A stretch of 64,000 bases of DNA. Source: Octopus sinensis. Lineage: Eukaryota. Every line of letters starts with the position of its first letter. Within the stretch, counting starts at the first letter, position 1. The notes under the pieces were generated by a model that was given only the letters and a program-made list of their open reading frames with translations, did no database searches and was not told where the DNA came from. The stretch covers positions 135,160,001 to 135,224,000 of the forward strand of contig NC_042999.1 in the NCBI RefSeq assembly GCF_006345805.1. The letters run 5' to 3'. This document shows, one piece after another, positions 1 to 64,000 of this stretch. The position numbers were made by a program, and so were the translations under genes.

Positions 1-155
1 GATGTATTTCTATAGATATAGATATATAAGTATACATGTATGTGTAGTTGTATATATATATATAGATGTACATGTAATATGTACACATATATATATACAT
101 ATATACATGCATACATATATACACCCATGCACACATACACACACATACATAAGTG

Positions 156-250
156 CAGGTGTGGCTGTGTGGTAAGAAATTTGGTTCCAAAACACATGGT
201 CCTGAGTTCAATCCCACTGTGTGGTAACTTGGCATGTGTTTTCTGCTATA
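156..250 (+). mobile_element. tRNA-derived SINE fragment (family B)
   Basis: GTGGCTGTGTGGTAAG A-box-like and GAGTTCAATCCC B-box-like head; related copies near 29960-30075, 32245-32375, 46975-47085, 58880-59030. Confidence 0.6.
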
Positions 251-434
251 CCTGTCTGTCTGTGTGAATCCCTAAAACTTGAGAACTACACAACCAATTA
301 CATTCAAAATTTACACATGCCTTACTTAGGGTCCATGCTAGAAGATTGGTTATGGTCTTATATGCTACACCACTGGTTTTAAATTCAATTTAAGCAAATT
401 AATATTCAATTTTTCACCCTTATTATTTTAAATT

Positions 435-527
<93 letters not shown>

Positions 528-532
528 TATAT

Positions 533-955
533 CATCATCATCATCATCATCGTTTAGCGTCCGTTTTCCATGCTAGCATGGGTTGGACGGTTCTACTGGG
601 GTCTGTGAAGCCAGAAGGCTTCATCAGGCCCAGTCAAATCTGCCAGTGTTTCTACGGCTGGATGCCCTTCCTAACGCCAACCACTCCATGAGTGTAGTGG
701 GTGCTTTTTACGTGCCACCCAACAGGTGCCAGACAGAGCTGGCAAACGGCCACGAACGGATGGTGCTTTTTATGTGCCACTGGCACGAGGGCCAGGCGAG
801 GCTGGCAACAGACACGAACGGATGGTGCTTTTTACGTGCCACCAGCACGAGGCCAGTCGGGGCAGCGCTGGCAACGGTCGGGAAACGGAAGGTTCTCTTA
901 CATGCCACCGGCACTGGTAACACATCTGCAATTTCCATTGATCGATTTCGATTCT
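533..955 (-). mobile_element. RTE-clade LINE 3' UTR (5'-truncated) with 3 pseudoknot modules and (TGA)n tail
   Basis: Near-identical to 51944-52350; same sequence is contiguous with RTE RT C-terminus at 54667-55620; (CAT)n on + strand is the tail. Confidence 0.8.
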
Positions 956-960
956 GATCC

Positions 961-1003
961 TATATATATATATATAATATATAATATATATATAATATAT
1001 ATG

Positions 1004-1082
<79 letters not shown>

Positions 1083-1090
1083 ATATATAA
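961..1090. repeat. Imperfect (TA)n microsatellite
   Basis: Direct reading; other (TA)n/(TG)n tracts at 439-530, 7490-7770, 26590-26860, 30940-31150. Confidence 0.95.
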
Positions 1091-1422
1091 TTACAAATTG
1101 AGATAGGGGTTGTGGGTGCAACCCACCATGGGATAACATATATCCAATATACTGCCAGTAAAGCACCCAACAAAGTTAATACATAAATGTTACGAATTGC
1201 GATGCAATTAATTCATTTATTGTATTATATGGGCGAAGGTCAAATGTTTTACCACAAATTCATAATACAAAATAAGAAATTATGTATATACGTGTGTATA
1301 TATATATATATAGGTGCATGTGTATATACACTTATATGTATGTGTATATTATGTTATGTACTTGTACTCATTCTTGTATAGGTGTACCTTCTCTGATATT
1401 CATATTTGGATTGTACTTTATA

Positions 1423-1549
1423 ATCTCTGAAGAGGCCTTGGGATATATTTGTAAGTGTCTCATTTATAACTACATAATTACTTATCACACCTGGCTAATA
1501 TGAGCAAAATGAGATACTCATATCTGCATGGCTGAAACAGCTATAAGAT
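1423..1549 (+). ncRNA. Type I hammerhead ribozyme motif (decayed), long stem II
   Basis: ATCT-CTGAAGA-GGCC...GGCT-GAAA-CAGCTA-T-A-AGAT; stem I ATCT/AGAT; stem III near-palindrome ACAGCT(A)T. Confidence 0.55.
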
Positions 1550-3219
1550 ATAGTTTATATTTATATTTATATTTATCTATATATATTTATTCATTCATAT
1601 TGTATTTATTGTATCATATTACTCATTGATGTGCACTGTTTTGTTCTGTACTATTATGTTTGATCTTGATGTTCATATGTAGTTGGTTAATAAATTATGT
1701 GAATGGGTATTATCTGGTAGTTGATTATTGATTAAGGTGTATTTCTCCATTTTCTTATTTCGTATAAATATATATATATATATATATGGATTTCGTAGAC
1801 AGGAACTGAAGCAAATCAATCATATCTATATGTATGTGTATATGTAACTGTATGTGTGTGTCTTTGTCTCTGTGTTTTGCCCTCATCACTGCTTCACAAC
1901 TGCCGTTCATTTATTTACATCCCCATAACTTACTGGTTTCACAAGAACAAACTAATAGAATAAGTACTAGGCTTACCAACATAAAGAAAACCACTTGGCT
2001 GTGTCTCATATTTTTGTTTTCCCACTCAGTTGTATCTATCAATTTATCTTTGTGTGTGTGTGTGTGTGTGTGTGTATAACACCCTAATGGGGGCCTTATC
2101 TCCCAAATTTTAGTCATTTCTTTTATGATCCAAAACTAGGTCAAAATTACTGTGGATCTTTATGAAATTTGGAAATTATATTCTATGCATAAAGGCCATA
2201 ACCCCCATGAGAATTCATATATTTTTGCTGTTGATGAAATTTTAACCATAGATATTAGACACAATTGAAGTAATATTTATAAAATTTCATCTTCTTACAA
2301 GTTAGAAAGACCCCTCCATGGGAACTTAACACCCACAATTTTGTCTTTTTATCTAAGCAAATATGAATACAGTTGTACTCTTGGAAGCTGTAGGGTTACC
2401 CAAGCATAAAAGATGAGCATTATTTGTAATTCAATGGTACAACAGTGTAAGAGTTTACTCTGAGATATATTTAGATTGTGATTTCTGCAATGTGGTGCAT
2501 AAATTGTCAAGTAAATGAGAGGCATCTTTGCCTCCACTGATTCAGTTGCAAAGTGTTGAGTAAAGCTATATGATTGCAGACATCCTTTCAGTCTTTTTAT
2601 TATCACTGGGTCACACATAGTCCCCAGATGGTAACATTGATTTCAAGGCCTTCCCAGATGAATGACTGGTTATTTAAAGACATATATAGATTGTAAATTT
2701 ATTCTGTCCAGTTACCTGTCAGTGTAGTGGTCATTTGCAAACTCCAGAGGTGACACTTTCATTTCTCCTTAGCCCTCACGTCACACAGTTGTTAATGTTT
2801 ATTTCAGTTGGGTCACACCCTTCCAATCGCTATAGATTCGTAATGAATCTTATGGCTGTGCCTGTCACCTGGATGGTGAGGAATCCTACATTGGGAGTGG
2901 TAACGACTAGGGTTGGGTAGCTGACTGCTTATTGTGATCATTCATTTTTTTGGTTTCCTGTAGCTTTGCTCTCTTTTACAAACCCAGTGAACATATATTT
3001 CCTATTTCAAAGAAATTCAAACAATAGATATAAGACCCAAGTTAAAAAGATTCTCAACAATTCAACAATTTTTTTAGGGTGTGTAAAGAGGGAAATAACC
3101 CTCATCTGCAATTTTGATGAAATTCGAAACATAGATATTCCACTTCATTACAGAAAATATAACAGAAAAGTCTAATTCTTCAATTGCATGTAACACGGGC
3201 AACGCCAGGTATCTTTGCT

Positions 3220-3830
3220 AGTATATAAATAAATGGAGTTTAACGCAGGTATAATTCAAATACATTTACTTCTGACACATGTTTCGAAGATTTCACTGAT
3301 ATTATTCCAAAGGAATAAATGGTGTAAAACAATGTAATCTTCTCTTCAGGGAAGTGAAGAAATGAAACTCGTCAATAAGACATTTTAACAGAAAATGATG
3401 TATATGTATAGTGAAAGAGGAGGAATATTTTTTTTAGTGAATGTTAAATATAAAAAGAAAATTAATGTTTAAATTATATATAATGATAGAGATTACTTAT
3501 ATGAACTAAAGGTGTGTTTTTGCCAATGTTTACATCGGTATGCACGCTCTATAACCATGTTTACTAGGGGATTTTTAGAAAAAATAATGAAAAATAGTTC
3601 AGAATTACAGAGAAGACAGAATTCCTTGCCTTTGTCATAAGGTATCGAGATTGAGAGAATCAACCATTCTAAATTAAATTGTTCATTGTGGTCTTTTAGG
3701 TCCCAAATTAATTTACTGAGCCCTGTACTGTTACATTTATTCCTATCCCTAAATGTTGAGTAATGGATAGAAATTCTTTTAGACAACAGTAACGACATGC
3801 TTTCGATGTAAAATCGTACTTTATTATGAG
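3220..3830 (-). mobile_element. Penelope-like retroelement 3' fragment (GIY-YIG endonuclease C-terminal part plus pLTR)
   Basis: ORF 3493-3798: HYSTFRDRNKCNSTGLSKLIWDLK...FCLLCNSELFFI...YRCKH; followed by hammerhead. Confidence 0.75.
3268..3355 (-). ncRNA. Type I hammerhead ribozyme in Penelope-like pLTR
   Basis: Minus strand: ACTTCC-CTGAAGA-GAAGATT...AATCTTC-GAAA-CATGT-GTC-AGAAGT; 7-bp stem II, GUC triplet. Confidence 0.75.
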
Positions 3831-3889
3831 TACTTATTTTACACTGGTATATAGAATTGAGGATGCTTTATTGTTCTTTTTATGAAGTG

Positions 3890-4720
3890 TTCTGTTCATT
3901 ATGCCCCAGAGATGTTCAATAAAGTTCATATCTGGTGACTGACTTGGCTATGGAAGCTTTTTAATGCCACTTCTTCCAACCAATCCTGGGTCTTTTTTGC
4001 TATGTAACAAGGAACACCATCTTCTGTAATAATTTCACCATTGGAGAAGATTGGAAGGAATCTTTCCTGCAATATGGACACAAACTTATCTGAGTTTATG
4101 TTTCCCTCACACTCCACTGGCTCTGATTGACCATTGCTCCTCAGATCATCACAGAATAGCTGCTATGTTTCATTGTTGACTGCAATCTTTTCATGTCAAG
4201 TTCTTGACCACAGAGTCTCTAGACCCACATGTGACCACTGTTAGAAAATACATCAAATCTGGATTCATCAGAGAATATAACATTGTCCCAAAATGCTAGT
4301 GGCCTCTCCACTATCTTACTGGTGAAATCTTTTCTCTGCTTGGTATTGACTGGTTGAAGAAGTGGCTTCCTTCTTGCTGCTCTGCCACAGTAGGTAAATT
4401 TGTGGAGATACCTGACAGCTGTTCTGGGACTGACATCAACTTGTCCTGCTATATCAGTGGTTTGCAATGAGATTATACTCTACACTTCTCTTAACACAGC
4501 AAAGGCTCTGATTGACCTGCGTGAGGTGATGTGGACTCCTTCCCCTCACCAGTGAATTGCACAATGACTATTAAATGTAGAAAGCAGGATCCCAAGGTTT
4601 TCTGTGATTTTATGCTAAGGATGACCTCCCTTTGCAAATACCTTAAGGCACAGAAAGTGTGCCTAAAGCCAGCTGGAGACGATGTTCTCCTGGGGCTAAA
4701 AGCTACAGTAATACCCACCC
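3890..4720 (-). mobile_element. Tc1-like transposase remnant
   Basis: ARRKPLL...FWDNVIFSDESRF; GNINSDKFVSILQE...DGVPC; frameshifted and with stops. Confidence 0.8.
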
Positions 4721-4806
4721 TTAGTGGTTAGCCATATTGAGATGGCAAATATCCCTCACATTGTTGTGCAGTTACTGTTTATACCTCGTTCAGAGATTTA
4801 TTATTG

Positions 4807-4846
<40 letters not shown>

Positions 4847-5040
4847 CAAAATAAGCAACAAACCGAAGTTATTCTTGTTGCTTATTTTGATTATAATCAC
4901 CTCATGGATTTATATGGATAACACCATACAAAATTCTGGTGCATCTAACTTAAGTACCATATTCATTTGAATCTAAATTTTGCTGAACTTATATATATAT
5001 ATATATATCTGTAAATGTAATATGTGACAATTATTCGGTA

Positions 5041-5110
5041 GCCATGATAAAACTCCGAGTTTCGGATGCCGAGCTGGAAATCCACGCCACCATCTCTTCA
5101 GTTATCTAGC
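5041..5110 (-). ncRNA. Type I hammerhead ribozyme (inverted pLTR copy)
   Basis: Minus: GCTAGATAA-CTGAAGA-GATG...CATCC-GAAA-CTCGGAG-TT-TTATCATGGC. Confidence 0.8.
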
Positions 5111-6929
5111 CATCGGAAAAATGCTATGAAAAATGACTGTTATACAAAGGGAAATTACTGTGTGATTGACCGTTATTAAGACAAAAGAGCTATTTGAATG
5201 ACTTCTTTGTAAGGGGAGGGAGTAAAAGTAAGGAGGCAAAAAAGTTCATAGTATTCGCATAAGCGCACCTGTTCATACCTACACATGTGCACCCACACAC
5301 CCACGTCCGTGCACCTAAAAGTATACATTTATCCACCCTCACTTGAAAAACATTAGCAAGAAAAATTTAATTAAAAACAGTAGCAAGAGAATTTCTAGCC
5401 TCTCCTCCGATAAGGACATTTTTAATAGCGTTGCCCCAGTATATAATAAAGCACTAAAAGAGGAAATAACCTATACACCTGCTACCAGCCCAACAATAAA
5501 GAAGAGGAAACATAGGAATAGGAAAACCATCTGGTTCACACACCCCTACTCACCCGAGGTGACCTTCAATATAGGCAAGTATTTCTTAGCACTGATAGAT
5601 AGACATTTTCCAGTCAACCATACTTATAGGAAGCTCTTCAATAGACACAACTTAAAAATCAGTTTCAGCTCAACTACCAATTTTAAAAATATAATTGCAC
5701 ACAACACACAAAACCACAATACGAAACCAGCTGTTCATGCAGGGATAAAAATTTGTGCCTGCTAAATGGAGCTTGCATGTCCAAGACCATCATTTACGAA
5801 GCAACTGTGGACTCTATACCAACTAAAGACACGGTTTCGACGAAGAAATATGTGGGCCTCACAGAGGGTAATTTCAAGGCCAGGTTCAATAATCACACCT
5901 TGAGCTTTAGGCACTGGGATAAAAGGAAAACGACCAAATTATCCAGTCATATATGGTCATTAAAAAGATAAAGTTACAACATCCATTGGAAGATTTTAGC
6001 CAAGTGTAAGCCCAACGGCAGTGGAAAGTGTGGTCTATGTCATATGGAAAGATGGCTCATCTGGAAAAGCAGCTTAGACCCCGTACATGTCTGAATTCAA
6101 GAACTGAACATTTTGGATCATGCCAAATATTTGTTACGTTTTTGGTCCCCCCGAGACTACAGATAGAACTTGTTTTCAATATTGTGTCCACGCACAAGCT
6201 TTTCATCTCTTTATACTTTTTACTTATATTTCTTATATATTTTTATTTATATTTTTGATACATATATTTCTTACATATTTATAGAGATATTGGTTTATAG
6301 GTTTATTGCTTATATATTTTTTACACATAATTTTTTTTGTATTCTACCTTTCACCCTGCATTTTTCCCTGTGCGCATATAGATGTGTATATGGAATCTTT
6401 TGTGTGCGCATGTGGATGTGTGCGTGTGTGCAGGTATGTGCATATATAGATGTGTGCATGTGTGTGGGTATGTGCATATATACATGTGTGCGTGCATGCG
6501 AATACATGCGTATATAGATGTATTTTACAAATTTTCCTGTATTTTTGTCTTTAGCCCTGTTTTTTCTTGTGTATGTGCGCATACAGACGTATATATGATC
6601 CTTTTTGTGCGCGCATGTGTATGCGGGTATGTGCGAAAAAAAGCCATGTGTGTGTGCGTGCATAAGGGTATGTGCATATATAGACGTGGTTTACTCTTTG
6701 TATACTCCCTTATGCCTTTTTCTGTATTGTTACCCTTAGCCCTGTTTCTTCTTGTGCTTGTGCGTATATAGATGTGTGTATGAACCTTTATGGTGCTCGT
6801 GTGTGTGTATGTATATACATAGACATTTAGCGAATGGTGAGAGTGAGGATGTGTACATTTTCAAGTGAAGGTGGATGAATGGTGCACGCACGTGGGTGTG
6901 AGGGCGCGCATATATAGATATGAACAACA

Positions 6930-7150
6930 GGCGGCGAGATGGCAGAAACGTTAGCACGCCGGGTGAAATGCTCAGCAGTATTTCGTCTGTCGCTACGTTC
7001 TGAGTTCAAATTCTGCCGAGGTCGACTTTGCCTTTCATCTTTTCGGGGTCGATAAATAAAGTACCAGTTACGCACTGGGGTCGATGTAGTTGACTTAATC
7101 CCTTTGTTTGTCTCCTCTATGTTTAGCCCCTTGTGGGCAATAAAGAAATA
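6930..7150 (+). mobile_element. tRNA-derived SINE (family A), inserted into right pLTR arm
   Basis: Head GGCGGCGAGATGGCAGAAACGTTAGC...GAGTTCAAATTC; diverged TSD ATATATAG(A/G)TATGAA(C/T)A at ~6910-6926 and ~7149-7165. Confidence 0.85.
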
Positions 7151-7322
7151 TATATAGGTATGAATAGGCGTGCTTATGCGAATACTATGAACTTTTTTAC
7201 CCCCTTACTTTTACTCCCTCCTCTTACTTAGCGGTCATTCAAATAGCTCTTTTGTCTTAACGGTCAATCATACAGTAATTTTCCTTTGTATAACTGTCAT
7301 TTTTCATAGCATTTTCCCGATG

Positions 7323-7392
7323 GCCAGATAACTGAAGAGATTGTGGCGTGGATTTTCACCTTGGCATCCGAAACTCGGAGTTTTATCATGGC
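7323..7392 (+). ncRNA. Type I hammerhead ribozyme (sense pLTR copy)
   Basis: GCCAGATAA-CTGAAGA-GAT...ATCC-GAAA-CTCGGAG-TT-TTATCATGGC; stem I GATAA/TTATC; predicted cleavage after 7382. Confidence 0.8.
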
Positions 7393-7535
7393 TACCGAAT
7401 AATTGTCACATATTACATTTACAGATAAATTCCTCTATTTACATAATATCGAGGTCTCTTTCTTTCTTTTGTTGTCTTACCATTTTTATCAATATATATA
7501 TATATATATTGTGGTGGCATAAATATGTACATATC

Positions 7536-7576
<41 letters not shown>

Positions 7577-7607
7577 GTGCGTATGTATGTATATACATGT
7601 ACATGTA

Positions 7608-7653
<46 letters not shown>

Positions 7654-7900
7654 CTTATATGTATTTATATGTACATATATATTTATATATATGTATGTAT
7701 GCTTATATGTATTTATATGTACATATATATTTATATATATGTACATATGTGTGTGTGAGTATATATACACAAACATACATTGTATGAATGAAGTTTTCAA
7801 TCATGATGTTGTACCTTATTCTTCAAATGTTTCAATTCTGGGTATGTAGATATATTTACTCTATTGCTGACAATTATTGAAAGATTTCTCCATTGTGTTG

Positions 7901-7949
7901 ATGTGCCATTTTCTATTATTAATAAAACTCAGCATTTTTGCCGACACAG
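7901..7949 (+). CDS. Probable first coding exon of GT31 galactosyltransferase (MCHFLLLIKLSIFADT-)
   Basis: ATG 7901; donor CAG|GTATGT at 7950; phase-1 82-nt intron to TTTCCAG (8031) joins in frame with ORF 8055-8960. Confidence 0.6.
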
Positions 7950-8031
7950 GTATGTTAGTAATAGTAATAATGATAATGATTTTTAATAATACATATATAT
8001 AAGTAAAATGTTTATTTCTTATCATTTCCAG

Positions 8032-8960
8032 GTAAAAAGAAAATTCTCATATGGATGACAATATTAATTATAACCACTTTTGTGTACAGTAGTCAAATGT
8101 ACCAAACCATTCCAGAAACCTTCAAGGATATATTTTCAAGCTGGTGGTTTACAGTCACATATCAACAGTCATATCATTTCTCATATATTCATTTGACAAA
8201 TAATTGTTCTGACTCCGTTCAGATCCTTGTTGCTGTGTGTTCAGCCCCAATAAATATACTGCGTCGAAATACCATACGAGAGACTTGGGGTCAATATGCT
8301 AGGAACAATTCAAACTTTAAGATGGTTTTTTTTGAAGGTGTTACACATAGTCCTGGTGTTCAAGATGATATTCATGAAGAAAGTGTAAAATATGGTGATA
8401 TTGTACAAGAGAACTATATTGATCATTATGAAAACTTGTCTTTAAAGTCAATTGCTTATCTGCGTTGGGTGAGTTCTTCATGTAGGAAAGTAAAATTTGT
8501 GTTGAAAACAGATGATGATATGTATATAAATCTTCCATTGTTAGAAAAAACACTTATGAACATGAAACGTTCTAGGTTTATCATGGGTTTACTTTTTCAA
8601 CATGTTGTACCAATCAGACATAATTCATCAAAATGGTACACACCCATATCAAAATATCAAAAGAATGAGTTTCCTGATTATATGTCCGGGACAGCTTATC
8701 TAATTTCAGGCGACATAGTACCAGAATTATATGCAGAATCATTTAATGAAAAGCTTTTCTGGCTTGAAGATGTTTATATAACAGGGATGCTTGCAAACCG
8801 AGTGAATGCAACAAGAATAAACAGTAACATGTTTACAATCCATAACCAACAATACACTGGCTGTGCCTACAGAAACATAATAAGTGGACATCATGTGACG
8901 CCAAAAAATATGAAAATTATTTATCAACAATTAAAAGACGTAAATCTTGTTTGCCATTAA
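8032..8960 (+). CDS. Beta-1,3-galactosyltransferase 1-like (CAZy GT31, Galactosyl_T domain), type II membrane protein
   Basis: RRNTIRETWG, ESVKYGDIVQENYIDHYENLSLKS, FVLKTDDDMYIN (DxD), YMSGTAYLIS, WLEDVYITG motifs; KKK then hydrophobic TM segment. Family-level call only. Confidence 0.93.
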
Positions 8961-11289
8961 TTTTCTCTTTTAAAAATAGTAGTTGAAGCCTGTAGAAATG
9001 AACTTAGTGCCCAGCTTTCTTGAATATCATTGCATTATATTCTGAGTTAACTTCATATTCTGGATGATTTCTTTCTTCCTTCTGAGGATATGGTTGATAA
9101 AATAAGCAACAGTAATATACTGAGGATCAATTTTCAGAAACTTGCTTTGCAGCCACATTGTTTTAGATTTAATCTAACAGTGGAGTAATTTGGGCAACTA
9201 TTTTCTCTCTTTTTCTCTGAATAAGCTGCATTCAAAATGCCACAGTCAAACACTTCTTACATGAGAAATCTGACTGAAAAGTGAGCTGGCAGGAAGCAGG
9301 ACTGTTTCTCAGAAAATATAGAAAAAGATGAATAATATTTCAAAGACTCAAATTAATTAATTTTCAAAATAATGTCCTATCATTACTCACAATCATTCCT
9401 TTAATTTTAGAATAATTATAAAGAATACAACTGCAAGCAATTTTTTGCATGTGAATGTGAATCCTAAATAGCATGTAACAAAATTAATAATGCTGAAACT
9501 GGCAACTCACCTGGTGATTTTAGACTTAGGTTTTCCATACTCTAATCCTCCTCCTTCTTTGCCTCCTCATCACTGCTGCCGCCACCACCACTACCGCCAC
9601 CACCACCACCACCATCATCATTTAACATCCGTTTTCCATACTAGTATGAGTAGATGGTTTGACAGGAGCTAGCCAGCTGAAGAGCCACCCAGGCTCCATG
9701 TCTGTTTTGGTATGGTTTCTACTGCTGGATGTCCTATGTCCAAAACATTTTGGTACACTCATTTGCTATTTAATTGACTATGTATTAATTGGAAAGAGTA
9801 ATATCACTTTTTTTTTAAACATTCTGTGAAGATGTTGAAAGGGTTTCATGGGCTACATAGAACCAACATTTCAAGCTGCATGCAGCTCATGGGCCATAGT
9901 TTAACCAATCTGGTATAGAAGTCTGTTTCTGACTCTTAAGCAGCTGTGTAGAGGCTCATTTGTTGGCTCATTCAGGAACTAGTAGTACCTGATGGTTGTG
10001 ATAACATTTAGATGCATTATATATAACACACAAGGAACAAAGTTGAAGCAGAGGGAATAAACAAATCATCCAAATAATTGACTAACCTTCACAACTTCTA
10101 CCACATCTTCCTATCTCTGATACTGTTACTACAACCTTTACACACAACAACCGTTGTCACTTCTGTCTATTCTATTCTGCATCAACCTACTCTCATTACA
10201 ACACTACCACATCTTTTCTGTTTCTGGTACTGTTACTTCAACCTTCACACACTACAACTACACAATCTCTATCAATTTTTCTACCACAACAATGGTACCT
10301 GTCCATACTCATTGTAATTGAACAGTTATATTGAAAAGAAGTTTTATTTTTTAAAAAATTAAAGTTATTTTATACAAAATTATAGCAGACTTTCTTCATT
10401 TTATTTGTGCTTCTTTACAATAGTAATGACAAGTTAGTTCAACATTTCTGAACTGTATAATGAAGAACATCTTAAATTACTTTTCAAATTATCCTTTAAA
10501 TGTGATATTGGCAACAGCCAAACTCAACCAACTCCAAAGAAAACAGATTCATTGTTAAAAAATATGCATTGTTCCAAAAAATCTGAATGAAGAGATAAGG
10601 GAAATCTTATTGATAGCGATAACATCTGAAGTGAAACCACAGTTTCTATATGTTGTTTTGGAACTGACAGTAGGAGCCTTGCTTATATTCCCGTTCATGG
10701 TTGACAATCTTGAATGCAATATCCTGCATAAGAAGAAATCACACAATTATTATAATATTCAAATAAACATTCTTTTTTGAGTTTTATTATTTAGGACTGT
10801 GAGAACAGGAACTAATTTCTTGTTATTTTGGATAACACAACCTTATAGTTTAAATTTGTAGGAACGAGTATTTAAAATATATCAGATTAATTCCTTTCTT
10901 ATTGTATTTATTAATAGCATACTAATGGTCATGGAAAGCACAGCCATGGCATAATAATCTAAGAAGCAGGATGCAACATGAGCTTCAGGAAACCAGCTAT
11001 CAAACTAGTGACTGACCACTTAGGTAAGTCTGAAGCTCTGGCCAATTTTGATTCGAGAGGGAGAGAATATTCCTGGTTGGAATGCAATCTCTATCAACAG
11101 ATCATCAGAATTTAGTCAAAAAGAAAATGCAGCAGCTGCATCTGTAGTAAGTGGCCTGTATGGCTTGGATACCATCTTGTGGAGTAACACCACTATCAAT
11201 ACATTTGTACAAACTGTCACTCCGTCAGTTACAATGATGAGGGTTCGAGTTGATCAACGGAACAAACTGCTTGTGAAATTAACGTGCAA

Positions 11290-11532
11290 GTGACTGAATA
11301 CTCCAAAGAGCACATGTACCCATGACATAGTTTTTAGGTAGAATCAGCATGACACAGAGTGTGATAAGGCTAGCCCTTTGAAATACAGGTACTACTCATT
11401 TTTGCCAGCTGAGTGGACTGGAGCAACATGAAAGAAAGTGTCTTGCTCAAGGACACAACGCATTGCTGGGAATTGAACTCACAACCATACAGTCATGAGC
11501 CGAATACTCTAACTACTAAGTCACACGCCTTC
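11290..11532 (-). mobile_element. tRNA-derived SINE (family C)
   Basis: Reverse strand carries GTGTCCTTGAGCAAGACACTT core and GAGTTCAATTCC B box; related copy 61240-61455. Confidence 0.6.
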
Positions 11533-11929
11533 ACATTGTACAAACTAAACAGTTTATAATACAAGTATATGGAGAATGACAAAAGACAGAAAAACTGTAT
11601 TGTTTCCATTACAAACACTTATTTGCAATGAGTTACACTCTGTCTTCAACCTTCAGTGTGTTGTGAATGTTTGAAAAGAACTGATCCTTGATCTTTTGGA
11701 TGTCTTGTTGGTATTTTTCCAGAACAGAATGTTGAGACCTTGCAAACATTGCCTTGATGGATTACAGCAAACATCATGTATCCATCTTTCAGTGACAATG
11801 ACCTTTCATAGTTAAACATTGTTTTACTTAAAAAAAAAAACAAGTATAAATAGGAGCCCAAGTTGTGAACATCTATATGCAACCAGCTACACCCTCTTCT
11901 CAGTATTTAACAAGCAGTACTTTCAGGAG

Positions 11930-12760
11930 GAATTGCCATACAGCTGAAAGTGCAATTAACTTTATGAAGGTGGAGAAAATAGCTGAACTCTTAAGGGTAG
12001 AGTTGTAAGAATATAAGAAAATGGGATACACATTAATTTACTAACATTGTTAGTATGTATAACACTAGCTAGGCTTAGTATCATCATCAATAACTGGTGT
12101 AACAATATCATTATAAACTGCTATGAAGGCAAAGATGATATAGAAAGAAGTAGCTGTAGAGGCATCAAGGTAATGGAGCAAGTTATGTAAGAGTCATAGC
12201 ACAATTGATGAGGAAAAGAACTAGCTTAGATATGATGATATCTGTGTTTGTGCTTAAGACTGGTTATTCATGAGAAATACTGTGTATCATTGACCTGGTT
12301 CTTAAGCTGAATCTTTTGAAGTTTTAAAGAAATTTTAAACAAGGAAGCATTACCTAGAATCAAGAGATTGCAGAATAAACTTAGCAAAGACCATACTTCA
12401 AGCTTATTGTAGATGCACAGGATGTGTAGTGGGATCATGAGTAGACTGACAGATGTGCAGGAATAGTTAGCAGCTAGAGCACCTGTGAAATAAATTTTTT
12501 CAAATGCTTAGAAGGTTCCCTAGAAGCAGTTGGTATTATTAGTGGAGATGGATGTTCAAAATGTCCAGAGCAATAACATGGTGGAAAAAGCAGAGGGTAC
12601 TATTATCTCTGTTGGTAACAAAGAAATTCTTTCTGAGAGAATCACAGATTATATAATACTTGTGTGCAAAGTGTGATGTTGCATGGTGGCAAAATATGGA
12701 CACTAATGTGAAAACAATGAAGTGGGATGCTTCAGGTGTGTAATGAACTAGGAAGATGAC
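11930..12760 (+). mobile_element. Old RTE-like RT fragment
   Basis: Degenerate translation IINCYEGKDDIERSSCRGIKVMEQV resembles the RTE RT N-terminal region seen intact at 35040-35240. Confidence 0.5.
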
Positions 12761-14689
12761 TGGCTATAAGAAAAATCAGATGTAGAATGCATGACAGAAA
12801 ACTGCATTAATAGAGAAACAAGATATATATGAGTATAAACTATTGGGATAAAAAGGGCCAAGATGACAAACAAGAAAGTAACGTATGTATTGATGTATTA
12901 CATAACTTGCACAATATCTTCTCCCAATTTGCAATGAGGCCTTCTGATCCCTATCCACCTCTCCCTAACCAAATTAGCAAAAGTGATATTGTTGCCCTCT
13001 ACAAAGCCTTTGATTAAATACATGGAAAGTTGACTCTTGAGAGATATGAACTCAGAACAGTGAGGAAACAAACTAAGGTATCCAGTTTAACAATATTGTT
13101 TCAGCCAGTTCCACTGTTCAATGTTCTCATATGATACTACACCCTTTCATTACTATAATTATATAGACTTTTGTAGGCACTGCCAAACTGGAGAGACAGA
13201 TGCAGTTGATGTTCAGTTTGACCATTTCTAGGGAAAACATAGGTGATAGGAAATGGAGAACTACTTAGGAATAATAGACAGTGTGTATTGCCTTTTGAGA
13301 AGGTATGCAGCTTTTTATTATTGCAGTTTAGCTGGACAAGAGGTACCTGTCTTGGCATTGAGAAATACACCTTCTAAATTAGATTGTTTTATATGTAAAT
13401 ATTCAATTTTACATAAATGATCTATTCCGTTCATGGTTGCATGGATTCAACAGTTATCAAATGGTGAAAAAAACATTTAATTCATCTTTTTAAATTCTAC
13501 ACACCAACCTTATACTTTTCAGGAAAAAATGTATGTATGCATACACATTTATTACCAGCATGAAAATAGAAATATTTATTACCAGCATGAATATAGAAAT
13601 ATTTAGTCAAATGCCCCATACCTCAGATATAAAGTAACAAGTCACATTTTGGCACAAGGTAAATAATTTCGGGGAAGGGGGTAAATCAATTACATAGACC
13701 CAGTGCTTGACTGGTACTTATTTTATTGACCCCCAAAAGAATGAAAGGCAAAGTCAACTTTGGCAGAATTTGAACTCAGAATGTAAAGATGGAAAAAAAA
13801 ATGGTGCTAAGCAGTGCTAACAGTTCTGCCAGCTGAACACCTTACAAGTCACAAATCATTTAAAAAATGTAAGTTTTCAATTAAATTTGTGGTGAAAATT
13901 TTCATATTCAAAACAACTGTGTTCAACAAATAAAGCTTAATCTAGTAAACCAATTTATTTTGCTGATTTTACAATGTGAAAGAGTAAATTTACACACACA
14001 CACATATATCTTTTTATCATTTACTTGTTTCTGTCATTAGACTGCAGCCATGCTGGGGCACCACCTTGGAGAATTTTTAATCAACTGAATTGACCACAGT
14101 ACTTTTTTTTCTTTTAAGGCTGGTACTTAATCTATCAGTCTCTTTGCCAAACCACTAAGTTACAGGGATGTGCACACACCAACACCGTTGTGAAACACAC
14201 ACAAAGACATACACATAGATATTTGCTTATTTACATTTCAGAGTCTATTATTATTGTTCATGTTATTGTCATTATTGTTATTGTGATTGTGGCTAATAAG
14301 TAGCTTATCATTATATTACATTTAAATATTTATTTCTTAAAATTAACATTTAAATGAGGTTGAGTCAAAAAGTAATTCAATTTTTATCATAGTTGGTGCA
14401 TTTTTCAATTAAATTATTTGATATTTGGTACAGATGTAAAGGCACATATTCTCTTGATCTTTGGTGGTTTAACTTTTTTTCCAGATTTATGAAAGAGCTG
14501 ATACCAAAATGCTTGAAGTACATCAGAAACAAAGAGCAATAAGTGAATTCCTTGTTACTGAAAGAGAAACTCCTGTAAACATTCACAAAAGAGTGGAAAA
14601 TGTTTACAAAAATTAAAAACTTTAGCCCCAGCAACTTATGGGAAATAGGCTCATTGTCTCAATGAAAATTCAACAGACCAAAAGGTATT

Positions 14690-15560
14690 GGTAAATTCAA
14701 GCTTAGCAGACATTCCTTGTAGTGATTGCTCATCAATTTCTGTCAACCCTGCCAACAAGAAAAAAAACCCAAAAAAACAGACCCTTTAATTAGAGCTGAT
14801 TGGTTCATAAACATTGGTAAGCTGGCATTAGAGCTTTGAGTTAGCCATGGTAGTGCTCACAACATTATCAAAGCACTTGCCTTTTTGGAAGTGTGTGCCT
14901 ATTGGGTAACAAAACAACTGACGGATGAGCACAGGACTGGAAAGGTTAACTGTTGTACTGAACTCTTTAAACTCAGCGAAAGAGACAAAACCATTTTTCA
15001 AAGGCTCACAACTGATGATGAAAATTGGATTCATCATTATGAACCAGAATCAAAAAGACAATTAATGGTGTCACCCAATGTATCCAAAGGCAAAAAAAGT
15101 CAGCTGTAAAAATCATGGTGACTGTCTTTTAGGATGCTCAAAATATTATTCTTGTTGATTTCTTGCAAAGAGAAGAAACAGTCAATTCTGAAACATACAT
15201 CGTGACCCTTAAAAGACTGAATAAGACCAAATTTGGAAATGAATGTTCTTTAACAGAATGCCCAGCCTCACTCAAGCTCGAGAACAAGGGAGGCAATCAC
15301 TTCTTTCAGGTGGACAACTCTATCCCACTCGTCTTTCTCACGTGACTTAGCACCCTCAGACTTTCATCTCTTTGGTCCAATGTAAAAGGGAATGAGAAGC
15401 AAACATTAAGGTAGTGATGAAGAATTGAAAACTACTACAAGGAACTGCTTACATCAGTAGCCAGCAAAGTTTTACAAAGCTGGGATACATACCCACATTT
15501 GTAGGTGGAACACTGCCATTGAAAGAGGTGGGTGGTGACTATGTTGCAAAGTAGGGAAGT
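14690..15560 (+). mobile_element. Mariner transposase remnant
   Basis: WVTKQLT...RLTTDDENWIHHYEPESKRQ...KIMVTVF...VNSETY; many stops. Confidence 0.8.
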
Positions 15561-15624
15561 GAACCTGTGATGTATATCTATATTTTGATGTACAATATGT
15601 TCAAATATGCTCCTTATGCATTTA

Positions 15625-15832
15625 CGAGGGGACACTGAAAAGTTCTTGGTTTTAAGGGTATCACAAAAAGCCTAGTTGAAGGTCCAATCTTCCGAGTTAT
15701 TTTACAGGGCTTAGAAAATCTGAAGAACTGCTGCAATAAGTGTGTGAATTTGAGAGGGGAATGAAACCATAATTAACTGATCCTCCTGTATTTTCTCTTA
15801 CTCAAAGCCAGGAACTTTTCTACACCCCCTCG
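15625..15832. mobile_element. Mariner-derived MITE
   Basis: TIRs CGAGGGGACACTGAAAAGTTCTTGG / CCAGGAACTTTTCTACACCCCCTCG; TA on both flanks (15623-24, 15833-34). Confidence 0.8.
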
Positions 15833-17160
15833 TATTGCCCCCTTACCTACATAAAAACTGTAAAGTGCATCTACTGTCCCTGATATCCACAAGAAAATTT
15901 CCACTACTCCCAGGGAGTAGTAGTGTTTATTTTGAATGCTGAGGTAGTTGTTCTTGAAGACTATGTGCACTACTCTTCTCTTTTGACTGTTAATTACATT
16001 TCTGGTTTTGCACTCCATTTGATAACATTTTTAACATAGTGGTTTGGTAAAAATGAATATTAATAACGTGTTGAGAAGGCTTCCAGTGCATAACTTAGCT
16101 AGTGTATGTTCTGTAATAAACAGTCCCACCTTACAAGAGATAGAGTAACTAACCATGTGAAGTACAGGATGCAGAGTGTAGAAATGGAAAGGTGTCAACA
16201 AAAACAAATATAATTTTAAACACATTTAAAATCAAAATTGATATTAGTATGTGTAATCGGTGTGGGTTTAACATGAAAAATAAGTGACTGACCTTAAAGT
16301 AGAAAATTCATAATTTTATTATATTTTTCAGAAAATACATTGTACTTAAATAAAAAAAAAAAAAAAACATATTTGTCAGATTTATCTGTTGATGTGGTAG
16401 TTTTTGTGAAGACTTGTGAGAAAACTCTCAGAATTCAAGACTTAAACTGGGACAACTGGAAAATGACATCAATGGTGAACTTTATTTCGGATAAGATAGA
16501 ATATTTTAGACAAAAAAAAAAAAGAAACCAGGACGAAAAAACATGAAATGACTGACAAAAACTGGGCACTCACAGAAAAATATTTGGGTAATATTGTCAT
16601 TTCTAACATATTTATAATCTATGCTGTACTTTTTTTCCCTACAGCTCTTCCAGTTCTCAAAGATAGAAACTAAGGTATTGAACTAAAAGGCAGCTGTAAG
16701 TATTCCATTGTTTCTAGACAAGACACTCTTCATGTCCCATTTCATCTAGCAGTCTGGAGTTAGTACCAAAATATCTGGAAACATTCTTAGACTTCATCGT
16801 CAACATGAAGAAGCTGATGATTTCCTGTATCTTTTTTCCCAGATATTCATGTTGATACTTCAATAGGATTTTATTTTTATCTCAATAATATATAAGCTAT
16901 TTCTTACTAAAACACATCTTCATTATTTCCGTCTAAATTTACCAAACCTTACTTTATCATCTAGCTTTTCTTCAATTTTCTTGTCCTACAATTTCATAGG
17001 GCTTAGTTTTTTTTTTATTTTTGCTAGAATAAAAACAATAAAATACAAGAACAAATTTTCTACTTTGAGCATATTGAACCTTAAAAATACAAAATATGTT
17101 TCACAACAAAATATTACTTTAGATTTAAAGACTCTGAAAACAAAAACAGATAAAGATTTA

Positions 17161-20100
17161 CTATGGGTCTAATACACGAATTCTTTTGGTGAGAACTTGT
17201 TTTGGAAAAAGGGCATCTTTTACGAGATCATGGAGTTCATTCAATGCCAAATTTGTTTGTAATTTAACAGCTTCATTGTGTTCTTCAGATTTAATAGATT
17301 TCAATAATTTATATAAATCCTTTAAAATGTCTTCTAGAAGAACAAAAGTATCTTTTCCAAGTCCTTGTAACAACTGTGTAATCAAAAGAACTGCAGCAGC
17401 TCGCACCTCAGCACTGCTATCATGTTTTGCCAAGCTGCTACAGCAAGAGAATATCTCATAAATAACATTGCCTAATGAGAAGCGGAGAAGTTTACAAACC
17501 TCACCAAGATTAGATAGGCAGCTAGCACGCACCAAGAAATCATTGTCTTTTGTACCTTGTAAAAATGCATTGAGTAAAATGTTTTTAAATTTCACCACAG
17601 TTTCACCAAGTCCTTGCGTCACCTTTACAAGACATTCTCCGAGTTTGATTTTCAACTCAGATGAAACAGCTTCACCATTGTGGATTTCTGATTCAGGATC
17701 TTGGAATAATTTAATTATCCTCGGTACCACTTTATTAGGAAAATGATCAGCCATAACAGATAGGCCTTTCACAGCAGAAAGATAGATGTAGGAATCTGGG
17801 TGGGTCAATTTTTCTTCAAAGATATGTAAAATAAGATCTTGCTTTTTGAGAGTCTCTTCATCTTTGTTTTGAATTAGTTGTGTCAATACAATTAGTCCAT
17901 GACCCTGAACAGGCACTAATGAATCATACGTATCTTTTAATGCTGACTGTAACTCAGACAAATGAGAATCCTTCTCCTTGGGGAAATTGTAGCTCATCTT
18001 GAAAGTGTTAGCTGTTGCAAATTTTGGTTGTAATGTATTGTTTTCAGGTAGACTATTTTTCAGGTTTGATCTGTTACTATCTTTGGTAGATATTTCATCA
18101 ATGTTGGATACTATGGTATTGGAATCTGGCTGACACAAATGTTTCTCTTTATTTTCTCTCTCAAGACTCTGATCTACTGACTTGTCAGTGGAGAACAAAG
18201 CAGCTTTGTTCCCCAAAACAGTTTTGTTCTCACATGGTTCCTGTGAAGAATTTTCAATAATCTCTATAAGTTTTTGATCTTTTTTAGAATCTGTAGTTTT
18301 TGTAGATTGTTCATTATCTAACATAACAGCTGAGTCCATATCAGGCCAAACTGCTCCGTATGTGGCAACAGCAATACGCAAGCTAGATGCCATTGATTTA
18401 ATACTATGGTCATCTGTACTCGTAATCACATTCTGAAGAAGGGGAATAAATGTTCTCATACTATTTTGTTCTTCATTAGACATTTCCATGGCACTTGCCA
18501 CAACAGCTGTCAGAAGGCCTAGGGACATAGTTAAAATTTCATTTGTGAAAATGCTTTCAAAGTCAAACTCATTTTCATTAGCTTTACAGCAGCATTTAGC
18601 TAGAGCAGCTTTGATGAATTCTAGTATATATTTAGTATTACTCTTACTACTAAAGTTCTGCTTCTCATAAATTGCTGCTATGAAAGTGAGAATTTTCAAT
18701 TGATAAAATATTTCATCAGAATTGCATGAAAAGCTCTGAGGATTTATATCTAAACTATTTTTATCTAAATTCTCTGGAAATTTGCTACATGAACTCACTT
18801 TTGAAGTTAATGCTTGAGTAAGGCTCTGAAGCATGTCTATAAATAAGTTTTCTGATAATTTATTGGGTTTTATTTTATCAAGCAAATCCATTAGGTTATC
18901 AATCATATCTGAATCTTCTGAAAAGAAATCATACTGTCTCTTTTTCTTATCATCAAAAACAACACTAACAGCACCATTACTCTCTACTATAAAATCTAAA
19001 CAAGCATGCATTAAAGGAATTTTGAATTGAGAGACTTTGTTTGTGGTGCTGAAAATAAAAGATTTCAAACACATAACTGCATTTTTCTCATCAAGAAATT
19101 TTAAATAAGTCAATAAAAGTTCTTCTGACAATTTTTTAACATTGATAGGTGCATCATTCCAACAAAATAAACAAAAAATAACATGGATAAATTGTTTCAA
19201 ATTGGTTAACAAATAAGAGTGTGGTTCACAACCAAGAACAAAGATTTTGTGGCAATTTTGCAGACATTTGCTAAATTCACTTTCATTAATTACAGATGCA
19301 CCTTGCAAAGTTGTATCTTTATGTAAATACCCAGTGCAAGTATAAAAAGGACCAAAAATATACCGTAAACAGTATTCTTCAAAGATATCTGGCTGTTGCT
19401 TACAAACAATATTCATTGTACAACAGGCAACACGCAAGTATTGTTGTGACATCTCCATATCATTGCATTTAAGTAATGCATTTACTTGAGGCAGTATTAA
19501 ATTATAATAATTATCAACTTCTTCATTCAAAGGAATGTTAGCAATCACTTTTGAAATACCATCACATATTTTATCTTCATCAATTGGGTTTTTGGAATCT
19601 GAGAGTGATGCATCAAGCATACCTTGAACAATATACAGCACTCCATTAGGTTTAAGAAGAATTTTTGTTAAATTCAAACTGCAAGCATTTTTTAGCCACT
19701 GAGGAGCTGGTGAAAAATTAGAAGGGGAAAATTTTATATCAGAATTTCTCTCATTCAGTTTTTTAAGAAGTTTTGGTGCTGGGACACCTTGCAAAAATAC
19801 AAGTTCCCTAACCAAAGATGGTTGATAAGACCCATTGATCAGTTTTTCAAGAAACTTTTGACAAAATGTGATGTCTTCGACAGTAACAAGAGCATGGCTT
19901 GTGACATTTTCCCGACTTGTCTCCATTGGATTACACGATCTAGAAGAACTTGGGTTGTTTGTAATTTCGGCTGTCGTTTTCGAAGGGAAAACATCACAAT
20001 AATTTATATTTCCAGACATCAAACTTTCAATTAAATAGTTAGAAGATAATTTTCTCAAATCGATATTGTTTTCCGTTTCAGTCGGAGAGGGCTTTTGTGG

Positions 20101-20760
20101 AGGATATTTTTTAACTCCATAGCACAACTGGAATATCACAGCAAGACAATCTCCTAAATGACGTGACAAGAGTAGACTACCCAGCGACGTTCGGTTGAGA
20201 CAAACTGAAAACAGGCGAGCAACCTGTAATAATCTAAACTGTCTTTCTAGTATTGATTTAGCCTCCGGTTTACAAGATAACAACAACGAACCATAATCGG
20301 ATCTTTGCTGTAGCGGAATGCCAACACCTTTAGCAAAATAAGGATAAACTCCGAGATAAATGATAAACTGGATAGTTCTACTGAACACTTTCTGTTGCAT
20401 GATGCTCAGTATATCAGAAGGAGCAGTATCTTTACTATTTAACTTTTCTACTTTATCATTCCGAGTGAGATCCTGAAGAATTATTAATAAAGCTTCGTTG
20501 AGAATAAGGCAGGTAGATGCAAATTTCCATTTAAGACTAGATTCAGATGAGAAATAATGCGCTTGCCTTCTGGTATAGAATGAATTCAAACTTTGGAATT
20601 TGGCATCTTTACAGAGTTTGCCGCAAAAATTTTCAAAACTATTTTGAAGTAGGAAATCCAGCTCATCAAAATTTGATGACTCTTTATTCAAGATCTCCCA
20701 TTTGCCAGGAGAAACCAAAATTTCCATTGCTTCTATAGTTATTGTCAGTTGAGATTCCAT
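17161..20760 (-). CDS. TANGO6: Transport and Golgi organization protein 6 homolog (RTP1/TMCO7 family, HEAT/ARM repeats), 1199 aa, intronless CDS
   Basis: GVGIPLQQRS, RHLGDCLAVIFQL, LVRELVFLQG, APQWLKNAC...PNGV, DSLVPVQGHGL, DSYIYLSAVKGL, VRASCLSNLGEVC, C-terminal KRIRVLDP. Confidence 0.93.
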   Translation of the reverse strand: MESQLTITIEAMEILVSPGKWEILNKESSNFDELDFLLQNSFENFCGKLCKDAKFQSLNSFYTRRQAHYFSSESSLKWKFASTCLILNEALLIILQDLTRNDKVEKLNSKDTAPSDILSIMQQKVFSRTIQFIIYLGVYPYFAKGVGIPLQQRSDYGSLLLSCKPEAKSILERQFRLLQVARLFSVCLNRTSLGSLLLSRHLGDCLAVIFQLCYGVKKYPPQKPSPTETENNIDLRKLSSNYLIESLMSGNINYCDVFPSKTTAEITNNPSSSRSCNPMETSRENVTSHALVTVEDITFCQKFLEKLINGSYQPSLVRELVFLQGVPAPKLLKKLNERNSDIKFSPSNFSPAPQWLKNACSLNLTKILLKPNGVLYIVQGMLDASLSDSKNPIDEDKICDGISKVIANIPLNEEVDNYYNLILPQVNALLKCNDMEMSQQYLRVACCTMNIVCKQQPDIFEEYCLRYIFGPFYTCTGYLHKDTTLQGASVINESEFSKCLQNCHKIFVLGCEPHSYLLTNLKQFIHVIFCLFCWNDAPINVKKLSEELLLTYLKFLDEKNAVMCLKSFIFSTTNKVSQFKIPLMHACLDFIVESNGAVSVVFDDKKKRQYDFFSEDSDMIDNLMDLLDKIKPNKLSENLFIDMLQSLTQALTSKVSSCSKFPENLDKNSLDINPQSFSCNSDEIFYQLKILTFIAAIYEKQNFSSKSNTKYILEFIKAALAKCCCKANENEFDFESIFTNEILTMSLGLLTAVVASAMEMSNEEQNSMRTFIPLLQNVITSTDDHSIKSMASSLRIAVATYGAVWPDMDSAVMLDNEQSTKTTDSKKDQKLIEIIENSSQEPCENKTVLGNKAALFSTDKSVDQSLERENKEKHLCQPDSNTIVSNIDEISTKDSNRSNLKNSLPENNTLQPKFATANTFKMSYNFPKEKDSHLSELQSALKDTYDSLVPVQGHGLIVLTQLIQNKDEETLKKQDLILHIFEEKLTHPDSYIYLSAVKGLSVMADHFPNKVVPRIIKLFQDPESEIHNGEAVSSELKIKLGECLVKVTQGLGETVVKFKNILLNAFLQGTKDNDFLVRASCLSNLGEVCKLLRFSLGNVIYEIFSCCSSLAKHDSSAEVRAAAVLLITQLLQGLGKDTFVLLEDILKDLYKLLKSIKSEEHNEAVKLQTNLALNELHDLVKDALFPKQVLTKRIRVLDP

Positions 20761-21340
20761 GATGTAAATGAATTAAGAATACAATGGCAAAAACGTTTAG
20801 GTGAATTAGCAGATACAAAACAAATAACAATCAACCGCCATGCTAAATATGCAGCATTTTGGTTTCCTTTCACTGAAGAGTGTAGAGAGAGGGAGAGGAG
20901 AAAAGTATGGGGAAATAAAAGAGAGATGAAAAGAAAATAGACTAAAAGAAGAACGATTAAAATAGAGAGATTAAGAGTTATGCAGAGCATTTAGCAGAAA
21001 TTACAAGGATGAAAGCGAAAATGACAATCACTGATGTCTCAAATGATATTTTAATGAAGAGAGGTGTAAGATATCAGAGTGACTTCCCTTGAGTATCAAT
21101 CTTTCTAACGGATGTGTTGCTCACCACTCGTACGAATCCCTGAATTAAATTGCGATTCAAAACATTACCTTAATTGAGGAAATGGATGGGACATTACAAG
21201 TCAAGAAACATCACCACAAAAGCACTTCCAAGAGTAGTCATCGGCATAAAAGTAAAAAGAAGTACAAATCGTAAGAAAATCTATTCTATTTTTTTCTCGT
21301 TTGTTTTTTCAGAGTAAAGCCAACCAAAGGGGGAGCTTAC
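20761..21340. promoter_or_regulatory. Head-to-head TANGO6/Cactin 5' region (shared or overlapping promoter; TANGO6 5' UTR intron acceptor at 20873)
   Basis: ATGs 421 nt apart and divergent; minus-strand ~70-nt polypyrimidine tract ending CTCTTCAG at 20873. Confidence 0.6.
21182..21270 (+). CDS. CACTIN: Cactin exon 1
   Basis: [14 protein letters not shown]...KKYK; donor GTAAG 21271, phase 2 matches exon 2. Confidence 0.75.
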
Positions 21341-23319
21341 TGTATGACAAATTTTAGTCTCCCTTCCTTTTCTACTCTAAACACAAGGCTCGAAATTTTG
21401 GGGGAGGGGGGCCAGTCGATTAGTTTAACCCAATACGCAACTGGTACTTAATTTATCAACCGCGAAAGGATGAAAGGCAAAGTCGACCTTGGCGGAATTT
21501 GAACTCAGAACGTAAAGACAGACGATACCTATTTCTTTATTACCCACAAGGGGCTAAACATAGAGGGGACAAACAAGGACAGACATAGGTATTATGTCGA
21601 TTACATCGACCCCAGTGCGTAACTGGTACTTAATTTATCGACCCCGAAAGGATGAAAGGCAAAGTCGACCTCGGCGGAATTTGAACTCACAACGTAACAG
21701 CAGACGAAGTACCGCAAAGCATTTCGCCCGGTGTGCTAACGCTTCTGCTAGCTCGCCGCTAAGCATTTCACCCGGCGTGCTAACGTTTCTGCCAGCTAGT
21801 CTTCCTTTCGTGTATACATTCATGTTGAAGTAAACTCTTAGGAAAATTTCTCTAGTCAGGAAATCTTGTTATATTTGAAGTAATGTCTTTTGAACCTGTG
21901 TTTTGTAGTCATCAACTTTTACAGTGTTACATATTTGATCCTTAGAACATCAGCTAACTCTTAAATACAGGTGCGTTTAATTTTTACTCACAAAATAACT
22001 AATCTAATTACGACATTCCAGTACATTATTTTAGCCTTATATTCGAATGTTTTGTAAGGTACGTCTAACATGAGAGACTTGGATGCACTGGTTAATGGTT
22101 CTTAATCACATGTATTGAACTGTTTACTTGGTTTACACACACACACACACACTTTATCGAACGAATTATGGAGCCTCTGCGTGGTCTCTCGACCTGTTAG
22201 AAATAGTAGCCAGAGCTTCAAATCGCACCCTACTGTCTTAAAAAGATAAAAAGTGGGTAACGTAATCACAAATATTTAAAAAGGGCGAAGTTTCGCTAGG
22301 AAATCTGTGCTACTACAACCGAAACTATGCCTTAAAAAGATAGGATGGTCAAAGCTGGAATGTTCGATCGGGGTTAACCAGTGGCTAAACGACAAAAATA
22401 ACATTTCTCTTCGTAGAAATAAAACATTGTTTCGATGAATTATCTTTAACTTCCGAAAAGTTATCCACAATGCTATAGGGAAAAGATAACAAAGTTAATT
22501 TTTATGCATTCCGACCTTCATTTCCTTTCATTTTCTAGCCCGCATTTGCACATCCCCAAAGATTTTGATGAATCAAAACGGTTAATATCTAGATCCGCAC
22601 CCGGTGGAAAAAATGGAAACGCAAATGTGTAACAGTATATATATGTGTGTGTGTATATATATGTGTGTGTATATATCTGTGTGTGTGTATATATATGTGT
22701 GTGTGTATATATATGTGTGTATATATATGTGTATGTGTGTATATATATGTGTATGTGTGTATATATATGTGTGTGTGTATATATATATGTGTGTATATAT
22801 ATGTGTATGTGTGTATATATATGTGTGTATATATATGTGTGTATATATATATGTGTGTGTATGTATATATATGTGTGTGTGTATGTATATATGTGTGTAT
22901 GTATATATGTGTGTATGTATATATATGTGTGTGTATGTATATATATGTGTATGTATATATGTGTATTTTTTCCACCGGGTGCGGATCTAGATATTAACCA
23001 TCAAAACAGCTCTTTCAAACTGGTGAAATCGCTGTGATTGGGCTATCTTTCGCTTTGACTCGAATTTTGTCAACAAATTACTCGGTAATTTTCATGAGCA
23101 CATGTCTTGTGCGTGCTTGTTCCTGTGTGTGTGTGTGTGTGTGTGCGCGCACGCGCGTGTGCGTATGTGCTTGTTCTTGTTTGTGTGCATGCTTGTTCCC
23201 GTGCGCGTGCTTGTTCCTCTGCGTGTGTGTGTGTGTGTGTGTGTGCGCGCACGCGCGTGTGCGTATGTGCTTGTTCTTGTTTGTGTGCATGCTTGTTCCC
23301 GTGCGCGTGCTTGTTCCTC

Positions 23320-23353
<34 letters not shown>

Positions 23354-26300
23354 TCTGTTTTTATGTATTTATACCTTGTTGAATGTAGATATAACGAAAT
23401 GATGCCAACAGTGTCGCATTTTCAACTTGAAGAAAAAAGCCTTCCATATTCCAAGTCTTTGAGACTTTGCAGATTTAGTAGTTGTATGTATGTGGGGGTT
23501 ACTTTAAGAGATCACCAGAAATTGTGAGGCCAAGCATTTATAGTAAAAAATTTGAGAATCTTAATTGTCTGTTGTTCATGTGTGGGGAGTGAGGTTACAG
23601 TGTGATATTGTTTTGTTAATATTTATAGTGACTATATACTGATACTAAAAACTAAGTCAATATGTGCCTATTGGAAGAGCGACAACTGTAGAAACCGGGT
23701 AGGATTGAAGAATGTATGTAATGTTGTTGAAAAGGGGGGATAACCAATGAGACGTATGAGTTGAGATGACTGATAGTGCAGAAGAGGTGAATGGTAAAGA
23801 ACAGCTGAATTGTTATAAAGATACAGAAGGATGAGATGGGGGAAGAGCAAGATGACATGTAGTTGGATAGGTTGTAAGTGTGTAGGGGGAAAGGTAGGCA
23901 TCATGAATGAGGAAAGTGAAAAGTAATTTGATGCTCAGCCAGGTGTAAAATGTAAAATGAAAGTGGTGACAACATTGGTAAGAAAAATGGATGGATATCA
24001 AATGGAATGGTTCCAAGTACTGAGAAAAGATAATTGATATCAAGAAAAAGTTGGAGCTCACAATTTTGCTCACATTTAATTACTGTAGCTGAATACTGCA
24101 GTCAGAGAGTGGTGTAGATGTCTTGTGGAGGAAACTGGGTGAAGGGTTCCAATGGTATATACCTTTACACACATTATGTTATTGGAATCTCTGTTTTCTT
24201 GAGATGGGCAAGTCTTCTTTTGAACTACTTTGCCAGTCATCCCGGTCCTTTGTCATCTACTCAGTGATGGTCAAGGTTCTGAGATAAGCTGTCACCACTT
24301 CACCCCATGTCTTCCTAGGTCTGCCTATTCTGTGAGCTCCGTCCACATTAAGTGTTTAGAAGTTCTTTATATAGCTGTCCTCATCCGCATAAATCATATG
24401 TCCATACTAGCACATTGTGTTTCTTGTACATTGCATCTGATTCCTTTTATGTCCAATTTTTCTCTCAACATATTTGTTTTTTATCATTCATGCACACTTA
24501 CATTGCACATCCAATGAAAAATGCTAGGTTCATTTCTTTCTAGTTTTCTGGATTCAAATCCTATGTCACACTGCCATGCAGCATTGCAGTTCTAATACAA
24601 GCATCATACAACCTGTCCTTCACTTTGAGGGAAAGATCTTGTTGCTCGCAGTGGTAATAGCTACCTAAACTTTTTCCAGCCTTTTCTTACTCTGGCTACA
24701 ATACCTGTAGAGGAACCACCTTCCATACTAATTAAATCTCCCAGATAACAAAAACTATTCATTACTTTTAGTGAGTCGTCCAGACATTTAAGAGTATTTA
24801 TTTCTTATGTGCTCATAGAGCATACTGCTCCATTACATCTATCACATATAAAGCTTATTTCCTCTGTTAGTTTACTTGTGATTCCACTATATCTCTTGTG
24901 TATCCATAGCTTACAAGGGATACAGCATATGAAGTTTATACCTACTCCTTTTCTGCATATGGAGCAAGGCCATTCCCTTGATGATACCAGGGTCCTGTCT
25001 TCTTTCTGACTAAGTAAAATTTTAGTCTTTGTGAAGTTTACCTCAAGTCCTCTCAGTTATTGGTTTAACTTCTATACCTTGGATTTCGTCTGCAATTCCC
25101 CTATAAATTCAGGTATGAGAACTAGGTTATCAGCATATAGGAGTCTCAAACGCCTCTGTAATTGTTCTTTAGGACTATGAAGAATAAGAGAGGACCGAGG
25201 TCTGAACCTTGATGAGCTTCTACCTTCACACTGAATTCATCACTGAAATTGTTATTGACTTTCATTTTGCTTACTGTATTTTTGTGCATGGCTTGTACAG
25301 TCCTCACAAGCCATTCATAGTTTTCTCTGTATCAGTTTTTATTCAGATTGTTGCTCTTCTAGACAGATTGCTGTGCTGTGGCTATCAAGAATCCACATCT
25401 CTTGTATTCATTATGTTTTGGAGAAAAAAAAAAAAAAAAAAAAAGAGGCCCTTTCTGTATATAATATATTTCATTTCTTGTTTGCAGCCAGACTTCATCT
25501 GATATGTCAGACAGTTCAGAATCCCAACATCGACATAAAAAAATGAAGAAATCCAAGCATAAAAAGAAAAGAACACATTCTTCCTCTGAAAGCTCTTCCG
25601 ATTCTAATGCTGAACCAACTCTTGAACAACGTTTGAATGACTTTGATGCCAGGAAAATAGCTAGCATTGAAGAATATCAAGCTGAAAAGAGGTAGGCCAT
25701 TTAATGGATTTGTTGGCTCAAACTTTTTATTTATCTCGGTGCTATATTGGGATTGTTTTGTGTTTTATAAATGTCTTCCAAACATCTACTGGATTGGCTG
25801 AAGAGGGAGGCTCATAAGTTTTATTTTCATCATATGAAATAGACTAGCTTAAGGTGACCCGCTCTACGCGTGGGTGAGGGTGTGGTTGTTACTTTCTATT
25901 GCTTCCTTTCTGTTTCTTATCACCACATTTTCCCTCTTTGTTTCTCTCTCACTTTCCTACTCTCTTACTCTTCCTTTCTCTCGGCCTCTCCCTCACTTTC
26001 TCTTACTCTCTATCTTTCTCTATCTATCTCTATCTATCTCTCTCCCATTTATAAAAAATTAGATTTCTGTGCTTAAATTACAAATCTGCTTCCACTTTAC
26101 CATGTTGAAAATTAGATTGAAATTGGGCAAAAGGTGTCCAATCTAGACCCCAAAGTGTCCCCACAAATCAATAAAATCCCTGTTTTCACACTAAAGCAAC
26201 CACATTAGCGCCCCAAAACGTCTCCCAATCAATTTCTCACCTCAAGTTATCCCCTCCTGTAAATTTTAATCCCCTTCCAGCCCCACTTAAACCCCTTTTT

Positions 26301-29300
26301 ACATAAAAATCCAATTTGTATCAACGTTCACCTTCTTCATTTTATAGATTAGACATAAATACCTGGCCTTGCTTGGGATTAAAATAGTTTATTATCGTTT
26401 TACTTGTTTCGGTATTATAACCCGGTTTCATTCAGGTCTACGTGAGCCACATTTTAAAAGATGAGGAATTTTGCCCTTGAGGCCATGCCTTTCAATTGAG
26501 CAAACTCAAAGTTGCCATGCAAACTCGCTAGCACTTTTAACACAGGTGTGCATATTTTCAGCTCAATCCGACCACATATGCACACATTATATATATATAT
26601 ATTTAAATAAGAAAATGGAGGAACAAATTCATTTCGATCATCAACTTACAGATATAGTGGGTTACCCTCATAACCCCTATCTTACTTTGTACTATATATA
26701 TATATATACACACACATACGCATTATATATACATGTCTACATGCATATATATATATATATACACACATATATATAAATGTATACACTTTATATATATACA
26801 CATTATATGTATACACATTATATATATATATTTATATACACACACACATATATATAAATTAACTCAATATATCTGATTGATAATATCTTTTATGATTGTG
26901 CGGTGGTGGTGGGCAATAATAGTTCACCATTCTAACAGACCTGTGGCAGGAATATTTAAACTTTTGTGGCTGTCAACTCTTTCTCTCTATAGATACAGAC
27001 AGACGTACAGTTAGAGCAGTGGTGGGAGAAAGAGTGATAGAGAGACGAAGCTGTTAAACGTCGTTATAGAGAGAAAATGGAGGGAAGGAAGGAAAGAGAG
27101 AGATTGAGGAAGACAGAGTGATATCCGAAAGAAAGAAACGACAAACACTTGTCAAAGTCTGGGTTTTGTTGCCCTAGTAACCACAGCCTTTGAGATAGGG
27201 GTTTCTAACCTAGTCCACTTGCTTCCTCGCCTCTTTTTACATGACCCTGTAAATTTTGAAGCCAATCTGACCCCATCTAGTGCCCCTTAAACCGTTCCAA
27301 TCCCAAAATGAGACAAACAAATTTTTCACATTTCAGCTTTAGTACAGGATGCTAGTTTTCTAGGTTAGTATGCTAGTAACCTTTAGCTTTTTGAATTAAA
27401 TATCCTCTGCAGAAAAAAAGACAACAATGAAAAACAAGTGCTTGTAGATTTGGAACCATAGAGTATGAGCTATTAGTTGGACCAGTTGCTTATCTATTCT
27501 GAAATGGTAAATATCTTGTAGAATTTAATCAATTTGTTCCATCTTCACCAAATATTTCATCAACATGTAGTGTTTTCATGGAAATCTTGGTGTTCACCTC
27601 TGTTCAGAAATTAGTTACATAGGGTTACAAGTATAGTGAACTAGTTCATCAAACAATCAGACTTGACTTGTTATAAGCTCACATATTTCTTGTGTAGCAC
27701 TTCAATACCCCCCCCCCCCAGTTTATTGAATTCTTGTCTTTTTGTCATACCTTCCACTATCCCCCTCTATATAACAATGTAAAAAATCAAGTTGATGAAG
27801 GATCTTCAATGTGGTCACTAAACTTGCTTGAAATAGCATCAAATCTCCCTCAAACCACACCCTTTCATCATTACACAAAAAAGAAACATTAGATAATTTA
27901 GTTCTAGAATACTATGTTTGAATAAAAGACAAAATGGTCACAGCTAGAACATTCTAGCTGTTCTAGCTGTAGTTTTGAAATCATTACTCATGATCAGCTA
28001 CCTGCTTCTCCACCAAGTTGTCTTTTTTTTTTCTTCTCATTTTATTTGTATAATTTGGAATATCAACATTTTTTTACCCTAAAGTGCAAATTTATTTGTA
28101 TTTTTCTCATGTCTTATATTATTTGCACTTATATGCCCTGAATTCTAATAGTTGAAAAAACTAACGAGATATGATTTTTTCAGAAAGCTGAAGGAACTTC
28201 AAAAGGCTACTGAGACTCCTGAAGAAAAGCGAGCAAGAAGACTTAGTAAGAAGGTAATAACGATTTCTAATTTAAAATATATAGATGCATCCTGCTCAAA
28301 ATATCAGAATTCACCTCTTCTTATGGCATTCAAACTGACTTTTCAAATTCTCGTGGGATACACACACATGCACACATCTATACAGGGTGTCCCCCAAAAG
28401 CACATTGAATGATTATAAAATCAGTCTTTATAAAAATACATTTCATTTTCAAAATTTAATAGAATCTATTGACAGAATTTAATGTTTTTATGATCATCTG
28501 TTTTCAAACTAGTGTCCATTTGGATGACACTGATAACATGAAGCAATGGAATCGCAGACATCAAGAAACATTTCATTTGTGTTTGTGTACATTCTCATTC
28601 AATGGCTGCTTTTAATTTGTTGACGTTACTTCTTTTGCACCATAATCTTTAACTTTTACGTATCTCTATAAAAAAAATGTAGTGGTGTGACGTCTGGTGA
28701 AGGCAGAGGATATTCTACTGAACCTCTTTGTCCAATTCACTTGTTTGGCAAAATCTCCTCAAGGTAGGCCCTTTCATTACTATGGTAGTGTTGGGGTGCC
28801 CCATCTTGCTGGAAATAAAGCCCACATCTTCAGAGTCCTCTTAAATACTTAGCACGAAAAATTTCAAGTAAAAGGAACCAGTTACTGTACCAAAAAAAAA
28901 TGAATGGTTCAGTTAATCTTTTTGATGATAAGCTGCACCATGCTATAACTCCTGGTAAATAAACATGATGTTCCTCTGTAATATGTGGATTCTCAGATCC
29001 CCAGTAAGTGCAATTGTGGCAGTTAATTAAGCCACTTAGTTTAACTGTAGCCTCATTACTCCAAACAATCTTTATTGCAAAGTGCCAAGTACCACTCAGA
29101 AAACTCTACTCTTTAGTTTGGTTCATATTCATTGTGAGCATTGCCTATTCTTGGAATTTAACTTTTATAATGACAGCACTTTCAAGTGTGATGGGTACTT
29201 GATTTTGAAATTCCCATCTCACAACTCATCTACTATGCAAATTTCATTGAACCCTGAAAATAAGTTTCTAATACACTATCATTGTGGGGCTTGTCAAATT

Positions 29301-32300
29301 CTGCAGTCTTCTGCAATGTTTCTTGTGGACATTCTGAACAATTCCATCTGTTTCAAATTTATCTCTAATTTGAGTGATGGTAAGTCACATAGATGGATTT
29401 GTTTGAAACTCCTTCCTAAATTCTTTTTGTTCTTTGTGTTTTCAAACTTCCAGTTGTACTTTTGGATAAATTTCCTTTGTTCTAAGCTTAGTCTGGCTCC
29501 TTTCATTAATTATAATGGGTTAAATCCAAGAAGAAATGAAATTGGAGTTATTAGCTGTTAAAGTTTATGTGCAGTTTTGGGGACATCCTGCATATGCTTT
29601 TTTTTGAGTTTTATTTAAGTTCTTCTTAAGAGAGTTCAAGCTGGTCTCTGGGGAATCTTTGGAATGTCTTACAAATCTTCAGTGTGCTACTAATAGAGTG
29701 AATTTGGAGAATTCATTTTTTGTGTAAATTTATTGGTGCATAACCTAATGCATCTATGACAACTGGTATATATATATATAAAGTTTCATGCTTCAATCCA
29801 TTCCTACTACATTGTTATAGTTTCCCAAAGCTTGGATTACCTAACAGTCGGAGTTATCACCTTGGTTGTGATTGACTAAACCCTTCATAGAAATGCTCCA
29901 GCTTGGCCACAGTCCAGTGACTAAAACAAGTAAAAGAGGAAGTATGTGTGTTTGTGTTGTTAAGTAGTTCATTTCTGAACTGCATGGTTTCAGGTTCAAT
30001 CACACTATGTGGCACCTTCGGCAAATGTCTTCTACTATAGCCCCAGGCCAGCTAAAGTCTTGTGAGTGGATTAAGTTATAGCGTGTGTTTTGTGAAGGAT
30101 TTAGCTGTTATTTCTACCAGGTCATTGACCTTGTAGAGAGTCTTTAATTGGTTCTTATATGGACAGTATTGTCTTCAAATTTTTAATGAATAGCTTTATT
30201 TTCATTTCAGGAAGCCAAAGAACGTAAACGTAAAGAAAGAATGGGCTGGGATCAAGATTATTTGGTAAATCATTTTACTTGATTGTTTGTTTTGATTATT
30301 ACGGTTTCAAATGGTTACACATGTATGTGCACACACACACACACACACATACATACATAGATGCAGGCACACACAGGCTAACAGACATGTAGACACGCAC
30401 ACAGATATATGTATGTCTATGTGTGTGTATATTGCCAGCATGCTGATATGGGTTGGGTGTGTGACAGGATCTGGGAAGCTGCAATATTGTGCTGAGCTCA
30501 AATGTCAGCTTTGGCATGGTGTCTATGGCTGGATACCCTTCCTAATGCCAACCACCACTCAGTGACTACTGGGTGCTTTTTCTATGCCACCAACACAAGT
30601 GAAGTTGCTAACTAAGCTGCAGGACACAAAAGAACAAGAAAGAGAAAACATTCCATGGTTAAATGTGGGGGTGTTTTAGGGAGGTAAGCGGGTTTATCCC
30701 AGATACTGAGAGGCTAATACAGCAACAAGCACAGGTGTCTTGCTCTAGAGGAGTTACATGGCCACCCTACATTATATAAGTAGTAATTGGGAAGAAGATG
30801 ATGGTAATGGTGTGTCAGAGCAAACTCTCAAAATACAAGAAGGTGAACATAAGAAAGGATATGGTCAGTAGATCAGGGGGAAAGGAAAAACATGTACATA
30901 CATATACAATTTATATATCATCATCATCATCGTTTAGCGTCCGTATATATAAATGTATATATAAATGTATATATAAATGTATATATATATATGTATATAT
31001 ATATGTATATATGTATATATATATATGTATATATATATGTATATATATGTATATATATGTATATATATGTATATATATATGTATATATATATGTATATAT
31101 ATATGTATATGTATATATATATGTATACATATATCTATATGTATATATATATAGAGTGTATGTATGTATTGTACAGGATGCAGCAAAATGTTCTGACATA
31201 TTTGTAGTTTGTGTATGTATGTGTGTGCATGTGTATAAATGTTTATTTTTTATGTTCTTTCTTTCTGTCTAATAATGAAGTTTTCCCCCCCTTACAGGGA
31301 TACACAAATGCAGACAACCCTTTTGGTGATGAGCACCTGCTAGACACTTTCGTATGGCAGAGGAAAATGGAGAAAGAAGGCAAGAAAGGTGTTGCTGTGG
31401 AGAAACTACAGAAGATGCAGAAGGAGAAGATGGCTGAGAATAGGGTCCGTAATATTGAAATATATGATTTTTTTGTAGTTGATTTGTTGTTGAGTAGTTT
31501 TGTTTTGCTTTGCTTGAGTATATATCCTGAACGCCTTACTTCCCTGGGCATGGACACATTGAAACTCCGACGTCTGGCAGCTGACTTGGCAGACATCCAT
31601 AAAATTATCAACCATCGCACAAACAATAACTCTGAGCACCTCTTCAAACTCCACCCATCTAACACCCATGGACATATTTACAAAGTAAGAAAACAGCACA
31701 GCTCCCATGACTTCAGGAAACATTTTTTCACGCTGAGAGTTGCTGAAGCATGGAACAAACTGCCGACATCGGTTGTTAGTTGTCGGAGCACTGCATCCTT
31801 CAAAACTTCCATGCTTCCTGAGATTCGCCAACACTACACTTGATTTTTCTCCTCTCCATGCACACACGGGCATGTGTCTGACTCATGAATTGTTCGCTTT
31901 CCGGACATTTCTACATTGCTGCATGTACTTTATATGCACTTTCTGACAAGTTGTGGTGCACCTGAGCACTGTATACAATAATTTCATTATTATTATCATT
32001 ATTATATTAGTGACAATCCATGAGTACCAGAATAAGCAGCTGAGACCAGTCCAAATGTCTAAACTTCATACTGTCATGCAGTGATTGGTTATTGTTGTTT
32101 TAACTCCAGGTTAACTCTGATTAAGCAGACCTGTGATCAAAGGCCTTTTTGCACATTATGTGGGTCTGCCTCAGATTATATTATCTAATTTATTTTTTCC
32201 TGATATATGACCATAGGGTGTAATCTAAAAAAAGGATTATAGGGAGCTTGCTTCCTAGCTACATGGTTTCGGGTTCAGTCCCACTGCGTGGCACTTTGGG

Positions 32301-35300
32301 TGGGTGTCTTCCACTATAGCCCCGAGCTGACCGGAGCTTTGTGATTGAATTCGGTAGGTGGAAGTTACTGCCGTGTGTGTATGTGTGCGTATAGCTGCTC
32401 AGTGCTTTCCGAAAGAGAGAGAGAGGGGGAAGCTCCCTCATAAGCATAAATTGGTTGGTTATGCAATTTGGCAGTTTAGATATGTTTTTCTTTTTTGTGT
32501 TTATTCTTTGTTATCAAAGGCTCCAATGATGATTGATTGATTCTAGTTTCAGCTCACGAGCTGTGGCCATGCTGGGGCACCATCATTTGATTGCATCAAA
32601 TCAGAAGAATCTTGCTTTTAATTTTGCCAAAACTTAGTGAAATTAACATGTTTAATGTTCCTCTTGACTAGTTGTATGATGACAGCTGTTAGAAAAATAT
32701 GTGCAAGGACAGAAATCCTGAGGGCTAATATTTTGGGAAAGAAGTACCAGAAGTGTTGGTCAATGTGAGGCATGGGGTTCATGAAGACAATATGGGTGAC
32801 AACTTAGTGTGAAAGAAGTAAGTTGAGAGTGCTTGAGTAGAAGTGACACAAGAGCAACTAGTTCCAATTGACAGAAGTTACTGTAGTAGTGGTTGAAAAG
32901 ACAAAGAGGGGAGAGGGTACATCTTTGGGTCAGGGTGGAATATACAAGAATTTTAACTTGCAGGGCTGTATTAAATGGGAACCTATATCAGAGTTTGGGC
33001 ATAATGAAGTAATATTATAGTTGTTTTGTATATAAATTATGCTAGGCGTCGAGCTGGCAGAAACATTAGCACGTCGGACGAAATGCTTAGCGGTACTTCG
33101 TTTGTCTTTATGTCCTGAGTTCAAATTCCACCAAGGTTGACTTTGCCTTTCATCCTTTCAGGGTCAGTAAATTAAGTACCAGTTGTATACTGGGGTTGAA
33201 CTAATCGACTGCCCCCCCCTCCCCAAAAGTTTCAGGCCTTGTGCCTAGGGTAGAAAAAAAGTATATAAATTATGCTGTTTGTTTGGAACCAATTGAAGAA
33301 TTAGAAGATTTAAAGTCAGATATTTGGGGGTGGAGTTGTCACAAGAGGTTTTTCATTTTTACAAGTTTTATTTAACTTTGTAGCTGATCTTTGAATGGGT
33401 AAAAACTTTTTTATGATTTTCAGAGCTTGTAATTTATGTTAGTGGTAAAGAGCAGTTAATATCCACAAAGTTGGCTTAATCTGTGATATATTATATTGTT
33501 GATAGGTATCATCATTATCATCATTTAATATCCATTGTCCATGCTGGCATGGGTTGGATGGTTTGACCGGGCTGACATGCTAGAAGGCTGCACCAGACTC
33601 CAGTCTGATTTGGCAGTTTCCATTTATTACCCAAATGTTGTGTTTGTAAGTACTCACAGTGCTGCATGTTGAAAATGGTCCATCAGATTTTTGTTTTATT
33701 GGATAAGATGTGAAGTATCAGATAAGGTGATCTGGTACTCCTGAGGAGTATTTCAGGACATATGTAAGAAGGTTAAAAGTAATTTGAACTCTTTGAAAGT
33801 ACAAATAAGTGTCCACTAAACTCTCTGTCTTAATTCCTCATCAATCAATGTAGATCGTGATGTCTTCACAAGGAAGTTCAGGTCTAAATACTGATAGGAA
33901 CTTGCATTTATGAATGTTACTTTGATAGTTTATATCTAAAACATTGTTGTGTATTTTATGTATTTACATGGAATTTTCTACTGATTTTCTTCGTATTGCA
34001 GCGGGAACTTGAGAAAGTAAAGAAACGACGTCTTGAACGAGAAAAGGAACAAGAAGAGAGGGAGAAAGAAAGGGTATGTATATATAGCTTGTTTCTTTCT
34101 TTTACATATTAACAGGGCACAGTGGTTGATTAGTTGAGTACTGAGATAGTTGTTAAAAGTTTTAAAGCTACTGATTTTTCTTGTGAGTGAAGTTCATTTC
34201 TGATATATTCATATATATATTACAGAGATATACTTGCATAGCAAGTGACCTGATCTGAGATCGTGTGCTGAAACAAAATCAATTTACTGTATACCTCTCC
34301 TGTCTTCTCTCGGGGTGCTTACACTCTGTCGTGTATGCTACCACCCCTTCTTCCAGTCCTTCCATGCCTGTTTCTTTTTCCTAATGGCCCTGTTAACTAC
34401 ATTGTTCCACCACCATGTTACCTTGGGTTGAGAGGGGACTTTGCACCATCCACAGATCTGGTAAGTGGCCCTCAACAGGTTGACTTGGTGTTTGCTAGGT
34501 TGACTATAAGACCTTTCGATTCTAGACCTCATGGTTTGTCTGCCTTCCTACTTACTAAGACTTTGGTTTTTGCAAGATTGACTCTAAGGCTCTTTGAATT
34601 TAGACCTTGCTTCCACACCTGAAACTTCTCTAGTTCTAATAGTGACTCAGCTATTAGAGCAAGGTCAGTGTAGAGGAGCTCCCAGGGGCATCCTGCCTTG
34701 AATTCCTCTGTTATTGCTTGGAGGACTATGATGAATAAGAGGAGGCTGAGAACTGATCCTTGGTGGACCCTTGCCCCTACCCAAAATTCTTCACTGTGCT
34801 TGTTGCCAACCCTCACCTTACTGACAGCATCCCTGTACAACTCTCACTAACCATTCATCTATCCCTAGTTTCCTCATTGACCACCAGATAAGGGATTGTG
34901 GGACACTGTCAAAGGCTTTCTCCATGTCAACAAAAGCCAAGTACAGTGGTTTATCTTTGGTTGGGTATTTCTCCTGCAGCTGTCTTACTTGAAATATAGC
35001 ATCAGTGGTGCTTTTCCCTGGCACAAACCCAAACGGCATCTCATGTAGATGACTTTCTCCCTAATTAGTTGGGCTATGACCCTCTCCGTGACTTTTATTA
35101 CCTGATCCAATAACTCGACACCTCTGTAATTATTTGTATCTAATGCATCACCTTTACCTTTGTAGCAGTTGACTATAGTGCTGCTACACCAGTCATTGGA
35201 TATGACTCCTTCATGTATAACCTGGTTGACTATGTGGGTGACTAGACTATAGCAGACATTGCCAGATATCTCTGCGGTGATTCCTGATGGGCCAGGGGCT

Positions 35301-36926
35301 TTACACTTGTCTTCATGCCCTTAATTGCTTTATCTATCAAGGTACTGACAATTCGGATAGCTGGGCTGTCTGTTGGGTCAACATTTGACAGACTCTCTTT
35401 CTCCCAATCATTCTCTTTATTTAGCAGCCTTTCATAGTGGCATCTCCAAGTCTCTCTCCTTGCAGCCTTGTTAAATGCAAGTGAGCTGTCATCCATGTGG
35501 ACACATTTCTCTCGTATGACATCACAATTTTCTCTCATGCACTGTCTTGCAACACGAAGCACCTCAAGTCTTTGGTCCTCATGACACAGAACATTGGCAA
35601 ATTTTTTCTTATCTGCTTCCCCTCTGGCTAAATTAACCCTGTCTCCTACCTTCTCCTCTGGCAGTCTTATACAATTCTCTGCTACCACCATTCTTCCAGT
35701 CGTTCCATGCCTGTTTCTTTTCCCTAATGGCCCTGTTAACTACATTGTTCCACCACCATGTTACCTTAGGTTGAGAGGGAACTTTGCACCATCCACAGAT
35801 CTGGTAAGTGGCCCTCAACAGGTTGACTCTAAGACTCTTCGATTCTAGACCTTACATCCACACCTGAAACTTCTCCTCTAGGTCTGATAGTAACTCAGCA
35901 ATTAGAGCAAAGTCATCAGCATAGAGAAGCTTCCAGGGGTATCCTGTCTTGAATTCCTCCTTATATTAATGTCAGAGATCAACATTATATATACATTCTC
36001 AGGGTTAAATATTTGCTGTTATGTGTGGGGAGTAAATGATTGTATAACATATGTGTATATTTGTGTGTGTGTGTATGTGTGCACTCATGGATATATGTAT
36101 GCTCTCTTCTATTTTTAATTATTTGAAATCTTTTATAAAGAAGGGGCTGGGTTTTACAAAGATAAAATGCTCCATCATTGGAATTTAGATAACAAAAACA
36201 TAATGTGTGTGTGTATGTACGTGTGTATCTATGTTAGTTTTGTAATGTGTGTATCAGAAATAGTGAAGAGTGGAGTAAAGAGAGGTACAGTGTTTGAAGT
36301 AATGTTTCAAAGAATTGTATAGGTTTGAAATGATTTCTTAATATTTATTTTTTTCTGATAAAATATTCTTTCTATTTCTGGTTTCATAAAAGGAACGTCT
36401 GCAACGAGAGAAAGAAGCTGAATATTTCCGTGAGTGGGAAAAACAAGAAGACAGTGTAAGTTGCCATCTTGCCAAACTGGCTGTCATTTCTAGATATTAC
36501 AAACATCTCCATTTTACAGTGCATTACAACAAGAAACCTCTGTGATGTCACAACGGCTAGTGTGCAAAATGGGGAATTAAAACAACGAATTGAAATAATA
36601 AGTTTCAACAATTCAAAACAATTTGCACTGAAATGAAGAATTAGCAAATGCTAAATAGATTACTGTTAATAAGCTGTCTGTTTATACTCATGAAACATTT
36701 TTCGTCAAATTGATGTCACGATGGCTAGTGTGAAAAATGCCGAAATTTTATGATTTTTGAAAAATCAATGGTGATTAAAAATTGATTTTTTAAAAAATTC
36801 CAAAGGCATAAGCCCCACATATGTGTGAAGTTTCATCAAGGTCTGTTGGATAGTCTTGGAGTAGTTAAAGTAGCAAATTCACAAACACACAAACTTGCCA
36901 TTTAATACATACATACGTACGTACGT

Positions 36927-36999
<73 letters not shown>

Positions 37000-37551
37000 G
37001 GTAGCTGTTTACTTCTGTGTGAAGAAAGTTGTGAAAGTAAAGCCAGCAATGCTTATGCAGAATTAGACTACTGTCAGGTCAGAAGAAATTCAGCAGTATC
37101 AGCACCAAGCAGTGTTTAGGTATAAGCGAAATTAAAGTTAGTTAAAATATGTTTGTAACATAGTGAAAACTAAGGCTTTAAAATCTGCCCAGACTTACCT
37201 CTCTTTCATTTTTCCCACTGATAACAATTAAAGAGCTAGAAACACATCTGGGAATCCAATAGTGGGACAGCACTGGGTAGATTTTGGTGTTTTTACACCT
37301 TTTACTATAAGAGAAAATTTATTCTCCACAGTAACTGCAGTGAGTTTGCTTTAAGAAGTTGAAATATGTCATATATTTTAACTTAAAGTTCGCATTTACA
37401 CACACACTCGCACACACACTTGCTTTCATTAACATGTATATATCATTTTCTTTTTATCATTATTGTATTTTCCAGTTTCATTTACATCAAGCAAAAATGC
37501 GCTCAAAGATAAGAATCCAAGATGCTAGAGGTAAGTCTAATTTTTTTGCAT

Positions 37552-37589
<38 letters not shown>

Positions 37590-40500
37590 CATCATCATCA
37601 TCATCATCATCATTTAACGTCCGCTTTCCATGCTAGCATGGGTTGGACGGTTCAACTGGGGTCTGGGGAGCCCGAAAGCTGCACCAGTCCAGTCAGATCT
37701 GGCAGTGTTTCTACAGCTGGATGCCCTTCCTAACGCCAACCACTCCGAGAGTGTAGTGGGTGATTTTATGTGCCACCGACACAGGTGCCAGACGAGGCTG
37801 ACAAACGGCCACGCTCGGATGGTGTTTTTATGTGCCACCGACACAGGTGCCAGACGAGGCTGGCAGACGGCCACGCTCGGATGGTGTTTTTATGTGCCAC
37901 CGACACAGGTGCCAGACGAGGCTGGCAGACGGCCACGCTCGGATGGTGTTTTTTATGTGCCACCGACACAGGTGCCAGACGAGGCTGGCAGACGGCCACG
38001 CTCGGATGGTGTTTTTATGTGCCACCGACACAGGTGCCAGATGAGGCTGGCAAACGGCCACGATCGGATGGTGCTTGTTACGTGCCCACAGCACGGAGGC
38101 CAGTCGATGCGGTACTGGCTACGGCCACGTTCGGATGGTTTTCTTATGTGCCACGTGCCACCGGCACTGGTACCACAAAGATACAAATTCCATTGATGTT
38201 CATCTATTTTGATTTGTTTTGATTTGATTTGATTTTCACTTGCCTCAACAGGTCTTCACAAGTGTCACAAGAAGGAAGGTATGCACAGGTGGACTGACTA
38301 CGTCCCAGGTAGGGGCCATGGGTTATGGCCTGACTAGTCTTGCCGGTCTTCGGATGGTGTTTTTATGTGCCACCGACACAGGTGCTAGATGAGGCTGGCG
38401 AACGGCCACGATCGGATGGTGTTTGTCATGTGCCCACCGCACTGACTACGGCACTGATGGATTTCTTGTGTGCCACAGGCACTGGTACCACAAGATACAA
38501 ATTCCATTGATGTTCATCTATTTTGTCTATTTTGATTTGATTTGATTTGATTTTCACTTGCCTCAACCGGTCTTCACAAGTGTCACAAGAAGGAAGGAAG
38601 GTATGCACAGGTGGACTGACTAGTCTTGCCGGTCTTCGGAAGGTGTTTTTATGTGCCACCGACACAGGTGCCAGATGAGGCTGGCGAACGGCCATGATCG
38701 GATGGTGTTTGTTACGTGCCCACAGCACGGAGGCCGGTCGATGCGGAACTGGCTACGGCCACGTTCGGATGGTTCTCATGTGTGCCACCGGCACTGGTAC
38801 CACAAAGTGTGTGCCACCGGCACTGGTACCACAAAGATACAGATTCCATTGATGTTCATCTATTTTGATTTGTTTTGATTTGATTTTATATATATATATA
38901 TTGTCAATAACAATAAGGGTAAAATTAATTAATTAATTAGTAATTAATAATTTTACATGTGTGTATAGGTGTGTATGTGTGTATTTCTCAAATTGCTGAA
39001 CCAAGTCATGAAAGTTACAGAAAGAGTTATAGCCCAATTAATTAGAAAGAATTATTGTAGATGAGATGCAGTTTGATTTTGTGCTAAGTAAAAGTATTAC
39101 TCATACTCCCTTTCTAGTAAGACAACTCCAGGAGAAATATTTAACTAATTGCAAGCCATTGAAGTTGGCATTCAGCAAACTGGAGAAAGCCTTGTTCTTT
39201 TATGTAGTGGTCTCTGAGGAAGCTAGAGATAGTCAAATGGCTTGTGAGAACTATGCAGGCCATGTACAGGGACACTGCCTGTAAGGTGTGTGTTAGCAAT
39301 GAGTACAGTAACAAATTTAGTCTACAAGGTAAGAGTACACCAGGCGTGGTTCACAGGGAGGACCAGAGGTACTATTTAGCATAATTCCCTCTTACAAGCA
39401 TTTGGAACAATGACTTGCACTAAAGGACTCCTTGGGACAATGAGATAATGTTAAATCAAACAGTATGTTAAGGTAGCATGACTGGTCCATTTGTTTCAGT
39501 TCTGGAGTAACCTCTCTTCTTAGTGCTGAAATTTAAAGAGAATCTGAATGCTAATATATTCATCATCATCATCACTTAGCATCTCTTCTTTCCATATTGG
39601 TCCAGGCTGAATGGTTTGACATGAACAGATTAGCTAGAGGGCTGCACCAAGTTCTAATGTCTGCTTTGAAATAGTTTCTACAGCTGGATTCCCTTCCCAA
39701 TGCCAACCACTTCACAGAGTACTGGGTGCTTTTTGCATAGCACCAGCAAGAACTGGTGAGGTCATCAAGTACTTGCAAGCCATGACCCCCTTATCTGAGT
39801 GAGGTATAAGAATGTAAGATTGAAGGATAGGAGCAGATGTCTTACTGAAGTGGTAAGTACATAGTTTTTGCCCACCTGAAAAGAGAGAGACAGAGAGAGA
39901 GAGAGATGTGAGGTCAAGGTAAATATGAAAGACAGAATAGGATAGAGGAACAGTAAGGAGGATGTGTTGGTATATGTGCTAGAGCATATTATTATGACAA
40001 AAACTAACATCCCAATGTAGTGTTTAAAGACACCAATTGTATTTCATCTCTTCCTTCACATCATACAGCTAAACCTATTGACCTGTTGGCAAAATACATC
40101 AGCGCAGAAGATGATGATCTTGCTATTGAGATGCACGAACCTTACACATATCTCTATGTAAGTACAAAATATTCGATTTATTTTTTTTTAAACCCAATTA
40201 TACCTAAATTATCAACAGACAGGAAAGAAATTGTTAGCAAAACTAAGAGTTTTTAAGTGAAAAAAGTTACATTAGTCAGTTATTATAATTGCATGCATGC
40301 AATAATGTTGTTTAAACTTCAAAAATATTTAGAGTTCATCCAATTTTCCAATTTTTTTTTTCCTAACCTGAAATTTTAAGTATCAAGAATTATTAATAAT
40401 AGGTGTTATTTGGTTAATTGATTATATTGAAATTCTTTCAAACTGTTCATGGTGCTTTTTATGTGCCACCTGCACAGGAGCCAGTCTAGCGGCACTGGCA

Positions 40501-43500
40501 ATGACCTTGCTCGAATGTTTTTACACGAGGCGATGCTGGTAACAATCACGCTCGAATGGTGCTTTTTATGTGCCACCGACACGGAAGCCAGTTAGCTGCT
40601 CTGGCAACGATCATGCTCGGATGGTGCTCTTAGCACTCCACTAGCACGGATGCCAGTCATTGAATTTGATTTCGATTTCAATTGCCTCAACAGGTCTTCG
40701 CAAGCAGAGTTTAGTGTCCAATGAAGGAAAGGTACGCATAAGTGGGCTGGTTACACCCTTGGCATAGGCCACGAGGTTATGGTCTCACTTGGCTTGCCGG
40801 GTCTTCTCAAGCACAGCATATTTCCAAAGGTTTTGATATTTGTTCCAACTGTCTGTGTTCTGAGTTGAAATCCTACTGAGGTCAACTTTACCTTTCATCC
40901 TTTCAAGGTTGATAAAAAGTATCAACTTAGACCAGTGAATTAGAGGAACAGACAAAATGGCTCTTAGTATCTGTTCTGATGCTTTGTGTTCTAACAGTAA
41001 TACCTGCAGTGACACTGGTACCAAGCTGTATCAAATATCAGACTAAGTTGGCAACCTTTCCCTTGGCTAAACACTGGTATTATAGAAAAGGGAGACTTGT
41101 GGGTATAGGAGACTGCAAGTCTTCTTCAAAAAATCTTGTCCCGGAATGTTTAGGATGTCTTATTATGTCATTTTCCTTTGACTAAATAGTCATCTCCCAG
41201 CAATACCTTGATATGTTGAAGAAGTTTCGGGCAAAGGTCAAGTGGCTTCATCTTGAACAAGAACTGAACTATTCTTTATGCAGTATGGTGTACTGCCACA
41301 GTGGGTAGTCACAGTGCATAATTGATTGAATGAAAAGTATCCAGAAAGATGGATGGGTGGTTGTGGATCTGCAACTTGATCCTCAGACTTTTTACCATGT
41401 GATCTCTTTCTATGAGGATTCATCAAATCAAAGGTATACTGCAGTCACCCTAAGGACATGCTTGAATTATTGCGAAAATGTGTTATGGCTGCCTTTATTG
41501 AGATGCATTGGAACATTATGCTTGAATATCAAAAAGTAGAAGTTACAGAATTTGGAGTTGCCCACATCGAAGTTCACATCTACAATTTAATTCAAGATAG
41601 TTGAAATGTTTTGTCAATGACTTGCATTGTACATTTTTAAACATAATGTGTCACATTGAATATTAAGATATGATTTATTTATATCAGATGTGTGTGTGTG
41701 AGAGAGAGAGAGAGCGAGTTTCTGCACTGTTTCTCTCTCCTGCGTTCCACTCATGTTCAGTCAACTCAAGGCTGTGGTAGAAAACACTAAGGTGCCACAT
41801 GGTAGGATTGAACCTGGAAACACTTGAGAAGCAAAGCAAAACCTCTTAACTACTTTGTCATACCTGCACACATATATGGAATAATTAAAGCAATTCTGTT
41901 TAATATTCTTCTGTTTCAGGGTCTTACAGTACCAGACCTGGAAGACTTACTTGAAGACATTAAAGTGTATCTACAACTGGAACAAGGTAAAAATGCAGAT
42001 TACTGGCGGGACATTATCACAGTTACAGAGGATGAGGTGAATAAACTGAAAAAGTTAGATCCTCTTAGTCGAGGTGAGACATGTGCTGTTTTGACTTTTC
42101 ACATTCAAATTGGTTTAATCTAGCTATAATTATGATATTCTTGGTTTTGTCAACATGTTTGCTTTAATAATAATATAACCCCACCAAATTACACAAATAG
42201 TTGAAGTTTCCTGTGGTTGTTTATATCATTGTATATATATATTTCTTTACCGCCCACAAAGGGCTAAACATAGAGGGGACAAACAAGGACAGACAAAGGG
42301 ATTAAGTCGATTACATCGACCCCAGTGCGTAACTGGTACTTTATTCCGAAAGGATGAAAGGCAAAGTTGACCTCGGCGGAATTTGAACTCAGAACGTAAC
42401 TGCGGATGAAATACGGCTACGCATTTCGGCCATATATACATCAACATATCTAACAGCATCAGTATTATAATGACTAAAGTGTTATACTTTAATCAAGATA
42501 CACTACTCTATAAATAAATTCACATATCAAACATTATTGGTATTATAAGTAAATTGTTAAACCTTAGACAAGACACCACTGTGAGAGAATACATTGACAT
42601 ATTTAATACTGCTAGTAATCATCATCATCATCATTTTCAAGTCTGCTTTTTCTATGCTGGCATGGGTTGGATGAGTCAGTTCAACACATGTCATAGTACA
42701 TTGTCATCTCTTTTGTGAGGTTCAGCAACACAAGATGGTCCCTCACCACTTGTGCTCACATCTTTTATAATTTTTATCTTCTGCAAATTCCTTCTGCTTG
42801 CATCACTAGGTACATAATTACCCAGCTGTCATTTTTCATATCCATCATGTTTCTTTTTTAATGAAGTTTCTCACTTGCATACTACAGCGAATACATCTAG
42901 CGTGTAGTTTTTCTCTCAGCGTATTTGTGCTGTATTGTTCATGCATGCTGACATTACTCATTCTGTGAAACATTCTAACCTCATTTCATTTTAGCTTTTG
43001 CATATCCTCCACAATCATTGCCAATGTCTCACAGGCATGCAATATTACACTTTGTATACAAACATCATGCAACCATCCCATCCCTCATAAAGAGAAACTC
43101 TCTGTTACCAATAGAGATAACAACCTCTCCATATACCCTTTTTCCTTTCTCTGGCTACTGTACTTTAACACTATTCACCTCCACTGCTGATTTGGTTACC
43201 TAGGTTACCAAAGATATCAATTATTTCTCACATATCTTCTGGGCAATTGAGAAAGTTCATTCTTGGGTGCTTTTATTTACTAGCTGTTCCTGTGTATCCA
43301 TCACATATGAAATCCTTCTTGTCTGTCAACCTAACTGAGATCCAACTGCTTCTTTTGTGTACCAATTGTTTGCAGTAGGTACAAAGTGTAGAGTTTTCTT
43401 TCTACATACTGAACATGGTCAATTCCTTGGTGGTGTGATATTCTGCTTTCTTCACTGCTCACAAAAATTTTCACCTTTCCCAGTTCAGTTTTAGGCCTTG

Positions 43501-46500
43501 GTTCTAAGTCCTGCTTCCACATTAGGAACTTAAACCTTTAATTCTTCAACTGATTCATGAAGACCTGAGTATTAAGACTCAAAAAAATCACTTATTGACA
43601 CAACTTAGCCTTTCCAAGATTCACTTGCTTATACACTACATAAACTTACCAACACCCTGCAATCATTAAAAAAAATACTCATCTATTACACATTTATCCT
43701 ATCATTTCTCTCAGTTGCATCCTTCTGGAATTCTCACCCATCCTATACTCAAGAAGGCCTATCCTCCATAGCAGAAGTGTTAAGGTCACTCCTCCTGGTG
43801 AAGAAGATTGGCCTGCAAAAGTCGTGTGCTGGTGTCACATAAAGAGCACTCATGCTGGTGCCAAATGAAAAGAGCTCCATGTGGTGCCACATTAAAAGCA
43901 CCCAGCACACACTGTAAAGTGGTTGGCATTAGGAAGGGCATCCAGCCATTGAAACCAAGTTAAATCCGATTATAACCTAGTACAGCTCTCCAGTTTTCCT
44001 GCTCTGCTCAAACCATCCAACTCATGCTAGCACAGAAAATTTACATTTAAGGATAATGCTGATGACACTGACCTGTAAAAGTTCAAACTAAACAACAATC
44101 ACATCTGTCTCACAAGTGGTGATCTATACAGATCATAGACACTCCTTCTCTTTAGGCATGCTGAGTCTGATGAATAAACACATTGGGAGAAGATAGCCAT
44201 TCCTGCATCATTACATTCTGTGGCTAATAGCCTCTCTACTTCATTACCTATTTCATTTGTACTATCAATTCACTGTTATTATCACTACTATCAGCATCAC
44301 TCCCCTTTACCACTAAATATACCACCACACGACTACATTACCACCTTCAACACCATTTCATTATTATTATGCTGTCATTAATCATCATCATATTACTACT
44401 TCATTGTTATCATTGCAACACCACCAGGTTGCAATGACATAACTACCATCCCTACATTAATAGATTTATCTTCCTAATATATATAGATTATAGGGTTAGT
44501 AGCAATGTAGTAATGTAAACCATCTCTCCCTAATTACAGATTATGCTGGCGACCGCAGAGAAGGAATTAACCACTCAGTCAGCAGTGAAGTGTCCACTAT
44601 ATTTAAAGGGAAAACTACAAATCAGTTGTTACTCCTACAGGAACAGATGAAGAAGAAGTTGCAAGGAGGAGAAGGCATTGATATCGGTAAATTTAACCAG
44701 GCTTTAGTGTTATTGCAACTGTGACTGTCCTTTCTCTATCCTGTTGCTATTACTTGGGCTGCCACTGTCTAGTTGATAGCATGAAAAGGATGTTTTGATC
44801 CTGTTGCTACCATTATTGTCACTTCTCTTGTCCTGTTATCCTCTACTATCATTCTCTTTCCTGTTGCTATCATTACTGGGGATGCCTCTCTCATTTTGCA
44901 TCTCTATAGCTTCTCTATTGTTGTTATTTCCACTGAATCAACTTTTGATCCAGTAGAGATAACAACACTACTAAGGGAGTATCTGTCTTGTCACAAACGC
45001 TGCTGACACAGTCTCATCTCCACAAAGCTAACTCCACAAAGCTGCTATTGTCCTCTATTTTTCTATGCTTGACATCCAGTATTCTGCCACTATCTTTACT
45101 TGACTGGCTGAATATTGTGACAGTCCATACTTAACTAACTGCATCTTGTTGCTAACTGTGCATGAGGGTGTCATCTACTAAGTTGCTAAAAGATTGTAAA
45201 CATTCGATCTGTTTCTATTGGTGAATAATAATATTTATTGTGTTGATACAAAAATGTTACTGTTTTGAACTGAAGTAGCACCATACTGTGTTGTGAACAG
45301 TTGTTTTGTTTACCTGGTGGTCATAGCTCTTGTGCTACAATGCTATCATTACTGTTGATGTGTTGTGCTTTCAACTAAAAGTTGTATAATCTCCTACTCA
45401 TTTATTGAATGGCAGGTGCCTTTGTTGCTGTTTTTTTTTTTATTGTTTAACCCTTTAGCATTCAAACCGGCCATATCTGGCCAAAATATTTAACCTGTTT
45501 TATATTGAAGCTAACCAGATCTCGCCTCTCACCTCAGCCCTACCATGTCATTCTAAAACTAAAAAATCACATCACTGAAATCTCTAAACTACAAGATAAT
45601 GCATGATTAATTCAAACCATTTTAAATAAACAAACATCACATTTGATAGAATAATCTGAACACTAAAGGGTTAAGTAATGCAATATATTTTATCGTCATT
45701 CTTCATCTGTCTCATGGAAATAGGTTACACCAGGTTTTCTTGGAATGTTACCAATGAGGATTGACTGGCATTCTATCTGTAATGGTGATATTTTAACTTC
45801 ATTACACCAGATAGCTAAACACTGCCTCCATAATAGCCTTTTGAGAGACTTTTTAGCAGTCATTGGCAGTAAAGTAGGAAAGAACAATGATCTAATTTGC
45901 AACTAATGTGAGATTTGAAATTTTACATTAGTAGCTTAAATCTTCTTAATCTGCTATACACTAGCGAGGAAAAGATGGGCAGTGCTTAGGGTCTTTTTGG
46001 CCCTCCATGCTTAGTGGGATTGGTGCATTTGATGTTTAGCCTGAACATCTACAGGCAGGGCCATCACCTGACTTTTAGAGGCCCCTGCAACATTTTATTT
46101 TGAGGCCTCATCTCTTCAATCAAAGTTCATAACCTACACACCTTTTATTCATAGCTATATTTTACTTTATTCTATCTGAAGTTCAATATTTTACGTTATC
46201 CTAAAGAACATCTTTAAAAGTACAAGTTAAATTTACTTAGGGCTGGAACTATCATATTATTTCATGCTTAGGAAGGCCAACATTTAATAGGGTTGAATAT
46301 TTATTCAATGGACTCACAAATATCAGAAGACCAGCATTTCAAAATAACGACTGTATGCGAAGGAATTAAGGCAAATTTATAGTTCCACACCCAGCTCAAT
46401 TTCAGTAGTAAATAATTTTTTCCTGCGTTTTTTTGTTTTTTTTTTGTGCAGTCATCTTAGTTGACCTTGTAGGCTGTCAGAAATGCATTTTTCCCATGGA

Positions 46501-49500
46501 AAATGGAGTGGGTGGGAGCGGGGCAGACCCTCAGAAATCCCCCTTTCTGACCCCATCTCCAGCGTTTTTTTGTTGGAATTGTCTTAATTGACCTTATAAT
46601 GTGTGGGAAATGCATTTTTTCCCATGTAAAATCAAGTGGCTGGGGCAGAACCTTGGAAATTCTCCTTTCTGGCCTCTATTTCACTTGGGAAAAATTTTTT
46701 TCAGCGTTTTTTTTTTATTATCATCTTAGTCAACTTCTTTATATACTGCAAATGCATATTTTCTGTGGAAACGGGGGATGGGGTGGGGTGCACCCTCGGA
46801 AATCCTTCAGCCCTGATTTCACTGGAAATTTTTTTTCAACTTTTTTTTTTTGCTATCATCTTAGTTGAGCTCCTAATATACTGCAAATGTATTTTTTACG
46901 TTATCAGGTCTAGTTTTCATGTCTAGTTATCATGTCTAGTTTTCAAAAATATATAATTTGAAATAGACTTGATAACAGGAGTGGCTGTGTGGTAAGTAGG
47001 TTGCTTACCTACCTCAGGGTTTCCAGGTTCAGTCCCACTGCATGGCACCTTGGGCAAGTATCTTCTACCAAAGCCTTGTGAGTGGCTTGAAATTATCACT
47101 TAACTTCTTAACCAAAGTAAATAGATGTCTCATATATGTACTTTGATCTTAACATGGGGCCCCTCAACTGTGGAGGCCCCCCTGTGATTGCAGGGGTTGC
47201 AGGAGCTTAGCGATGGCCCTGTCTACAGGAAAAATATAAATGGGAAAAGAAACAAGGTCCGAATACTACAATATAGTAAACTTTGCTAATGACACCAAAG
47301 GATCAGTGGTTCTAGATTCAATACCACTGTATGATACCTTGAACAAGGGTCTTCTACCATAACCTAAGATTGACCTGATCCTTGTGAGTGAAATTGGCTA
47401 GTTAGAAACTGTGTAGAAGCCTGTGTGTAAAGAGAAAAGTTTGGTTGTCTTATTGCACTACATAGTGTAACACAAGCACCTGATCCTTGAATGCCTTCAG
47501 TATAATTCACTCAATTCAAGCTTTCAAACCAGAACCCTTTAACTGCTGTATCTCATAGACTTAATTTGTTGCTTGGTTTAATACTACCATCTGGCCCTGG
47601 GTGTCGTTAGAGGAGTGCATTCTGTTGCTAGCATTTGAGATGGGTTTCCTGTCTGATACTATGTCCCTTTCTCTGACCAGACTTAGAGGCATTATATAAG
47701 GTTATGGGTGCAGCCCTTATTCATTTGACTAATATTTTACCATAAAAATGAATAAAAGAATGAAAAGAAAAGAAAACACTGATGGCATGACTACAACTAC
47801 CATCTTTACTACTGCTACAGTTATTTCTCCTTTGTATATAAGGTAGTCCCAGGGGAAGTGTGGGGTGGGCCGTACCCATGACCTTTTACATTGGTGAGAT
47901 TGATGAAATTGGTGCATATTCTGAACATTTGTTGGTGAGGGTCTTTAGGAATAAAATATCATGTAGTGGTAGGGTGGGATTTGATTTGAAAGCTTGTATT
48001 GAGTGACCTTTGTTAAAAGCACTCTAGGGTCAAGTGCTTATGTGTTAAATCAAACACAGTCCCACCCCTCCCTACACATGTTTCTAATAAAGAAGAAAAT
48101 CATACCTTTGGGAACCATAGTCTTGGGCAAACCGCAGCCAATAGAACTTTCTGCATGGCATGCCTAATGAAAAATTACCTTCAGTGCTTTTAGTAGTGTG
48201 GCCCACTTGATGATTAGCCACGTCTCATGCAGCCTGCTTCTTGTAAAAGGTTGCTCATATTTGGCTTATATTATGTGCAAGCACTAAGTGGATGCCCAAC
48301 AAGAAAGTGAAAATGAATGGAGACTCATGCATGCCAGAACAAGGCTGGAGTTAGTAGAATGAGTTGTTGATGAGTGAAGATGCGGCAGCAGGTGGCTCAT
48401 CATCACACGAAAAGGATTAGTTTAAATAAGGATTACAAATTTTTCCTTATCTTAAAGTTTTTAGGCATCCTGAATCCATTCATTCAAGGATAAGCTGATG
48501 TAAAATATGTCATCAGGTAAGAATAACTATTAAATACATAATTTGTATTTGTATTAAGTTCTATTTTCTGTTATGCTACAGGCTACTGGGAGTCATTGAT
48601 GTCACAGCTGAATGCACACATTGCAAGGACAAGGCTCAGAGAAAGACATCAAGATGTCCTCCGCCAGAAATTATTCAAATTGAAACAAGAGGTAATTTTT
48701 GTTGTCATCATCATTGTCATCATCAGCAACAGCATAGTACTCATCAAAAATTATAGGATTTTATTAAGTATAGAATAGATTATGCAAACACAAATTTGAG
48801 AGAAACTTTATAGATAGCAATAAAGTGTTCCTCATTACACCATTTTGAATGTGGAAATGTTTTCTTATTGTATTTTATGCTATTATCTGTCACTAAACAT
48901 TCTCAATCTCTCTCTCACTCTTTCTTCTTTTCTGTATCCTCCTCACTATTCACACATCCAAAGCAGTACAGTTACCATTCAACACAGTAGATCTATTTTC
49001 AAAAGTGGTTATCTAACATGGTGCTTAACCTACAACAAAGAATGTTCTATTGTAGAAGTTTTCCTATTGTAAAGGCTTTTGTAGAAGCTGTATTACAGTG
49101 AAAGCTATCCTATTGAAAAAAAGGATTTACTTCAATTTCTTCCAATTTCATGATAGTTCTCATTATTTCCCATTGTATGCTACTTTATATATCTGGTACC
49201 TTTTTGCTATCTATTGCTACACATTATCATATATTTATTGTTAATTCACCCTTGTTGTATATCTAAAATACATTTGTTGCTATCCTTCATCTATGAAGGC
49301 TTAGCTTTCTCAAGGTATATCTACCACTTTCATTTGTTTCTTAGTACTATTTCACCCAACTCCTAAACTGACACTATGTTCTTCATATGGTCAAGAATGT
49401 GCTACCATTTCAGTAAGATAAGATGTGCCAAGGCAAAAAGGAAAAACAATTCGAAACAGACCACCCAAGTTACAAATCAGAAGGCAAGATCAAAGAAAAC

Positions 49501-52500
49501 CTATCTTTCAGCTATACACCGCCTGCACCAACATCAACACCTTCACTGACACTCCAACAACAACAACAAATGTAATACTCACATGTACAACATTAATCAC
49601 AGTAGTTGTGTAAGAGGTAGTTTCTGAGTGTACAGCCATGTCTCGTGATTCTAAGACTAGATTTGCTGCTGTTTTTCAACTGACAGATTTAAAAAATAAT
49701 ATTTACCAAAGAAGTAACTTTACATTAAGGAGTGCAGCTTGATAAAATAAGTAGCAGTCAAGAACATGAGTAGCCTCTCCACCTCAAATTTCAGGCCTTG
49801 TACCTATAGTGGAACAGGTTATATGTCTGTTACTCTGTTCATCTTGAATAAATAATTACATTCAAGCTGTTCATCAAACAACTATGATTTGATCCAGTCC
49901 CTGCCATACATAACACACTGTCCCAAAATGTTTTTGGTATGAGAAACACACATCTTCAGGACTACTTATAAACCTTCATTGTATATGACTTGATAAACAA
50001 TTTTTTTGTGACTCTTTATGCCTATGACTAACAAGATAAGCTGGCTAGTATTTTATCTTCATTGTGTATTTTATTACAGCAAGGAATTGAGTCTGCTCCA
50101 CTGTTTCCTATCATGGTTGAAAGTGAGGGTCCACAGAGAGTTCCTGCAAACAATAATGTACCACAGCCAAGTTCAAGTTCAGCTGATGGTGGAAGTGAAT
50201 CTGTAACAACACAGAATAAAGTCGACTCCAGTGTAACAGCACCAGCAAACACTTCTGAGGGAGAAGAAATGCAAGATGGAGCCACGTAAGTCAGGTTTTT
50301 TTTAAATAACTCAAAATTATTTATGACATTGAGATTTGTTGCAAGCAATGTCGCTCAGACTTGAGTTCTTTTTGTTATGGCTGTAATGTGGTTACTACTG
50401 ATTATGTTATACAGTGTGTTGTTCTATATTCTTTGTGATATGGATTTAACTCAGTTAATACTGAATATGTTATGTGGATTGTCATATATCTTTTGTGACA
50501 TGGTTGTAACATACAAAGTTTGTATAAAAAAAAGAACAATTAACTGTTTTTTTAAAAAGCCAAATTTTCACTTTACAATTTAATGAAACTTATCTCCTTC
50601 AGTATAGTTCCCTCTCCTGTTGGTAACACTGCTTTCAACATTTTCTTATTGTTTTGGAACATGACCTGATGCATTTTCAAGTGTGCTATTCATGTAGTGA
50701 AGTTTTTTGATTTCCTCTGTTATCTAAAATCAGTGATCTTTCAGACTGGGTGTCAACTTTGGGAATGCAAACACATAAGCAAGGGCCAAATCTAAAGAGC
50801 AGGGCACCATGTTTTGGCAAAACATCCTGGATAACAAGTGATATGTGAGCAGATGCATTATGTTGCCTGATCCTAGTTTTGTTTATCCATTCTCTTGCGT
50901 TGTCTCTCTCAAATACCTCTAGACATCCAAGTAAAATTGTCTATTGATTTTCTGGTCAAATGGAAGAAACTTGTGATAAAAGACAGCCTTCCATTCAAAG
51001 AAGATGTTCCAGCAACTCTGACATACCTGTTTTGGACACGGCAACAGTGATCCATCTAATTGCATTGAATGCCATTTTGTTTTCATTAAACTAGCAGAGA
51101 TTTATATTTATCATCTGTTATTATAGTTTCAAAAAAGTGTTATTAGTATTCAAACAATCAAACAACTGACTGATTGTTATTCTGTTCTGTTTTGTTTGTC
51201 TCTCAGCAGATTTAGCACAAATATTTTGGTAGCATGATGCATTTTAATTATTTTCTTTTAAAATCACATAGCAAGGACTTTTACAAATGCTTATTTCTTG
51301 AGAAATTCATTGGCAATACAGTGACGGGTTTTACAGATCACAGCACATACTTGTATATAATTGTTGTCCATTGTCTTTGAAGATAATCCTGAGTTGGAAT
51401 CATTTTTGATGTGTCTTCTTCCTGATTATAAATACTCCTGTTACACACGAGATTGTGTGTAACTAAAGCAGTTCTCTCCATAAGCCTCTTGCATCATTAG
51501 AAAATTCCATACTGCAGCCTTCGGGCTTCCCAGACCCCAGTTGAACTGTCCAACTCATGCTAGCATGGAAAGCAGACGTTAAACGATGATGATGATGATG
51601 ATGATCCTTCATTGTTTATGTTATGGCAAACCACCAAGTGTACTAAACATATATTCATTCCTGCGCATGTAGATTGATGACTAATTGATATAATGTGATA
51701 TGGTTATTATTAAACTGCAGGCCAATGTCATCCATGTGCAGCACTATTATCACAAGCTCACCATGCCAGCTGATTGGTGCACTGACTTAAAAGATTGTTT
51801 CTTTTTGAACAGACTTCATATTTGTAACTATGGTAACACTGAGTATGTTATGGTATTAATGAATATTGTATAATATTCTGATATATGTAATATTTACATT
51901 TTGTATAATATTCTAATTCCCCACAGCACTGAAACCAATCATTCATCATCATCATCATCATCATCATCATTTAGCGTCCGTTTTCCATGCTAGCATGGGT
52001 TGGACGGTTCTACTGGGGTCTGTGAAGCCAGAAGGCTTCATCAGGCCCAGTCAAATCTGGCAGTGTTTCTACGGCTGGATGCCCTTCCTAACGCCAACCA
52101 CTCCGTGAGTGTAGTGGGTGCTTTTTACGTGCCACCCGCACTGGTGCCAGACAGAGCTGGCAAACGGCCACGAACGGATGGTGCTTTTTATGTGCCACCG
52201 GCACGAGGGCCAGGCGAGGCTGGCAACGGACACGAAACGGGGCGGTGCTGGCAACGGTCGCGAAACGGAAAGTTCTCTTACATGCCACCGGCACTGGTAA
52301 CACATCTGCAATTTCCATTGATCGATTTCCATTGATCGATTTCGATTCTGATCTGATACTAATATTTATTGCAATATATATTTCATCAAAATTTTAAAGC
52401 CTGTTTATGAAGGTAAGAATTAATGTAAGAATTAATTCAATTAATATATTTGTTTAGTTCTGAACCTGTTTTCACTGAACAAGACTTAGTCAATCAGTGC

Positions 52501-54161
52501 CAAGATGACTATGAAAATGGTGGATACAGCCCAAAACTTCTTCGCTTGGATGAATTGGAGTTTGATGCCATTGTCTTTGATCCTGCTGATGATATGAAGA
52601 AATTAGAGCTAGCTCGAGAACAGGTGTTAACTACAGGTCGAGTCAAAGTAAGTTTATACTTAATTCTTTTTTTTTAATGACATAATCAAAGGAAGAGGAG
52701 AAGTGCTATGATCTTTGCAGACCCATCCAAACATTTGAATATTTATAGATTGATATCTGTAGGAAAATTTTGGAGGGGAGACTTCCAGAGGGTTGTAGTT
52801 CTGGTGGGAAAGAACTGTGAGTGTGAGATATAGGTACCATACAGTAGGACTGGTGAGAAGAGGAGGAAAGATGAGTTAGTCAGTTCAGATTGTTAGTCCA
52901 AAGGTGACGAAGCCAGTGTTGTATTGATTGAAAAGGCAGAGAAGGAACAGCATGTCTGTAAGTATGTGTGTTTGTGATTGAAACTACACTAATTAATCAA
53001 ATGACTTTCTGCTTTCAATTTACGTGTGTAGCAGCATGGTCGTATAGATGTCAGCACAGTATACCTGTGAGAGTCAAGCATATCTATTAATATCTGCATA
53101 CATATCTATACATGTGCGCACGCGTGCACACACACACACACACAAATGCATAAAATATTTCTGAAAGTATGAATATAGTTTAGCTCTATAGATTTTTCAA
53201 ATATGTATTGGTTTATATAGATTTGCAAATCAACATCTTATTTGAACAATAAATGCCCTTGATTCATAGACATGTCAAGTTTCTTAACACAGAAAATCTG
53301 TTTTTCCATAAAAATTCTGAACTTAGGCAAAGCTGTGTGTTACTAATAATACACGTTTAAAATAAAAACTGTTCCTTACACCATCATTTTCATTTTACAT
53401 ATCCATTTTTCCATTCTGACACAGGTTGGGCAGGCATTTTTCTAATACATTGTCTTACTACCTGTGGTTCTTTGTATTCTGATACAAACAACTGAAGAAA
53501 CATGACAATTTTTGTTACTGTGTATGTCATATTTTCTTCAGCTTGTTTTTATGGTTGGATGTCCTTCCTATTGCCAACTATTTTAGAGTATGGACTGGGT
53601 GTATTTTATTGTGCCAGTGATACTCAATAGGTTTTCTGCGAGAACTACAGAAATTCCTTTACCATGTATCAGTTTTTGTGTTTTGAAAGTGCAGTCAATG
53701 CATGCACAATCTTAAACCTTCTGAAAGAAGACCATTTGACTGACAGCAACAATTCAACGGCTCACAGACTCTGTTCTTTTTTTTCTGTCTCTGTTGTTAC
53801 TAGTATTTACTATACCACAATTTACTGCCCCCCAGGCTCATCCAGTTATCTCATCTTTTATGCTATTTCTGCACCAAACACTTTATATAGTCTTTCTGTC
53901 CCATAAACATAACTGTCTGGTATCCTGCCTTGCCTGTGTTTTTCCTGCAGGCACCAAAATAATGATAACATCCAAATTGCTACCTAAGCAGCTGAAGGAT
54001 ATTAGAATTGAGGCTCTGCATTGTCATACTGCAGAAAAATGCAATCCTATATTCTGCAAGAATCCTAAGAAAAATTCTTGAGGTTTGAGAAGATTTGCTG
54101 TTACCAAACTTCAAGGTAACATCCTTGCCAGCTAATATAGCATGTAACAGTTATAAAAATA

Positions 54162-54194
<33 letters not shown>

Positions 54195-57100
54195 CATGCC
54201 TCCTTATTGATATGACTGTCCCAATCGATATAAACGTATCTGTCAAGACCTACCAGAAACTGAGCAAATATAAAGATCTGGAAATAGAAATCAGAAAAAT
54301 GTGGAACCTGAAGACTAAGACAATACCTGTTGTCATAGGTGCCCTGGGAATGATAGCAAAAGGGGCTGATTGCTACCTAACTCAGGTACCAGGAAACCCC
54401 AAAATGGCAGAAATTCAAAAGATAGTGCTCATGGGAACTGCTCATATCCTACACAAAATACTTTCTATGTAATCTCAAGTTTAAAAACAAACATAATTTT
54501 CGTATGGTTTTTTAGGCATTCACTAGTACAACACTATGTACAAAACCAAATATATGGCACCCTAGGCATAACACCAACATGAACATCCAACTTGCTGTCT
54601 CTTGAGGTCTCTGGGTGAGACTTGGAGCAACTTGTACAAATGTAAAGCAAAAGTCAAACATAGAATCATCATCATCATCATCATCATCATTTAGCGTCCA
54701 TTTTCCATGCTAGCATGGGTTGGATGGTTCAACTGGGGTCTGTGAAGCCGGAAGGCTTCATCAGGCCCAGTAAGATCTGGCAGTGTTTCTACGGCTGGAT
54801 GCCCTTCATAATACCAACCACTCCATGAGTGTAGTGGGTGCTTTTTACGTGCCACCTGCACAAGTGCCAGACAGAGCTGGCAAACGGCCACGAATGGATG
54901 GTGCTATTACGTGCCACCGGCACGGGGGCCAGGCGAGGCTGGCAGCGGACACAAACGGATGGTGCTTTTATGTGCCACCGGCACAGAGGCCAGACGGGGC
55001 GGCGCCGACAACGGTCATGATCGGATGGTTCGCTTATACACAGCTGCAATTTCCACTGATGTTGATCGACTTCAATTTTGGTTCTGCTTTCTGATATCTG
55101 ATTTGATTTTGATTTTGATCACTGGTCTTGCCGGGTCTTCTCACACACAGCATACTTCCATAGGTCTCTAGTCATTTCCTTGGTGAGACCTAAAGTTCGA
55201 AGGTCGTGCTTCACCACCTCATCCCAGGTTTTCCTGGGTCTACCTCTTTCACAGGTTCCCTCAACTGCTAGGGTGTGGCACTTTTGCACACAACTATCTT
55301 CACCCATTCTCGTCACATGCCCATACCAGTGCAGACGTCTCTCTTGCACACCACAACTGAGGCTTCTTAGGTTCAACTTTTCTCTCAAGGTACTTACACT
55401 CTGTCGATTATGAACACTGATTTACACATCCATTGGAGCATACTGGCTTCATTTCTTGCGAGCTTACGCATATCCTCAGCAGTCACAGCCCATGTTTCAC
55501 TACCATGTAGCATGGCTGTACGTACACATGCATCATACAGTCTGCCTTTTACTCTGAGCGAGAGGCCTTTTGTCACCAGCAGGGGTAAGAGCTCTCTAAA
55601 CTTTGCCCAGGCTATTCTTAATAATAATAATAAGAATAATAATAATCCTTTCTATTAAAGGCACAAGGTACTTAATTTATTGACCCTCAAAGTCAACCTC
55701 AGTGGAATTTGAACTGAAAGGTAGTGACGGGTGAAATACTGCTAAGCATTTTATTCAGCATGCTAACAATTCTGCTTCCCTTTCTGTTCTAGCTGTAATG
55801 ATCTCTGCTCCTTATAGTTAGTAAATTTTGAACCAACACTGCTTTGGGCCTACTTTGATAAATAGACATTAAACGTCTCTGTCTTATACATGATTTGTTG
55901 ATCATGTCACAGTTACTTATATATGATTTCTCTGTTGTAGACAACAAAGTGAAGACCTTTTGAATGAATGGCCAGTATCTTGTATCCAAATTAGCATTGT
56001 TTCCATAGCAAAGATATTTCATCCTGTCCACCTGGGTTATAAATGACCAATCCACTTGTACAAAGAATATTTTGTTAGCTTCTTCTGCAGCTTGAAATCT
56101 TCCCATTTACAGGAATACAACTGCAGTAAACCAGCCTTCTTACTTCTTATCAAACTCTTATCTGAGAAGATACACTGAACATTGAATAGTTAAATTTCTG
56201 CCACTGCCATCTTAAGCACTATAAACTGATAGAAAATATAAGAAAAATCCTTAATCTACACGTTACAGCTCATATTGACTACATCAGATCCAATCTCACC
56301 TCTCATAATTATCTCCATTATTTGTTGCTGACTCTTGAGAATCAGGACTATCTTTTACCTTTCACCCTTTATTTGTTTCAGTCATTAGATTACGAGCATG
56401 CTGGGGCACTGCCTTGAAGAATGGACTTCAGTACTTTTTTTTTATAAGCTTGGTACATACTTTATCAGTCTGTTTTGCTGAACTGCTAGATTACGGGGAC
56501 ATAAATATACCAACACCAGTTGTCAAGCAGTGGCAGGGAACAAACACAGACACAAGAACACACACACATATACGACAAGCTTTTGTGAGTTTCCATCTAC
56601 CAAATCCGCTCACAAGGCTTTGGTCAGCCTGGTGCTTTAGTAGAAGACTCTTACCCAAGATAATAATAATGAAATTATTGTATACAGTGCTCAGGTGCAC
56701 CACAACTTGTCAGACAGTGCATATAAAGCACATGCAGTAATGTACAAATGTCTGGAAAGCGAACAATGCATGAGTCAGATACATGCTTGTGTGTGTTTGG
56801 AGGGGAGAAAATCAGGTGTAGTGTTGGCGAATCTCAGAAAGCATGGAAGTTTTGAAGGATGCAGTGCTCCGACAACTAACAACTGATGCCGGCAGTTTGT
56901 TCCATGCTTCAGCAACTCTCAGCATGAAAAAATGTTTCCTAAAGTCATGGGAGCTGTGCTGTTTTCTGACTTTGTAAATATGTCCATGGGTGTTAGATGG
57001 GTGGAGTTTGAAAAGGTGCTCAGAGTTATTGTTTGTGCGATGGTTGATAATTTTATGGGTGTCTGCCAAGTCAGCTGCCAGACATCGGAGTTTCAATGTG

Positions 57101-58642
57101 TCCATGCCCAGGGAAGTAAGGCGTTCAGAATATGGCAAATGCCTGATGGAGGGTATTCTTTTGGTTGCACGTCACTGAACGGCTTCCAGACGATTGATAT
57201 CCTGGGCAAGATAGGGGTTCCAGACCGGTGATGCAAATTCCAGGTGAGGTCTTACCATAGCTATATAAAGCCACAGATAGATAGTCAGAGAGCTGCTCAC
57301 AAAGGATTTGGTGAGTGATGCCAAGACACCCTCAGCCTTCTTGACAGTGGGACTGAACCTGGAACCATGTTGTTAGGAACCAAGCTTCTTACTATATAGC
57401 CATGCCTTACTGTTGTTTCATAGGTTAGCCACATGGTAGGAGTATTAGACTGACATAAGAGATTCTCAATGTTTCAGATTGGATTTACTTAGCTACAGTT
57501 TTCTCTTGAATTTGCTTCTTTCAGTTGGATATGGAGACTGAATTTGAAAAGAAGGCTCGTGAAGGGATGGGTGATGATGAAGCACAATTCAGTGTTGAAG
57601 TTGCTCTTGACCAACAAGCTTTCCTGTGGTCAAACAAGTATCGACCAAGAAAACCACGTTTTTTCAACAGGGTTCATACGGTAAGTTGTATCCCTTTTTC
57701 TTTATACATCTGTTATTGTTTTGTTTTGTTTTTTTGTGTTTTTGTTTTATTGTTTTTTTGTAAAGGCTGTTGCCCTAGGCATTGAAACAGTTTGGTAAGT
57801 AAAGTATGATTGGCTGCAGTCTCTCAGTTGAAGATTGAAACATTGGCGGTTTGTGACAAGAATATTATGAGTGACACCTTGAAATTTCTGCTCCATGATA
57901 GCTATATTTTTTGTGTTTTCAAGCCACATTCATGGCACATCATTTAATGGTGTTATGTCATATATACATCGAACTTTCAAACACAGTAACTATTGTATCT
58001 GTTTCACATCAAAATATTAACCATTTATTGAATTTCATGCATTGAATTAATATTTTTATGATGAATTGAAAATCATTTACTTTTTATACATTATTTACAT
58101 TATTTACAATTGACGGATATTTTTCCTCATCTTGTTTGTTGTTAACACAACATTTCGGCTGATATACCCTCCAGCCTTCATCAGGTGTCTTGGGGAAATT
58201 TTGAACCTGGGTTCTCATTCCTAAAGTATTTTTCGATATTATTATTATTATTCAGGTCACTGCCTGGAATCGAACTCGGAATCTTGGGGTTAGTAGCCCG
58301 TGCTCTTAACCACTACGTCATATACCCATGGGCATATGAATGCTAGAGGGTATATCAGCTGAAACATTGTGTTATCAACGATTAAGAAGAGGAGAAATAT
58401 TTGTCAATTGTAAATAATGTAAATAATGCATATAATTCCTCATCTCTTAAATATAGAACTGGATTTACTTTTTATATTTAATAATTAATATCTATAATTT
58501 TAGTCTGGGTAGGCACTGACTATTTTCCCTTGGCTTCTTATCTCTGAATACCATAGAGAAAAATATAGAGGGAAAAGGCTAGGCATACTTAACTTTTGGT
58601 GTCTCTTGAGCCAATTAGTTGTCTTTTCTCTCTCTTTCTCTG

Positions 58643-58690
<48 letters not shown>

Positions 58691-59862
58691 ATCCAAACAA
58701 GAAAGCACAAAAAAACACAACAACGTGAAGACGTGGAACAAATATAGTATTATTGGACGCTCAGGAAAGAAGGAGGGTTTAACGTTTCGAGCGGAGCTCT
58801 TTGTCAGAAATATAGGAGAAGGAAAGATCCAGAGAAGGGAAGACAGAGGGAAAAAAATCGCCAACGATATATATATATGATGGTCTTCTGTGCAGATTCT
58901 GTCAACTAAGTTTATTCACAAGCCATTGCTTTGCCCAGGGCTACAGTAGAAGACACTTACCAAAGGTGCTGCCTAGTGGGGCTGAACCCAAATCTGTATT
59001 GTATTGAACCAAACTTCTTAACCATGCAGCCTACTGTATGACTTTTTTCTTCTTCCTTCGATGTGGCCTCAGTGACAATAGCAATCTACCTGTCCTTATC
59101 AACAATAAAAAATAAATTATTCATAGGTATTGAGTTGATTTGCAAGACACTTAGCAACATGTTAAGTAATGTTGGATTGAGTAGTCTCTTGATACCTTTC
59201 CCACTAAGTTTCATTGTGTTTTTTAAAGTTTTTCTATATATCTTAATTATTCTTTTTGAGCATATGTAGTTTTATACATATGTGTATGTGAAATATCTTG
59301 TTTTATGCAATGACTATGTAAGTGAATGAAAAAATATTTGAGGAATACATGTTTCAGTGTGTTGATACAGTAGATGGGTGTATTAAATTCTTGGGCATAT
59401 TGCGCATGATAGCTGACAGATAGACATGTTTCATTCTTTAGAACAAATATCACTTCAGTAGATGTAAAGCATAGCTAAAAAGTCCTTTATGGTGACAGTT
59501 ATAGACTATTTCAATGAAACTGGTTAGCTGAGAAGAAAGAAGTTTTACTGTAAATAGAATTAAATACTAAAACAATAATAAACATAACATCAGTTTCTTG
59601 GAACTGATCTCTGTTAGTCACCCTTAACTACTTAACCATCAAAATTTGATTGTTTCTTATAAATTTATGATGCATTTCTCTTATATAAGTTTCAACAAAG
59701 GTGAATAAGTATTTTAGTTGAAGGGAGTCATATTTATATTTGAGTAAGTAATCACTTTTTGGTTTCTTCCTATTTCAGGGCTTTGAATGGAACAAGTATA
59801 ACCAAACTCATTATGACATTGATAATCCACCACCTAAAATTGTACAAGGATACAAATTCAAT
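21182..59862 (+). CDS. CACTIN: Cactin, spliceosome C complex subunit; 16 exons (1890 nt, 630 codons), 3' end outside window
   Basis: Exons join in one open frame with matching phases; [82 protein letters not shown]. Confidence 0.97.
21368..21797 (-). mobile_element. Nested pair of family A SINEs (copy 21530-21758 inside the head of another)
   Basis: Two GGCAAAGTCGACCT(C/T)GGCGGAATTTGAACTC cores; head of the outer copy resumes at 21759. Confidence 0.75.
22580..22999. mobile_element. MITE with perfect 35-bp TIRs, 8-bp TSD and microsatellite interior (Merlin-like by GG ends)
   Basis: TIR GGTTAATATCTAGATCCGCACCCGGTGGAAAAAAT 22580-22614 and reverse complement 22965-22999; ATCAAAAC at 22572-79 and 23000-07. 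Confidence 0.9.
23110..23350. repeat. 100-bp tandem repeat (~2.4 units), CpG/TpG alternating
   Basis: GCGCGCACGCGCGTGTGCG at 23145 and 23245; multiple GCTTGTTC. Confidence 0.9.
24100..25250 (-). mobile_element. RTE LINE RT fragment, decayed
   Basis: Shares segments with 34530-34840 and 55140-55620 (e.g. TACAAGCATCATACAACCTGTCCTT, GACTCAAGTCCTCTCAG-like). Confidence 0.65.
25488..25691 (+). CDS. CACTIN: Cactin exon 2
   Basis: TTTGCAG acceptor; [12 protein letters not shown]...YQAEK; GTAGG donor. Confidence 0.85.
28184..28253 (+). CDS. CACTIN: Cactin exon 3
   Basis: [23 protein letters not shown]. Confidence 0.95.
28383..29590 (-). mobile_element. Full-length decayed Tc1/mariner-superfamily transposon (~1.2 kb)
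   Basis: TIRs CAGGGTGTCCCCCAAAA / TTTTGGGGACATCCTG; TA on left; ORF 29294-29506 [16 protein letters not shown]; QQDGAP near 28800. Confidence 0.8.
30211..30264 (+). CDS. CACTIN: Cactin exon 4
   Basis: [18 protein letters not shown]. Confidence 0.95.
31298..31444 (+). CDS. CACTIN: Cactin exon 5
   Basis: [20 protein letters not shown]...MAENR; donor GTCCGT. Confidence 0.93.
31523..31995 (+). mobile_element. CR1-clade LINE 3' end with (ATT)n tail
   Basis: [20 protein letters not shown]...[10 protein letters not shown]...[17 protein letters not shown]. Confidence 0.85.
33040..33260 (+). mobile_element. Family A SINE
   Basis: GGCGTCGAGCTGGCAGAAACATTAGC head, CAGGCCTTGTGCCTAG tail variant. Confidence 0.8.
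34002..34073 (+). CDS. CACTIN: Cactin exon 6
   Basis: [24 protein letters not shown]. Confidence 0.95.
34287..35960 (-). mobile_element. Rearranged RTE-clade LINE (RT domain)
   Basis: [20 protein letters not shown]...[11 protein letters not shown]; HQGSVLS..LF; ELLY(A)DD; internal segments duplicated and permuted. Confidence 0.9.
36393..36455 (+). CDS. CACTIN: Cactin exon 7
   Basis: [21 protein letters not shown]; acceptor ATAAAAG. Confidence 0.9.
37476..37530 (+). CDS. CACTIN: Cactin exon 8
   Basis: [18 protein letters not shown]. Confidence 0.95.
37587..38885 (-). mobile_element. RTE 3' UTR with expanded 62-bp module array plus two partial tandem re-duplications
   Basis: Units start 37759, 37821, 37883, 37945, 38008, 38070, 38137; repeated GATACAAATTCCATTGATGTTCATCTATTTTG blocks near 38170, 38495, 38835. 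Confidence 0.85.
39060..39360 (+). mobile_element. RTE RT fragment
   Basis: MQFDFV...[22 protein letters not shown]. Confidence 0.7.
40069..40157 (+). CDS. CACTIN: Cactin exon 9
   Basis: [30 protein letters not shown]. Confidence 0.96.
40445..40830 (-). mobile_element. RTE C-terminus plus 3' UTR fragment (variant subfamily)
   Basis: [14 protein letters not shown] stop, followed by module array. Confidence 0.7.
41230..41620 (+). mobile_element. Tc1/mariner transposase C-terminal remnant
   Basis: QDEAT...WMGGCG...[11 protein letters not shown] resembles QDGAP...WIGRGG..WPPRSPDLTPCDFFLWG. Confidence 0.5.
41920..42073 (+). CDS. CACTIN: Cactin exon 10
   Basis: [17 protein letters not shown]...YWRDI...LDPLSR. 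Confidence 0.96.
42245..42430 (-). mobile_element. Family A SINE
   Basis: Same core and tail as 21530-21758. Confidence 0.8.
42690..43570 (-). mobile_element. Old RTE RT C-terminal fragment
   Basis: Similar to 55140-55620 (CACCACTT, CAGCTGTCAT, CATACTACAGCG...). Confidence 0.5.
44540..44686 (+). CDS. CACTIN: Cactin exon 11
   Basis: [22 protein letters not shown]...GGEGIDI. Confidence 0.95.
45451..45670. mobile_element. piggyBac-like MITE
   Basis: TTAA-CCCTTTAGCATTCA ... TGAACACTAAAGGG-TTAA. Confidence 0.8.
46056..47221. mobile_element. Non-autonomous hAT element (1166 bp)
   Basis: TIRs CAGGGCCATCAC / GCGATGGCCCTG; perfect 8-bp TSD TCTACAGG at 46048-55 and 47222-29. Confidence 0.88.
48582..48691 (+). 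CDS. CACTIN: Cactin exon 12
   Basis: [37 protein letters not shown]. Confidence 0.96.
50080..50285 (+). CDS. CACTIN: Cactin exon 13
   Basis: [10 protein letters not shown] followed by S/T/N-rich linker; GTAAGT donor, phase 2. Confidence 0.9.
51944..52350 (-). mobile_element. RTE 3' UTR copy
   Basis: Near-identical to 533-955. Confidence 0.85.
52458..52647 (+). CDS. CACTIN: Cactin exon 14
   Basis: [10 protein letters not shown]...[11 protein letters not shown]...TGRVK. Confidence 0.92.
54193..54663 (+). mobile_element. R4/Dong-like site-specific non-LTR retrotransposon 3' end (restriction-like endonuclease)
   Basis: [28 protein letters not shown]...IPVVIGALG; starts directly after (TAA)n. 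Confidence 0.8.
54667..55620 (-). mobile_element. 5'-truncated RTE LINE: RT C-terminus, 3' UTR with three modules, (TGA)n tail
   Basis: [20 protein letters not shown]; [12 protein letters not shown]...[15 protein letters not shown]...KTRQDQ stop. Confidence 0.9.
56659..57280 (-). mobile_element. CR1-clade LINE 3' end
   Basis: [15 protein letters not shown]...[10 protein letters not shown]...AWNKLP; closely similar to 31523-31995. Confidence 0.85.
57525..57680 (+). CDS. CACTIN: Cactin exon 15
   Basis: [21 protein letters not shown]...[18 protein letters not shown]. Confidence 0.96.
58089..58460 (-). mobile_element. Composite element: inverted terminal arm, tRNA-like Pol III head, (AAT)n, hammerhead-bearing tail
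   Basis: Head 58252-58330 with AGTGGTTAAG and GAGTTCGATTCC boxes; arms 58089-58171 and 58346-58428 are reverse complements. Confidence 0.75.
58144..58189 (-). ncRNA. Minimal type I hammerhead ribozyme
   Basis: Minus: GACAC-CTGATGA-A-GGCTG-GAGGGTATAT-CAGCC-GAAA-T-GTT-GTGTT. Confidence 0.8.
58777..58811 (-). ncRNA. Minimal type I hammerhead ribozyme (core decayed)
   Basis: Minus: ATTT-CTGACAA-A-GAGC-TCC-GCTC-GAAA-C-GTT-AAAC; G8 mutated to A. Confidence 0.6.
59779..59862 (+). CDS. CACTIN: Cactin exon 16
   Basis: [28 protein letters not shown]; GTAAGT donor. Confidence 0.97.
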
Positions 59863-60399
59863 GTAAGTATCTCCCCTTCTCTGAAGGCTTGGAAATTAAC
59901 CTTTCATCTCATTTTCATTATTTTCTATTCATTCTGCAACTTTTTTTTTTTTTTTTTTCTTTGCATCAGTATGAATTCATTGATTGATTCAGAATATTTA
60001 AACACTCAAATGTGTGCTAACCCTGTTAGTATTTATTCACCTGAAATAGCCTCTGGCTCTATGAAACAGAACATCTCAATGAAATGTATTCCCACTTAAA
60101 TTAACATCTTCCATCATAATTTTATCTAAAAAATTTTTGTTAAGTAATGTTCCAAACACTGGCTTAACAATGGGATAGTTAATTATTCTCATATTCTCTT
60201 CATACTAATTGAAAAACATGCATAGTATATTTCATTAAAATTATGATCATGAAAGCATTAACAAACATATTTCAGCATTCAGATATTTTAATTAACTCAG
60301 ATGAAAAAGAGCTGTTAATAGTAGATATAGGTATATCTACTATGGATCAGGTTTAATAGTACTAAGAACTTACTGGAAATAACCCATAACCCATGGCAT

Positions 60400-60900
60400 C
60401 TACCTGGGATGTAGCCAGTCCACTTATGCATACCTTTCCTTCTTGGGACACAAAACTCTACTTGTGAAGACCTGTTGAGGCAAGTGGAAATCAAAATCGA
60501 AATCGATCAACATCAATGGAAATTGTAGCTTTGATACCTGTGCCAGTGACACGTAAGCGAACCATCCGAACGTGGCTGTTGCCAGCGCCGCCCCAACGGG
60601 CCTCCATGCTGGTGGCACGTAAAAAGCACCATCCGATCGTGGCCGTTGCCAGCCCTGCCTGGCCCCTGTGCCGGTGGCACGTAAAAAGCACCATCCGTTC
60701 GTGGTCGTTTGCCAGCCTCGTCTGGCACATAAAAAGCACCCACTACACTCACGGAGTGGTTGGCGTTAGGAAGGGCATTCAGCCATAGAAACATTGCCAC
60801 ATCAGACTGGGCCTGGTGCAACCTTCTGGCTTCCCAGACCCCAGTTGAACCGTCCAACCCATGCTAGCATGGAAAGCAGACACTAAATGATGATGATGAT
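60400..60900 (+). mobile_element. RTE 3' UTR copy, sense orientation
   Basis: Modules TGTGCCGGTGGCACGTAAAAAGCACC; ends CATGCTAGCATGGAAAG...(TGA)n. Confidence 0.85.
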
Positions 60901-61885
60901 CTCTGGAGGAAATAGACTGTTGCACAGAATGCTTAAATTAGGAATTATTCATAAGCAAATATTCTTAAGAATTTAAGTTAGTAGATTCCTGAAGGAGTCT
61001 ATGAGTTTATGAGATGAGGGTCTTGAAAGAATAGTAATGAAAAACAAAACAACTTCCAGTGAGACTTTGGATGTAACAAATAAACTCACATTCTATATTC
61101 TATCGAAAAATTTGGTTAGTGTATAATTATTATGAATAATGACTTCTAACATAAATACAAGACCAGAAGTTTGGGAGTAGGGGTTAGCTGATTAAATCAA
61201 CCCTAGTATTTGAGTTGGTTGGTTAATTCAAATTACTTCATAAGGAGCATAGGGCCAGTTTCCCAGTTTCTCTAGCATATATATATTCTTCCCTGGACAG
61301 GACACCAGCCCATCGCAAGGTTATTCATTTTTACCTGTTAAGTGAACTGGAGCGTCATGAAATGAAGTATTTTGTTCAAGAACACAACACATCATCAGGT
61401 TGAGGGATCGAAACCATGATCTTATGCTCACGAGTTCAACACTCTAACCACTGGGCCCAGTATTTGACTGGTACTTTATTTTATCAACCTCAGAAGAATG
61501 AAAGGCAATGTTGGCCTGAGTAGGACTCAAACTTAAAATGAAAAAAGAAAACCATAAATAGCACAGGGCATGAAAATTATAGTTAGTTAAATAAACTCAA
61601 ATACTTAACTGTACTTATTTTATTAATTCCAGAAAGATAAAAGACAAAGTTGTGTCAAGCAGAATTAGAAACTGATATTGATTTGTTACACAACACCACA
61701 AATATTACAGAGGAGGAATCTAATTCATTGAATCAACCCCAGTATTTGTTTATTATTTATTTATTTATTTAACTCTGCTAGGGTTAAAAGTAAATTCAAC
61801 TTTGGTGATGTTTGAACTCAAAACACAAAACTAAATATTTGCAATATTTACTCTAGCTCACTACTCTTTTTGCTATTCCACTACC

Positions 61886-61927
<42 letters not shown>

Positions 61928-62701
61928 ATCCTTTCTACTAAAAGCACAAGGCCTGAAATTTGTGGGGAAGGGACTGGTTGATTACATTGACCCCAGTGTT
62001 TCACTGGTACTTAATTTATCGATCCCAAAAGGACAAAAGCAAAGTCAACCTTGGCAGAATTTGAACTCAGAATGTAGCAATGGGCAAAATACTGCTAAGC
62101 ATTTCATCCAGCATGCTAACGATTCTGCCAGCTTGCTACCTTAATGATAATAATAATAATCCTTTCTACTATAGGCACAAGGCCTGAAATTTTAGGGTAG
62201 GGGCAAGTCAATTGCAACAACTCCAGTACTCAATTGGTACTTAATTTATCAACTCTGAAAAGATGGAAAACAAAGTTGACCTTGGCGGAATTTAAACTTA
62301 GACCATAGCAGCAGACAAAGTACTGCTAAGCATTCCACCCAGCGTGCTAACAATTTTGCCATCTTGCCATCTTAATAATAATAATAATAATAATAACGAT
62401 ACTAACTGTTTTTAATTTAAGCAAAGATAAGCAATTTGAGGTAATAATTAAGGGATAATTCTTTCTACTGTAGGCATAAGGCCTGAAATTTTGAGGGTGG
62501 GGGAAGCTAGTAATTATATTGACCCAGTGCTTAACTGGTACTTATTTCATCGACTGTGAAAGGATGAAAGGCAACGTTGACCTCAGCAGAATTTGAACTC
62601 TGAACAAAAGGATGAGTAAAATGCCACTAAGCATTTCATCTGGCATGCTAACAGTTTTGCCAGCTTGCCACCTCAATAGTAATTATATTAATAATAATAA
62701 T

Positions 62702-63715
62702 AACAAGTGCACTCAGAGAGCACAAACCTCCACCAAGGCAACACTAATGTCCTCTCAACAATTAACCGGAGATGATTTTTAAAATGAGGATATCTGAAAT
62801 AAACTCAATTGCTCTCAAAAATGAGAATACTAAAAATGAACCCGACCACTCTCAAAAGTTAAGTAAATAAAAATGGGGAAAGTCATCCAGAATCCTTGTC
62901 CAGTACCTGATTGATCCCATGGTAGTCATGGAATGTGAAGGTGGGTGTGCAGGCCATGTTTGTGTCAGCCGCACTGGGAACAGGGAGGATTTTTTTCTAT
63001 GAAGACCTCTTTTTAGTCTATCCATTGATATAGTGTCTTTATGACCATTAAGGTCTATAGTGAAAAATTTATCCGTGTGTGAAAGAAAATGGAAAGGACC
63101 TGCATATGGTGCTGTTAACAGAGATTTAACAACATAGTTACGCACAAAAACATGAGTCCAAGAAGTAAAGCTTCCTTCAAAGCAGAGCTAGAAATGCAAT
63201 TGTCAAGTACTTAAGAGGTTTTAAACAGGGGTGATATATTCAAAATTGGTAAAATTAAATTTTTTATTGCTACTGAATATGTTAGTGTTATTTAATTTCT
63301 GAACAGTTTTGCTACTGTTTGTTTATGTAGTTTGATTTCTTTATCCATCTAAGACAGAGATGCCAGTAAAATTAATAATAAAGAAACGAAAATAAAACTT
63401 TGGAAACAGCAACACTGCCATAACTTACGTGAAAACTATGAGCATGCTTTCAAGGGAGATAATCAGAGAAAGATTTGAAAATGAACGTAAATCGTAATAC
63501 TTCATCTGAAGTAAATATAACAAATAATCTAGAATCCTTGTTTGGTACTGGATCGATCCCAAAATCTAATCAGTTCATGCCAGTCACAAGGCCAAACATC
63601 CCTGAAAGTTTCATCCGAATCCATCCTGTGGTTCTTGAGATATCTTGTCTACAGACAAACAAACAAACATGACTGAAAACAATACCTCTGCCTTCACTAA
63701 AGTGGAGGTAATAAT
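62702..63715. mobile_element. Helentron/HINE-like non-autonomous element pieces (62702-62918 and 63380-63715)
   Basis: 5' ACCTCCACCAAGG (62726-38) inverted to 3' AAAGTGGAGGT; 3' hairpin ACCTCTGCCTT-CACT-AAAGTGGAGGT 63684-63709. Confidence 0.45.
62960..63135 (-). mobile_element. Gypsy/Ty3 integrase C-terminal fragment
   Basis: LTAPYAGPF..LS.TDKFFTIDLNG.KDTISMDRLK (GPY/F region). Confidence 0.65.
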
Positions 63716-64000
63716 GATTTCAAATTTTGGCACAAGCCCAGCAATTTCGGGTGAGTGGGTAAGTTAATTACATCGACCCCAGTGTTCAACTGGTACCTAT
63801 TGTAACAATCCTGAAAGAATGAAAGGCAAAGTCAACCTTGGCGGAATTTGAACTCAGAACCTGAAGACAAAGGAAATGCTGCTAAGCATTTTGTCTGGTG
63901 TACTAATGATTCTACCAGCTCATTCTTTCTACTATAGACCAAAGACCTGAAATTTTGGGGGAGGAGTCGTCAAATTGACCCCAGTGCTCAACTGGTACTT

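What the first reader, a model, noticed from the sequence alone, without database searches (positions are those of the whole stretch)
37759..38190. RTE 3' UTR is a variable-number array of H-type pseudoknot modules
Seen: seven ~62-bp units here, versus about three in the copies at 533, 52000, 54667 and 60400. In LINE-sense RNA each unit contains S1a (C/U)GUGC - 1-nt loop - S2a GGUG - S1b GCAC(G/A) - A-rich loop UAAAAA(G) - S2b CACC, preceded by a hairpin UGCCAG-CCUCGU-CUGGCA. Support across units: the outer S1 pair swaps C-G (54900-24) to U-A (54961-85); the C-to-U change in this array keeps a U-G wobble; the 1-nt loop varies freely (C, U, A, G). Known: a 1-nt L1 with an A-rich minor-groove loop is the classic compact pseudoknot fold. 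Inference: a structured-RNA VNTR inside a LINE 3' UTR may serve as a nuclease block, translation modulator or RT-binding platform, with copy number as a tunable trait.
Basis: partly seen in the sequence, partly recalled or inferred. Interest (0 to 1): 0.8.

Follow-up and report, generated by a model that had tools for sequence, protein, structure and literature searches.

The report
Amplified RNA module in octopus LINE
A 62-base unit repeated about seven times at the tail end of an octopus jumping gene (an RTE-type LINE) is a locally expanded copy of an old, conserved RNA hairpin module; the hairpin is supported by evolution, the proposed pseudoknot is possible but unproven, and the extra copies look like ordinary repeat slippage.

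Summary
Window 37759-38190 (sense = minus strand) carries six full 62-nt units plus a half unit. Other copies of the element carry 2-3. Related octopus loci carry 4, 5 and about 11.

The array does lie behind a LINE ORF (endonuclease + reverse transcriptase). ORF end, a post-stop segment, (AAATC)n, the array, a 145-nt unique region and a (GAT)n tail are collinear in at least six copies.

Within octopus, 55 distinct units give no significant covariation, and folding energies are no better than shuffled sequence.

The decisive evidence came from outside octopus. The same module (S1a-N-GGUG-S1b-A-rich-CACC) sits next to a conserved domain in the 5' UTRs of related LINEs and in SINE-like mini-elements from other organisms. 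There S1 has different but complementary letters (GAGA/UCUC, AUGA/UCAU, GUGC/GCAC), so the S1 hairpin is supported.

Helix S2, which would make it a pseudoknot, is never broken across lineages. It shows only G-C to G-U changes, and one unit type of a young subfamily has lost it.

Three of the seven units are essentially identical, which points to recent local duplication rather than a tuned trait.

Verdict: real, moderately interesting, interpretation partly supported.

The parts
37588..37613 (-). (GAT)n microsatellite tail, the 3' end of the element
   Evidence: TRF. The same tail is present in all copies and in related LINEs.
37614..37660 (-). Terminal conserved 3' segment. It reads as the relic ORF end ...[12 protein letters not shown] and contains the perfect palindrome CCATGCTAGCATGG (37628-37641). 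It is the candidate RT-recognition hairpin.
   Evidence: Six copies in the window against 0 expected. The same ~45 nt forms the coding end or short 3' UTR of LINE contigs L007, L009, L010, L019 and L020.
37661..37758 (-). Rest of the 145-nt unique region. It contains the conserved domain GGTTGGCGTTAGGAAGGGCATCC (37719-37741) followed by a remnant resembling a LINE C-terminal coding stretch (..ARSDW..).
   Evidence: The domain was found in 39 places. These include the 5' UTRs of L009, L019, L020 and L021 and SINE-like elements.
37759..38069 (-). Five near-identical 62/63-nt units of type C': C'1 37759-37820, C'2 37821-37882, C'3 37883-37944, C'4 37945-38007, C'5 38008-38069. Example, C'3: H1 arms 37922-37927 and 37910-37915; S1a 37903-37907; L1 37902; S2a 37898-37901; S1b 37893-37897; L3 37887-37892; S2b 37883-37886.
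   Evidence: C'2 = C'3 (100%). C'4 differs by one extra A. C'1 and C'5 each differ by 3 substitutions from C'2/C'3.
38070..38136 (-). Unit A' (67 nt, about 74% identical to the C' units). H1 has an 11-nt loop, S1 is intact (CGUGC/GCACG), and S2a is changed to GUGG.
   Evidence: The same unit type occurs in L016 995-1061 and window 38704-38770.
38137..38190 (-). Half unit a' plus the start of the head sequence.
38191..38237 (-). Head (TAGATGAACATCAATGGAAT) and the (AAATC)n-like microsatellite that separates the post-stop segment from the array
38238..38345 (-). Post-stop segment and the last ~12 nt of the LINE ORF (GAAGACCGGCAAG...). Junction CACCATCCGAAG|ACCGGCAAG with the upstream block.
   Evidence: Homologous to L016 770-885, which follows an open ORF end.
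38346..38900 (-). Two further head-to-tail blocks (38346-38632 and 38633-38900). Each holds [ORF-end/post-stop, (AAATC)n, head, a', A' or its remnant, one C' unit]. This is a higher-order tandem duplication of about 290 bp.
   Evidence: blocks 91-96% identical in ungapped columns.
54665..55618 (-). Reference copy that shows the context: C-terminal ~160 aa of the EN+RT LINE ORF (55127-55618, one frameshift, ending ...[13 protein letters not shown]), then (AAATC)n, 3 units (54838-55026), the unique region and the tail
531..945 (-). Copy with 3 units plus the half unit, 5'-truncated in the (AAATC)n region
51945..52345 (-). Copy with 2 units plus the half unit (unit A partly deleted)
60375..60903 (+). 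Copy with 3 units (the third has a 15-nt deletion), 5'-truncated in the post-stop segment
40449..40870 (-). Older, diverged copy (subfamily D): ORF end ..LEKTRQAK*, post-stop segment, then units; 3'-truncated
   Evidence: Sister copy at L017 10151-10535.

Best explanation
The array is a tandem amplification of an old cis-acting RNA module that belongs to this RTE-like LINE lineage.

In related LINEs from other organisms, one copy of the module lies in the 5' UTR. It sits 20-45 nt upstream of the domain GGUUGGCGUYAGGAAGGGCAUCC and about 100 nt before the start codon. It is kept in their SINE-like deletion derivatives.

In octopus, a mini-element of that kind is fused behind the LINE ORF and serves as its ~550-nt 3' UTR. 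It consists of a 5'-UTR-like part, a short C-terminal remnant and the LINE tail. The whole is copied as one unit from the terminal hairpin and (GAT)n tail.

A 62-nt stretch containing the module has been duplicated to 3 units in the common subfamily. It keeps changing in number by replication slippage, unequal exchange or RT template switching. The 7-unit state here includes a very recent local gain of about two units.

Each unit forms, in sense RNA, a 4-5 bp hairpin S1 that presents GGUG in its loop. This step is shown by compensatory changes. In octopus there is also a 5-6 bp hairpin H1, inferred from invariant arms around a hypervariable loop.

GGUG may pair with the CACC that follows an A-rich stretch to close a compact H-type pseudoknot. 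That pairing is compatible with the data but not shown.

The most likely role of the module is as a binding or folding element for the retrotransposon ribonucleoprotein, or for RNA stability. This role is inferred only. Extra copies are most likely tolerated by-products.
For: The array is real and variable in number: (2-3 units typical; 4 at L014 18006-18252; 5 at L013 10170-10463; about 10.5 at L015 9950-10645 in a two-unit higher-order repeat).

LINE context:
- tblastn and Pfam show an EN+RT ORF end directly upstream in c54667.
- The same collinearity occurs in L016, L017, L013 10058-10826, L015 16991-17556 and window 40449-40870.
- All 9 post-stop segments found are followed by the array.
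- 5' ends are scattered, as in 5'-truncated LINE copies.
- Petrosino et al. 2022 (PMC9115989) describe the octopus element RTE-2_OV with a ~600-nt 3' UTR that is mostly repeat, starting at the ORF end.

Composite origin:
- Relatives end ...[12 protein letters not shown], whereas the octopus ORF stops at EKTRQD(Q)*. The relic ...[12 protein letters not shown] reappears after the array.
- The domain and module sit in the 5' UTRs of L009/L020, L019 and L189 and in the mini-elements L003 and L020 3450-3790.

S1:
- On the cross-lineage alignment A3, 91.9% of cells are paired against 83.0 +/- 2.0 in shuffles (0/500).
- 15 cells show a change on both sides, against 5.3 expected (0/500).
- 4 of 5 S1 pairs show compensatory changes, and the slid controls are far lower.
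- Wobble pairs make sense only in the sense strand.

Block conservation within octopus (pairwise diversity):
- Low: H1 arms 0.06-0.09, S2b 0.045, S2a 0.12, L3 0.145.
- High: 5' linker 0.32, H1 loop 0.40, L1 0.62.

S1 or S2 alone is only marginally stable in the non-octopus modules (S1 -0.6 to -2.8, S2 +1.0 to -3.5 kcal/mol). That fits a need for a second interaction.

Recent local gain: C'2 = C'3 = C'4 (98-100% identical), while the unique region is 94.5% identical to the sister copy L016, which has A' + 3 C' units.
Against: - S2 has no compensatory change. It is invariant or shows G-C to G-U only.
- In the A' unit of the C' subfamily, S2a is GUGG or GAGG in three copies from at least two independent insertions.
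- Within octopus, the proposed structure pairs no better than column shuffles (90.0 against 89.8%, 130/500).
- RNAalifold finds only a weak alternative pairing, GCCA/UGGC (-4.1 kcal/mol, covariation term 0).
- Single-unit minimum-free-energy folds differ between unit types and are not unusually stable (z from -1.3 to +0.25).
- The nested 6-bp version of S1 (-8.0 kcal/mol) is about as good as the pseudoknot in a simple model (-6.9), and shuffles do as well.
- The cross-lineage set is small: five non-octopus sequences with two S1 variants.
- Three single-copy octopus 'X-type' modules break part of S1.
- No full-length octopus element was seen, so the octopus 5' UTR is unknown.
- The function was not tested at all.
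Confidence: 0.6

Rival explanations
1. Every unit folds into hairpin H1 plus a compact H-type pseudoknot (S1 + S2, 1-nt L1, A-rich L3 in the minor groove). The units act as functional modules (nuclease block, translation modulator or RT platform), and their number is selected.
For: - The topology is conserved across distant lineages with different S1 letters, while GGUG, the 1-nt L1, the A-rich L3 and CACC stay.
- S2 is 100% paired in the cross-lineage set, and its 4 changed cells are all G-U.
- S1 alone is marginal in stability, so a second helix would help.
- L3 and S2b are strongly conserved within octopus.
Against: - S2 shows no change on both sides anywhere.
- S2 is lost in the A' unit of a young subfamily.
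- The pseudoknot energy is within the range of shuffled sequence and close to the nested alternative.
- GGUG can equally pair with the upstream CACC or with GCCA-related segments.
- From general knowledge of pseudoknot geometry (not computed to a conclusion here), a 1-nt L1 usually spans an S2 of 5-7 bp. Four bp is tight.
- Copy-number gains look local and recent and hit different unit types at different loci.
- In relatives the module is in the 5' UTR, not at the RT entry site.
Confidence: 0.2
2. Neutral minisatellite. The 62-bp unit is junk that happens to contain short inverted repeats. The repeats promote slippage at the DNA level, and no RNA structure matters.
For: - No significant covariation among 55 octopus units.
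- Folding is no better than shuffles.
- Copy number drifts from 2 to about 11.
- Higher-order duplications lie at the same locus.
- Tandem repeats inside transposable elements commonly seed satellites; for example a limpet satellite has been traced to a Nin-SINE (PMC11121367, listed).
Against: - The module is conserved, with compensatory S1 changes, in LINE 5' UTRs and mini-elements of other organisms.
- Conservation within units is strongly block-wise and is not explained by CpG sites alone.
- The old subfamily D keeps the module nearly unchanged while its 5' linker has diverged.
Confidence: 0.12
3. DNA-level element. The module plus the GGTTGGCGTYAGGAAGGGCATCC domain is a LINE internal promoter (as proposed for 'LP-SINEs'). 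Its presence in the octopus 3' UTR is a relic, and conservation reflects transcription-factor binding.
For: - It sits just upstream of the start codon in L009/L020, L019, L021 and L189.
- It lies at the 5' side of the mini-elements L003 and L020 3450-3790.
- Matetovici et al. 2016 (PMC4758252) propose LINE-5'-derived promoters for short retroposons.
Against: - Compensatory changes in S1 and strand-specific G-U pairs indicate selection on a folded single strand, not on a duplex binding site.
- In octopus the units lie downstream of the ORF, where a promoter for the LINE makes no sense, yet their blocks stay conserved across subfamilies.
Confidence: 0.1
4. The array belongs to a separate SINE that inserts next to or into LINE tails, rather than to the LINE's own 3' UTR.
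For: - Two copies (531-945 and 51945-52345) start at almost the same point in the (AAATC)n region.
- The part from head to tail has the build of the SINE-like mini-elements seen in L003 and L020.
- In L020 such a mini-element lies directly behind a complete LINE.
Against: - All 9 post-stop segments continue into the array with the same order of parts, in several subfamilies.
- No LINE copy ending at (AAATC)n was seen.
- 5' ends of the other copies are scattered from 93 bp before the tail to inside the ORF.
- No tRNA-like head was found.
Confidence: 0.08
5. The module, or unit plus domain, is a self-cleaving ribozyme of the kind found at the 5' ends of some non-LTR retrotransposons (HDV-like, twister, hammerhead).
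For: - It lies in the 5' UTR in related LINEs.
- It has pseudoknot-like topology.
- HDV-like and twister ribozymes are known in non-LTR elements (PMC3185411, PMC8501958, listed).
Against: - No Rfam family reaches even E = 1-10 in the array or in five related loci.
- The module is only about 30 nt.
- No conserved catalytic-core features were recognised.
Confidence: 0.03

Closest known systems
RTE-2_OV / RTE-2_OB, the RTE-clade LINEs reported as expressed in the octopus brain (Petrosino et al. 2022, PMC9115989)
   Same: Octopus host. A single ORF of about 1,100 aa with endonuclease and reverse transcriptase. [quoted passage not shown] This matches the ORF end, (AAATC)n, 62-nt array and tail seen here.
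   Different: The paper calls the UTR a 'microsatellite' and gives no sequence in the text. It does not describe 62-nt units, their fold or their variable number. Identity of the present family with RTE-2_OV was not tested because no sequence was available here.
Protein-binding structured RNAs of R2 non-LTR retrotransposons (3' UTR and 5' pseudoknotted RNA bound by the R2 protein; PMC12222951, PMC11601368, listed)
   Same: A folded, partly pseudoknotted RNA element in a LINE UTR acts in cis on the element's own ribonucleoprotein. Conservation is of structure more than of sequence.
   Different: R2 elements are site-specific, their RNAs are larger and single-copy, and protein binding has been shown by biochemistry and cryo-EM. 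Here nothing is shown beyond comparative sequence, the module is about 30 nt, and it is tandemly amplified.
Conserved central domains of SINE superfamilies (CORE, V, Deu/Nin-DC, Ceph, Meta) and LINE-5'-derived 'LP-SINEs' (PMC4758252, PMC4824008)
   Same: A short domain is shared by unrelated short retroposons and LINEs across phyla. Its function is unknown. For the Vhc subdomain a conserved stem-loop has been predicted. The module plus GGTTGGCGTYAGGAAGGGCATCC behaves the same way.
   Different: I could not establish which named domain, if any, this one is. No paper text holds the motif, and figures are not available. In octopus it lies in a LINE 3' UTR and part of it is amplified.
VNTRs inside retroelements and satellites derived from transposable elements (e.g. 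the SVA VNTR; the limpet PcH-Sat satellite derived from a Nin-SINE, PMC11121367)
   Same: Head-to-tail units of tens of bases inside a mobile element. Copy number differs between copies. Local higher-order duplications occur.
   Different: Here the amplified unit contains an RNA helix under demonstrable long-term constraint.
Compact H-type pseudoknots with an A-rich third loop (luteovirus frameshift pseudoknots, preQ1-I riboswitch aptamer). Comparison from general knowledge, not tested.
   Same: A 4-5 bp first stem, a very short L1, no L2, a 6-9 nt adenine-rich L3, and a 3-4 bp second stem.
   Different: No sequence or Rfam relationship. S2 is not supported by covariation. Different biological setting.

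Membership tests
RTE-clade LINE (the array being part of its 3' UTR) | Single long ORF with an apurinic-type endonuclease followed by reverse transcriptase, and no separate ORF1 | tested here: met
   The window holds only the C-terminal ~160 aa next to the array. Relatives that share this C-terminus and the tail (L007, L009, L010, L019-L021, L187-L189) have one ORF of 1012-1116 aa with Exo_endo_phos + RVT_1 (+PHD) on 3.3-4.4 kb contigs.
RTE-clade LINE (the array being part of its 3' UTR) | 3' end formed by a short tandem repeat instead of poly(A), with copies variably 5'-truncated | tested here: met
   (GAT)n tail in all copies. 5' ends range from 93 bp before the tail to inside the ORF.
RTE-clade LINE (the array being part of its 3' UTR) | Phylogenetic placement of the reverse transcriptase within the RTE clade | not tested
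   No reference set of LINE clades was available. The label rests on architecture and on the published description of octopus RTE-2_OV.
RTE-clade LINE (the array being part of its 3' UTR) | The array is contiguous with the ORF in independent insertions | tested here: met
   c54667, window 40449-40870, L016, L017 10151-10535, L013 10058-10826 and L015 16991-17556. 9 of 9 post-stop segments are followed by the array.
Minisatellite / VNTR | Head-to-tail units of about 10-100 bp whose number differs between copies or alleles | tested here: met
   Period 62. Between 2 and about 11 units among about 25 copies. Allelic variation at this locus is not testable here.
H-type RNA pseudoknot | First helix (S1) supported as a real pairing | tested here: met
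   4 of 5 pairs show compensatory changes across lineages. 0 of 500 shuffles reach the observed pairing or covariation, and slid controls are far lower.
H-type RNA pseudoknot | Second, crossing helix (S2: loop of S1 pairing with downstream sequence) supported as a real pairing | tested here: inconclusive
   Always pairable across lineages, but with only one-sided G-C to G-U changes. In decayed octopus units there are 17 breaking cells against 1 preserving cell. It is lost in the A' unit type.
H-type RNA pseudoknot | The pseudoknotted fold is more stable than nested alternatives and than chance | tested here: not met
   Simple Dirks-Pierce-style score of -6.9 (unit B) and -5.8 (unit C') kcal/mol, against -8.0 for the nested 6-bp hairpin. 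134/300 and 88/300 shuffles do as well. The model is crude and omits loop-helix triples.
H-type RNA pseudoknot | Direct structural evidence (chemical probing, mutate-and-rescue, NMR or crystal structure) | not testable with these tools
   Requires experiments.
Exonuclease-resistant RNA (xrRNA) or known self-cleaving ribozymes | Match to a curated covariance model | tested here: not met
   Rfam 15 gives no hit at gathering score in the window. Nothing relevant appears at E up to 10 in 37560-38260 or at E up to 1 in L009, L016 and L019-L021.
tRNA-derived SINE | tRNA-like head with a fixed 5' end | tested here: not met
   ARAGORN finds no tRNA-like sequence in the window. Upstream parts are LINE ORF and post-stop sequence.

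The most novel reading that the evidence does not exclude
The ~30-nt module (S1a-N-GGUG-S1b-A-rich-CACC) would be an ancient, pan-metazoan compact pseudoknot and the working part of a conserved 'core domain'. That domain is shared by RTE-like LINE 5' UTRs and the short retroposons they mobilise. It would be the docking site for the LINE-encoded protein. Octopus RTEs would have moved it to the 3' UTR and multiplied it, which could help explain their success in cephalopod genomes. This would give a structural and mechanistic answer to the long-open question of why SINE central domains are conserved.
Probability: 0.2. Interest if true: 0.75.

Novelty: new variant of a known kind. Interest (0 to 1): 0.5.

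Why it matters
Structured RNA elements in LINE untranslated regions decide which RNAs get copied into the genome. They are well understood for only a few elements (R2, eel UnaL2, human L1).

This work gives a small, testable RNA module with real comparative support for one helix. It is found in LINE 5' UTRs, in their short non-autonomous derivatives, and, amplified, in the 3' UTR of an abundant octopus LINE family that has been linked to brain expression.

It also shows how a LINE can acquire a new 3' UTR by fusing with its own deletion derivative, and how an internal module turns into a minisatellite and then into higher-order repeats.

If the module proves to be a protein-binding pseudoknot, it would bear on the old question of what SINE core domains do. 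If not, this is an ordinary VNTR built from a conserved hairpin.

Tried and rejected
- **tRNA-derived SINE.** Rejected: no tRNA-like head and ORF continuity.
- **Rfam, at gathering and permissive thresholds.** Nothing found.
- **Covariation among 55 octopus units.** No signal beyond column composition.
- **RNAalifold on the units.** Only a weak alternative pairing, with no covariation term.
- **Single-unit folding.** Not more stable than shuffles, and the folds are inconsistent between unit types.
- **My own H-type pseudoknot enumerator with shuffles.** The proposed pseudoknot is not exceptional.
- **Fetching more octopus copies through spurious ORFs.** Only 3 + 1 annotated Octopus vulgaris proteins came back, giving four 20-kb loci. 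This was useful but small.
- **Chimeric query to fetch full-length octopus RTE proteins.** Only one Octopus bimaculoides entry, without a contig. The other hits were 37-51% identical LINEs from other organisms.
- **Scans of genome contigs and viral contigs with GTYAGGAAGGGCATCC, and a protein-based scan of viral contigs.** Only chance bacterial hits. Two contigs had the domain but no module.
- **Covariance model of the module searched over all eukaryote-like loci held.** No instance beyond those already found.
- **Full-text search for the domain motif.** No relevant paper, so I could not name the domain.
- **Hand geometry check of whether 1 nt can span a 4-bp S2.** Abandoned because I could not verify the helix coordinates from memory. 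I report only that it is tight by comparison with known pseudoknots.


Full report
**Observation**

Tandem Repeats Finder reports a 62-bp period array at 37759-38154, with 6.3 copies and 90% matches. It reports shorter arrays of the same unit at 700-863, 52117-52236 and 54837-55000.

The element reads 5' to 3' on the minus strand and ends in (GAT)n at 37588-37613. In that sense the array is made of:
- a half unit a' (38137-38190);
- one diverged unit A' (38070-38136);
- five near-identical units C'5 to C'1 (38069 down to 37759).

The other window copies have 2-3 full units plus the half unit.
- C-G against U-A at the outer S1 pair in the two units near 54900-55026;
- a U-G wobble in this array;
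- a freely varying 1-nt loop.

**What the element is**

The window is AT-rich animal DNA carrying a TANGO6-like ORF and a galactosyltransferase ORF. Translated repeat ORFs and LINE fragments find only Octopus vulgaris and O. bimaculoides proteins. The source is therefore an octopus.

Copy c54667 continues upstream into the C-terminal ~160 aa of a LINE protein (tblastn; translation). It ends ...[41 protein letters not shown]. After that come an (AAATC)n-like repeat, a short head, three units, a 145-nt unique region and the tail.

The same order of parts, in some copies with a ~95-nt post-stop segment, is seen in:
- an ENA contig, L016;
- O. vulgaris loci L017, L013 and L015;
- the older window copy at 40449-40870.

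All nine post-stop segments found are followed by the array. The 5' ends of the other copies are scattered. No tRNA-like head exists.

Relatives that share the C-terminus and the tail are single-ORF endonuclease + reverse transcriptase elements of 1012-1116 aa.

It also agrees with the published description of octopus RTE-2_OV: a ~600-nt 3' UTR, mostly repeat, starting at the ORF end (PMC9115989). I did not test clade placement by phylogeny.

**Origin of this UTR**

The last ~45 nt of the element (AACCGUCCAACCCAUGCUAGCAUGGAAAGCGGACGUUAA) contain a perfect palindrome. In related LINEs from metagenome contigs, the same stretch is the coding end ...NRPTHASME(N/S)GR* or a very short 3' UTR. One other RTE-like copy in the window (42618-43395) also runs straight from ORF into this tail.

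Close relatives end ...[15 protein letters not shown]. The octopus ORF stops at EKTRQD(Q)*, and the relic ...RSDW...[12 protein letters not shown] reappears after the array.

The 145-nt unique region starts with GGTTGGCGTTAGGAAGGGCATCC. That domain, with a unit-like module 20-45 nt upstream of it, lies in three kinds of place:
- in the 5' UTR about 55 nt before the start codon of LINE contigs L009/L020, L019 and L189 (L021 carries the domain at the same position, but no module was found there);
- in ~300-bp SINE-like mini-elements (L003; L020 3450-3790) that end with the LINE tail;
- in other octopus repeat families.

The octopus 3' UTR therefore looks like a mini-element fused behind the ORF, made of a 5'-UTR-like part, a C-terminal remnant and the tail. 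In it, a 62-nt stretch containing the module has been duplicated in tandem. This last step is inference from collinearity.

**Structure tests within octopus**

I collected 68 units from the window and five loci, 62 of them distinct. I aligned 55 (A2).

Only the outer S1 pair shows changes on both sides: CG 16, UA 16, UG 15, not paired 8, of which 5 are C-A by the tally. S2 has none, with 17 pair-breaking cells against 1 G-U.

Both positions of the swapping pair are CpG sites. The association is weak (Fisher p = 0.08, uncorrected). The 16 U-A units come from about five lineages.

Other tests gave no support either:
- RNAalifold returns a weak, different pairing with no covariation term.
- Single units fold no better than shuffles, and differently for each unit type.
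- In a simple pseudoknot energy model the proposed fold scores -6.9 to -5.8 kcal/mol, a nested 6-bp hairpin scores -8.0, and a third to a half of shuffles contain a pseudoknot at least as good.

What does stand out is block conservation.

| Region | Pairwise diversity |
|---|---|
| H1 arms | 0.06-0.09 |
| S2b | 0.045 |
| S2a | 0.12 |
| L3 | 0.145 |
| 5' linker | 0.32 |
| H1 loop (6-11 nt long) | 0.40 |
| L1 | 0.62 |

The S1 core is also nearly invariant. One unit type, A', is found in three copies of the young C' subfamily, from at least two independent insertions. It has S2a changed to GUGG or GAGG.

**Structure tests across lineages**

The non-octopus modules keep GGUG, a 1-nt L1, an A-rich stretch and CACC/CACU. 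They carry different S1 letters.

| Source | S1a / S1b |
|---|---|
| L019, L189, L003, L020 mini-element | GAGA / UCUC |
| L020/L009 5' UTR | AUGA / UCAU |
| octopus | (C/U)GUG(C/U) / GCAC(G/A) |

The 15-sequence alignment A3 gave:
- 91.9% of cells pair, against 83.0 +/- 2.0 in shuffles (0/500).
- 15 cells have changes on both sides, against 5.3 expected (0/500).
- The covariation score is 0.335 against 0.19 (0/500).
- Sliding the partners destroys the signal.
- Four of five S1 pairs show compensatory changes.
- S2 is 100% pairable, with two invariant pairs and two pairs that vary only G-C to G-U.

The set is small. Three single-copy octopus modules of other families break part of S1. A covariance model found no further instances in the sequence I hold.

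S1 or S2 alone is only marginally stable in these modules. This fits, but does not prove, a second stabilising interaction.

I conclude that S1 is a real, old RNA helix presenting GGUG. H1 is a likely octopus-specific hairpin. The pseudoknot is an open possibility, at roughly one in three.

**Copy-number dynamics**

Among about 25 copies the array has 2-3 units as a rule. The exceptions are:
- 4 at L014 18006-18252 (unit B multiplied);
- 5 at L013 10170-10463;
- about 10.5 at L015 9950-10645, as a two-unit higher-order repeat;
- 6.5 here.

Here C'2 = C'3 (100% identical) and C'4 differs by one A. The unique region is 94.5% identical to the sister copy L016, which has A' + 3 C' units. About two units were therefore probably gained at this locus after insertion.

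Immediately upstream, 38346-38900 holds two more ~290-bp blocks. Each contains [ORF-end/post-stop, (AAATC)n, head, a', A', one C']. They are joined at CACCATCCGAAG|ACCGGCAAG and are 91-96% identical.

This is ordinary minisatellite behaviour: slippage, unequal exchange or template switching. Nothing points to selection on the number of units.

**Mechanism and rivals**

My best reading (confidence 0.6) is as follows. The module is an amplified cis-acting RNA element of the LINE lineage. It most likely serves as a folding or protein-binding element of the retrotransposon RNP, or for RNA stability. The extra copies are tolerated by-products.

| Rival | Confidence |
|---|---|
| Purely neutral minisatellite | 0.12 |
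| DNA-level promoter relic | 0.1 |
| Separate SINE | 0.08 |
| Ribozyme | 0.03 |

The RT entry site is more likely the terminal palindromic hairpin than the array. That hairpin is the part shared with all relatives, and the module sits at the other end of the RNA in those relatives.

**Comparison with what is known, and limits**

Tandem repeats in LINE UTRs, structured UTR elements bound by LINE proteins (R2), conserved SINE core domains and TE-derived satellites are all known. What I did not find described is:
- this module;
- its compensatory S1 changes;
- its dual location in 5' UTRs of relatives and, amplified, in the octopus 3' UTR.

I could not decide whether the adjacent domain equals a named SINE domain (Nin-DC/Deu or the 'LP' region). 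That remains a lead.

No full-length octopus element, no population data and no experiment were available.

Noticed in passing
window 37628-37641 (and 545-586, 51550-51591, 51962-52003, 54682-54723, 60854-60895); L007 3156-3217, L010 157-211, L020 3395-3440: The last ~45 nt of the element hold a perfect 14-nt palindrome, CCATGCTAGCATGG. This stretch is conserved almost letter for letter in RTE-like LINEs from unrelated metagenome samples. There it doubles as the coding end ...PTHASME(N/S)GR* or as a very short 3' UTR. It is probably the RT-recognition hairpin of the lineage.
   Followed up: partly
window 37719-37741; also 43921(+), 39708(-), 30553(-), 53579(-); L009 3320(-), L019 732, L020 192 and 3615, L021 997, L189 ~690: The domain GGTTGGCGTYAGGAAGGGCATCC is shared by the octopus RTE 3' UTR, several other octopus repeat families, the 5' UTRs of related LINEs just before their start codons, and SINE-like mini-elements. 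It may correspond to a named SINE core domain or to the 'LINE promoter' region of LP-SINEs. I could not verify which.
   Followed up: partly
window 38346-38900: Higher-order tandem duplication. There are two extra ~290-bp blocks, each holding the last bases of the ORF, the post-stop segment, (AAATC)n, the head and 2-3 units, joined at CACCATCCGAAG|ACCGGCAAG. It looks like a satellite in the making.
   Followed up: partly
L015 9950-10645: An array of about 10.5 units in an Octopus vulgaris copy, organised as five repeats of a two-unit (~133-bp) higher-order unit.
   Followed up: partly
L020 3395-3790: A complete LINE is followed within 15 bp by a ~300-bp deletion derivative of itself (5' UTR part + a few codons + tail). 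This is the same LINE-then-mini-element arrangement that seems to have become the octopus 3' UTR.
   Followed up: partly
L020 61-190; L187 ~500-590; L188 ~455-530: The 5' UTRs of these LINEs hold a second, different conserved module (..CCATCTAGGAG-loop-CTCY..GA..AAA..CC) about 64 nt upstream of the first. Its stem is GGAG/CUCU, AGAG/CUCU or GGAG/CUCC. The spacing resembles the octopus 62-nt period.
   Followed up: no
window 42618-43395 (-), 24218-25316 (-), 34344-36118 (-), 38987-39351 (+): Other RTE-like LINE fragments. The one at 42618-43395 runs from ORF straight into the THASxE tail with no array, so two kinds of 3' end coexist in this genome.
   Followed up: partly
window 17161-20760 (-) and 8055-8960 (+): An uninterrupted 1199-aa ORF with TANGO6/RTP1 domains and a 301-aa galactosyltransferase ORF. 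The TANGO6-like gene appears intronless here.
   Followed up: no
window 40870-40940 (-), 62536-62606, 21442-21511, 21624-21693, 7000-7056, 33111-33164, 42348-42395: Another abundant short repeat family (..GGATGAAAGGTAAAGTTGACCTCAGTAGGATTTCAACTCAGAAC..), unrelated to the array.
   Followed up: no
window 23124-23345 and 61925-62391: A perfect 100-bp tandem duplication (2.2 copies, 100% identical) in a TG/CG-rich stretch, and a 231-bp tandem repeat (2 copies, 78% identical).
   Followed up: no
window 37630-38196 (+): The expanded array creates a 188-aa antisense ORF starting at the ATG inside the terminal palindrome. Similar spurious ORFs are annotated as hypothetical proteins in Octopus vulgaris (P0001-P0003). 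These are annotation artefacts.
   Followed up: yes
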